A stretch of DNA of 64,000 nt from Ptychomitrium polyphyllum (GCA_973851085.1 OZ316776.1:4588001-4652000), one strand, 5' to 3'. Positions 1-64,000 are shown, numbered from the stretch's first letter. Made by a program: numbers and translations. Notes: generated by a model from the sequence alone, not told the origin.

Positions 1-1323
1 TCTTGCAATATTATATTATGTAGAATTAGTGAGGTGGAGCCAAATTTCTATTAAAATTTCTTTTGAAGAACTCTATTAAAATTTATTAATTCAACTAAAA
101 TATCTACTTGTGGAATAAAGGCTTTAGGTTGTTTTTTAATGAATAAAGTCATTATTAAAGTCTAATGCATTTTTGGAGCACAACAACACAATTCTTTTAA
201 TGAAGTTGTTATTGTTTAGGTATATTTTTAGTGATTGATGCAAAGAATCATGATGTTAATTGATTTGTTATTCTAAAATCTTACTTCTTTGTGTAATTCA
301 TTTGATAAATGATGCTTAAAATTGCAATGAATAATAAAGACATGTCAATTTATTTTTATTCTTGGCATGACTTTACATCTAATGCTTATGTTCACAATAA
401 GGACCAAATCAAAAAGTGTTCTTTGATACATTTTCAAGGTGATGTGTAGTATTTGAAGTGTCCATTAATAAGTACTTTAGCTCATAATAAAAGGTTCTTT
501 ATCTTTCTTTAGCACATATCAACAAGAAAAATGTTGCATAAGACTTTGTTGATGAAGAAGCTACCAATCTTGCAAATATAATTGTGCTAGAGGTGAATTA
601 GCTACTATGTCTGAAAACCACCAAGAAAAAATGCCATAGGCCATTCAAAATAGTAACATTATTTATAAACGCTACAAAAGCTACCATACAAAATGTGCTG
701 CCAAAATGCGAAAGTCTTATAATAAGTCTACTTGTAGACCTTCTTTGACTTCTAGTAGCATACAATTGGTTATTTGTTTGGCACAATAGTATGTTGAGGA
801 CTTAAAGCCGGCCTTAATTATTATCAATGAAATGATGGAGACCAAATTCTTATTATCAATAGCTTTACAAGCAACATTTGACTAAAAAAAGAAGTATAGA
901 TAAAACAAGTTTCTCATTTCTTCTTTTGCATAGGATTTTATTGCAAAGGTATTGCTCAATTAAGTTTCTTTGTTGAATTGTAATTTTTTATTGTAATCAT
1001 TCTTCCAATATTCAATTTCTATTATTTTATTTTTATTTATAAAAGATGAAAATTATAATTCATATTGTTTAAAAGTCTACTAGCTTCTTGCAACTAGAGG
1101 CCTACCATTGATCTTCTCATTACCACCATCCTTAAAAATCTCTTAGCTCCAAGTATTTTAATCCACCTTTAATTAATCTACTGTGGAATGTGCATAAGAA
1201 AGTTTGCAATGGATATTAGTTAATAAAAAAACTTTTTACAAAACTTCTTTGATCATGATGAAAATTGTTTGTATGATGATGAAAATCAATAAGCTTTAAA
1301 TAACACATTTAAAAGGTTCATTA

Positions 1324-1892
1324 TAATAGGGACACAAGAAATAATAAGCAAAAATGAAGTGTTTTTTAAGGATTAGCTTCCAAAGAGCTAATTATTAACA
1401 AGAACTCATACAAAAACTAAAGCAAGGCATGATACAATATGATCCATTACTTGTGTTGGCAAGACTAAGGTATATCTTCTCTTACCTCTTATTTATACTA
1501 TGACGCTTGTATCACCTATGATACTTCTAAAGAAGCTTCCTATGAGGCCTAAGAATGTTTTAGAAGTCTATGGAACCTTCCCAAGAAGTTTTCCAAGATG
1601 GTGGAACCATCCAAAAATACTTCTAAGGAATTAGATCCTTCCTAGGAAATTTTATGAGGTAGTGGAACCTTCCTAGGAAGCTTTTTGAGATGATGGAATC
1701 TTTCTTGGAAATTTCCTAAGGCAATGGAAGTTTCCTAAGAAGTTTTTTGAGATGGTGGAACTTTCTTCAAAAAAAATTTAGAACGTCAAAACGGCTATGG
1801 AATCATTGAAAGTATTCTAAGAAGCTATTAGAATAGACCATAAGGTTCTAGAAGATTCTAAAGACTATATTGCATGATATATGTCCATGACA
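1324..1892 (-). mobile_element. Degenerate solo-LTR-like repeat, copy 1
   Basis: Reverse-complement homologue of 2406-2929 and 57108-57616. Shared blocks include CTTGTGTTGGCAAGACT, TGATACAATATGATCCA and internal GGAACCTTCCTAGGAAG sub-repeats. On the - strand it begins TGTCATGGACAT and ends near CTTGTGTCCCTA. No coding domains. Confidence 0.65.
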
Positions 1893-2405
1893 GTTATCAT
1901 GGATATATGAGAAGAGCCGTGCCTGCATGCATATCTGTCGTGCCTTCTTCAAGAACAACATGTATGGAAAGAATTCAATTTTCTCAATTGTCAATATTAG
2001 AAGGTTTAAGTTAAGATATAAGAAAAACATTCCAACGTCAAATGCAACCTCATGTAGAAGTATTGGCAAGTCGCCTTTTACATTCCAATCTTAATTCAAA
2101 TGCTTGAGCTATAGTTATCTTGTTAGAAGTTTGAAGTGGCACTCCTATAAGACAGGAGATTATGTTTGGAGGATCTTTTGAAGGACTTAATTCTAGATCA
2201 AAACTTAGGCTGGGACATTTCAAAAACAGAAGTCTTAATTGGTGGTCATTGCCGCTTCTTGCAAGGACCAGTTGAATAAGTGGACAAAGAATAATGAGCA
2301 GAAGATGTTGCTTCTCTTTTTTGACAAATTTTGGAATTTGTGAAGATGTGACGAGCAAGCCACAAAAAGAGCTCCTCATGGGACTTGTTGCTAAAGTGGA
2401 GGTGA
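1893..2405 (+). mobile_element. Possible solo LTR of a second family between two inverted LTR copies
   Basis: About 510 bp. Starts TATCATGGATAT (TGTCATGG-like) and ends GGAGGTGACA, with higher GC than the flanks and no recognisable ORF. Confidence 0.3.
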
Positions 2406-2929
2406 CATTATGGACATAGATTATGCAACATAATCTTTAGAATCTTTTAAAACCTTTTGGTATATTATAATAGTTTCTTAGAATGCTTTCAATGTTTCCA
2501 TAGCCGTTTCCACCTCTTCGGAAAATTTCCTAGGAAGGTTCTATCACCTTAGGTTCTACTTCTTTGAAAAACTTCCTAAGAAGGTTTTATCACCTTAAGA
2601 AATTTCTAGGGAGGTTTATAATTCCTTAGAAGCTTCTTAGAAAGGTCACACCATCTTGGAAAATTTCTTTAAAAGATTCTATATATTTTTAGAATATTCT
2701 TAAGCTTTGTAGAAAGCTTCTTTAGAAGTATTCTAGGAAATACATGCATTATAATATAAATAGGAGGCAAGAAAAGATATTCTAAAGTCTTGCCAACACA
2801 AGTTCTGGATCATATTGTATCATGCCTTGCTCTAGTCTTTATATCAATTTTTATTAATCATTAGCTTTTTAGAAGCTAATTCTTGGGAAATACTTTGTCT
2901 CTACTTCTTCTTTCTTGTGATCCTTTTAG
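2406..2929 (+). mobile_element. Degenerate solo-LTR-like repeat, copy 2 (inverted relative to copy 1)
   Basis: Colinear with 57108-57616 (ATGGACAT...ATGCAACATA...TTTCCATAGCC...AGTCTTGCCAACACAAGTT...TTTCTTGTG). Reverse-complementary to 1324-1892. Confidence 0.65.
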
Positions 2930-4276
2930 ATAGTGCTCCAAAGAATATCATTTGTTATTATTCTTCATTTGCAATTTTTATTTTATCATAATAAATTCCA
3001 ATTCTTATTTGTATAAATCTTGTATTTTTGAATTGCATGCAAGCTTATGTATGGTTATTTACCTTATATTCCTTAAAGCTTGCACCATCTTTTGCCATTT
3101 TTTATTGTAGTTGGTATTAAAATTCAATGTGTGTAAGAGTTCTATTTTATTAACTTCTATATTGATGTATTGCCTTTATAATTGTGCAAAGCATGCATAT
3201 ATAGTTGCATTTTCCATCGGTTTCCTATCATTTGACAAATTAAAAAAATATGAGGTTTTTATGAGCAAGAAATTAAATATTAATTCATTTAAGTTGATAT
3301 TGAAGTGAAACATTATAGCATGGAATTTATATTGGTAGACTTTTGAAAGGGATTTGGAAAAGTAAAGGTATTTAAAAATAATTTAATTGAATCTGGTGGA
3401 AAAAACATAAGCAAGATATAAAAGTCTTAGCCTAATACATAGAAGTTTTGTATTTATTAGACAAAATCCAAGCACATCTTGACATTGTTTAAAAGATAGC
3501 ATGTATAGGTTCTTTTGACTTAGCATGTTGTCTTTTTAATCCAATTTTTAACTAAATTAAAGATGAATTTAATGTTAATTGTTTCAAATTGGATTCTTTA
3601 TAACCATGGTTTTTAACAATTTGACAATTATAAAGGTTTGAGTTTGAAATGAAATATTTTTAATGAATTTTCATTTTAGAAAAAATTCTAATTTAATGGA
3701 ATTACAATTTTCATTTTTTACCATGAGCATTTAGCAAAAAATTTGTAGTTCAAAGTACTATGATTTTAAATATGACTTAAATTGCATTTTGAACCATAGA
3801 TGAAAAATGTGTATGATTTATATATATATATATATATGATACTAGCCAAAGGTTAAAGTTGATACCATTTTGATATGTGGGTGATGCCTACTTAAGTGAT
3901 AATAGTAAATTTAGCATGCATGCACAAAAGTGCATAGAAGAGTCCTGAATCTTACAGTGTGGAATCTCATGGCAATAATTGTTGTAATGCTCCATGCAAA
4001 ACCAGAGTGAGTCACAAAGGCACCGGGTAGACACATGTTTTTAGTGAGTTTGTTTCTGTTCACAATTATGCTTTGGAATTCCTTGCCAAACTTTCTTGAC
4101 ATATGGTTCAAGAAGAAGAAGAATGGATGGATGATCCTTCTGTAAATGAAGAATCTTTTCACATATGGTTCGATATAATATCATCATGGTATTATGAAAA
4201 GCATCATCATAGGTGGTGGTTCAGAATCATTGGAATCTAATACTATGCAACTTAAATGATACAGTGTAAACACAGT

Positions 4277-4335
4277 GCACAATGCATTCAATTCGATTAT
4301 TCAGCACAATGCATTCAATTCGATTATTCAGCACA
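4277..4335. repeat. 27-bp tandem duplication
   Basis: GCACAATGCATTCAATTCGATTATTCA occurs twice in tandem, followed by a partial third copy. Confidence 0.9.
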
Positions 4336-5995
4336 TGCACAGTTGCCCAATGCTAAATTGGGTCATAGTCTGGTAATTTGGTAATCAACTGCATACTATG
4401 GTTTTCACTTGAAAGTATATGAGAAATTTGGAAATCTAGAAAGCTTAGGAGAAAATTTTAGAAAGTATATGAGATTTTATTTTAAAAAATGTATATTAGA
4501 TATAAATGTTGAACTTTTGAAATCTAAAACAGGGTGATTTTAAATCAATTGAAGAATATGTTAAGAATATATCATGAATGTTCTCTTGTGATGTAAAACA
4601 TTTCATTTACATCATAGGCCCTTCTTAATACTTTGTGTATTCAAGTAGATACCAAAGTTTGACTTCAAGATAATGACTCTCATTTTTAAGATTTGACAAT
4701 TCAAAACACAATCATTATATGCATTATGAGTTGGTCAAATCACAAGTCAATTCAAGTTTAAAAATCTAAGTTATTAGCTTACAAAAGAAAGTTAATTAAA
4801 TTTTGAAGTATTGAACCTTTTCAAAAGAACAAAGCCAAAGACTTTACATTTTATAAATTATAAAGTAGCTTCATAAACTATACAATAGTCATAGAACTAA
4901 ACCTATAATTAAAGTACTAATCTTTACTTTCAACATTGATAGTAAAAGATTTTGATTTGATAATTAAAAAGATAATACAAATTTTTTATTAAAATTATGA
5001 ATTTTTTTGTAAAATGCATTGTAAAAGAATGATATGAAATTTTTGAAGAATAAATGATATAAATAATTAATATTGTATAACATTTTCTTCAATAAATTTT
5101 CATCCATTTAATATTATCATGAAATAAAGATAAATAATTTTTCTTTTATTTGACTTAAACAATATATCCAATTCTTATCTTAAAATTTCAATGAAATTTA
5201 AATAATAATAATTTTATCTTTTAAAAAAATAATAATTCATACACTCATTCAAAAAAATATCTAATTTTGTAAGCAGTAATATATCAATGTTTTTGAAATT
5301 AATCTAATTTTATTAAAACTTTAAGTATGAATAAATATGCACCTATTCACATGTTGACAATGATAAATCATTTATATCTTTGTTTGCATGAATCTTCATT
5401 AATATAATACTAAGAATATATAAAATACCATGATTTTCATACTTAAAAAATAGATTGCTGCAATATAATATATTAGTTTGAGTTTAATTTCTAAGAATTC
5501 TGAATCTATAAATTAGTTTTTGATTAAATAATTTTTTTTAGCTTCAAATATATTTTTATGAATTTTTATTAATCTATAAAAATGATATATACCTTCATTT
5601 AATATAATGATCATATGCATCTAATTCAAAAGATACAAGTCTTTTTGCTAATCTATTTTCTATAAAATATTTTACATAAATAATTTAAATAATGATGGAA
5701 TCTAATGATTAAATCATAATTAATATTTTATAACCAATAGTACTAAAATTCATGAGATATTGTATCAATTACCAATCCATGTTAAAAAATCAAGGAAAAA
5801 GTTATTTATGCTAACTTTAAAAGACTGCTATGCTAGCCTAAATTAAAATAAGGCTAGAATGGTAAATGATTATAAAATTAGAAATATTTAATGGTGTTCT
5901 CCAATGTTGCACCAATTAATATTGAAAGCCATGATGGAAAAAACACTATTATAATGAGCATAGATGTAATCAATAATTGGAATTTATAATAAAAC

Positions 5996-6137
5996 ATATT
6001 TTTTGAATACCATAGCCTTTTAAAACATCACACACTTTAAATGTGGCATTTGTTCACGGATTGATATATTTTTTTGAATACCATGGCCTTTTAAAACATC
6101 ACATAGCTTAAATGATGCATTTGTTCACGGATTGATA
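5996..6137. repeat. ~72-bp imperfect tandem duplication
   Basis: ATATTTTTTGAATACCATRGCCTTTTAAAACATCACA...GCATTTGTTCACGGATTGATA is present twice in tandem. Confidence 0.85.
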
Positions 6138-6610
6138 CAGAAGATCACACTAACTTTTTTAATGGATCTTCTTTCCTTAAACTAGTCCTTCCATTGTTCT
6201 AGAATGCTAAGAAGTCGTTAACCAATGACCTGAGCCCTGGTACAAGAAAAATAACGACCAAGGCAATGACGAAAGTTTTATTTCTCCAGGACTCAGCCTC
6301 AATTTGGTAATCTTCGCAACCGGACGCTTGAGTTCACATGGGAACGAAGGTCCGCGCGGCACCTGTCAACTCGGTGAGCCGTGCTTTTGACGAGGTCGGT
6401 TGCTTTCTGACACAGTAAAAAATTCAAACTGGGACGAGTAATACAAGGGATTTGAAACCGTAGTACTCGTGCAGTCACTTCCAACTAAAATTTCCGCTCG
6501 GGCAGCAATTAGTGCCCGAATGCTAACAAAAATAGAGTGTGTTCGAGCATGGAGGTCGCGGTTACTAAGGCCCTAACCTGGTCACACGCGCAGTTAACCA
6601 TTTCGATATT

Positions 6611-6621
6611 TGACCGTTGGG
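6611..6621 (-). promoter_or_regulatory. MSA (mitosis-specific activator) element upstream of MYB3R copy A
   Basis: TGACCGTTGGG reads CCCAACGGTCA on the - strand, an exact match to the MSA consensus YCYAACGGYYA. The AACGG core is retained at the equivalent position upstream of copy B (~53069). Confidence 0.5.
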
Positions 6622-7337
6622 AAGCGCACGGGTTGTACGGGTGGGCGGGAGATGGAGCGTCCTCCGATAGGAAGGAGTTTCGCCCCGGAATGGGTGGGCG
6701 ACCGGTCGCGCGCAGCGAACTTTGCCAAAACAGAAGTGCCGTGGTAGAAAAGGCGCAGCCAGAAAGGAAACCAAGTTGGTTCTGCGACGACCATGCTGTT
6801 GCGCCTTCAAAACATTCCCATTCTGGTTTTTCGTTTTGGCGTGGCTTCGCGTGTGCGAGTGCATTGTAGTCACGATGATGGCGGAGGACGGCTGCGGTGC
6901 AGCATTGGAGAGGGGGAAGAGCCGGCGTTGTTGAGCGTGGGTAGAGCGTGATGGTGTGAAGGCGGACGTGGGGTGGTCGTCGATTGCTGATTTGGCCGTG
7001 CTCGTTGTTGCAACGGATTTGGGAAGGATGGAGGGAGAGCGGGCGGAGGTGGGGAGAGAGGGTTAGGAGGGCGTTGGTGCGCGGGGAGAGGCGGGTTGGG
7101 CGCGCAAATGGTTCTAGAGGTGAGGTGCAGAGGGGTGAGGAGTTTGAGAGAGGTGAAGGGCGTTGTGACTGGTGTGGAGGTTGGCGAAGGAGCGGGCACG
7201 TTTGGCCGATGCGCGAAGCGCGATGACGGGCGCGGAGCCATGGAGACGGTGGATGACCGTGCTGCCTGATGCTTTCAGGCTGTAGGAGAGGCAAGAGTTG
7301 GTCAAGGCGCGGGAGGGATTAGGGTAGCGCGGGAAGG

Positions 7338-10300
7338 ATGGCGAGCTTGATTGGGAAGGGAAGGAGCTGTTGCAGCAATGAGAATGTGCAGCAGCGGTCG
7401 TCTGCGTGCTCATCTGCCCCGGAATCGGATGAGGACTCCTCGCATAACCTTCCTCCTGTGCACGGGTACCTATGCGCACACGCCCGTACTTAGACTCTTC
7501 ACTGTCTGAATCTTCATTTGTGCTTTTTCATTCTTATTTTTACTCGTTGACCCGTTGGCCACCTTCTCCTCACTCCAGTGCACTGTAACGTACATCGGGT
7601 AGTCAAGTATGGGAATGATGCAGGGCATTTCGAAAATGTTCATTTTAGTGACTTATCACAGGGCTTCATGTCTTTTCCATTTAACTATATGTACAGGACG
7701 ATTTTGGTCTGGACTTCGATTATCTCACGAAGAATTGCCATCATAATCGTAGCAAAATGGGTTTGTTCATATTCGCACCAGAGTAAATTGGGTCTGTTCG
7801 TTGGCCAATTTCTGCTTGCATTCAGTTGGAGTGGTAGTTCAGTGCAGGCACCTGGGATGATTCTTGTATGAATTTCAAGTTTTCATGACGACTATCAATT
7901 TCGATAGATACTCTGGTTCTTCTTTGCTCTCGCCTTGGCTGTTTCGCCCTACTGTGTACCTGGCGTTGTGAAAACCCCTTTAATTTCTTTACATTATTTT
8001 GATTTTAGTTTTACTTAGATTTCCTCGTGGTCCGTGACTCAAAACTCAAAGATAATTCGATATGTTCAATCATTTCGTAGCTCGTTCAATCTCTTCGCCA
8101 TGGAATAGTTGAAGTTGAAATGCTGATCTGTTTTTATGATTCTGGTGTTCAAAGTCCGTGGCTGATATGGCTATTGTGGGGTATTGTTCTCCTACAAGCC
8201 ATTTCAGAGCCAATGTTGCTGTCTTTAGGAGGGGATCATGACTTGTAGGTCACCATTTATCTGCCTCTCTGCACTCTGCACGCATAGATATGCATGTCTA
8301 TACCTACACTGCGCCCCTGACTTGAAAATGTTTCGTAACTGCCAGACGAACAGGTGGCCCAACTCGACGATCTTCCAAAGGAGGGTGGACTCCAGAAGAG
8401 GTATGCACGCATTCACGGCAAGCGGGAGCCTTATCTCCTGTAGCAAATTTAGTGCGTTAATTCGGGGTTGATCCTGTAGCTTCCTCTCTGAAACGTGCGG
8501 TCCTGAATTTTCCATCGTCTTGTCGAAGTTGATGATTTCAAGATGATCACTGAGATCCACAAACTGCTTTCTCAATTCTTTTAGTGTGTTCTGACCAGGA
8601 CGAGACTTTGAGGCGAGCTGTACAGTGCTTCAATGGGAAGAATTGGAAGAAAATTGGTAAGTTATTGGTTGTGGATTTTCATGACTGCGGACAATTTGCA
8701 TGTTCCAGCTCTTTGGGTGATTCTAGTTCTAGCTAGAACCCATTCTGGTGGGACATAAAATGGTAAAACTGGTGTGTGCAATTGCAGCGGAGTTTTTCAC
8801 GGACCGAACAGATGTGCAGTGCTTGCATAGATGGCAGAAGGTCCTGAACCCCGACTTGGTCAAGGGTGCGTGGACCAAAGAGGAAGATGACCGCATTATG
8901 GAGCTTGTAAGCAAGTATGGAGCCAAGAAGTGGTCTTTGATTGCACAGAATCTTCCTGGAAGAATTGGCAAGCAATGTCGAGAGAGGTGCGCGCTGGAGC
9001 ACCTGCGTTGCTTTTACATGTTTTACGTCGAAATGCCATTGAAGGGTCGTTTGAAAAGTTTTAGAACTGATCCGCTGCATATTGGTTGGAGCAGATGGCA
9101 TAATCATCTTAACCCCAGCATAAAGCGGGAAGCTTGGACGCAGGAGGAGGATTTAGCATTGATCCAAGCCCATCAGTTACATGGCAACAAGTGGGCCGAA
9201 ATCGCCAAATCCCTGCCTGGCCGGTAAGGGCAATCACCTTTCATGTCATTACAGTCAGCATGCTTTTCTCATGCGCTTCGGTCCAGTTCAGGAGTTTATA
9301 CGACGGGTTCTCGCGCGTGTTCTAAAGTACCGATTTTTCGCTGAATCGGGGTTTCTGCAGCACGGACAACTCGATTAAGAATCATTGGAACAGCACCATG
9401 AAGAAGAAGGTGGACCCTTTGACTGCGAACGATCCAATCTCGAAAGCGCTGGCCGCTTATCAAGCGCAGCAGGAGGCTATGAACTCCGGGTCGGCCAGCG
9501 GGCAATTCGAGAGTGCCAGTAACGGGGGAAGGGCTGGGACACCCGTGAGCGAGGCGACGACATCTTCGGGCCCAAGCAGGCAGCACTCGAACGCTCATGG
9601 CATGGCCCGCACGTCCCAGTACGGGGTTCACGCTAGCCGGGAGCAGTCCACCGACTCCAAATCGGACGGCTCAGCCCCCCCTCATGAACAGAGAAGTGGG
9701 AGCCGTCTGCAACCGAAGAAGGAGTCTGAGAGCGCCGTGAGCGGGCAGTCACGGGGGTTCTCGGGGTGGTCTTCCGGGCAAGCTCAAGGGTACCCCGGCG
9801 GGTTTTTGGGAGTGCCTCCGCTGGGTACCTCGGCGCAGTCGAACAACATCCAGGATCAGCTCCTGTCGACAATTCAGAAGTCGAGAACTCTGTCGAACAT
9901 AGAGCTGACGAGACTTCCGTCATTTTCGAGCTCGTTCCCTCTGGTGTGCCCGGCGCCCGAGTCGAGCTCGCAAGCATATCCGAGCTCGGCAATGTCAGTT
10001 CCAGTGCCGAACCTGGGTTCGTTCTTCGCGTCAAGCCACATGTCGATGGCGCCGCTGAGCAACACGCAGGCAATGGGTTCTTTCAACGGACGAGGGGTGT
10101 GCGGAGGTGGGGAGACTCTGGCGATGATGGGATCGATGCAGCATAACCTGGAGGCCATGAGAGAGTGCGGTTATAGTCAGGCCGGCCAGGCGGAGCCTAC
10201 CGGCGAGGACTCTGGAGCCAACGTCCCCTGTGGGTCGCAGCAGGAGGAGGCCATGGAGCAGGAGGTGGCGGAGTACCGAGGCGCCCTCCATCCTGAGTAC

Positions 10301-12872
10301 CGGGATGGCAACGAGGCGGTGAACGAGTTCCAATTGGGGTCGCCCATGCTGACGGAGGAAGACCTGGAGGACAGAGCGGACGGAAGCGGAGTTCTGGAAC
10401 GTGGCGACGGGCTGTTCTACGAGCCGCCGCGAATCCTGGATTCGCCGTTCATGAGTTACGATCTGGTGAGCTCACTCCAGGCATACAGTCCGCTGGGTGT
10501 TCGGCAGATGATAATGCCCTCTGGAAACTGCATCACACCACCTACGTACCTGCAGTCACCCTTCCAAGGCAAGAGCCCGCAGTCGAAGTTGCGGAGTGCA
10601 GCGAGGAGCTTCAGCGGATCGCCTTCGATATTACGGAAGAGGCCACGGCAGCTGGTAATCCCATCGAAGATAGGGAGCACCGGGGAGAAGCTGGACGCGA
10701 AGTTCAAGGAAGTGGTGAGCAGCGCAGGAAATGCGGGTGCGTCAGGTGGTGGCGCAGGTGGTAGTTCGAAGACAGCCGAAGGAGGTTCCGAGGCGGATGC
10801 AGCTGAGAAAGCATCGAAGGCAGGAGGGTTGCAGCAAGGGTGTCAAGCGAGGACTGCATTGTTCGTGTCCCCAGCAAGCAAGTTTGGGAACAGGGGTGAT
10901 GCAGACGCTGCGCGGAGCGATGGACGACAGAACACAGAGAAGCAGTATGAGGAATGCACGACGGATAGCAAAGGTGATAGTGGAGAGGGCGGTAGCACTC
11001 CTTTCTCTGCCCGAGATGGGAGACAAGGAGCTGCGTGTGGGACTGCACCACGGGAGGCTGCGGGTGGTAAACTGAACAAGAGGGGCAGATCCCATGGGTC
11101 GAACCATGAGTGCAGCACTGGGTCTAGGCGGGAGCATGGGACACAAGCATCAAATGTAAGGATTCAGAGCGGGTGACTTTGTAGGAACTTTTGTTCGAGT
11201 AGATTGTTGTCAATGATGTATTTTGTCACTTGTATTTCCTCTGTATTGTCTTGTACTGCAGCATGGAAACGTTCGTTTTTGGCGGTGCTGTCAAATTTTG
11301 GTGCTTAGGGGTTTTCATGGATTTGTTTCTGATAGTGTCGTGGTAATACGGATTCAGCAGGAGGGTTCTGTACTTACGGAGCAGCAACAGAATGGGCAGA
11401 ATGGGCAAGGGCAACCGCGTTCTTCAGTTGACGCTAGATCCTTACACAATGGGTCAGAAAATTATGGAGGTTCTTTGGTTATAGGTAAACATGGATCTGG
11501 GGAAATAAAAGGCTTATGCGAGGGCAGCACTGTGGGTTCAGGAGAGATGGTCGAAACCCCCGTGGTCGCAAAAACTTCAGAGAGAAGGGAACTGATGTCT
11601 CCTGGGAATGCAGCGACGTTCACAGCATGGGAATCTGTAACATGTGCAATGGCTGCATGTTTCAGCCCGGGTGTGACAGTTCTCCATCAGACACCTGGAA
11701 AAGATTGGCTGCAAGATCTTGACACTGCTAACATGTTAGTGCACGTTCTAAGCTTTGTATAGGGACGGGTCATGTGCTTGTTTCGTTTGTATCAGTGTCT
11801 GCTTCAATTCATTTTTTTTGAAGTACTATGTCGTGCCCAATTGTCATATATCGTCGTTGGAGTTGGTTACGCGCTTGTCAATGTGGAGACTTTTGTGCTT
11901 TGGCAAGAATGTGGTTAGCGGGGATTGCTTCCCTCATGGTGGTTGTAAGTTTCGAACTCTTGCGTTTGCGGCCCTATTGTCACTAACATCTGTGGAGTTG
12001 TGCATGATGTCAGATTTGCTTCCCCTAGATTTACGTCACCTAGATTTACATCTCCACTCTGGAGGTCGCCATTTAGGTTAGATCCATTTCCTTCTGCTCA
12101 GAAGGAGGGAGCGCTGTCTTTTATGGATGTAAGTTTATCCTAATTATTCCTCTGTCTTCTTTGTATATGTACACTAGCAAATATGTGTTTTTCATCGTTC
12201 CTTAATGTAAAGATCTATAACTGTACATGGTGCGTTTGATAATGGCTTATGATTTTGAAGCTCGTTTATCAATAAGATGCTGTCTTCTTTTTGTTTGGAC
12301 TTAGCACTTCTGTCAAGTATGCTTGCATGGTGGCCACAAATTGATTGTTTGATGGATTATCCTGAGTAGGGCTTGGAAGTTCCTCCGGAAGATGGGGTGG
12401 ACGATGCTTTAGGCTTAATGCGGCATAATAATGAAAACAACACCCCTGCCTATAGCGAAGCAGAAGAGGTGCTGGCCAAGCAGCCGTCTGGTCAGCCAAT
12501 GCCTTCTCCACTTTCTGGATATCGGTTGCGGCCAATCTCCAGCCGGAAAGTCTACAATATGAAAGAGAATAGAAGGATCCTGACAGAGAACGATGGTGGA
12601 GGATCAACTTTTGTGAATTGGCTTCTGGTAAGTTTTTATTTAAACTGCTGGAATGAAATCCTTATTGATTTGGTTTTTCTTCTGAACTTTGCTGATGTGG
12701 ACTCTGAACGATGTGATTGCAGCCCTCTCCGGAGCATGGTATCACCAAAACACCTGTTCGTGGAGCATCAACACTTGGTTTAAATGTGGGAGCGGAGGAT
12801 TCCCATTTGTTAGGTGGGGTTGGCTGTGAGCCCTTCAGCCCATCTATGTATCTATTGAAGGAGTGTCGGTAA
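7338..12872 (+). CDS. MYB3R: R1R2R3-MYB (MYB3R, c-Myb-like) transcription factor, copy A
   Basis: Exon model: 7338-7465, 8346-8400, 8599-8656, 8788-8986, 9095-9223, 9361-11155, 11358-11734, 12014-12128, 12370-12627, 12723-12872, all GT-AG and in phase. Three MYB repeats (SSKGGWTPEED..., LVKGAWTKEED..., IKREAWTQEED...RTDNSIKNHWNS). Also the plant MYB3R motifs LFYEPP, YSPLGVRQ and LRSAARSFSGSPSILRKR, and a C-terminus SPSMYLLKECR. Confidence 0.95.
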
Positions 12873-14419
12873 ACGTGTCTTTCGTTATTTTCTTTTTTAA
12901 CCCGTTTAGATGACGCTAGAACTAGAAAGAACCTTGCGCGTTATGTGCTTTCAGTTGTGATTTAAGTTATAAATGGAAGCTTTCCCAGGAAAACCGACAG
13001 TGTTACCGACTTTGGTAGGTGACATACAGAGTCGTCTCAGGTTAGAGCTTTTAGAAGTTAGAGAGCAAGCAAATCTGTATATCGTGAGAAGTATAGAGTG
13101 TAGAAAAACCGGAGTAGTGGATTTCTATCACGATGTACAGCATCGTCTGGCTGCACGTAGGGTTCCCTTGAGGTATCCCAGCCAGGAGTATGAGAGCCTG
13201 GCCTATGTGCTGGCTATATATATGGGTTAGTGAGTGGACTGCCGGTTGCCTCGTTTGTTTGAACATATTTTAGGTTGGTATTGAGAGCTGCTGTTGCCTG
13301 GCCTCGTGGGGTCAGTGTGGAGCCTTGAAACCCTTTTGCAAGGGACTGTACAGGGCGAGTGGTAGGACTCAGTGTGTTTATATAATCCTCTTCTTCTCTG
13401 CTGATACGATGTCTAACATACTCTTGCACGAGCCATGTCGTCGTACCGTGTGATTGTTGCCTACTTTTACAGTGACATTCCACGACCTGATTTTACAGCT
13501 CAGTTGAGCCCGTTTCTCAGGAGCGATGGAGATATACTCGTTGATTTTACTTTTCGCAGCATCCCGTTCACTCTTGTTCCACCCATGATTTGGTGGAGCT
13601 CTTACAATTGTAAGTTCCAATTGAAAGTATGAGCTCTGGTCAGTTCAAACTTGAACCCACCGTATTCAATCCCCATAGTATATGGTAATTTTGGTGCAGT
13701 ACATGGTATAGAATACTTTAAGAAGTTACATGTTTTCTGTATCCCATTATATTATACACTATACGTATCTGCCAACCCTGTTTTGTCTCCTACCCAGGTG
13801 CCAGCCTTTTTGGTCTCCGACCAGATTTGAGTACCTGGTGACAAGGATCGCATGCAAGGCTTGCGTTACAGCAAATTTGGCAACCTGTGCCAGATTCTAC
13901 ACTCCATTCCATGCCACGGTAGTCGAAGCCTGAACCTTTTACTAGCAATGCAAAGAAATTTAACTAAGACAGTTCTTTGCTAAATCGTTACCGTGACTCC
14001 AGCAAAAATAAATTCTCCATTTTTTCGACAGCGACCAGATAAGAAATGAATGCAGCTCCTATACAGTGGCCATGAATGACTCAACATGTCACTCATCTAT
14101 CTCTTCCTGCCATTTCTAGCACCTTACAACGTTAAGAAGAGGCTATGACTGGTTTCTTACAATGTTTGCGGAGCTCTGATTATCATAGGATCTGGACTAG
14201 TTTCCCTGTTGGCTTTGCACGTGAAGAGTGCTTGAAGCTCTTGTGCAAGCATCTACGTGGAACTTAAGTTGGCTCCAGCAATTCGTGATAATTGCTTGGA
14301 GTGCTCGACATACGTTCTAAGTCAGACGTGATTGGTAGCCAGCTTGGGTAGGAGCAAATTCTTCCTCCCTAGGTCAAAGCTGGCATCCGCTCATGAAGTC
14401 TACTGCGTGACCGCAAGAC

Positions 14420-15060
14420 CAACAATCTTTTCATTGTTCCTGGAAGGACACCAGCTACCTGCACGATATCGTCAAGCTACAGTTGAAGTGGTCAAGGACA
14501 ACCAAGACGCGTTGTTTGGAGCAATGCTTGGATGGGGGATTGCAAATCTGGCTGATGGCTCCATGGATCGGAGAATTTACCGAAGTCACACAACGTAATT
14601 AACCACACTTCTCTTTGCATGTTATCGCCTATACTGATTAGGACTAGGAAGCAACTCGTAACCTTTCAGCTTCCTTTCACTTCCACTTGGTGCAGGCTGC
14701 AACCGCTGGGAAGTCGATGTGACTGCCATCAGTGGCACCATTGATCAGAATCATTGCTCTGTCTTGCTTACAAAAATCACTCCTCTTTGCATCCTCGTCC
14801 TGCATCGATGTGTAACCTCGAGATGCATTGCCGTCATGAAGGACGGAAAGACGCACCGATTTGGTCATCTGCTGGTCACTTGGGTCCCAATATCTCCCAT
14901 CATCCCATGACCCATAACCAACATTGTATTATTTCCAAGAGGCGACCTGGAGACACCTACATGCTATCGTCTAGCTACAGTTGACGAAATCAAATACAAC
15001 CATGTGGCGTTGTTTGAAGCAATGCCAGGGTGGGAGATGGTCATCTGGTCACAGAAGGTA
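14420..15060 (+). pseudogene. Degenerate coding relic with two homologous ~45-aa repeats resembling the aerolysin small lobe (APT domain)
   Basis: 14420-14598 reads LPARYRQATVEVVKDNQDALFGAMLGWGIANLADGSMD and 14920-15060 reads LETPTCYRLATVDEIKYNHVALFEAMPGWEM. The DNA is clearly homologous (TATCGTCWAGCTACAGTTGA...GCGTTGTTTGRAGCAATGC). No intact long ORF. Confidence 0.45.
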
Positions 15061-17159
15061 ATCAACCTCGCTTTTCTGTGCATGGTGTACTATTGCATGT
15101 GCTTTACTGGTAAGGATTAGGAGAGAGCTTGCTGGTTTTCACATTTCTATTCTTGTTTCTAAGACGCATGAGATGTACATAAGGCAAGACAAGCCATAAT
15201 CTTGACTTGACCTATAATCATAACTTATTAAAATTTTGAGAAATTTTGAAAAGTTAGTAGATATGATTATAAGGGAGTATTATATTTGAATATCAAACTT
15301 TATTTAGGTTGTTTCATATTTTGCACTTTAGAAATTTATAACTTATTCATGTAATTTCCAAACAATATGTTTTAAAGTGTGTTGCAATTAATTATTTCGA
15401 AAATTTGATTTGATAATGACTTTTATGGTTTACTAAAAATAACCATGCTTGAATCATAGTTATTTTTAGTAAACCTCAAAATCATGGTTATAAGTTATTC
15501 TATTATATATGCATGTCATGTATACATAGTATTTGAATTTTTTTTAAATAAATTTTTTTTGGTAACTGATTGTTATGCCTTAATTGGAGAGATAAAGGTG
15601 CATTGATGGTAGTTATTGGTTAATTATATTGGATTTCAATTACATCTTTTAAAAGATAAGATGGACCTTCATATTGTTCTTATTAATCTTAAGCTAATTA
15701 CTTTTGTATTATAGTTAAAGCAATGTTTGAAGAAATTAAGAAATAAAAATGGTAAAATTGTATTAAAACGTTTTAATGCTTATATAGGTAAGGTTCTAAT
15801 TTAATAGTTAAAGTTATATAGAACAACATCTCTATAAGTAGAAAATTTAAAAGAAAAAACTTGAATTCAATAGTTGAATATTTGGAATCTTTCAAGGATA
15901 ATTGTTTGTTAAGTAGAGGCTTTAAGTGGCTCTTTTGTAAACATCAAAGACTTATTGGATATAAAAGTGCTACATCCTCAAATTCTTTTGGCTTAAAGAT
16001 GGATTGATTCTTCAATGGCTTAGTTTATCAAAGAGAATATAAACTCAACGCTTGATGATTGCTAGCCAAATTCTGTTGCATATTGTCTATAATTCTAAAG
16101 CGCATAGCAAGTGATAAGTACAAAAACGTGTCAAACTTGTTAAAGATTCAATGACATTGGTGCAAATAGAGCTCTAACACTCTAAGAGTTTTTTTGGAGG
16201 ACCACACAACTGTGATCAACTAGGTACTCACATTATGTTTGTTGTAACTGAGCGTCCGGCCAAGAAATGTTGTTGAAGACTACAAGAGATGCAACATAGC
16301 TAAAGGATTGAACCATGGAGGAAAAACTAGGTATGCTTTTAGGTGTAGAAGCGACTTGGTAGCTTGTGTTCAAAGATACAAAGTTGCTGACAGAAATGAA
16401 CATGGGGGCCAAATATTATGGCTTGGCCCATGAGTGGATGAAGGATCTGTTGGGCAGATTCCTAGATTGTACAAGATTTGGAGCAACGGAAGAACATGTG
16501 CATGATTGATTCATCAGTAAAGAGTTGATAGCATACACAGGGAGCAGTCACCCAAACTGTAAACTCTTCTCTTCAAGAGTTGACCTTAGCGGTACTGTGC
16601 CACATGCACTAGACAAAACCAACTTCGTTTTGGAGTCAAAGATTCAACCATGCGTTGGACCAATTTGGTTTGAATGTATGGGAAGTAAACCTCTTCATCT
16701 TTGCAGGATTGTTTACAGTCTAATTATGACCCAAGAGCATTATTCTCCCCTTCTTGGCCGTGTAAGTCGGCAATGGCAATTTGTCACAACTTGGGTCAGT
16801 TTAGCAAGTAAAATTGGCCTGCTAGAAAATTGTGTAGATGTTTTTTTACTTCAGGACCTAAAAAAGTAACTTACATATTGGTGTTCTCAACACTTGTAGC
16901 TAGTTGGTAATCAATTCAACTCTCTTCTCTTTTCTCTGTTATTTCATTAGCATATGGCGGGCTCAATATGAATGATGAGGAAAACTAGAGCAGCATAGGG
17001 AGATTACTTTCGTCCGGAAAAGAGAACTAAATCAAAGAAATTAGGTGGTCTTGATATCAAAGACCTCATCAAAGCCATTCAGTACACATTTGCTATGGTG
17101 CGACTCAGCAAGATGGATCCTAGCCTACAAGTTTCCATTGCAGCGAGGGTCAGATTGGG

Positions 17160-17435
17160 CAAATAATTGTAGCTTGAAATTAGCCATTGCAGCCTTCATT
17201 GCTTTGTTTAGATCCTCTTCCATTATGGGGAACAAATAGAGAGCTAAAGGATATCCCTAGCTGATCCCTCGTCTTATCTTGAAGTCTTCTGGTATATGGC
17301 CATTAAGTGATATTGCAGCTCGGCTATTCCAGACGAAAATTTTGACAATTTTGGTGAATGATTTAGAAGGCCTATTCTTGCTGTGGCCTTGAAAACCAAG
17401 ATACTGTGTCGAAAGCATTAGTAAAACTTGGTTTT
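17160..17435 (-). mobile_element. LINE (non-LTR retrotransposon) reverse transcriptase relic
   Basis: The - strand reads FTNAFDTVSW, then after a frameshift KSFTKIVKIFVWNSRAAISLNGHIPEDFKIRRGIS*GYPLALYLF. These match the L1 RT motifs KAFDxVxW and RGxRQGxPLxPxLF, with a stop and a frameshift. Confidence 0.75.
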
Positions 17436-17963
17436 CTTACAGCTCTCTTACTGATAATCATGCCCCCTTAAATCCCCAACATACTGCCCAGATGTTCTGT
17501 GACTCAATGAAGCTGCTTGTGTATTTTACAGTCACCGGCATGGATTTTGCGGCTTACTGTACTAATACTGAATCTGTTCATCTAAATGAGGAAATTGGAG
17601 ATCTTCTGTTTCAACTCCTATATCAAAGCTCATTTCACCTGTCAATCTCATTTTCGCTCTTTATTCGCAAATCATCCAACTCTACGACTTTATACACTTG
17701 GTATATAATCACATCAAAACATCATGTTTCACCTGAATCCAGATCTACCAATACAATTATCAATTAAAACTGGCAGGAACAAAATGATCACCTACTTGGA
17801 ACTCTTACAACACTCTATGCAGCACTCCCTTCTACAGGTAGAATTTTAGTTGTTGAATGCATACAATAATGCATAGACTGGTAGCAAGTTAGGAATCAGA
17901 AAATTTCAAAACCTTTTTCAAATTGAAGCATTTCTCCGAATTTCTACCGTAGATATCCGCCAA

Positions 17964-20900
17964 TTAGTCAAACTGGCTCTCGATGAGACCCCTGGCTTCC
18001 AGTATGTCCATCTCCTCCATGACAGCCATCGATATTCGATTGTCGCCGGTATCCACAGAAAAAGTAAACTTCAAATCAGTCGGAAGTTCGAGCATAGATA
18101 GAAGTAATATCTTCAGATTCGCATGATATTTCACGTGAAGACGCTGTAAAGCGGGCAAGCTGGTCAAACATGACAAATCCTCGAAATCGCACCTATACAA
18201 ATGTAGACGTCTTAAACTTGTCAAACTTGAAATGCCAGTCGGCTCTACCAGCTGCAGTCCTTCGCAATACGATATCTTGAGGAACTGCAAATTGGGCAAG
18301 CTCGCTACACCTGGCGCTGCTCCTGAACTCCACCCCCTTAGTCTGAGTTTGGTCATATTCGTAAGTTTTCGAAGATCAGGAACATCTTCAAACACTTTGA
18401 AATCGACTGTGAGATTTGATAACGCAATCAGTTCATCAAGGCCTGACACTGCCTTGACTGATGTCGAGTGATAATCCCAATAGTTCATCTCAAACTCCTC
18501 ATAATAGCATGATATCTTCAAATTTAATACTCGCAAGCTTGTCAGCTTGCGCATATCAGGCAGCTCAGTAAGACCGAAGCAGCCTTTAGCGCAAAGCTCC
18601 TGCAAAACGACCAAGTCACCCAAACCAGGTAATGCTTTGATCAGTGAGCACCAGGAAATATCCAACGTCTGCAGCCTCCGTAGTTTTTGTAAATTGGGCA
18701 GCTCTTCAAGGCCGTTGCATCCAGCAGTATGAAGCTCCAGCAATGCCACTAGCTCATCCAATCCAGGCACTGTTTTGATCTTGGAGCACACGGAAATGTC
18801 CAATCTCTGCAGTTTCTTCAGCTTTTGTAAATTGGGGAACTCTTCGAGATTGTGGCACCCGCGAGTATCAAGCTCCAGCAACGAGACGAGCTCATCCAAT
18901 CCGGGCAATGCTGTAATCAAGAAGCAAAAAGAAATGTTCAATCTCTGGAGGCTTTGCAGCTTTTGTAAATTGGGAAACTCTTTCAAATTTTTGCACCCGC
19001 TCGCTTTCAGCTCCAGCAAAGCCACCAGTTCGTCCAATCCAGGCAGTGCTTTGATGCATGCGGACTGAGAAATGTCTAATTCTTGCAGGCTCTGCAGCTT
19101 TTGAAAATTCTGTAAACTCTCAAGCATGTAGATGTTATTCATATGAAGTTTCCAGTTGTCCGCACCATAATCCCGCCATCGCTCGACCTCCTGCATCAGG
19201 GATCGTACATCTCCAAACGATTGAAACCCCATCCGATTATCTCCTGTTACAAGTAGGGAAAATTTTCGCAACAAAATTAACCTGCTGAAATCCATCTGCT
19301 GAAAAGTCAATCTGCTGAAATCCGTCTTCTTCCACGGAAGGAATTGCAATTGCAAGACCTGGAGATTTGTCAGGAACCCGATCTCTTGAAGACATAGTGA
19401 GGTGGCCAGCATACGGAACAACCTCAACACAACAAGACGTCCCAGCGATCCGAGTCCAAGAACTCGAACACTTCCAGGACCCCCATGCAAATTAACTTCC
19501 AGATAATTAAGGCACTTCAGTGGACTGAGATCCAGCTCTTTATTCACCAAGGACACACTCCGCAGTGTCAGCATTCTTAGGTTTGAGCAAAGGCTGAAGT
19601 TTAATTCCTCTTTGAATTTACTCCTTTTCCAAAATAATGCCCTTTGGAGATTTTCCCAACCACCACCACAAAAGCGGGACTCTCCTCTACGACGATTTGT
19701 TTGATCATCCCCATCGTTGTCGTAGAACCAAAGCGACGCTTCCTTTTTCCCAACGTTTGCTTCGATAACAGCAAACTCACGCCATAAGTCATGTACAACA
19801 ATCTCTGTACTTCTTTCACCAATGCTCTGTAGCAACGATTTTTCCTTCAAGCCCTTCAACTGCAAATCACAATATTAAATACGATAATGCATGTTAAATC
19901 CAAGTATACCAACACCCACCAAACGACCAATTAGTAAAGCAGGCAACATACTTTTTACGGCCAATCAAGCAGAGATTATTGTCAAATAAGGAAAGTACAG
20001 AAAATGCACAAACCAATAGTGAAGTGCACATAAATTATTACCCGCGTCTTGATATCTTCAACACTTCCTCCGTGAACCATATGAAGCCAGTCCAAAGTTG
20101 TAACAGGCCAACCTCTCGACATATCGGAAGGATCACAAATCTTTCGAGGACAGAAGAGGGCTGCATCCATGAACAAGATCTGATCCTCATTGTTCAATGC
20201 GTCAAAACTCTTTCTCAAGAGAGAGAAGATTGGATGCTCCCTCTCTTGTGGTTGGTTGAGTGTATCCAGTTCCCCCAATTTCCCCTTCCACTGATCCGCA
20301 TCATCCCCAAGTTGCAGACCAAGCACCTCCAATGCCAGAGGGTGGAAATAACAATCATCATCATCATCTTTGCGGAAATAGCACCTCTGTAAACATTGTA
20401 TAAGAACATCCTCATTGACATGATTTGAAGGTGAAGCATGGTAGAGAAGCAAAGCCCTTGCTTCGTTTTCCTTCAACTCGGGCATCTCAATGCAATTACT
20501 TTCATATATAGTATCTCCACTAAATTTTTTGATTTTCATTTTCTCGAGTTGATCAAAAGATCGAGCTGTCACAAGCACTATACTACCCTTGGCATACCCA
20601 AGATCGAGCAAAGCCTCAGCTTGAGCAATGACTTTCGCAGAGTCCGTCACATTATCTATGGCTATAAAAACCCTCTGCCTTAAAAATTTTCGCAGCTTGC
20701 GGTGACACTGCAGTACAGAAAATAATAACAGAAATCAGCGACTCTTGAAGCACCACAAAAACTTTAAACATTTATAATTGGGTGATCCCAGCTAGTTCTA
20801 TTATCTCATGTAATGATATGGACTCTACAATGGCTCATCAACAGATAAATACCTCGTAATCGTTTAATCTTTGAGCATTCTCATTCCCTGCACCTGTTAG

Positions 20901-21358
20901 CTTGGTTACAAATGTTTGGATTGTTCTTAGCCGATTTTCCCCTTTCAGCTCAATATGGTATACTTTGCCATTGAATTCAGCCCGCATTTCATTGCACATT
21001 GCCTTACAAAAGGTGGTCTTCCCAGTACCATCTCCTCCATGTAAACCCAGCACTTGGATATATGGAGGATATAGAGATTTACGCGCTGCTTTAATCTTTT
21101 CACGAATGGTCTGCACAGTATAATATGACCAAACAAGTCAAGACCTTAAAAGAACAATCTAAAATCTACCTACTAACACTTACAAAATCATCATTTAGAG
21201 TCAATCATGACCACTACCGTATGATCAACAGAACTGCAAATATTCAAACGACTGTAGCATTTTCTCACCTTGCAAATCCGCAACTTTCCTTGTACATATG
21301 AGACATCCAGCTCTGTTTCTGACATATCTGATTCACAAACTGATCGGCCAGTATCCAT
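17964..21358 (-). CDS. NB-ARC-LRR (NLR-like) protein, ~969 aa, with no recognisable TIR/CC/kinase N-terminus
   Basis: Exons 21358-21269, 21110-20853, 20707-20042, 19859-17964, all phase 0 and GT-AG. P-loop GLHGGDGTGKTT, Walker B VFIAIDNV, RNBS-B GSIVLVTARS, GLPL-like FHPLAL, MHD-like VVHDLW, followed by many 23-aa LRRs. Confidence 0.85.
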
Positions 21359-24300
21359 TATTCTTCAGATCACTGCAATATGTCTGCTGCAAGTTATCAT
21401 CATCAAAGAAGTTGACACGGGAATGCAAGCTGAAAGCTGTGTGAGTTCAGTGCACATGCCTTAACTCGGAATATCAAATTCTTTTCACTTGTAGCGTTAA
21501 AGTGTGAATCTGCAAAGCTCAACTACAAAATATGCAAAGCAAGTCACACGAGAAGCTAGTGCAAGAGCAGCGGAACTGATGGTCTGAAGCCAAGAGAGAC
21601 TACCTTGTGTGTTTGATCGTGCAAAATGCTCCACAACGGGCTTCACAACAAAGCTTATTCTCCAATGTGAGCTCCAATATTCCTATGCCAAAGCCTTGAA
21701 GCAGAAGCAGAAGAATGCGACCTTAGCTGAATCAACGTTTGTGCATCCATTGTTAGTAGGCTTTACCCACAAACACAAGTAGACAGCAAAACCCAAGAAC
21801 TCCAAGATCAATAGCATTTACGAAAGTAAAGTACGTGATAAGGCATGGCGAGAAAAGGCTGTCCATTCATCTAGTACTGATCAAGTTAAAGATGGAATGC
21901 AACCTTTTAAAAAAGCATCTGACTACTCTCTAGACATATCAGACCGTTTCACAACCAGACCTAGCAGGACAGTGCACTCACGTGCGAAGCTAAGTTCTGC
22001 TCTGCTCTGCTCAACCCAGCAATCCCAGAGGATGACTATGGACAGCTGAAGATGAAATTGAAATGTTCAGCAGAAGCAGCAGGAACAACAAGCGGAAAAT
22101 GTGCAGCAGAAGCACGACGCAGTTGAAAACCCTCAGACCATGTCTACCGACATATGTACACGAAAAAATGAATACAAACTGAACCTTGGACCTTTTCTTG
22201 CAAGTCAACTCACCCTTGCTTAATCAGCACCGTCCACAAAACCCTGGGACTGATAAAGTTACCGGTTACAACAACTCTACTCACCAGCAAATAAACGGTA
22301 ATAGAGACACTCACCAGCTCATAACGAGATGACAAAGCCAAACTCCTATTTAGTGTAATGCTATAACTCCCCATGATTGAATACAGGCATTAAGTAACCA
22401 TGTTGTGAACCTTCTGTCAGGTAAAGTGCGGAACAAGGCCGACCAGCCCCAAGCCCCCCCAGTTTCCCCGCCTCGCCAGCTCAATTTTCTAGTTCCGCAG
22501 GAGGATTCAGCGGTGACACGAATATCTTACAATGGTTTTGACTGTGGAACAGTTTTGCCAACTTTGCCGGCAGGTGAGTCAATGAAGCAATGCTCAGGTT
22601 AGAGATCATTCATGCTTCCGTCGCACGTCACACACCGTGTGCAATAATTAGGTGACGTAAGGCTGAAGGTGGTGTAGAAAGTCCTTGCTAGCACCGCCGT
22701 CGGAGGCATCAGGAACTGCAGGTTCCTCAATTACCAGAATGGTACACAAGTCAACGGCTCAGGAATCTCCCTCTCGCGCTGCAATACTGCAAATCTGGGG
22801 TACACCGTTCCCCTTGGCCTCGTGTGGGGAGGCGCTTCACTATCTCGGCGCGGGCCACGACCGCCCCACGATTAGCGGCATTTGATCCTAGTCGTCCATA
22901 TGTTGATGCAGGAACTTTGAGAGCTTGATGAGAACCGTTGAGTGTAGGGCTGCGATTGGGCTCGATAAAGTGCGACTCGGGATCGGGAACCTGGCGGGCT
23001 GAGGGCCCGGGTCGTGCAGGGAGCCTGTTAGGTGGGGCCCCAGCCCGGCCTGGCACGGAGGCTTGTGGAGTGCTTGCACTTCTTCAAAACGATTTATTTG
23101 AACTGCATCATGCTAATTTTAAAACTTCATTTGTTCTTATGATTTTTCCGCACAAACATGAATGAAAGTGATTGTATAAAACTCTGCTGCTTGTGAAAAG
23201 CGAAGCTTGTTATAAATGAATATCATTCGAATGATTCATGAATGTTACATTCCTTGTTTTAACTATCATTGCACCCTGACACAAAAAGACCATCCATATA
23301 TTCGTTTTACAACATAATACTTGGCGTCCAATTGTTTGTTCAAATTTGATAAATGTTAAATAGGCCATGAGTTTTACTACAAAGAGATGATGGATAATGA
23401 CGACTAAGACAATTGACTATTAATTTTTAAATAAGGAATTGAGAATCAATTAATTGGTGGTGCAAGCCACCATAAACATCTACCAACATTTTAAGAAGCA
23501 ATTGGAAACTCTAGTATTATTGGTTGCACCTTTAATTACTTGGCCCTTTTTGCTATAATTTAAATGTTGATAGTTGTTTGTTATAATCATCATTATTTGT
23601 TATTTCTTTGTGATTTTCCATTTAACATTCATCAACATTTAAGTTCAAGATTGGAACCAAATATTTGGTGGTGATAGCTACTACAAGAAGTTATCAAATT
23701 TCAAGCATGAAACTAGGAACCAAATGGGATTTGGATGCTATTAGCAATCACCACTAAATATGTAAAAAATTGTTTTAATAATTACTATTAGGAATAATTA
23801 ATTGGTGGAGTCATTCAATGCCAAAGGTGATATTGAGCTATGTGTTTAGGATAGTGGTGTCACCATTTGAGACAAATTAAAGAAATATTTTTAAAATATT
23901 TAACCTTTGTATGTCATTTATCTAATATTTTGTTGAATTTGCAAAAAAACGCATGGTCTTGATATAAATTGCATTGGAATAAAAATAATGAATAACATCA
24001 AAGAATAATAGATCATTTTGAAAGTAAATTTGAATTTTTGAATTCAAACAACATTTCATTTTTTCATAAGAGATAAATGGATTTTTTATTATTATTAATA
24101 AGTGATGAAGAATATAAGTATAATGAGCAACTAGAAATAGATCAAGAACAATACTTGGACCATTTTCTATTTTTTTAATCAAAATTCTATTCCTTCAAAT
24201 TAAATTAGGAAATCCTTTGATGTTTCAAAAAAGAAATAATACTCTCAGCACATTTATTATTATGTCTTCTTCTCAATTTCTTTTGTCAAGAAAAACCAAC

Positions 24301-27127
24301 TGTTAGAAGAAGAGTGAACTTCTAAAGATGACTAAGAAGAAGTTATAGAAGAAATTGAGAATTTAAAATTATTCAAGGCTTTAAAAATGCATCTCATTTG
24401 AAGCACATTCTTCTATACATTTGATGATGGTGAATATAATGAAGATTCATTTGTTGTAGGAAAAAGTATGGAGATGGTGGATTTATTGAGCAATGTTATT
24501 TATTGGAATTTCAAGGTGTTCAATGCATTATGTAAATTTAGAAAATATTCAAACTATAAGGAGCTAGCTATGAATGCTCAACTAGTCATTGGAATAGAAT
24601 TTAAAAAGACATTTCAAATAGAGCAAGCTAAAAAGGGAAAAAAGGTCAATAATAAATTAAAGTTATTTACTAAAATTATAGAATAACATATTTTGATATT
24701 TTGATAAGTTAACTTCCATGTTGAAGATTATTTTGTAGCATTTGGTAATGTTTTTTGTAGCACCTAGGAGTGCATAAAGACTTTTTTACACCTTTTCTTG
24801 TTTTCTATAAAAAAAAGATTTATGCCATATTTGAAGAATTTTATGAACTTAATTGGTTAAAATTTCAAATTCTTTTAGAAAAAAAGTAATTTGAAGATAG
24901 ATAAAAAAATAAATTGGCCACCTTTATTGTACCAACTATTGTCTTCTCTTGTTGAATGGTTTGAAAGTGATCTTAAAATGGTAATCCAAGAGTTTGTCCA
25001 TAAAAAAACTCTTTTTCATCAAAATATTATTTTTATAACTTTTTAATATTCTCATGGATTGTCTTATGCTTAAAATATCCATTTTAAAGTAATTTTTTTG
25101 TTTTCTTATCTTTTGTATAAAAAATTGTGTAAAGAAGCCTTTATGCTAATAGTATGCTAATATGCTAATAATATAATAATATACCAATATTAAGGCATTA
25201 AATTGCTAAATAGATATTGGCAATTAGAACAAGCGGATATTTTAAAGTAAAATAGTACTTAATTATTATTAGTTAATTTATCAAAAGCTAGACTAATAAA
25301 AAATACTAAAGATGTTTTTTAATATCTTAAATGGAGGCTTTTTTATTGCTTTCTTTAAGAGAAAGGAATTTCTTTTGTGTAATAAAAAATTGATGCACTT
25401 TTTAAAGTGATCTTATTTATTTCCAAATTATTATTTCAAATAAGAAAACTAGAAGAATTTAATTGTCAAAACTTATCATTGTATGCTTCACTAAATTCTT
25501 ACATTAATTTTCTTAGAACACATGCTTTATTGAAAATTCTATGCATTTATACTACTTTCTAAAATACATATGTTGTATATACAATCATATATGTCTAAAA
25601 TCCTTGTAAATTGCCTTTATGTCTTGTTATATATGCTTAATGTAAGTATACATTTCTCATTTCAATTTTAATATGAATATTGTATTTTTACTTTGTATGG
25701 TGCTATTTAAATTAATATCCTCTATATGCACTTTTTTATATTGCTACCAGCTTGAAATGAAGTACCTTAGGATAGAATCAAGATTTCTAAGGTGAAATCA
25801 TACAAAAAATTCAGTAGTTAATTTAAAATTGTTGCCTTGTATTACTTTCATATCATGCAATGAAGGCATGTGTTTTTTAAAAGCTTTTATTACAAGACCT
25901 TATTAAAAAAATTGAAATTTTACAAGGGTTTAATTTTGTTAACAATTTTATTGGTGCAAAATTAAGTCTATAAGGTTCTCATCTTTTATAATAGCCTAAT
26001 ATAGAATTTGTGATTAGAAGTTTATAATTCATTGTATTGCAATTTAATAACAATTAAGTACATAGATACTCATAAAATTAAAATTCATCATGATTCATAC
26101 TTTTTAATGTGTTTATAAAATGTTTGCATAGTATGTATAGCAATTAATTTTTTTTTTTGTGAAATTTTACTTAATGATCAATTGAATTCTAAATGTATAA
26201 GATTAATATATATTACACAACATATGTATATATTAAAGTGCATTAAACAACTAAAAGTGGTTTATTAATTAGTATTCTCTTTAGGTGCCAAAACATGTGT
26301 TCACTTGCAATATTAGGCCAATTTAAATCTCAACATTCAAAAGTTACATTAAACACCAATTTAATTTGTTGAGCATCCTACCAAACCTTTACATTATATT
26401 ACATTATAGTCTAACAATTAGCAGTTTGTTTCAAGAATGATGGCAAATCAAGAACTTAGGTGTGCCAAAGAATTATAAGAATGTGGATACTTTATCTATA
26501 ACCTTCATTCTTTTGCTAGAATTTCAATTGGCTAATGGATGATGCATACAATTTGTTAAATTCACAAGCTTCATTGTCTCACCAAAATCAATGCATTAAT
26601 TAATTAGTAATAGAATATATGATAGAATAAGATGGTAGAACAAGATGGATGTAGAGGAGAGTTGGATGACATGGCACTTGTAAGAAATCTCGTATTGTTT
26701 GGTTGTTATTGAATAAATTCCAATACAAGTAAACTAGATGTTGCAAGAGATATGATGTGGTGATGCATGGATGATCAGCAAACTTTTTGGAGTTGTGACG
26801 CATCAATCAACTAATAAGAACTATCATACACGTGACTGATTCCCTACAGTGGGAGAGTCAGGACCAAATTCCTCGCTGAGTTCCCAATGACTTGACATCA
26901 TAGAACCTGATGTCAGATTCAAATCCTACAACAGAGCTAGGCATGAATGAAAAATTGTTCACCGCGGCAAGTTTACAACTGTTAAAGAAGTAAAGAGTAC
27001 ACTAACACTGGGTACAACACCGTTGGTTATAATCCTTGACAGTCGGGAACTAGCTACATGTTTAAACATCCCCGTCCGCCATTTGTGATCGTTGTCACAC
27101 TTAGCTTGATACTTCCTGACTAAAAGC

Positions 27128-29482
27128 TCAAGGCTCCTGGTCAGGCAATTTGCCAACATCGAACAACGTGTGAGCCAGAAAGATGTTTCTGTTCAAGAGC
27201 CGAGGAACCACTAACCAGTCCCTGACAATGTCGACAACTTTACAACCCGTATGCAAAATTCTCCCTATTTTGTATGACTGAGTCGTGATAAAATTAGTCC
27301 TCTCGTGGCGCTCACGTTGGAACGCCAGAAGAGCCTGGTGTATCCTTTCATGCTCTGGCACCACCGTCGATGTCTCTTGGTCTTCAGTGTTGGGAATACT
27401 CCTCAGTGCGCCATACAGCTTCTGGGTGAGGATGAGTGCGTCTTCCAAGGCCATGCATCCGCCTTGCCCCATGTTGGGAGTGGTGGGGTGAGCAGCATCT
27501 CCTGCCACTGTGACGCCGCCATCAACCAGTGAATCTGGGTTGGGGTTTACCCTGTGACGGATTGTGGTTTTGGAGAATCCCTCCGGGGGAGAGTTAGTAA
27601 TGATGAAGGACAAAGGGGTTGATGGGAACAATTTTGAGACTAGTAGCAAAGCTTCTTCCTTCATCTGCTCTTCAGTCGTGTTCCGCCAACCTGTAGGAAC
27701 AACATCTCAGAGTTTTCACAGAACTCACAAACGGAACAGCAAAGAAGAGCTACGCATCCTCACCTTGGGACGAAGCATTCCAGACTATGTTCCAAGACAC
27801 TTTGGTGTGGCTTGTGGGAAAATAAGCAGTGCGATATCCTTGTCCCAAGAATATCTGGGCTTTGTCTTCGTACTTGTGACCCTCTGGAAGGACTGCTATA
27901 CCTTGGATCCCAACTAGTCCTACAGGTTGTGCTTTCTGGAGCCCAATCCAAGATCCTACGCAAGAGCTTATACCATCGAACCCGATAACAACCTGTGGAG
28001 TTAATAGGAAAGGTACAGATGTTAAATTAGTTGCCACCCAATCTGCTATTATTATGATTCATCTATCTGGAGTACAGCCATGGAATTAATAAGATGGACC
28101 TCCTGGGATCCTGCAAGTGGACAAACCTTAGCAGTGTAGGTTGAGCCATCATGGAGCTCAACTTCAAAGATGCCTGGTCTGCTTTCTGGTTTTTTGATAT
28201 CAATCACACGTGACTTGAACCGGATTGTACCTTCGGGTAACTCCTCAGCAAGAACTTCAAGAAGAACCTTCCGTTCCACAGCCCGAAAATTATGTGGTCT
28301 GTTTCAGGAAATGCTTCACCTATTTGGACTTCATATTCCTAGAGATGACTCTAGTGTTGTCTATAACATCTAAAGTACAATTTTCCATTTTGATCCGTGG
28401 CATTTGCTAAACGCATAAAAGTATAGAAATACTACTTCACCAAAAGAAATCATATAACGCATACCTTAATGACATATAAAATGATGATGTAGTAACACCC
28501 AGCATACAGAGATCCATTCTATGATGACGTTCTTGCTACCGAGATAAGGAGCAAGGACCCAAACAAGTACACGCAAACAAGAGACGATGTTTGTTTCGAG
28601 CTGTTTCCTTCGCTGTCTCTAGTGTTCTAAGGAGTAGCAAAGCAGGTAAGAAGACTTTACCCTTCATCACAATCAGCAAGTTCCACTTTTCCCAAGCTTT
28701 TTCCGTGTGCGCTCAATATTTCGAGTCTGCATGTCACGAAGAAAGTTGCAACTGTCTAAGTAGAGATTTTTTAATTTTTTTTTGAAACAGTAGGGGTAGC
28801 TTTACCGCCGTGATAGGATCCCATTAAGCAAGGTGGAAATTTCACGGCGAGGAAGTCTAGTTAGAGATTGACAGATTGACAGATCCTACCGTTCCCGAAA
28901 GTTTCAATATTCCAGTTGACAAAACGTGGACGATGCACCGAGCAATATGATCAACTCCACACTCTGCAGTGCAAAAGAATGAGAATCAGGAACAGTGTAT
29001 TGCGTACGCGGCAAGGTTTGTGAACATGGACCGAAACTGCTCCCCAATTCCTAGAACATCGAGCACGCTGAATGCATTGTTCCAGAGAGCTAGGGCAGAA
29101 CCCCCGGCTCTCAGGGTGTCTGACTGCTCCAGGACGACAGCCTTGATCCCAACTCTACACAAGAAAGAACAGCACCAACTCTGTCAGATACAATACTATA
29201 ATCATTCAAGAATCCCCATGCAGGGTTTAAACTTTCTCACATAATCAAAAGCACGATATGCCAGAATAGCTTTGATTGTCAATGATATGTTCAGCTGTTG
29301 CTATATCGCAAAGGCCAAACTCAAATATTCAAACCACCTATATACGATGCTTTTAGGTCTAGTATTCTTGCAACAATGTACTTGTGAAGAGCGAGGGCGC
29401 AAGCAAGCCCGCCAACTCCGCCACCAGCAATTATGATTTCCTCCTCTTGCTGTAGACCCTTTCGGCTTCCATTCTCATCCAT
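27128..29482 (-). CDS. FAD-dependent monooxygenase (plant MO2/MO3-like, FAD_binding_3 family)
   Basis: Exons 29482-29382, 29154-29008, 28726-28661, 28298-28127, 27992-27764, 27690-27128, in phase. Motifs IIIAGGGVGGLACA (GxGxxG), VIGFDGISS (DG) and VAGDAAHPTTPNMGQGGCMALED (GD). Confidence 0.92.
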
Positions 29483-31486
29483 GGTTGAGTTGTATTTGAA
29501 AATCAGCCAGAAGCTGCTGGCAATTCACACCCAGAAACCCTAAAATTTATTTCTGAATAGGAGTATTTTCAAACTCGTTTCTGTGAGCGAAACGGAGAGG
29601 AAAACACCATAAGCAAGCGAACATATTGTACAATGTGACGATACATACAGAACATACAGTGAATCAACAGATGCTCCTTTCCAGGTTGCAGAGAGTCAAC
29701 ATACAAGATGTGTACATCAATCCAGAATTTCATCATTCAGTGATTCCGATCATACTTCTTCACGAAATTTTGCACACTCGTCCAGTCACTCCGATTCATA
29801 ACATACGCCCTGGCCATGAAAGACAACTTGAAAGAAGTACGATCCAAACAAAATAAGTAGCGGACCCATCACTGACTGTAAGATGACGCTGACGCCTTCG
29901 AACTGCCGCAGTCCCTTCTCAATTTTCACCAGGTTATCAGAATCTCTAAATCCTCCAACTTTAGCTTGCAATTGAATTCCACGGCAATCAAGGACTGGAA
30001 AACAGAATAATATAGCCTTGTGAGGGTAATGAATACCGACATCGGCGTGAATCGCAAGGATGTGGAAACATGCAGATTTTTTCTTCTAAAGCAGCTACAT
30101 TACTGTACCACACGGTGAACTGTCGAATAATCTTTGAATCGATCTTCTTTTCTCTATGGTTGACACCCATCCTGAATCTATGTGCAGGGTTGGGACAGCA
30201 TTATGAGGTTGGATATGTTGACGCAGGGTGAGTATTATTTTGTGGCTTTCTGCAAGATTAAGACAAAGCCTCGGCACTTGCTCTGGTAACGGTATCACTG
30301 CCTTCCTGGTTATGAGATTATACTTTCATAGAAGCTTTCAGGCCTCTCCTAGTTATCGTTCAATTCTGTAAAGTATTGAACCGGCACCGTTGTAACCTCG
30401 AAGGTGGAGATCCGGTTAGCGTTTGGCACATGTCAAAACGCTGGGCAAACGTTTAGTATGACCTTGTCCCTCAGGAAAAGCTGGTGGCCAATAGCTTCTT
30501 GTCTTCTGTCTTCCGAGTCTCTGCTCACACTTATGCTAAGCGGCACATCCACTTGCACTTTCCTACATCTGAATCACGGGTGTAACTCTAAACCCTAACT
30601 AACATGGTGCTCTGGTGTGGACTAGTCTGGTGCTCAATATTATATAACACTTCAATATTATCCTACACTTTCTTTTGAACCCCAATTTCAAAGTAAGTTA
30701 CGTTGAGAATGAGAAAAGATAGAAAGTTGCCAAAGAACGAAAGATAGGACATCGTATGCCCTGATCGGAAGCTACTTCAAAAATTGAGAAATTTCGTAAG
30801 TTAGAATCACTACGACACAGAAGCATCGACTCTTTGCCTACTTGCGAAGCATCTGAAGAGGGTCATGAAGCAGTTCATCCAGTAATTAAATCTATTTAGA
30901 GTATTTATTTTAGAAAACCAGGGAGATGGGTATTTGACAAAGTTGGCATGGATAACCTTCTTGTGTCAGCGGTGTTGCTCAGAGCCATTTGTGTCCCCCA
31001 AAGTAGACAGAAATGACATCGATCAACGTCATTGTTGACACCAATACTCAAACAAGTGTAATCCAAACACATAAAAGAAAATTGAATGCTCATTTTTATA
31101 TGCACATCAGAACCAGAAAATTTTGTTTGATATGCATAGGTATCCAAATACAACGTCGTCCATTGCACCCGCTCGTTGACACAGAACACAAGTGACCCTG
31201 ACTTGAAATGTCAGAGTAGGTTCTCTTGTCACAGAAAGCACAAATAACACCACCGGACTAAGTTTGGCCGGTAGCATTTCTAACCTCAATTAAATGAAGG
31301 AAAGCTTTCGTTATCACCTCCCAGCATCGGCTTAAGTCTTGAGAAGTGCCAAGTTATTAAAACTTGCAGAAACATGCTATCATAGGTAAGTACTTTTTCT
31401 GCACTAAGTAAACCTCAGATTACACATGTGATCCACTTGCCGGAGTACCATAGTGGACGTAGAGACCAGTCTCTTAATAAACACCT

Positions 31487-32070
31487 TCAATCGCCACCGC
31501 AAGTTTCACAACAACCTCCACAAAGACCTGCAGCAGCACCTGCAGCCCTTCCAGCAACAAGACCTACAGCAGCAGTCGTTCCAACATCCCTCGCACCTCT
31601 ACTGAAAGATTAGGAGAAGGAGGGCGTCGTCGTTAGGGATGGCGGTACATAAGGTGCAACGGGAACATACTCAGAAATCTTCACTGAGAAATTCAGGATT
31701 CCTTGCTTCCTGCCAGACGGCAGAACAACTTCGTTGGTTAGGGTTTTCGGTGTGTCAGATTGGTACTCAGAAGGTAAGGGCACTTTCACTGTGCTTAGCA
31801 GTTTCTTTTGATGAAGCACTTGTGCCGAAGCCCAATTGTCAAGTTCTCCAGCCCTTTTGCGACGGAGTCTTCTTAACATTAGAACATTTGCTTGGAGTTT
31901 CCTTGTTGGATGCCGACCGCCTTTGGTCGAAGGAGAATGGTTTTTGTACCCAAAATGGTACCGCTTGATGTTGTCCAGGCCACTGCCAACGGACTCAGCT
32001 TGCCACCAAGGTATCTGACGTCCACATTCTTCTAGTCCCGGGCGGCGTTGCTAGTCGCTTCAACTTTCAT
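31487..32070 (-). pseudogene. C2-domain SRC2/BAP-like pseudogene
   Basis: Fragments MKVEATSNAARD*KNVDVRYLGGKLSPLAVAW, KGGRHPT and KLLSTVKVPL...VLPSGRKQGILNFSVKI, then a Pro-rich linker and a Gly/Ala tail (AAVGLVAGRAAGAAAGLCGGCCETCGGD*). This matches the SRC2-type C2 protein layout but is broken by an in-frame stop and frameshifts. Confidence 0.65.
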
Positions 32071-33399
32071 ACGCTTCCCATAACTATGTCAAGGGCTACT
32101 CACTGCAAATCATCCAAGGCTTTGAAATGATGCCAGTAACTCTCCACATCCGTATCAAAAAAATGCAGTTACTCCTAGTATATCTAAACATGGCTATCTA
32201 ATGGTCCTCTGATTCTCATTATCAAAGAGTTCAAGTACATACCTCAAAACTCTCCACGCAATTTAGATGATGGTTTTGGTCGCCTCCAATCAGCCAAGGA
32301 CACACATAGGGTCTCCAGCAAGGGTAAACACACATAAAACGTGGTTCTGATCACTTCTCGAACCTCTTTTCATGCAAAGAGGTAAAAAGTTATTAGCTAC
32401 TGTGCTATCAGTAAAATCTTCAGTTCCAGCGAAGATGAGAATTGATTTAATTCGGCACTACACATTTCAGCTACACTAATGAATGGAAGTTTTAAGAACG
32501 TACCACGAAGATACATAGTTACGAATGCATCCACCAGCTTAGCTCCATTCAACATAGCAAGCACATCTCCACAAGAAAACAAAATGCGTTTGAACATTGG
32601 TAGAAGCATCGTCAACAAGAGAAGAAGAACCAGTAACAGAAACATGAGATGGAGGAACCAGTAGCCATAACTAGAAAAATACAGACGAAACGACCGTAAT
32701 CAAAAATCGAACTACCTGTAAATACTTCACAAATGGGAAGCAAATGAGCGACAGAAAGAGAAGCAACGCAAAAACTAAAGCAACTGCGCAGGAGCACACA
32801 AACACTTATCCCAGAAACTTGAAAATCCAAGAGCAAAAGCAGAAGTTAAACAATTTGAACGAAAAAACCTCTCAAACAGAAGCATTGTGACAGAAATTGG
32901 AAACCCAACAAATAGAGTTGAAGCAGAGCATACACAAATACACAGAGACAAGGAGCACAAATAAGCATCGACAAGTAAACAATAATGGCGTAAACACGCT
33001 TTAGAATTGCAAGATGTACAGACATGAGTACTAAGTAGTGCGTGGTAATCAGTCACTGGGAGTAACCAAAATGCACTGACTGGCATGTTCTACTCCTTCT
33101 CGTCAGTAAATGAGAACCTTAACGATCCCAAAATGCACTGAGCTTCTCACCCTAACGTAAGACCAAACAACAAATTTATAATGTGGAAATCATGGCATGC
33201 AGGCCTGAAAATGGTCTAAAAAGATATGAACCAAATACCACCCAAAAGCTGCAAGCAAGCAGATGATGAGAACCACGTTTTATGGTTTACCCAAACCACG
33301 ACTGAAGCCCATGTACTACTTCCTGAAGGTTTCAAAAACCACAATGTATACAAAGAATTTCTAACCTACCGCTCTTGAATCTATCAGCTCTAGAACTTC

Positions 33400-33958
33400 T
33401 CACAAGCGTTTGGGGCCATTGAGGATTGGAATGTCTGTGAAGTCGGCGTAATTGTAAATCAAATAGACGTAACCACCGCCAAAGATTGCGAGTAAGGTAA
33501 GAAGAACGGCAAACCAAAGAGTGCCGCCAAAAGACTTCCCCAAAGCTTTCTGTATCTCATCCACAGTGTCGTTGAATTTCGACTCATTGCTTCCAGCATC
33601 TGCATCCGCGACAAAAAATTGTTGAGCAAAAGATTGGAAAAACAGCACAATGCAGTGTCGAATTCTAGGGTTCGTACTAACCTCTCTTTGTCACCTCGTC
33701 ATCATCTCCCGGCGCGCCACCAGCTCCCCTGCGAACGCTGGACAACCTCGGAGCTCGTCTGCCAAACGCCGGCACAATTGCAAAGCCTAAGCAGCCTTGT
33801 CCCAATCCTACTTGCTGCCTTCGCACATTCCTTGAGCGAGAAACTGACGGCACGACCTCCGCTTTCGGATGGCTCACACAGCACTTGATTCGAGAATCGC
33901 ATTGAGACGAGAACACCCCACCAGATGCCCTTCCTATAAAACCCGTCAGTGACGCCAT
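33400..33958 (-). CDS. Small (~158 aa) putative plastid-targeted protein with a single C-terminal transmembrane helix; function unknown
   Basis: Exons 33958-33682 and 33599-33400 with a phase-1 GT-AG intron. MASL start followed by a Ser/Arg-rich, acid-poor transit-peptide-like N-terminus, an acidic linker and the hydrophobic helix LWFAVLLTLLAIFGGGYVYLIY. Confidence 0.75.
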
Positions 33959-34372
33959 CCCCGCAACCCAAAGTGCTTTGTCAAATCAGACCAGCTCACG
34001 CTCTGCACCAAACTTTCCGATTGCCTTCCCAAACCACCGTGATTCCAAACTTCCTCACGCAAGCTCATCAGCTCTTTCGGAAACGAGCTCCAATTCCGTT
34101 CTCAGCATCATGATTGTGGAATAGTCGCGGTGGCCTTGTGGTCTTTTTGCTGCGATGCTTTCGAAAGCCAGTTGTGAAGTTACGGTTGGAGGGAAAGGTT
34201 TGAAGTGGAGGATAAGGTCTTGGAAAAGAGCAGCGAACGACTCCGCAGCAAGTTCGACGGAATCCGGAAGTCGACTAAAACGATCGACGACCGAGATCAT
34301 CTGTCGGTGGACGGAGGCTCTGTTATCAAGTGACGAAGGAAGGCACTCTATTCTTCAGGACGATCTCTCACA

Positions 34373-36755
34373 ATGGGTCTTCGAGGTTGTCCCCTGGTTC
34401 GATCTTGGTCGAATTCTTTCGTAGGAAAAGCGGAACTATGTGAGTTAGAGAGAAAGAATGTGGCGCAATTGTACAGGCTAATGACTTTCAAACGTTGTGG
34501 AGCCCTTTGTGCGATCACTTCTTGGGGGAGTTTTAAGGACAGAGTTTCACAGAATTTCCAAGGGTTTCCAAGCGGGTTGTTGTCTTTGGAGAGTGGCTTT
34601 TTAAATTGTAAGAGAGGGGCCAGGGAGGGTTACTTGATTTCTCATCGCAGTCGTGGATATGGGTTCACTAGCACTACCGTGTCCGCATCCAGGGACGCCG
34701 ATGAGGGTGGGGAATTGCCTCGCGAAACACACACGAAGGCAGCATCGTCGGAGTCTAAGTATTCTCGTTTGTTGGTCGAGCGCACGGTGTCTTCCTGCGA
34801 AACCATTCGGTACCCTGGAAACGTCATTGTAAGAACCATTCACCTCCCTTCTCGTTTGATTTTTTCATTGATTAGGTAGTTGCTATTGCTAATCAAACTT
34901 GCAGAGGCTCGCTGGAGTTCCATTGCATTGAGTGATTGCCAGGAAATCGCTAGATCAACTCTTTTATAGATTTTGATGAGACTGAAATTGCCAGGTTTCC
35001 ATGTGGTGTGTTTCTCCAGGTTTTTGGGGATGTGGAAGAGGGAGGAACCATCTTGGCAGACGGAGACATCATTGTACTAGGGCGGCTCCAAGGAGATGTC
35101 CACGGTGGTCAGAATGGAGACTGGGACGCTACTGTGTATGCTGGGGAGTTGGATGGTTGTCACATTCGTATTGCTGAAGCAGATGCCTTAGGCTCTAAAT
35201 CGCAAATTCTTGGCTGTCCTGTGATTGTCCATGTACAGAAAGACGGCACGTTGGGGTATGTAATTTCTTGACCCTAATCTTCAGTACTCTCCGAATTGCG
35301 CTCATCTGCCACTACCACCAGTGACACGGTAGTCAGGCCTTATGTCGAAGGACGGAAGGCGCATTTGCAATTTCTGCACTTGATAATCGCCAAAGCAGAC
35401 GTTGAGTATGTTGGAAAGTCGTAAGTGGTCACTTTTTTCACTTACTGTATTCAAGGGTTCCGATTGCCGCCTGACACTGTGTAGTATTCGTGTATCATTC
35501 GGTGATGTGGGCACTCGCCGAGGAAGCCTTCATCAAGAGTCCAATGATAACGAGGAAGCAAACACTTCGAGCGGTTTGCACTATGCAGCAGCGACAGGAT
35601 CTGCGAAGAATTCCAAGGGTTCCGAGAGCAAAGATCAGTCGTTTTCAAAACGGCCAGCTCAGCTGGCATTGTTCACTGGCGTATACATTAGTTTATTTGG
35701 CATGACATTGCTGGTCTTTCCAACATCTCTTTTTGGTGAGACTCAACTCCTTGCAGATTTCTCTTAGTCACAAAATTTGTAGAGTGACTAGCTCAACACG
35801 GAGGTATGTTTCATGTTGAGAGTACTGAAAGATCATATACTCACACGTGGAAGCAAGTGCGTAAATGGTTTTGATGTAGGAGTTTTATTTGACGTGCGGA
35901 GCGTTACTGTGGGATGGATACGAGTGGGAGCCATCCTCGCAGTGGTAATCGCTTGTTTTGAATTACAATATTCTTAGTCTCATAAATGCAGGTTTGAGAT
36001 AGACAAGCTTTCAGATTAATGATATTGACAACGTCATTAGACCTCTAATATAATGAAATCGGCTAATTATTTCTTTCGGAAGAGATGTGCTCTGTAAATA
36101 GCTCCTGCAAATACCTACATACTCTGTACTATTTAGAAATGTGATAAATTGAGTGGTGAGACTAAGAACGAGCTACAAATCTGCAGGTATTTGGAGTGTA
36201 CTACATTGGAACGGCTGTCGGTGACATGCGGGGAATCTCTGCCGCGCGGGCATTCTACATGTCCACCGTTGTGGGCCGCGTGGTAAACATTGGATGTCAT
36301 CTCTGCTGCCTATGACATCCTGAACCTCAAACCCTGCACTTTTCTAACATTCCGAAATTTAATTGACAGACTTCAAGTTGAAGGCAAATTTTGCAGCACT
36401 TCGACATAGAGTACATTTTGATGTAGTGACACAATTTTTGATGTTCCAGGATGTCAATGTCTAACAATACGCTTCATTGTATGCAGTTTCTGTTCATCGG
36501 CTTCTGCTGGCTTGTGGCTACTGGTGCTGCTCAACGTTCTCTTCTTCTGGTACCTTATCTTGCTGACATTGTAGGATTGATGAAATTCTGTTGTTTCTCG
36601 ATTAGAATTGTTTCGCCTCTATGTTGAATATCTTAGGTAGGATGTCCGACGACTTCTCATTTCCTGTGCAGGTTGGAATCGTGAACATGTTAGGGGCCAT
36701 GTCCATGCTGGTTGCCTTGCGTCAAGATTCCAAATCAAGAGTTCTCAAGACTTGA
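34373..36755 (+). CDS. minC: MinC-like septum site-determining protein (MinC C-terminal beta-helix domain) fused to a four-TM membrane domain, ~416 aa, probably plastid-targeted
   Basis: Exons 34373(or 34481)-34828, 35020-35255, 35485-35735, 35880-35944, 36187-36282, 36487-36549, 36672-36755, all GT-AG and in phase. The spliced segment LLVERTVSSCETIRYPGNVIVFGDVEEGGTILADGDIIVLGRLQGDVHGGQNGDWDATVYAGELDGCHIRIAE follows the MinC_C pattern. Four hydrophobic segments follow. Confidence 0.8.
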
Positions 36756-37590
36756 ATAGCAAATATTCAGCAGCGACATGCCACTTCCGCATTCATGCCA
36801 TTTTATTCGTTTCAAAACACTGTTTAATGAGGCCAACAGATAACGAATGGAGAGTACCGCTAGCAAGACCATCAACTTTTTCAGTTCTCCCATCTCTTAA
36901 GGTGCGAATGTACATAGTCTTGCCATATTGTACAACTCGAACTGGATAGAGATCTTTTCAGATGGGATCAAGGAGTAGCTGCTATCAGGACTTACAAAAT
37001 TCCAAACAAGTACTTTCAACCCTCGATGCCATGGTACTTGATGGAAGGACATTAAAAAGTCATAGTACATAACATTGACAGGTCGACTACATGCACAAGA
37101 GCTGCATGGATTTCAAGCGCAGCCTGTGACATGGAAACTGTACATCATTGCAGATAAATTCAATACATTTGAGACCAAGAACATATCCTTCACATCCTAC
37201 ACAATCTCCTACACTAGGAAAACACAAAGCTCGATGGAGTACTATAGCGTCAACACTATTTCCAGAAAAATTGCAATTAAGTTGCAATACTAATACAGTT
37301 AATTTCATTATCAAAATTTACTGGAGGCTCCAAAACTCTTGACATTTTGAAGAAATCAACATAGAAAGATGTATGATAAGGGACACCGCCAATTCTCTAT
37401 GAGCCCATTAAAATCCAGCCATATCGAGTATAAGTGACAACACTCAGCTCCTCAACATGATCTTGCTTCCAGAGTCGGAAAGACCAAGCACCACTAAACT
37501 GAAAATGTTCGTTAAAACTCTGCAATAAGAACTGCCCCTGCTCATATTCACGTCCTCATAGCCAATGCACTAAATTTTATCATGGAAGCA

Positions 37591-38808
37591 TCAACCCCTG
37601 CCGCCCATCAACCCTTGCAGAAAACCTCGTTTCGGTGGGGCTTCCTCAATCATAACTGCTTTCATGCTGTCCTTCTCCACTAACCTCCAGGCCATCTGCT
37701 CCAGTGCCAGGCCTGCCAGCGTTGGCGGGTTCTTGAGCACCAATGGGTAGCCGCGATTGGTACTTTTGATCACTTCGGAATCCTCGGGGATAACCCCCAA
37801 CAAAGGCAAGCCAAGCATTTCCTGCACATCAAGCACCGACATCATGTCCTCGCCCTTGATCATATCGCTCCGCACTCTGTTCACCACCATCTTGATGTCC
37901 CTGATTCCGTCGCACTCGAGAAGGCCCGTGACTCGATCGGCATCGCGCAAACTTGTAATGTCGGGTGTGGTGACAAGAATCGCCTCCTGTGCGGGAGTAA
38001 TCGCGGTGATGAACCCAGCATCGATACCCGCAGGGCAATCGATCAGAATGAAATGCGGTTGCCCCTCGGGCCGTTTCTTCAGCGCATCCACGAGCCACGT
38101 AAGAGCCTTCCCCCCAAATCCAAGTGGCATTTTGTACCGAGGTTTGTTAATACACAGAAGCTCGAAATTCGTCCACCGTTTATCGCGTATCAGAGCCTGA
38201 TCGAGCCGGCACTCGCCGTTGAGAACCTCCATAGCGGTGTAGTTCACCCGATTCTCAAGACCCAGCAGTAAATCAAGATTCCGAAGCCCCACATCTGCGT
38301 CGATAGCCACCACTTTGAAATTCAACCGTGCGAGACACATTCCCAGGTTGGCAGTGGTGGTCGTCTTCCCCACCCCTCCCTTCCCTGAGGTGACCACCAC
38401 CACGCGTGGCACCTCTCCCACGAGCTCCGGTTTCCTGTTCCACTGCAACATCGCCTGCGGCACAGGAGCTCCTCGGCATCGCCTCCCGCGCCTCACTCCT
38501 GATTCTCGCGACCATAATCTCAAACTCTCCAAACCCTCTCCAACAATATGCCCCAACCTGCCCTGGGCAACTGCAAATTCCCCATGACTGGCACCATATC
38601 CCTCACACCCTAGCCCAGCCATCGCGCGTCGCCCGTCCCCGTTCCCATTCCGCACTGAGCTCACCAAACTCACATGCGCTCTGGAAACCCCCGAACATGA
38701 CGCCACCGACACTCCTACACTTACCGACCATCCCTCCACGCCATTGCTGTAGCTGTAACACCCCTGCTGCAATGCAGCTGACGGCCCAGGCCACGCCCCA
38801 AACCCCAT
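37591..38808 (-). CDS. minD: Plastid division ATPase MinD (ARC11 homologue), intronless, with transit peptide
   Basis: 405-aa ORF with deviant Walker A GKGGVGKTT, DADVGLRNLDLLLGLENRV, switch II ILIDCPAGI and a C-terminal amphipathic membrane-targeting sequence KRGFLQGLMGG. It has a long transit-peptide-like N-terminal extension. Confidence 0.97.
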   Translation of the reverse strand: MGFGAWPGPSAALQQGCYSYSNGVEGWSVSVGVSVASCSGVSRAHVSLVSSVRNGNGDGRRAMAGLGCEGYGASHGEFAVAQGRLGHIVGEGLESLRLWSRESGVRRGRRCRGAPVPQAMLQWNRKPELVGEVPRVVVVTSGKGGVGKTTTTANLGMCLARLNFKVVAIDADVGLRNLDLLLGLENRVNYTAMEVLNGECRLDQALIRDKRWTNFELLCINKPRYKMPLGFGGKALTWLVDALKKRPEGQPHFILIDCPAGIDAGFITAITPAQEAILVTTPDITSLRDADRVTGLLECDGIRDIKMVVNRVRSDMIKGEDMMSVLDVQEMLGLPLLGVIPEDSEVIKSTNRGYPLVLKNPPTLAGLALEQMAWRLVEKDSMKAVMIEEAPPKRGFLQGLMGGRG

Positions 38809-39916
38809 CGTTCCCCGAATTCTCTCTCTCTCTCGCTCTCAACGTGAACCTCATCTCCACCCCGCCATCGGTCGTCTGGCGCTGCGCAGCAAATCGAACA
38901 ACATGCGTTCTACAGTCCACTGCAACTGCAAACCAAGACTTCGACCTCTCTCGCGGTAAGAATATTTGCTCACTATCTCACGAATTCCTTGTCCAACTCT
39001 GCAAATCTGTGAAAGTTTTAGGGTTTTCCAGACACAGCGAGTTTGTCTGTTCATTGTGTATCATCCTCATTCGCCTGAGTGCGAAGATTTTTGCTTGAGA
39101 ATCTTCACATAGCGTTGATTTGAACGATGGGATGATGTTGATCTTGTGGCCCTTCTAATTGTGTCCTCTTTGAATTATTCAGGCCAGTTTTAATGGAGAT
39201 AATTTGTGCTGAACTTAAAGATTGTAGCGAATTGGATTTGTAGCTCTATTTGTGTGGGCACTGGTTAATAGTTTGCGGATCAGTGTACTACATGGTGATC
39301 GAGCTTCAGTTATGAGACGCAATTCTTAGCGTCTGTGTGACTTGAGTAAGAATTACAAAACCTTTCTGTAGGAAAACTCCGCTTGATATCTGGGGATACT
39401 ATTCTGTGGGAATTAAGTGGTCCGTATGTACAAAGTGCCAACCACGCATAACGGTTGTACGTAGATATCGACAGAAGGTTTGCTTGGATAAGGAGGAATT
39501 TGATGTTGACCCTTCTCAATGGAACAAAAATCTGCCGAGTGCAAATTCGGGAGATAAGGTGAATATAAACCTACAAGTTGAGTTACTGTACATGTTTCCA
39601 AGCTGGACTCCAAAAGATACCCGCCAAGAGCGTCATCGCTATGAAGACTATATATTAAGCCACGTTTGTCAGAAGTGATCGACTATCAGTATGGGAATCT
39701 AAACGAAACAGACACTGAACGACAACGTTTAAGTTACATAACCACGTAGAAGATGGGAGATACAAGATAGTCACACAGTAGCATTAAAGATATTCAGACG
39801 TAGGTCAAAAACATGATACCCAGGACCACATTCGACAATCGGGGAATTCCAGAGCACAATGTGCCCATCTCATTACTACATGCTAAATGAAAGAACAAAT
39901 CGGTAAATCTAAGATG

Positions 39917-42900
39917 CTACCTACCAGGATTGTTAGTCCAATAGACATTACTGCTTGGACCAGGAGCAATCATGCCCGGACGAATAGCGCCAGGCTGCAG
40001 ATAAACAGGTTGTGGAGGATTACTGTAGCAAGGGATTCCAGTGACTATACTAGGACCATTAACTGGCCATTGACCAACAGGTCCCCTACCATCTATACCT
40101 GGATGCACAGAACCTTGCATTTGCCCCTGTCCTTGTGACTGTTGCATTTGCCCCTGACCCTGTGATTGTTTCATTTGCCCCTGACCTTGTGATTGTTGCA
40201 TTTGCATTTGATTACCTTGAGAATTTCTAGAATACTGGCCTGGTGGTATGAACACTCCAGTCCCAACAGGCTGCGGTGGAGGTGCATACATACTCATTTG
40301 CTGAGGGAGAGGATACGAAGCCATGGGTACCAAGTTAACTCTTGCTTGATACATACCTTCTGGATGTTGGTAATCACCTGCACGAGTAGTCACATTTTCC
40401 GTTAAGAATTATAATAGCACAACTCATGTGTTGCAGACGGGATCACAGCATCAACTAGGAACCAGGCACATTAATGTGGAATAAAACGGTACCGTATCTA
40501 ACAGGTACACACATCATGCTAGATACAAAGCATATCAATCAAGCTAGAGGAAAGCATCCACCTCCGAATGGCAGACGCGGACTAGAATCCGAACCTGTTG
40601 CTTGATGAGACCATCGCACGTTAGAACCTAGATATGGAGCAGGTTGAACTTGGTGAACATCCCCATGGAGAGCTCCACTAGAGGGTCCCCAGTGTGGAGG
40701 ACCTACAGACCTTTGTGGAGATAGATGTGGTGGCTGCTGCTGAATAGGTCTTAAACCAGAAACAAAATCGTGGTGCGGAGACTGATAGGGCAAAGATTGA
40801 TGTTCATTGTAGTTGATCATAGGAGATCTTAGATCAGGAACCTGGGCATAAGTGATGTCAGAGCGAGATCTATTCCAAGAGTTTTGCCTATCTGGAGAAG
40901 GGTGAAACTGTCCTCTATGATGTTCACCACCAAGAGAATAACTTCTAGATAACACCGGCGATCCCATAGAGTTACTCCTCTGATGTCCTCTTCCAGCTGC
41001 ACGTGCCTTGATTGTGTCGTCAGCTTCAAGCTGCAACCCAAATTCACACATTTCACACTTGATAATTTTTACACCATGGTTAAATGCTTTTTACAAATGA
41101 TCGAGTTCACAAGTGATGTTTCTCAGAGATGATCAAATTCACAAAACGGCTTCTTCCAAACTTTTATCTACCCAAGCAAACAAGTTCGTGTTACACAATC
41201 CTTTCAACTTTATGCACGATTCGTCCAGGTCGTCATCTCGACAAGATAAACAAAAAAGATCACACTCTTCCTGCTCACCTTCTCAACGACTATCCATTTT
41301 TGGAGCATCCAAAGTGTGAGATTATGTTAGGCGTGCATACTGTGCTGAGAAATGTTCTTGATAAGATCAAAATGACCACTCCGACTCTTGAAAAGTGAAA
41401 AACGTCCCAGCAAATTTGCATTGCAGTTATCATAATGGATGCTTACCATGTTGAAAGAGTCGCTCCTTGAAAATCTACCTCTGCCACCACCTCTACCCCT
41501 GCCACCATTACGTCCCCCGGCTTTGTACCGACCACCGCCACCTCGGCCCCCGCCCCTCCCGACATCACCGCCTACTCCGACTTGATATCCCTGCTTAGCA
41601 GCTTGCTTCCTCAACCTTTTCGCTTCCTCCTCCTTCTCATCATCGGAAAATTCCTCTTCATCTGATATTTCCTCATCATGCTGCCCTGAGGCGTCATACC
41701 CTTTCTTCCTCAACTCTGAATCATTCAGAACAAAATTCGCGAACTCTTGTACGAATCCCACAGTAACGCCTTGCGAAGCTACATCTGGAACATCGGCCGC
41801 TTTGTTGTATCGGATGACGTAAAAGGGCTTTTTGACGGGTCCAAATACTTCGTCTACTACTCCTAAGGGTTTCCGATGCTCTGTCAGCCACAGGATTGAG
41901 CCTTCGTTCAGTACCATCTCGTGTTCAACTGCTTCCACAATGATTTTTTTGTCCATGATCTGTAGATGAAAATGCAGAGTGTGAGAGAACCTTCTCAACG
42001 AGTGCACTACAAGCAGGATCTCAAATGACGAAGCCAGCTTCACTACTTCCTTGTTCAAAACTCTAAAATCTCAACACACACTAGTGGTCAGCCTCCGATC
42101 TAACCTTTAGATGTAAAGAAGCCTTGAAAGAATACATTTCTTATCGGTACTACGGTCGATCTTATCGTGCTGAACCATCAACCGTTCATACGTCCACGTA
42201 TCAGATTGCTTATTCTCGCTTGTTCACTACTTATCGTGCAAATGGAACAAGAACTAGACGGTTGAAGAGCTCAAGAACCCTTAACGAACTTTAAGATCAA
42301 TGCTGTAGTCCCACTCAGGATCGAATCACAAAAAGACTGCACCATTGCAAATAATTCTTCCGGCCCTAATCTAGCCCTCCATCTTACTCTCCAGCGCCCC
42401 AAACTCCTAAAAACATCACATTTTTTACAGATGCAGCACGCCTACCTGCGCATCCTGGGTGACAGCGTATTATGCAATAGAACGACTTACTTTAGAGACA
42501 ACACCGACTTCATGTGGTACTTGATTAGGCTCCAAGACTGCTTCAATTTCCGGCACTGGAGGCAAGTCCTGCATCTCAGAGTCATTCACCACTAAAAGTC
42601 TCAGATCACGTCCCAGATCTCATGAATCAAGATTCAAACCCTCTAGGTAACCAATGCAGATTACCCAAGAAGCCTGCGAAAACCGCTTCTCCAAACCCAG
42701 ACACCAAACAAGAATCAGTTAAGCTCACCGTGACTTCATTCGCAGTGCGGGGAGGCTCAGTCGCACCGTCTTCCTCATCACTATCTACGTCCTTCGCCCG
42801 CTGAACCATCTTCTCCAACTCCTCAGCACCCTCAATATGGCTCTTCTCCATATCACCCGCATTCACGTCCTCGTCCTCCTCACTCGACTCGTCCGACGAG

Positions 42901-43292
42901 TCCTCACCACTCTCTACAAGCGGGTCACTATCCGCCTCCACCATCCCCTCCACGTCGTCCTCCTCTCCCTCACTTTCCTCCTCCTCGCCCTCACATTCCA
43001 CCTTCACTCCATTGCCATTCCTACTCACTGGCAACGCCGCCTCCGCAGCAAGAAGCACATCCTGCGGTATTTCCACCTTCGCATCCCCTGCCACCCTGTC
43101 ATGTTGCCTGATCTGCACATTCGCCGCTCCATCACTCTCCTTGCTGCATGCACTGTCTTCCACCGCCCTCCTCCCATTGCGCCCCGATCCCGCATCACTC
43201 AACGCCGGCATTTCCATATCCGACCCGTCCGACACTATCTCCCCGGCCTCCACCTCTATCCCCGATCCCCCTCTCCCTCCCCCCACCATCAT
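39917..43292 (-). CDS. NAF1: H/ACA ribonucleoprotein assembly factor NAF1 (Gar1/Naf1 domain)
   Basis: Exons 43292-42729, 42568-42491, 41959-41447, 41030-40562, 40377-39917, in phase. Acidic N-terminus, PRTANEV-DLPPVPEI, LNEGSILW...PLGVVDEVFGPVKKPFYVIRY and KGYDASGQHDEEISDEEEFSDDEKE, then an RGG box and a Pro/Gln-rich tail. The start codon and last donor site are less certain. Confidence 0.88.
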
Positions 43293-43438
43293 CGCCTCTC
43301 TCACGCCCTCACCACTCCTCTTTACTTCTCTTTACCAAAATCTCTAACCTTACCAACCTCAACAACCAGTCTCCTCTCCTACCAACCTCCACAACCCCTG
43401 CACTTGTGTGCTACGCACTTCCGACACCTTCGAAGCTC

Positions 43439-43444
<6 letters not shown>

Positions 43445-43490
<46 letters not shown>

Positions 43491-43525
43491 GTCTCTGTCT
43501 CTGGCTCTGTCTCTGTCTGTCTCTC
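43445..43525. repeat. (CT)n microsatellite followed by CTGTCT repeats upstream of NAF1
   Basis: About 20 CT units followed by imperfect (CTGTCT)n. Confidence 0.95.
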
Positions 43526-44640
43526 TCCTTCTCCGATCTTTTCTTTTTCTGCGCTGCAGTCGTCGCTTTTCTTTCTCTCACAGCTTCGCCTCAACCCTAA
43601 TCATCCCCCGAGTGAGTCGTCAACTCTGAGCTCGCCTGTCGCCATTATCCAGGTCGCCTTCACCTTCCGTGCGCGGGGCCACTCCTGGTGTCTGCTCCAT
43701 AATGACACCCCCGCCTCGCTCTAATGCTCTCTCTTACACCATCGCCGTCATCGTCTCCCCCTCATAGCAGCTCTCAACAACAACAGCAAACTACAAACGA
43801 ACAAACAGACTAAACCGCACTGAAATCACAGATCTACCCAGCTGCAATACTCTATTCCAAGCATGTCTTCATCTCCCACATGATACACGGCCTTGGGATC
43901 TCGCCGCAACCGTGAACTCTGCCAATATTGAGATTACTGCAAATTTTCGAAGTTAAAACTAGTCATGACCTTAACCAATGTGTAGGTCGACTCAAACCAT
44001 AGCTAAACTTGTTACTTCTTGAAACAGCCCAAAATTAGACCAAAACAAGAAGTTGATTGGTTTAAGTTACAGTCTATGTGTTGGTTCTTGGGGCGTTATT
44101 GGTTTTGGGTCGCTTTACCTAGAGGTGCGTCGCTTCGTCCCTTCTGCTACCAGTACAGTTGTTGTGATCAATATCCAAACCAAAGGCTCATGGACGCGAT
44201 GGCCACTACCCAAGACCGTCGTTGCCTACCATTAGCCTACATCTGCAAAATCTAGAAACTGTGGTTCTAGGCTCCTGTAGCCTCTGTTCACTTTTATGTA
44301 TGAATCTCACAGGGAACTCACCCAATGTTCGAATCATTGCTCACGAAAGGCCGAAAACCGACACTAAATCTACCAGTCGCCAATGCAAGAAAATGTAGAG
44401 TCTAAAATAATCAAAGAAAACTGTTGGCTTTAGGCTCCTCCTGCGTACTGTAGTGAGTCCTTTGTTTCTACCGCATCCTTCCTGTACGCAGTGGCAATAC
44501 TAATCGCTGCTCGGGGCCGCGTTTAGTAAACCGCGTTCTTTTTAGTAAATTGCTTTCTCGTCGATGATACATCCTCATGATACCCGCGTTTCATTCGTCG
44601 CAGCTACCTCCGTAGCAAGGTTATCCTAGGGGCTACATAC

Positions 44641-44704
44641 CCAAAACCCACTGTACCCAAAAAAGGCTGTACCTAAAACCCACTGTATCCAAAACCCACT
44701 GTAC
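44641..44704. repeat. ~16-bp minisatellite, 4 copies
   Basis: CCAAAACCCACTGTA-like unit repeated four times, one copy divergent. Confidence 0.8.
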
Positions 44705-47078
44705 TGAAAACTAACTTTTAAGCACAATACAGTGGAGATTCGAGGAAGTGAGTGTACGCTAGAGGTAGATAATGCAGGTTTCAGATTTAAAGGGATTGAG
44801 TTTGTTTTCGGTTTTCGGTACTTGGCATGGAAATCTGCAGCCATGGCACTTCGACCGCGGTTTCCAAACTTTGGAGCGATTAATCGCATGCCCCACCTTG
44901 TCCGGATGGTTAAGATTCCGGAGAGTACAACAGCACATGGCTTCCGTCGTTAAGAGTTTCCAAGTTTAGGTGAACTGTTACCACGATGAATGGGTCTTCC
45001 ATTAGAATAATCCCGGGTTACAATAATGAGAACACCAGAAGCATGGGCTCCCAACCCATTGTTATGATTGGCAGTCCAACGTTGGGAGAGTAGCAAAGAT
45101 GCTGTCAAACTTCGAAATTTCAAGCACCGAGAAAAAGAAAATATGGAAAATGCAAAAATCTCTCTCGACTTTGGAGTCTGATTTGCGTTCAGTTCCGCTC
45201 CTTCGTGGCGCGGATAGCGTAGCGGTAGGATAGCGGGTTTGGTTGGTGTGCGTCCAGACTCCGATTAGTGAGGTCACGGTGCATGTGTAGCGGGGCAGGC
45301 GTATGATGCATGAACTCAAGGCTTCCAGCGATGCAAGGTACACTTTGCAGTGGTTTCTCTGAACACAATTTATGACGACACTCAAGCGTACAGGGAAGTA
45401 GGTATTATAAATATTTGCTTATTTGCTCGCCTTAGTTGGGAGGGGACGCGGCAACTTTCACAGTCATCATGTCCGAAAAAGTTCCTCCATTGCATGCTCC
45501 AGCCTGACATGGGTAGCAGAATGCCCAATGATGGTTCCCCGGTGGGCGAGGCACTCATGTACCGCGTGGCGAATACCAAACGTGAAATAGTTGGAGGAGA
45601 ACAGCTTGTACAGGGTGGGGTGCAAGGCAGAGCCGGGCAGGAGGTGGGGCGCACACTAAAGTGTGTTTCTGGCCAAGTCCATGCACTTAGGAGCGCACAC
45701 TGCACGGCAGTGCATCATCTGCTCCAGAGTGCAGACGCACAAGTGCAAGAGGCGTCATGCAGATTTGCTGTCCATGCACCGTCCTAGGCAATCGAGGTCT
45801 TGTCTGTGGCATGCTTTCTGGCTTGATGAACCCCCACGCTTGTTTCATTGCGATGTTGATTGGTGTAGCATTCTCTGGCTGTACTCCACGCACCGTCCTG
45901 AGCATTCGACGTCTCTTCTGGGAAATGCTTTGTGGCTTGATGAACCCCCACGTTTGGTAGCAGGTGACTGCTCCATTGTGATGTTTGTTGGTGCAGCATT
46001 TTCGGGCTGTCTGCTTCATAACAGCTGTTTCATTATAACTGCCTCTTCAGAATTCAAGGGAGTTGTGCAGACTGAGGTGAGATTAACACGGGACAGCGCT
46101 CTGCGTTCTGCATCAAGGAGTTCTGCCTCGCGTAAGATGTCTGCTTCCTGGTTAGTGTTCAGCTTCATCACCAAACTGGCTTCCTGGTTTAAGTGCAACT
46201 GCGTCATTAGCTGATAATTAGAGCACCGGCATGGCAAACATAGTCAGTTTAACGACGTTTGTATATCCGAAGATTTTATCAGCGAGGGAGTCGATTGCAT
46301 CAACTGAAGATTTCGCTCGTAATATCTCAGAACTGGAGCTCCAGCTACAGCCACTATCATGGAATAGGGAGGTTGTCTGAGCAATGATCCAACTACGCGC
46401 ATCCAACAACTCCGAGGTAGTACATCAGCTTCTACAGCAGAGTTAATAAGTGCAGTCAATGAATGTATATCGTTATCTCCTGACAGATGCAAAATTGAGC
46501 TAAACTCTTGGGTGTTGATTTTCCACAGCACTACCGGCAGTTACGAAACACAACGAGTACTTGCCCGCACAGGATCAAGAGATGGCTCATAATAGAGAGA
46601 AAAAAACTTGTCAGCAGAGACAAGAGGTTTTTATAAACAGATTAACTTCTACGACTAATCCATTCCTGTCCCTTGCAAAGCCGTGCTCCAACTAGTTGTA
46701 AATATAGTAGCTCTAAATCACACCCTAAAGTCTGTTCAAACATACGCACCAACCGGTTTTCCACTCATTTACCCATATGCAGCACTTAGGCCAGGCTTTC
46801 ATAGTCCTGGCTAGGGTACCTCATGGCACACTCTGTGCATACAAGGATGTACTTGAAATGCACTATCCGTCCAGTTCTCGAACCTTTACTTCTTACGATT
46901 TACAGATTTGTACAGTCTCCTAACAGCTAACCTGAGATGACCCTGCAGGTCACCTACCAAAGTCAGTCGAACTGCCACCTTCCTCATAAAGCTTTCACTA
47001 ATAAGTAAAATTACAACTGAAAGCACATGCGCAAGGTTCTTTCTAGCTCTGCTGTCTCAAAGGATTAATAAAACACGT

Positions 47079-50000
47079 TTACCGGCACTCCTTCAATAGA
47101 TACATGGATGGGCTGAACTGCTCTAGGCCACCCCCACCAATCATATGGGTGTCATCCGCTCCCACATTTAAACCTACTGTGGATGCTCCACGAAGAGGAG
47201 TTTTTGTGATGCCATGCTCAGGAGAGGGCTGCAACAACCACATTCAAACAGTTAACGTCAGATCATTGATAACAGGTCACGTCAGGGCATAAAAAACAAG
47301 TCACGTCGCCTCGTTGAAAAGTCCACATCAGCAAAGTACAACACTAAAAACAAATAAATGGAATTTTCATTCGTGTGCAGCTCCAGATCTTACCAGAAGC
47401 CAATTCACAAAAGTTGGTCCTCCACCATCGTTCTCCGTCAGGCTCCTCCGATTCTCCTTCATATCATTGGCTATCCGACTTGAGATAGGCCGCAACCGAT
47501 ATCCAGAAAGTGGAGAAGGCATAGGCTGACCAGAAGACTGCTTGGCCAGCACTTCTTCTGCTTCAATATAGGCAGGGGTGTTGTGTTCATTATTGTGCCG
47601 CATTATGCCTAGAGCATCATCCACTCCATCTTCCAGAGGAATTTCCAAGCCCTGATTAGGATAATCCACTCAACAATCAATTTGAATGCTCGGAACATAG
47701 AAGAAGAAGGTTCGTTTAATAAATTTCTGAAAACCATTTCAATAAAAGTTGAATGATCCAAATGGCAGAGATATATAACTCACATCCATAAAAGACAGCG
47801 CTCCCTCCTTCTGAGCAGAATTAAATGGATCCAACCTAAATGGCGACCTCCAGATTGGAGATGTAAATCTAGGCGATGTAAATCTAGGTGACGCAAATCT
47901 GCAATCAAGCACGTTTCCACAGATGTTAGTGACGATAGGGCCGCTAAAAAGCAAAAGTATTGCAACATGAGCAAAGGACTCCCAGATGACGATGTCACAA
48001 ACCAACGTTCATGGGCCAAAAAATCTAGTACTGTAACACAGGTGAACCTGTGAGCTGTGCAACCAGTTCTGCGAGAAAACAAATACTCAAAAGGACAGTA
48101 AGACATGACCCACGGCTTAAAATGTCGGTAGAGAGAGCTCAAAATATACACTCACATGTTAGTGTCAAAATCTTGCAGCCAATCTTTTCCAGGTGTCTGA
48201 TGGAGAACTGTCACACCCGGGCTGAAACATGCAGCCATTGCACATGTTACAGATCCCCACGCACTGAACGTCGCTGCATTCCCAGGAGACATCAGTTCCC
48301 TTCTCTCTAAAGCTTTTGCGACCACGGGAGTACCGACAATCTCTCCTGAACCCACAGTGCTGCCCTCGCATAAGCCTTTTATTTCCCCAGATCCATGTTT
48401 ACCTACAACCAAAGAACCCGCATGATAATCTGAGTCATTGTGTAACGAGCTAGCGTCAACTGAAGAACGCGGCTGCTCTTGTCCACTCTGTCGATTTTGC
48501 CAATCCTGTCGATTATGTAGTTGCTCCATGAGTACAGAACCCTCCTGCTAAATCAGTGGTACCAACAAACTGTCAGTACCAGTTAAACATCACCACATGA
48601 AGTAGTGGCAGAAAAATTATGAATACATGATAGTAAAATCCCGCCAAAAACCAAGGCAAATAACACACAGTAACCGAGACCCGAAAAACCAAGCAACCCG
48701 CTTGCATAATTATATCGGATTCACACACTACCCACTCTCAATACTAACCTTTGATGCTTGTGTCCCATTCTCCCGCCTACACCCAGTGCTGCACTCATGG
48801 TTCGACCCATGGGATCTGCCCCTCTTGTTCAGTTTACCACCCGCAGCCTCCCGTGGTGCAGTCCCACACGCAGCTCCTTGTCTCCCATCTCGGGCAGAGA
48901 AAGGAGTGCTACCGCCCTCTCCACTATCACCTTTGCTATCCGTCGTGCATTCCTCATACTGCTTCTCTGTGTTCTGTCGTCCATCGCTCCGCGCAGCGTC
49001 TGCATCACCCCTGTTCCCAAACTTGCTTGCTGGGGACACGAACAATGCAGTCCTCGCTTGACACCCTTGCTGCAACCCTCCTGCCTTCGATGCTTTCTCA
49101 GCTGCATCCGCCTCGGAACCTCCTTCGGCTGTCTTCGAACTACCACCTGCGCCACCACCTGACGCACCCGCATTTCCTGCGCTGCTCACCACTTCCTTGA
49201 ACTTCGCGTCCAGCTTCTCCCCGGTGCTCCCTATCTTCGATGGGATTACCAGCTGCCGTGGCCTCTTCCGTAATATCGAAGGCGATCCGCTGAAGCTCCT
49301 CGCTGCACTCCGCAACTTCGACTGCGGGCTCTTGCCTTGGAAGGGTGACTGCAGGTACGTAGGTGGTGTGATGCAGTTTCCAGAGGGCATTATCATCTGC
49401 CGAACACCCAGCGGACTGTATGCCTGGAGTGAGCTCACCAGATCGTAACTCATGAACGGCGAATCCAGGATTCGCGGCGGCTCGTAGAACAGCCCGTCGC
49501 CACGTTCCAGAACTCCGCTTCCGTCCGCTCTGTCCTCCAGGTCTTCCTCCGTCAGCATGGGCGACCCCAATTGGAACTCGTTCACCGCCTCGTTGCCATC
49601 CCGGTACTCAGGATGGAGGGCGCCTCGGTACTCCGCCACCTCCTGCTCCATGGCCTCCTCCTGCTGCGACCCACAGGGGACGTTGGCTCCAGAGTCCTCG
49701 CCGGTAGGCTCCGCCTGGCCGGCCTGACTATAACCGCACTCTCTCATGGCCTCCAGGTTATGCTGCATCGATCCCATCATCGCCAGAGTCTCCCCACCTC
49801 CGCACACCCCTCGTCCGTTGAAAGAACCCATTGCCTGCGTGTTGCTCAGCGGCGCCATCGACATGTGGCTTGACGCGAAGAACGAACCCAGGTTCGGCAC
49901 TGGAACTGACATTGCCGAGCTCGGATATGCTTGCGAGCTCGACTCGGGCGCCGGGCACACCAGAGGGAACGAGCTCGAAAATGACGGAAGTCTCGTCAGC

Positions 50001-52352
50001 TCTATGTTCGACAGAGTTCTCGACTTCTGAATTGTCGACAGGAGCTGATCCTGGATGTTGTTCGACTGCGCCGAGGTACCCAGCGGAGGCACTCCCAAAA
50101 ACCCGCCGGGGTACCCTTGAGCTTGCCCGGAAGACCACCCCGAGAACCCCCGTGACTGCCCGCTCACGGCGCTCTCAGACTCCTTCTTCGGTTGCAGACG
50201 GCTCCCACTTCTCTGTTCATGAGGGGGGGCTGAGCCGTCCGATTTGGAGTCGGTGGACTGCTCCCGGCTAGCGTGAACCCCGTACTGGGACGTGCGGGCC
50301 ATGCCATGAGCGTTCGAGTGCTGCCTGCTTGGGCCCGAAGATGTCGTCGCCTCGCTCACGGGTGTCCCAGCCCTTCCCCCGTTACTGGCACTCTCGAATT
50401 GCCCGCTGGCCGACCCGGAGTTCATAGCCTCCTGCTGCGCTTGATAAGCGGCCAGCGCTTTCGAGATTGGATCGTTCGCAGTCAAAGGGTCCACCTTCTT
50501 CTTCATGGTGCTGTTCCAATGATTCTTAATCGAGTTGTCCGTGCTGCAGAAATCCCGATTCAGCGAAAAATCGGTACTTTAGAACACGCGCGAGAACCCG
50601 TCGTATAAACTCCTGAACTGGACCGAAGCGCATGAGAAAAGCATGCTGACTGTAATGACATGAAAGGTGATTGCCCTTACCGGCCAGGCAGGGATTTGGC
50701 GATTTCGGCCCACTTGTTGCCATGTAACTGATGGGCTTGGATCAATGCTAAATCCTCCTCCTGCGTCCAAGCTTCCCGCTTTATGCTGGGGTTAAGATGA
50801 TTATGCCATCTGCTCCAACCAATATGCAGCGGATCAGTTCTAAAACTTTTCAAACGACCCTTCAATGGCATTTCGACGTAAAACATGTAAAAGCAACGCA
50901 GGTGCTCTAGCGCGCACCTCTCTCGACATTGCTTGCCAATTCTTCCAGGAAGATTCTGTGCAATCACAGACCACTTCTTGGCTCCATACTTGCTTACAAG
51001 CTCCATAATGCGGTCATCTTCCTCTTTGGTCCACGCACCCTTGACCAAGTCGGGGTTCAGGACCTTCTGCCATCTATGCAAGCACTGCACATCTGTTCGG
51101 TCCGTGAAAAACTCCGCTGCAATTGCACACACCAGTTTTACCATTTTATGTCCCACCAGAATGGGTTCTAGCTAGAACTAGAATCACCCAAAGAGCTGGA
51201 ACATGCAAATTGTCCGCAGTCATGAAAATCCACAACCAATAACTTACCAATTTTCTTCCAATTCTTCCCATTGAAGCACTGTACAGCTCGCCTCAAAGTC
51301 TCGTCCTGGTCAGAACACACTAAAAGAATTGAGAAAGCAGTTTGTGGATCTCAGTGATCATCTTGAAATCATCAACTTCGACAAGACGATGGAAAATTCA
51401 GGACCGCACGTTTCAGAGAGGAAGCTACGGGATCAACCCCGAATTAAAGCACTAAATTTGCTACGGGAGATAAGGCTCCCGCTTGCCGTGAATGCGTGCA
51501 TACCTCTTCTGGAGTCCACCCTCCTTTGGAAGATCGTCGAGTTGGACCACCTGTTCGTCTGACAGTTGAAAAACACTTATAGGTCAGGGTCCAGGTCGCG
51601 TCTGTAACGAGCTTGACGGTTAACAATTTCTTATTCATTTTCACCCGCAATTATAATTCCGTTGACCACAATACAGACTATTAAAAGAATTTTATAAGCT
51701 ACGAAACATTAACGTCAGTTCGTTGAGCTCGACTGTGAATCGCAAACAACGAAGAAATTTGTAATCAAACCATATAATAAGCTAAAATTTATATGGCCGA
51801 AGTAACAACGTGGGCGCAACTCCCAAGGCCATCGAACGAGGAATTCCAGGCCAAAATTCGAAATTGCTTCTCATTTTCGGAACGGCATCATGATCAACTA
51901 TTTCCCACGGCTACTCATAGTATGAATGTGAGCAATGAAAATGATTCGTAAACCACATGAATTCCAAATCAACACAAGCCGTTAAAGATTGATGTAGGGC
52001 CGGATATGAGGCTGTATAGTGTAATACTCGGACGCACATACTCCGTAACAGAAGACTCACAAAATCGTACGTAAGGCCTTGAATCCTTCCCATTTTGATC
52101 ATTCCTGATAATGTCGTGAGGCAGGATGGTGCGGATTGAGGATAACTTGACAACGCAATAGCGCAAAGTGAAAAAAAATTATCAGCACTAAAAGGTCTAA
52201 GTTCGGGCGTGTGCGTATAGGTACCCGTGCACAGGAGGAAGGTTGTGCGAGGTGTCCTCATCTGATTCCGGGGCAGATGAGCACGCAGACGACCGCTGCT
52301 GCACATTCTCATTGCTGCAACAGCTCCTTCCCTTCCCAATCAAGCTCGCCAT
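47079..52352 (-). CDS. MYB3R: R1R2R3-MYB (MYB3R) transcription factor, copy B (inverted paralogue of copy A)
   Basis: Same exon structure as copy A. Exon 1 is 52352-52225, exon 2 starts at 51558, the large exon carries the 592-aa ORF 50506-48728, and the last exon ends ...SPSMYLLKECR* at 47079. The reading frame appears intact. Confidence 0.95.
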
Positions 52353-53949
52353 CCTCCCCGCGCTACCCTAATCCCTCCCGCGCCTTGACCAACTCTTGCC
52401 TCTCCTACAACCTGCACGCATCAGGCAGCACAGTCCTCCACCGTCTCCATGGCTCCGCGCCCGTCATCCCGCCTCGCGCGTCGCCCAATCGTGCCCGCTC
52501 CTTCGCCAACGTCCACACCAGTCACACCGCCCTTCACCTCTTTCAAACTCCTCACCCCTCTGCACCTCAGCTCTAGAAGCATTTGCGCGTCCAACCCGCC
52601 TCTCCCCGCGCACCAACGCCCTCCTAACCCTCGTTCCGCACCTCCGCCCGCCCTTCCTCCATCCTTCCCAAATCCGTTGCAACGACGAGCACGGCCAAAT
52701 CAGCAAACGACAACCACCCCAACTCCGCCTTCACACCATCACGCTCTACCCACGCTCAACAACGCCGGCTCTTCCCCCTCTCCAATGCTGCACCGCAACC
52801 GTCCTCCGCCATCATCGTGACTACAATGGACTCGCACACGCGAAGCCTCGCCCAAACGAAAAACCAGAATGAGTTTGCACTGGCTGCAGCAACAACGTCG
52901 TTTCAGAACCGGCTCTCTTTCCCTTGTGGCCGCGCCTTTCTATCAGTCCACCTCCTTTTTGAAAAAGTTCGCTGGCCCCGACCGGACGCCCACCCCTTCC
53001 GTGACACACAACCTCCTAACCAGCAGGTGCTGGCTCTGCCGCCCAGCGGTACAACCTGTGCGCTTTCCAAACGGTCGAATATCGAAATGACCTAACTGCG
53101 TGTGAGACCGCGGTTAGGGCCTAGTTGCGTGGCTCGCCAGCTCTAACTCCCTTTTCGTTATTACGAGTGGGGGGCTGTTTACTATCTGGCGTCAGTTTTA
53201 ATAGGGCGGTCAGGCGGAGGTTACCCAATCTGTTTGGAACGTACTATTTACTGCCGGAGTGCCGTTTCAAAGTCCTTGTATTACTTTCCAGTTTGAAATT
53301 TTACTGAGTCAGATAGCGACCGACCACGTCAGGGGCTTCTGGCTTTAGTCTGACGTAGGGTCGAGCTCTCCTGTGCCCGCTCCTGCACCGCAAATATCAA
53401 TAGTTTTACTCGTTGATGCTCTGGCATTAGAATTTTAGAAACACATGATGAGCTCAGTGGCTGGGGACGCTTGTTGAGAGGACTCTCAGCTGGTGATGGT
53501 GTAGCAGTGGATTTGGAATTCCGTCCTAGTCATAAAAGCATAGTTCGATTTTGTCTTATTTGACTGCATGTTTGAAATTTTTAGTCAAGACCAAATCCAC
53601 ATTCGAATTGACTGGATTACATCAAACCAGTTTTAGTGCCATATGCTATTTACTGACAAGGTAACTTACTTGTAGTACACATTTGATTTGTTCTATGATT
53701 TCTTTTTAATTTTGACTTTTTTAGTTTGTTAGTCCTACCGCGTGAATCCTTCACTAAAAGAAACCTGCTGCTGGTTGAACCAGAGTGGGCACTTGGTTTT
53801 TGCAAGCCCATTGAAAGTCATTTCTTCAGTTGAGTCATGCCTACCTAACTTGAACTAACCTTTTCCTTCCGATACAGATTAATCGATTTAGTTTCTGAAA
53901 ATGAAACCTTAAAATCCCATCCTCTCCATCTGTCCGTTTGCGCATGTCA

Positions 53950-56900
53950 ACTGAGACTTCAATCTTAAGATAGAAACCTGCTACCAATGTATCAAAACTG
54001 TGATGGCCGAATGTGATGACCATACTACTTGAAACTTCACTTAAAACTTCAATCTTGAGAAAGAAATCCCCTAATATTACATCAAAGATGTGATGGCTAC
54101 ACATATTAGTCGAGAATTCACTTAAAAATTTAATCTTAAGATACAAATCTAATGCCATTACATCAAAGTTCTAATGGCCCCATATAATGGTAGCACATAT
54201 TAGTCGAGACTTCACTTGAGACTTTAATCTTGAAAAACAACCTTATGAAAGTATATCAAAGATGTGATGGCTTCACTTGAAACTTCACTTAGAACTTCAG
54301 TCTTGAGATAGACACATGCTCACAATACATCAAAGATGATATTGCTGCATGCAATAGCTGCAATTATTGATTAAAACTTACTTCAAACCTTTGTTTTAAT
54401 ACACAAACTAACTGCCACCATAACAAAGATGTGATGGTTGTCCATATTGATTGACACTTCATTTAAAATTTTAATACTGAGATAGGAACCTTCTAACAAT
54501 ACATCAAAGATATAATAGCTACATGTGCTCGCTACACATATTAATTAAGACTTCACTTCAAAATTCAATTTTGATAGAGAAATCCACGAACAATACATCA
54601 AAGTTGTAATGGTTATATGTGATGGCCACACATATTAAACAAAATTTCACTTGATACTTCAATCTTAAAAGACAAATCTACTAACAGTACATCAAAGTTG
54701 TGATGGTTCCATGTGATGACTGCACATATTAGTTGAGGCTTTATCAACGACTTCAAACTTCAACCAGAAGCCCACTGGTAGTACATCAAAGTTGTGATGG
54801 TTCCATGTGATGGCTACACATATTAGTTGAAACTTCACTTGGAACTTCAACCATGAAAGAGTAATCCACTGACAGTACATTAAAGATATAATGGCCACAT
54901 GTGACGGCTCTACATATTTATTGAAACATCATCAAAGACTTCAAACTTGATAGAGAAGCCATTAGCAGTACATCAAAGTTGTAATGGTTCCATGTGCTGG
55001 CTGTACATATTAATTGAGACTTCATCAACAACTTCAGTATTCACACAGAAGCCCACTGGCACTACATCAAAGTTGTGACGGTTCCATGTGATGGCTGCAC
55101 ATATTACTTGAGACTTCACTTGGGACTTCAATCTTGAAAGAGAAATCCACTGACATCAAAGTTGTAACGGCTGTTAGTTGAGACTTCATTAAAGACTTCA
55201 CACTTCACATAGAAGCCTACTGGCACTACATTAAAGTTGTAATGGTTCCATGTGATGGCTGCACATATTAGTTGACACTTCACTTGGGACTTCAATCTTG
55301 AAAGAGAAATCCACTGACAGTACATCAAAGTTGTAACGGCTGCATGTGCTGGCTGCACATATTAGTTGAGACTTCATCAAAGACTTCAGACTTCAAACAG
55401 AAGCCCACTGGTAGTACATCAAAGTTATGATGGTTCCATGTGCTGGCTACACATATTACTTGAGACCTCACTTGGGACTTCAATCTTGAAAGAGAAATCC
55501 ACTTACAGTACATCAAAGTTATGATGGTTCCATGTGCTAGCTGCATATATTACTTGAGACTTCACTTGGAACTTCAATCTTGAAAGAGAAACCCACTAAC
55601 ATCAAAGTTGTAACGATTGTTAATTGAGACTTCATTAAAGACTTCACACTTCACACATAAGCCCACTGGCACTACATCAAAGTTGTGACGGTTCCATGTG
55701 ATGGTTGCACATATTACTTGAGACTTCACTTGGGACTTCAATCTTGAAAGAGAAATCCACTGACAGTACATCAAAGTTGTGACGGTTCCATGTGATGGCT
55801 GCACATATTACTTGAGACCTCACTTGGGACTTCAATCTTGAAAGAGAAATCCACTTACAGTACATCAAAGTTATGATGGTTCCATGTGCTAGCTGCATAT
55901 ATTATTTGAGACCTCACTTGGAACTTCAATCTTGAAAGAGAAACCCACTAACATCAAAGTTGTAATGGCTGTTAGTTGAGACTTCATTAAAGACTTCATA
56001 CTGCACACAGAAGCCCACTGGCACTACATCAAAGTTGTGACGGTTCCATGTGATGGTTGCACATATTACTTGAGACTTCACTTGGGACTTCAATCTTGAA
56101 AGTGAAATCCACTGACAGTACATCAAAGTTGTAACGGCTGCATGTACTAGCTGCACATATTAGTTGAGACTTCATCAAAGACTTCAGACTTCAACCAGAA
56201 GCCCACTGGTAGTACATCAAAGTTGTGATGGTTCCATGTGATGGCTGCACATATTAGTTGAGACTTTACTTGGGACTTCAATCTTGAAAGAGAAATCCAC
56301 TGACAATACATTGAAGATATAATGGCCACATGTGACGGTTCTACATATTAGTTGAAACATCATCAAAGACTTCAAACTTGACAAAGAAGCCATTAGCAAT
56401 ACATCAAAGTTGTAATGGTTCCATGTGATAGCTGCACATATTAGTTGAGACTTCACTTGGGACTTCAATCTTGAAAGAAAAACCCACTGATAATACATTG
56501 AAGATATAATAGCCATATGTTAAACAAGACTTCACTTTAAAGAGAAGCTCAGTGGTAGTACATTAAAGTTGTGATGGTTCTATGTAATGGCTGCACATAT
56601 AAGTCAAGATTTCACTTGAAACTTTAGTCTTGAGGTAGAAACTCATTGACGGTACATCATAATTGTAATGGCTACATGTATTAGCTAGATAAATTAGTTA
56701 AGACTTCACCTGGAACATTAGTGTTGATATAGAAACTTATTGAGGGTACATCAAAGTTGTGATGATTGCATGTAATGACAGCACATATTAGTTGAGACTT
56801 TACTTAAACTTTAGTGTTAAGATAGAAATTTGCTACCAATATATTAAAGATATATTAGCTACATGTAATGCTTGCACAAATGCAATTAAAACTTCCTATG

Positions 56901-56960
56901 AGACCTAAACCTAAAGATAAAAATTTGCTTACAGTATAATAAAGAAATAGTAGCTGCACG
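53950..56960. repeat. Tandem satellite/minisatellite array, ~94-bp monomer, about 30 copies
   Basis: ACATCAAAGTTGTGATGGTTCCATGTGATGGCTGCACATATTAGTTGAGACTTCA... recurs at 54689, 54783, 54877, 54970 and 55064 (spacing 93-94). The core (~54700-56500) is homogeneous and the edges are degenerate. Confidence 0.92.
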
Positions 56961-57107
56961 CAATTGTTACTTTATTTATTTTGAAGTTTATAAAGTTCTT
57001 TTATTCAAACGGTAGTTGGCTTATTACAACTTGGTTGAAAAATATTTAAACACACTCTGTAGGATAGTTTTGTCTATCACATTTTATTTTTTATTGCTTG
57101 TTGTTTC

Positions 57108-57616
57108 TATCACGGACATAAAACATGCAACATAGTCCTTAGAACATTCTAGAATCTTCTGGTATATTTTAGTAGCTTCTTAAAATATTTTCAAATGTTT
57201 CCATAGCCTTTCCATGTTCTTAAGAAGCTTCTTGGAAAAATTCCTCTACCTCAAGAAACTTCCTAGGAAGGTTCTATCTCTGTAAGAAATTTCCTAAGAA
57301 GGTTCCAGTACCTTAGAAAACTTCCAAAGAAGGTTCCAACATTTTTGGGAACTTCCTTGAAAGGTTCCCTAGACTTCTAGAACATTCTTAAGCCTTGTAG
57401 GAAGTTTTTTTAGAAGTATTTTAGGAAATACAAGCATCATAGTATAAATAGGTGGCAAGACAAGGTATTCCTTAGTCTTGCCAACACAAGTTGTGGATCA
57501 TCTTGTATCTTCTCTTGTTTTAGTCTTTGTAACAAATTCTTGTTAATCATTAGCTCTTTTTAAACTAATTCTTAGGAAACACTTTATTTCTACTTTTTGT
57601 TTCTTGTGTCCCTAAT
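57108..57616 (+). mobile_element. Degenerate solo-LTR-like repeat, copy 3
   Basis: TATCACGGACAT...AGTCTTGCCAACACAAGTTGTGGATCAT...TTCTTGTGTCCCTAATA. Homologous to 2406-2929 and, inverted, to 1324-1892. Termini resemble a decayed TG...CA. Confidence 0.65.
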
Positions 57617-60600
57617 AGTTTCCTACAATTACTATTATCATTCTATACATGAAAATTTGTAATGTGCATGGAACTTAATTTATATAGAAGTAGATTTGTA
57701 GTATTATATTTGTAATATTTGAGTTATAATGTCAAAAGTAACACTCTTCAATGACTTCTCTAAACATCCTCATTCAAAAGAATCTTTTATTTATTTATTA
57801 AAGCTCCAATTTCTTTAGAGAAATGTATTGTATTGAAGATTGAGAAAGTGTATGCACTAAGTCAATAACAAAGACTTTATGTCTTAATGCATTCACTATT
57901 ATTTGCTCTTATTGTAATTTATTGTTGATTTTCCACTTTCCATAGTAAAAATGAGTTTGCTTTCCACTTCTTCATAAATCATAACATTCATCAAGGATAG
58001 AAGTTGAAAACATATTAAAATCAATTCATGTAATTGATACAATTTCAAAATACTAGTATTTAAAAAAAAATACTTACATTATATATGATATGAGTATATT
58101 GGTTCATCTTTTATTACCTTATATAATTTTATCAATCAATAATATTATGCTTCTACATGCTATTGCTATTTAATTTGACCATTATATAGACCCATTTAAA
58201 AACAAGACCTTTTATGTGTTGCCATTTTAATTCATTAATGTGTACATGATTACTTTTTAAAGATTAAGAAGTATAAATAGTTTAAAATTGAAAAATCATG
58301 TATTTTGATTATCAAATATAGAATTTTGTATAACTATTTATATGAATGTTTATAAACCTTCTATTTTTTGTTATAAATTAATTTAAAATGGAATATAAAA
58401 TTTTCAATATGCTTATTTATTAACTTAAATAAGATCAAGAAAAAAAAGAATCTTTCTTTACATTAATGCAAAATAATATATTAAAGCAACTAATAATGCA
58501 AAACAATATATTAAAGCAACTAATATTTTATGAAATAGTATGTTGACTTTTATTAGATATTATGATTTATTTTATTTTAGACTCTATGGTATTACATTTA
58601 TTATTCAAACACAAGGATAAAAATTAAACAAAATAAAATTAAAATTTTACTTTAATACTTGCTTTAAGCTCTAAATTATAATATTGTTAAGTTTCTTTGA
58701 ATGTAATATTAAGTATATATGTTATAAAATACAACATACATTGATAAATATAATAAAATCTGTGCTTGATAATATTTATGGCACATAAATTTAACAGTAG
58801 TTTTAATAAAAAAATGAGTATTTTTGTACATTTTAAAAATATCATAATTTTAAAAATATTCTTAAATTTCATTTCATTTACATAGCTATTTTATATGCAT
58901 CAATAAGTTTTGCGTACATATGAATGTACTCTAGCATCAATAATGGCATTTTTTTAAAATCAAAAAATTGGTTGTTTTAAAATTAAATTTTTTTTAAAAG
59001 AATTTTATTTTATAAATTTTTTATATTAAATTATCTAAATTACTAATACATGTGTATATTAAAACTTCAATAATGGAAAATTTCAATGTTTGAAGATATA
59101 ATATGTCATGTCCAAAACAATGAATAATCATGAGTTTATAGAATTTAAATTGAAGAAATAATATTACAAAAACATGTATCAAATTTGGACTTTTTAATTG
59201 CTAAGTCTATTAAAAAATGCTCCCTTTTGTTGAATTATTATCTTGCATTTTGTCATTAAATAAATGATAATAATGGCAAGCCTTTAATTTATTTATTTTA
59301 AAAATGAATAAAACAATAATTAAAACTTTGACTATGGAATTAATGAATGTAATGTATTGTATATTTTTGTTTACAATGTATGTAATCAAGAGGTTTGTCA
59401 AATAAATTACTTCTTTAATAAATAATATATAAAATAAGATTGAATTCTTTATATATTCTAAAATCAAATCATTTGTTAAATCCTAATGAAATCTTAATAA
59501 TATATTAAAATTCAATAATGAAATTCATTTACTTTATAGTAAGTATTGTTTATAAATTAAAAGTTTAACATTCATTCATCTTTATTAACTAAAAAATTTC
59601 TTATAAAGCCAAACTTGGCATTTTTTGTTTTTGAATTTTTTTCAAATAAAATATACTTTCTTAAATAATAGGATATATTTCAATTGATTCATTTAATGTT
59701 TTCAAAGTCAGAACATGGTTCACATTACATTAATACTTTTAGCCATAAGAACCATAAAATTTATAAACATAAACACATTGAGTTTTTGTAAATTTAGTAT
59801 TTTGTTAATAAAAATATAACTTCAAAAGTAATATAAGTGATTTTTTTTAAATTTTAACTAAAATTCAAAAAAAATAGGTTTAAGAATACACTTAATAAGG
59901 TTAATATTCAATAAATGAAATTATCCACAAATTATTATACAATAATTTTATTAATCAAATGACATCATTAACAATTTTGATTTTAATATGTATGATTCAA
60001 AGTTACAATTTTTGAAGAAATTTTTTATATGTTTTTAAAACTGATGATGATATAATGATAATTTATTCTATAAAATGTACTTCATAGCATCTAAAATTCT
60101 AAGTATGTCTATGAATTTTTTTTAAAATTTGACAATATGATATTAGCAATAAAATATATTTATAATAATATTCTAAATTAATATTTAAAAAAATACTATA
60201 CCTTTGTAAGAAACAACAATTGATGTGAACAAAATCTATGATAATGCTCTTGGTGCCTTTCAAATAGTCTATTGTCACATGCTATTATTTATAATACCAT
60301 ATTCATTATAATGGAGAATTTTGAAATTCTACAATAATCAAAGAAAAATGCATGGCCATGTTGAAAAGAGTCATAGGATAGAAATCATAAAATGTTGGAA
60401 GAATCATAGGAATGGAAGTCTTTAGAAGCTATAACGCATGATTTTGCAATTTGTAAGAGTTTTTTTAAAAAGATACTTATTATTCTTATCAAATAAAACA
60501 AAATTGTTGGTATATATATTTTTGAAGTCTCAAAAAACTTTGTACACGTTATTTGCCACCTTTTTTATCATCTATAGTTATATTACTAATGTTTGTCTTT

Positions 60601-61651
60601 TTTATAAATGTTAATTGATTATAGTAGGTCTTGTTCAAAACAACATTATTAAAATTGCAATATGGCAAAATAACCAAAATCTATTATATTTGGAATCTAT
60701 GTTAACATTCTACATTGATCATTCAAGCGCAAAATGATTCCAAAACTATTATTTAGTTCCATTATAATGAATATGGTGTTTTATATAATAAATTTATTCA
60801 ATCTATTAATATTTGATATCATGAGAAAAAAAATATTACATTATTCCTTAAGCCCAATCAAAATTTGTTATTTAGAGCTTCATCACTCCAATGAAAATCA
60901 TAAGCAAGTTGTTAAAATTCCATTGTTTAGCTTCTACATATGCTAAGTCTTTGTTGTAGACTTTAGATCCTTGTTTTAGCCACTTTCTTTTGCTTGGTGT
61001 CTCCAAATATAAGTGTGAAAGCTTTTGTAAAAGCACCTAAGTTATTTAATAGTACTAATTTTATTTTTATTAACAATATAATAAAATATATGCATTAATT
61101 AATAGAAGAGTGGCTACAAATCCAACTTAAGTGGTGCTATTGGAATAGCAATATTGATGTAGGTGAAAAAACTTTACCTATTAAATAGAATCAAGTAATT
61201 TTTATTTGGATCCATCAAATTTTTCAGGTATATTCATTTTTTATTCTAGATGATTTTGTTGTGCGAATTCCTCTCTTATATTGGCTTCATGCAACTTTTT
61301 TATATCTTGATATAGGCTTTAAATATCATTATTATATCCCTTCACATGAAGAGTGTTGTTTTGAATTGTTGGTGGTACCAATACAAGCAAGCTTTGTTCA
61401 AGTTACATTTAATAACTCTAAAAGGTATGTAATAGTTGCAAAATTATTTTTTTATAATTCTTGCATATTATCCATAACTTGTTGGCTAAATGCTATAAAT
61501 GAAAAAGCAAAGAAGACAACAAAGAGTTGATTTGGAGGAGGATAATTTATAATCTCCAAAAATTTTGTATGTTTTTTAATGGTATTGTTTACCCATTTAA
61601 GAATGACAGAAGCAAAAAACTAATGTTGGTTTTAAACTCTACACTTTTTAA

Positions 61652-61760
61652 TACACTTCTAAAGAAGCTTTTTATAAAACTATAGAATGTTTTAGAGGTT
61701 TATGAAAACATCTTAAGAAATTTCTATGGGATGTGGAAGCTTTAGAAGTTACAAGAGGTT
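61652..61760 (-). mobile_element. Short fragment of the same LTR-like family
   Basis: ACACTTCTAAAGAAGCTTTTTATAAAACTATAGAATGTTTTAGAGGTTTATG aligns with 1521-1580 (ATACTTCTAAAGAAGCTTCCTATGAGGCCTAAGAATGTTTTAGAAGTCTATG). Confidence 0.5.
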
Positions 61761-64000
61761 ATTAAAAGCCATATAAAGATCAATTGAGTTAATACATTGT
61801 GTCAAGTGAAGAAGCATGGTCAAATAAAGTTTAGAGACATTTGTCATTTACTTATGCTAAAACAATCATGGTATTTGCTAACATCAAAAGTCTTTATTTC
61901 CATTTTGTTCAAAGTAAGATTTAACAAGTATCACACTATTCATATTTGTTTCACTTTTAAACATTATGATTGGTGTAGTATAATTTTTTCAATACCATCG
62001 TTATTGAACATTATACCATCATTATAGGGGACCTCTGCAGGAGCTTTTCCTGTTGGGCTTGGGGCCCAACTTCCTCTTGAAAGAATGAAGATTATGCCTT
62101 GGCCCTTATATAGGCCTCATGGCTTGGAAGTTAGCCCGCATGCAAACAGTCTGATGCCTTGGTCTTTCCTCATGTTAGTTAGAAATTAAGTCGAAGCAGC
62201 ATTAAATGCGAAAACGTAAGCATGGTTAGACTTATGGGCGTGTACCTGGAGAGTAGTAATTCAATCATCTGGAAAGGTCTACTACAAGGTGTGGACTTGT
62301 TGAGCTGGTTAGGATTGGGTTTCAGGAGTGTATCCACCCTTTTTATGTTTAGGTGTTGAAAAGGGAGTTCGTCCTTGGCTAGCCGTGTCGCAGATGTGAT
62401 CCATGCTGTGCGATTTTTTCGAGGTGTGTTCGTGTCTGGTTTCAAACTTGTCATTGTATCGGTCAATCTCCTAGTTACGATTATGCATGTAGCGGTAGTG
62501 CCGGTGCGTGTACCATTCCGATTTCCATGTCAAGTGCTAGCGTGCTGAGTCAAAGGTGTAACCTGAACTTATGTCGATTTGAGGAATTGGTGCTATTCTA
62601 ACTGTTGAAGTCGTTTCGTTTATTCGGTATTTGGTGCTCTGCCAAGACTAACGACATTGTAGTCGAACCTGAATTCCGTTACATAATACTATATTGCATC
62701 TGTTCAGAGATTTTGGTTTATTTTCTTTGACAACATAAATTCTTTCACAGGAGCAAGCTTATCAAGAACATGCATATTCTGTAGAAGCAGGACGTGCTTT
62801 GTATCTTCTTCACCAATCTGATGAACACAAGATGGTGCAGTATTCTTGTCTAATTATGACAGAGTGAGGGTTAGTATGAATGATATGCAGGAATGCAGAA
62901 ATACCGACACATTTCCACAATCGCCTTCTCCGACTTTGTAGTCAGAATGTCGAATCACAACAAGATTGGAACCAACTCGAAAATCCTGCCTCTCATGGTT
63001 CGTACTAAATTTGCTCCTAGTAGAACCAGCAAGGTTCCTGCAAAAATTCGAGTCCTTGCTACTTTTGGAGCTGCCATAAATGGAATCAATCTGAAAGTAT
63101 TCTACTTCGTAGCATCAGTCCTGCAAAAAGCACAAGTGCATCAAGTTACGTGCGTTAGCCGATCGGATTACCGAATTTAGGATTTCAAACGCATTTAGCA
63201 GTGCTCAAATCATGTGCATACCGTCGTTTCCAGCAGGGCGGTCAAGTTTCACAATACTAAAGTTCCAACTATGATATCAATTGATTGACATATCGGAATC
63301 TTCAAAATCAGGGCTCCTCATACTGCATTGAATCACTCTCCTTTTCTCTATCAGCTTCACTCGCTATTATAATCTAAACTGTATTCATGCCGAGGTTCTT
63401 CAGAAGAAATTTCATGCCGAGGCAATCAAGGCTTTGTGTGTTATGCTAAGAGTTAAAAACTTCTTTAGTACGAGGTTAGTTCGAAAGTTAGGGTAAAGAT
63501 CGCAGACATTAGAGCATAACGACTTAGAGTCGTCGGCTATGGAACTAATTGTATCGAATGGCAGGATAAGATCGTAGCAAGAGGTTGCTTGATGTACGAT
63601 GCGAAAGACAGGCTAAAAACTCTGCATGATTGTGCTGTAAGTGGCTATTGAGAAAGTAATGACGAAGCAAAGGACTGTAGAAGTGGGTATCCTCTCCGCT
63701 CTCGACCCTTCGCAAATGTGAATGTATCACACGGGGAGAGGATGAGTTCCTCTGCAGCAGCATGGACAATCGCCGGATACAACTCTAACCTACACTATTT
63801 AACATGAAACTCCACAGTATTCCTGTTCTGTTAGTAAAAGGAGTAACTAATTTGACATTAAGCAAATCTCTGAGATACCTCAATAGCCTGGTTCCTCCAG
63901 TTGATTAGCGATTACAGGCTGCCTCTTCTGTCATGTCCACGTGTGGCTGCAATCTGGAAAGCACACTGCTGTCGTGCATCTCGGCGTTTTGACCCAAGTT

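Follow-up and report, generated by a model that had tools for sequence, protein, structure and literature searches.

Bacterial MinC is a soluble protein that is brought to the membrane by MinD, and ARC3 is a stromal protein with FtsZ-like and MORN regions. In E. coli, according to the excerpts of PMC6803595, MinC's N-terminal domain inhibits FtsZ unaided; the C-terminal domain (MinC-C) binds FtsZ's C-terminal peptide but acts largely only with MinD, and membrane-tethered MinC blocks division without MinD, which strengthens the effect. The RSGQ motif of the C-terminal domain is described as the MinD-binding motif in passages of PMC6803595 and PMC5548801, and RSGQ and MinD together are proposed to form the site for the FtsZ peptide (PMC6803595, excerpts).

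In plants, the passages available from PMC13650779 and PMC8227023 describe MinC as lost or absent, and those of PMC13650779 describe it as replaced by ARC3. The only exceptions named in the excerpts of PMC5855766 are some algae and Physcomitrium patens. MinC-like sequences in a moss genome or in some algae appear in passages of PMC2995336, PMC5855766, PMC10030945, PMC4641359 and PMC8646090, the P. patens sequence being credited in PMC2995336 to Yang et al. 2008. Table 1 of PMC4641359 lists Chlamydomonas XP_001692722 as MinC and Arabidopsis as being without MinC, a Cyanophora MinC is noted in an excerpt of PMC4015805, and the MinC-like protein was suggested to do the job of ARC3 in P. patens (PMC10030945, excerpt). 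These review passages do not give domain architecture, liverwort or fern copies, or linkage to MinD, and the excerpts of PMC3494859 and PMC12462475 hold nothing on the MinC-like moss gene.

Here, we analyzed a stretch of 64,000 nucleotides from the moss Ptychomitrium polyphyllum (GCA_973851085.1 OZ316776.1:4588001-4652000), hereafter called the window, which carries a gene for a MinC-like protein with four predicted membrane helices. The encoded protein is orthologous to P. patens XP_024395735.1 (support of 99 for the clade of four moss rows), which we take to be the MinC-like sequence meant by Yang et al. The "MinC-like" P. patens and algal sequences of the reviews very probably belong to the same gene family; a previous reading of this DNA from its sequence only had mentioned such sequences in algae and bryophytes, and the review passages bear this out for algae and a moss. 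Databases name these proteins "MinC C-terminal domain-containing". The existence of the family is therefore already known, and its architecture, range, motif erosion and pairing with MinD appear to be undescribed in the literature searched; no paper found there described the membrane domain, the copies in liverworts and ferns, the MinD linkage, the missing N-domain or the motif erosion, with subscription papers largely outside its reach.

Gene structure and predicted protein

Splicing of the window sequence on the plus strand yields seven exons encoding 417 aa with no internal stops, and all six introns (122-242 bp) are GT-AG, so the clean 7-exon gene described in the sequence-only reading holds. 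Exon 1 (34373..34828) encodes an N-terminal extension of about 133 aa and the first strands of the MinC C-terminal domain (MinC_C), in which SSCE occupies the place of RSGQ. Exon 2 (35020..35255) encodes the core of the C-terminal beta-helix. Based on hydropathy and the model of the Physcomitrium orthologue, exon 3 (35485..35735) is predicted to encode a polar linker, membrane helix 1 and the start of a short helix. The remaining exons were assigned using hydropathy, homologue alignment and the introns of Sphagnum-type loci: exon 4 (35880..35944) probably encodes a loop and the first half of membrane helix 2, exon 5 (36187..36282) the end of helix 2, a basic loop and the start of helix 3, exon 6 (36487..36549) helix 3 and a short loop, and exon 7 (36672..36758) helix 4 and a basic tail, with the stop codon included.

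All six intron positions of the moss gene are identical in the Sphagnum-type loci (four genomic loci compared), and the phase-2 junction of exon 3 is common to both. The Ceratodon protein is alignable with the 417-aa model across residues 1-416 at 62% identity and has an identical start position. The window is nuclear DNA of a moss: Ceratodon and Physcomitrium are the closest named relatives of both the MinC-like protein and the adjoining MinD. An alternative donor at 35260 with a possible extra exon at 35285-35420 was dismissed, since the intron would be shorter than 30 bp and the homologue alignment backs the 35255/35485 junction. The N-terminal extension is likely to consist of a putative transit peptide and a linker.

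The MinC C-terminal domain and its ancestry

Exon 2 alone scored 54.4 bits (E 1.4e-14) with PF03775 (MinC_C) in the Pfam search, where the cut-off is 33.2, and the same family scored above its cut-off in 12 of 12 homologues scanned. In the AlphaFold model of the Physcomitrium orthologue, the beta-helix lies at residues 84-185 and the N-terminus and linker are disordered; pLDDT is mostly about 85-97 in the beta-helix and the helices, and below 50 for residues 1-80. This model superposes on solved MinC with an rmsd of 1.3-1.7 A over about 100-110 columns (six best chains), the structure matches including 4v02, 5xdm and 6riq at 1.5-1.7 A. As modelled, the MinC_C fold is intact in the Physcomitrium orthologue, and the earlier assignment of this domain is upheld by both the family score and the structure match. 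The whole-protein model TIGR01222 (cut-off 95.25) was passed by one of six full-length green homologues (Pycnococcus, 97.1); Physcomitrium and Ceratodon scored 67 and 72.6, under the cut-off. Purifying selection acts on both MinC_C and the membrane domain, with dN/dS well below 1.

A quick tree of MinC_C was built with 101 columns, and 152 of 154 rows entered it. The green rows (n=20) formed one group with three unnamed rows (support 93), which read as fragments of the same green fusion family, and the green rows and a bacterial group of 24 rows lay on one side of a branch with a support of 96. NF001778 was the best model for every one of these 24 rows (217-347 bits, compared with at most 147 bits for 10 other rows), and matches to it below the cut-off occurred in 6 of 14 control genomes, Synechococcus included. 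The rows of this NF001778-type group carry no taxon labels, and we presume from their pattern that they are cyanobacterial. The sequence-only reading had called the domain cyanobacterial-type: the grouping with one bacterial clade was found, and the cyanobacterial label is presumed.

Absence of the MinC N-terminal domain and erosion of RSGQ

The moss protein has in common with bacterial MinC (PF03775; PDB 4V02, 5XDM, 6RIQ, 1HF2) the C-terminal beta-helix domain. Unlike bacterial MinC, it is without the FtsZ-inhibiting N-domain and carries in addition an N-terminal extension and a predicted four-helix membrane part; most land-plant copies also have an eroded RSGQ. Pfam gave no match to a MinC N-terminal domain on exon 1 at E<=1 and no MinC_N family among the 12 homologues scanned. 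With an HMM built from the N-regions of the nearest bacterial group (n=22), the best of the 20 green rows reached 2.8 bits and the window protein -1.7. The absence of a recognizable MinC N-terminal domain, as stated in the earlier reading, was thus reproduced by both searches.

For comparison of the RSGQ position, 16 of 150 exon-2 search matches were set aside as green fusions or their fragments, and 132 rows were aligned. Among the 124 comparison rows with the full motif, the arginine is kept in 120 and the glycine in 122. In the window protein, the position reads SSCE, and both the arginine and the glycine are gone. The arginine is present in six of seven algal-type rows (an eighth row is truncated) and in one of 12 land-plant rows, a Sphagnum-type row that reads RAGE; it is gone from the other 11. 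Taken as a MinC, the window protein is wanting in the N-domain, in RSGQ and, given the predicted helices, in solubility, and most of its full-length green homologues fall short of the TIGR01222 score.

The place proposed below for the protein in the division pathway is similar to that of ARC3, which the passages of PMC13650779 and PMC5855766 describe as a negative Z-ring regulator acting with MinD1 and MinE1. Pfam found no ARC3-type FtsZ-like domain or MORN repeats in four window exons or in the 12 homologues.

The membrane domain: structure, conservation and topology

Kyte-Doolittle values above 1.6 occur in four stretches, at about aa 289-319, 322-346, 361-382 and 385-406, and all four hydrophobic segments quoted in the earlier reading were recovered. 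The model of the Physcomitrium orthologue has four long helices and one short helix; the membrane part folded alone gave a mean pLDDT of 86, as a predicted model of a relative. Across 10 rows, the domain has 24 invariant columns, many of them small and aromatic residues.

Conservation of the membrane domain exceeds that of MinC_C in each comparison. Identity to Ceratodon is 92% for the membrane domain and 72% for MinC_C, as against 41% for the N-terminal extension, which is not conserved; identity to Physcomitrium is 84% versus 56%, and identity to algae 45-55% versus 34-48%. When distant mosses are compared, the membrane domain has a dN of 0.14-0.17 and MinC_C one of 0.39-0.56, with dS at 1.3-1.75, near saturation. 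The constraint on the membrane domain across mosses is about three times that on MinC_C, beyond the need of a mere anchor. The mean net charge along the domain (+1.3, +0.8, +1.2, +0.3, +1.2) is weakly compatible with an N-in/C-in topology, weakly because loop 1-2 is net positive too.

Searches for the origin of the membrane domain

The sequence-only reading had suggested a fusion of two bacterial-derived domains. Look-alikes of the membrane domain in the ESM Atlas are stand-alone bacterial proteins of 118-149 aa, with feature scores of 0.91, 0.90 and 0.89 and 203-209 of 256 features in common, and an algal query gave 0.89 and 0.86; these scores express likeness at the level of features, without alignment or E-value. 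PF26941 (DUF8292) is annotated on 10-20% of the members in two Atlas clusters, and the likeness between these short membrane proteins and the moss domain was likewise compared without alignment.

Searches based on alignment gave no match. With 10 rows of the membrane domain, the best E values in family searches were 0.028 (Pfam), 0.18 (NCBIfam) and 0.036 (PHROG), no PDB sequence matched, and Foldseek returned no match at E<=0.001. The best VIA-align result (Z 9.9, rmsd 4.3, 9% identity) is generic for helical bundles. GTDB genome scans with two single proteins, which reach close relatives only, found no relative among 120 and 205 stretches. A plasmid tblastn match at E 0.3 was dismissed, as its profile score was -0.5 bits and it has stops in frame; plasmid tblastn with two algal queries found none, and a degenerate DNA pattern of the domain matched no viral contigs. 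The Atlas scores are the sole lead towards a possible bacterial origin of the membrane domain, and the two-domain origin proposed earlier keeps that much for its membrane half.

Distribution and integrity of the fusion

The HMMER search with exon 2 yielded 461 proteins, of which 150 representative matches were listed. Among these 150, at least 10 proteins have the complete membrane domain (E of 7e-29 or lower), two more have part of it and one has a faint trace. The named holders of the fusion in this search are Physcomitrium, Calypogeia, Cymbomonas, Pycnococcus, Pyramimonas (a transcriptome record), Mesostigma and Myrmecia. The search with the membrane region found eight proteins among 1738 candidates and added Ceratodon, Marchantia polymorpha (MARPO_0019s0093), M. 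paleacea, Adiantum and Ceratopteris; Closterium has a partial model of the same fusion family. No seed-plant record was among the 1738 membrane-region candidates, a search that also missed known algal homologues, and none of 66 candidates matched when a word index was searched for longer proteins, exon 2 serving as the query.

In the spliced Sphagnum-type contig L003, exons 3-7 follow exon 2 in frame. One out-of-frame acceptor each is present in L003, inside exon 2, and in the other spliced contig, L002, inside exon 3. The fusion is found in prasinophytes, Myrmecia, Mesostigma, mosses, liverworts and ferns. From this spread and the shared intron positions, we conclude that the fusion of MinC_C with the four-helix domain is real and ancient, far older than mosses.

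Neighboring genes: MinD and gene X

A plastid-type, intronless MinD gene lies on the minus strand at 37591..38808 (405 aa from the first ATG; TIGR01968 minD_bact 315 bits, cut-off 213). It is tail-to-tail with the MinC-like gene, with 832 bp between the stops, and the sequence-only reading made no mention of it. In a quick tree, the window MinD grouped with the MinC-adjacent MinD of Ceratodon (SH-aLRT 98). The Ceratodon MinC and MinD have consecutive locus tags in both assemblies (M758_2G131800/131900 and KC19_2G152000/152100), on chromosomes of the same length.

Nine metagenome loci gave an alignment to MinC, and five of them have a convergent MinD, with a gap of 602-616 bp in the four measured. 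The other four comprise two spliced contigs, a locus that is too short and another that breaks off near the position of the MinD stop. The five MinD-bearing loci are near-copies (dS up to 0.1, three compared) and were counted as one lineage; three of their MinDs in the tree grouped with named Sphagnum MinDs (support 99). The MinC-MinD adjacency is therefore present in three moss lineages: the window, Ceratodon and Sphagnum-type.

In Physcomitrium, MinC and the two MinDs are on different chromosomes, and both MinDs group with the unlinked Ceratodon copy (support 94, quick tree). With the window MinD beside the linked Ceratodon copy, this grouping fits a loss of the linked MinD paralogue in Physcomitrium. 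MinC and MinD are also non-adjacent in the Calypogeia and Adiantum records. Alignment to Aquifex MinD shows that the helix-7 region of the window MinD is conserved, which says little on MinC binding because MinE shares that site.

On the other side of the MinC-like gene, a gene designated gene X (33400..33958, minus strand) encodes 158 aa in two exons (33958-33682 and 33599-33400), with a transit-peptide-like start and a hydrophobic helix near the end. The two genes are head-to-head with 415 bp between start codons, and gene X is also upstream of MinC in five Sphagnum-type genomic loci and the spliced contig L003. No Pfam or NCBIfam family matched gene X; its likeness to PsaH is weak (E 0.3).

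Proposed role and alternatives

We give roughly an even chance to the reading that the MinC-like protein is a membrane-fixed Min accessory of the plastid inner envelope, ancestrally MinD-docking and not a complete FtsZ inhibitor. This accessory reading is based on the arginine kept in algae and the Sphagnum-type copy, the MinD adjacency, the intact fold, dN/dS below 1 and the spread of the fusion. In the mechanism that we propose, an N-terminal transit peptide would import the protein into the plastid, and the four helices would place both termini on one side, presumably that of the stroma, given the basic residues ahead of helix 1, within loop 2-3 and in the tail. At the stromal face of the inner envelope, the MinC_C dimer would stand beside FtsZ. 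The algal and Sphagnum-type copies that keep the arginine would bind MinD and compete with MinE, and membrane-fixed MinC_C together with MinD could grip the C-terminal tail of FtsZ, leading to weaker ring anchoring or bundling. The order would be inverted relative to bacteria: the membrane-fixed MinC would dock MinD, instead of MinD bringing MinC. Considering how E. coli MinC-C behaves, a MinC-C with its own anchor would reach the membrane independently of MinD, while its activity would still require MinD. The contact with MinD is probably weakened or remodelled in this moss and in other Bryopsida, liverworts and ferns, since the RSGQ arginine is gone, and the protein may be a minor modulator there.

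Several observations count against the accessory reading. Both the arginine and the glycine are lost in the window protein, and the membrane domain is more constrained than MinC_C. The two genes are not adjacent in Physcomitrium, Calypogeia and Adiantum, and a third gene of unrelated look is in the block. The topology is weak, the window N-terminus is S/T-poorer, and L002 and L003 each have an out-of-frame junction.

The higher constraint on the membrane domain would be expected if this domain had the main function, as a small plastid membrane protein with a part in, for instance, the biogenesis of envelope, peptidoglycan or thylakoids, and MinC_C were mainly a dimerisation module with no division role. 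We regard this alternative, the strongest of the rivals, as possible but rather unlikely. It agrees with the rank of the membrane domain above MinC_C at every depth of comparison, with a dN of about one third and 24 invariant columns in 10 rows, with the absence of MinC_N and the RSGQ erosion in 11 of 12 land-plant rows, and with Atlas look-alikes that are stand-alone bacterial proteins of 118-149 aa. However, the MinD-binding arginine is kept by the algal and Sphagnum-type copies, MinC_C was present in 8 of 8 full-length homologues of the membrane-region search, and MinD is adjacent in mosses.

The sequence-only reading had proposed that an endosymbiont-derived MinC acquired its own membrane anchor. 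The fusion of MinC_C with the four-helix domain is conserved in green plants, but its use in a self-recruiting inhibitor is weakened by the absent MinC_N and the SSCE motif. The absence of MinC_N, the erosion of RSGQ and a membrane domain with higher conservation than MinC_C make it doubtful that the protein is a self-anchored FtsZ inhibitor standing in for ARC3. More specifically, it is improbable that the protein acts independently of MinD and fills the place of ARC3 where ARC3 is missing. Loss of the MinD-binding arginine would be expected once recruitment is unneeded, and tethered E. coli MinC blocks division without MinD (PMC6803595, excerpts). However, the tethering experiments as described in these excerpts used MinC fusions and not MinC-C alone, which acts only with MinD, and both the N-domain and RSGQ are missing in the moss protein. 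The engineered ZipA-MinC and MTS-MinC fusions described there hold MinC at the membrane by an anchor of its own, as predicted for the moss protein, but they are laboratory constructs, and the natural moss protein has only MinC_C with a conserved four-helix domain. The gene is also present in liverworts, ferns and chlorophytes, groups generally with ARC3 according to a passage of PMC10030945.

Targeting to mitochondria or another compartment is very unlikely. Some other eukaryotes have MinC-like proteins with a presumed mitochondrial location, and the first 60 residues of the window protein are R/K-rich, with S+T at only 13% (lower than in most homologues) and D+E at 7%; in the 14 proteins compared, the N-terminal extensions have 41-143 aa, and D+E makes up 2-10% of the first 60 aa. 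However, the family was found only in green-plant records, its MinC domain lies beside the NF001778-type bacterial group at the 96-support branch, and from their sequences the neighbors MinD and gene X both appear plastid-targeted.

It is hardly credible that the MinC exons and the membrane exons come from two separate genes, or that the locus is a decaying pseudogene: the single out-of-frame junctions of L002 and L003 and the unusual Gly-to-Cys change in the window RSGQ motif would agree with such an artefact, but the frame is intact, the introns are canonical, the full fusion recurs in annotations made independently and in a transcriptome record, exon 2 is spliced in frame to exons 3-7 in L003, and dN/dS is below 1.

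Evolution of the fusion and the MinC-MinD pair

Tentatively, and with less confidence than in the accessory role itself, we suggest that MinC was not just lost from green plants: at the base of Viridiplantae it gave up its FtsZ-severing half and was fused to a bacterial-type four-helix protein, giving an inverted module. This module would have persisted beside ARC3 in liverworts and ferns, with stepwise erosion of the motif in land plants, and the nuclear minC-minD pair of mosses would have been rebuilt after gene transfer. The range of MinC is extended by these data to liverworts, ferns and streptophyte algae, with an architecture unlike that of bacterial MinC, and the question shifts from a moss MinC in the place of ARC3 to the role of a membrane protein with half a MinC. 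A convergent minC-minD pair common to Sphagnum-type mosses and Bryopsida would be a rare case of nuclear neighboring of two endosymbiont-derived partners.

Mosses have about 30,000 genes, so the chance adjacency of one given pair is about 1e-4, and about 1% for any pair of division genes. The persistence of the MinC-MinD pair may be ordinary moss microsynteny. The pair was dismissed as a relic of the bacterial min operon on account of its convergent orientation, the six introns of the MinC gene and the late arrival of MinD in the nucleus, which a passage of PMC10030945 describes for several lineages. The flanks on the far side of MinD differ: the window has a Gar1/Naf1 gene there, and the Sphagnum-type loci have frames that look PPR-like by eye.

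Conserved neighbour of the MinC-like gene

Upstream of the MinC-like gene and arranged head-to-head with it lies gene X (33400-33958, minus strand), which encodes a transit-peptide-like protein of 158 aa with a single helix. Gene X is kept alongside the MinC-like gene in the Sphagnum-type loci, near-identical metagenome loci; the MinDs of three of them group with named Sphagnum MinDs. The family search of gene X against Pfam and NCBIfam gave no match, and its C-terminal part showed only a weak resemblance to the photosystem I subunit PsaH (E 0.3). The first gene beyond MinD encodes a Gar1/Naf1 RNA-binding protein (~39900-43330, minus strand; PF04410), and no counterpart of it was found in the flanks of the Sphagnum-type loci.

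MinC-like transcripts and MinD paralogues

An alternative acceptor is used in both spliced metagenome contigs carrying the MinC-like gene, at ~640-650 in L002 and at ~1640-1645 in L003, the spliced form of a Sphagnum-type locus. These acceptors disrupt the frame within or just past the MinC domain, which may reflect regulated or noisy splicing. In Physcomitrium, the annotated isoform P0153 has a different first exon.

In a quick MinD tree, both Physcomitrium copies cluster with the Ceratodon chromosome-6 MinD, and this grouping suggests that the MinC-linked paralogue was lost in Physcomitrium.

Other features of the window

The MinC-MinD block lies between two inverted copies of a MYB-repeat gene (8315-11174, plus strand; 48730-51589, minus strand), ~37.5 kb apart and 99.2% identical over 2860 bp. 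The gene appears 3R-MYB-like by eye, and the pair reflects either duplication in the recent past or the way the sequence was assembled. An NLR-like resistance gene (17964-20734, minus strand) contains a 636-aa frame with LRR families above the cut-off; the frame upstream of it looks NB-ARC-like by eye and had no match in a Pfam scan. Exons of an FAD-dependent monooxygenase (PF01494) occupy ~27100-28300 on the minus strand, and a degenerate tandem repeat array of ~3 kb, with copies ~70% alike, spans ~53950-56960.
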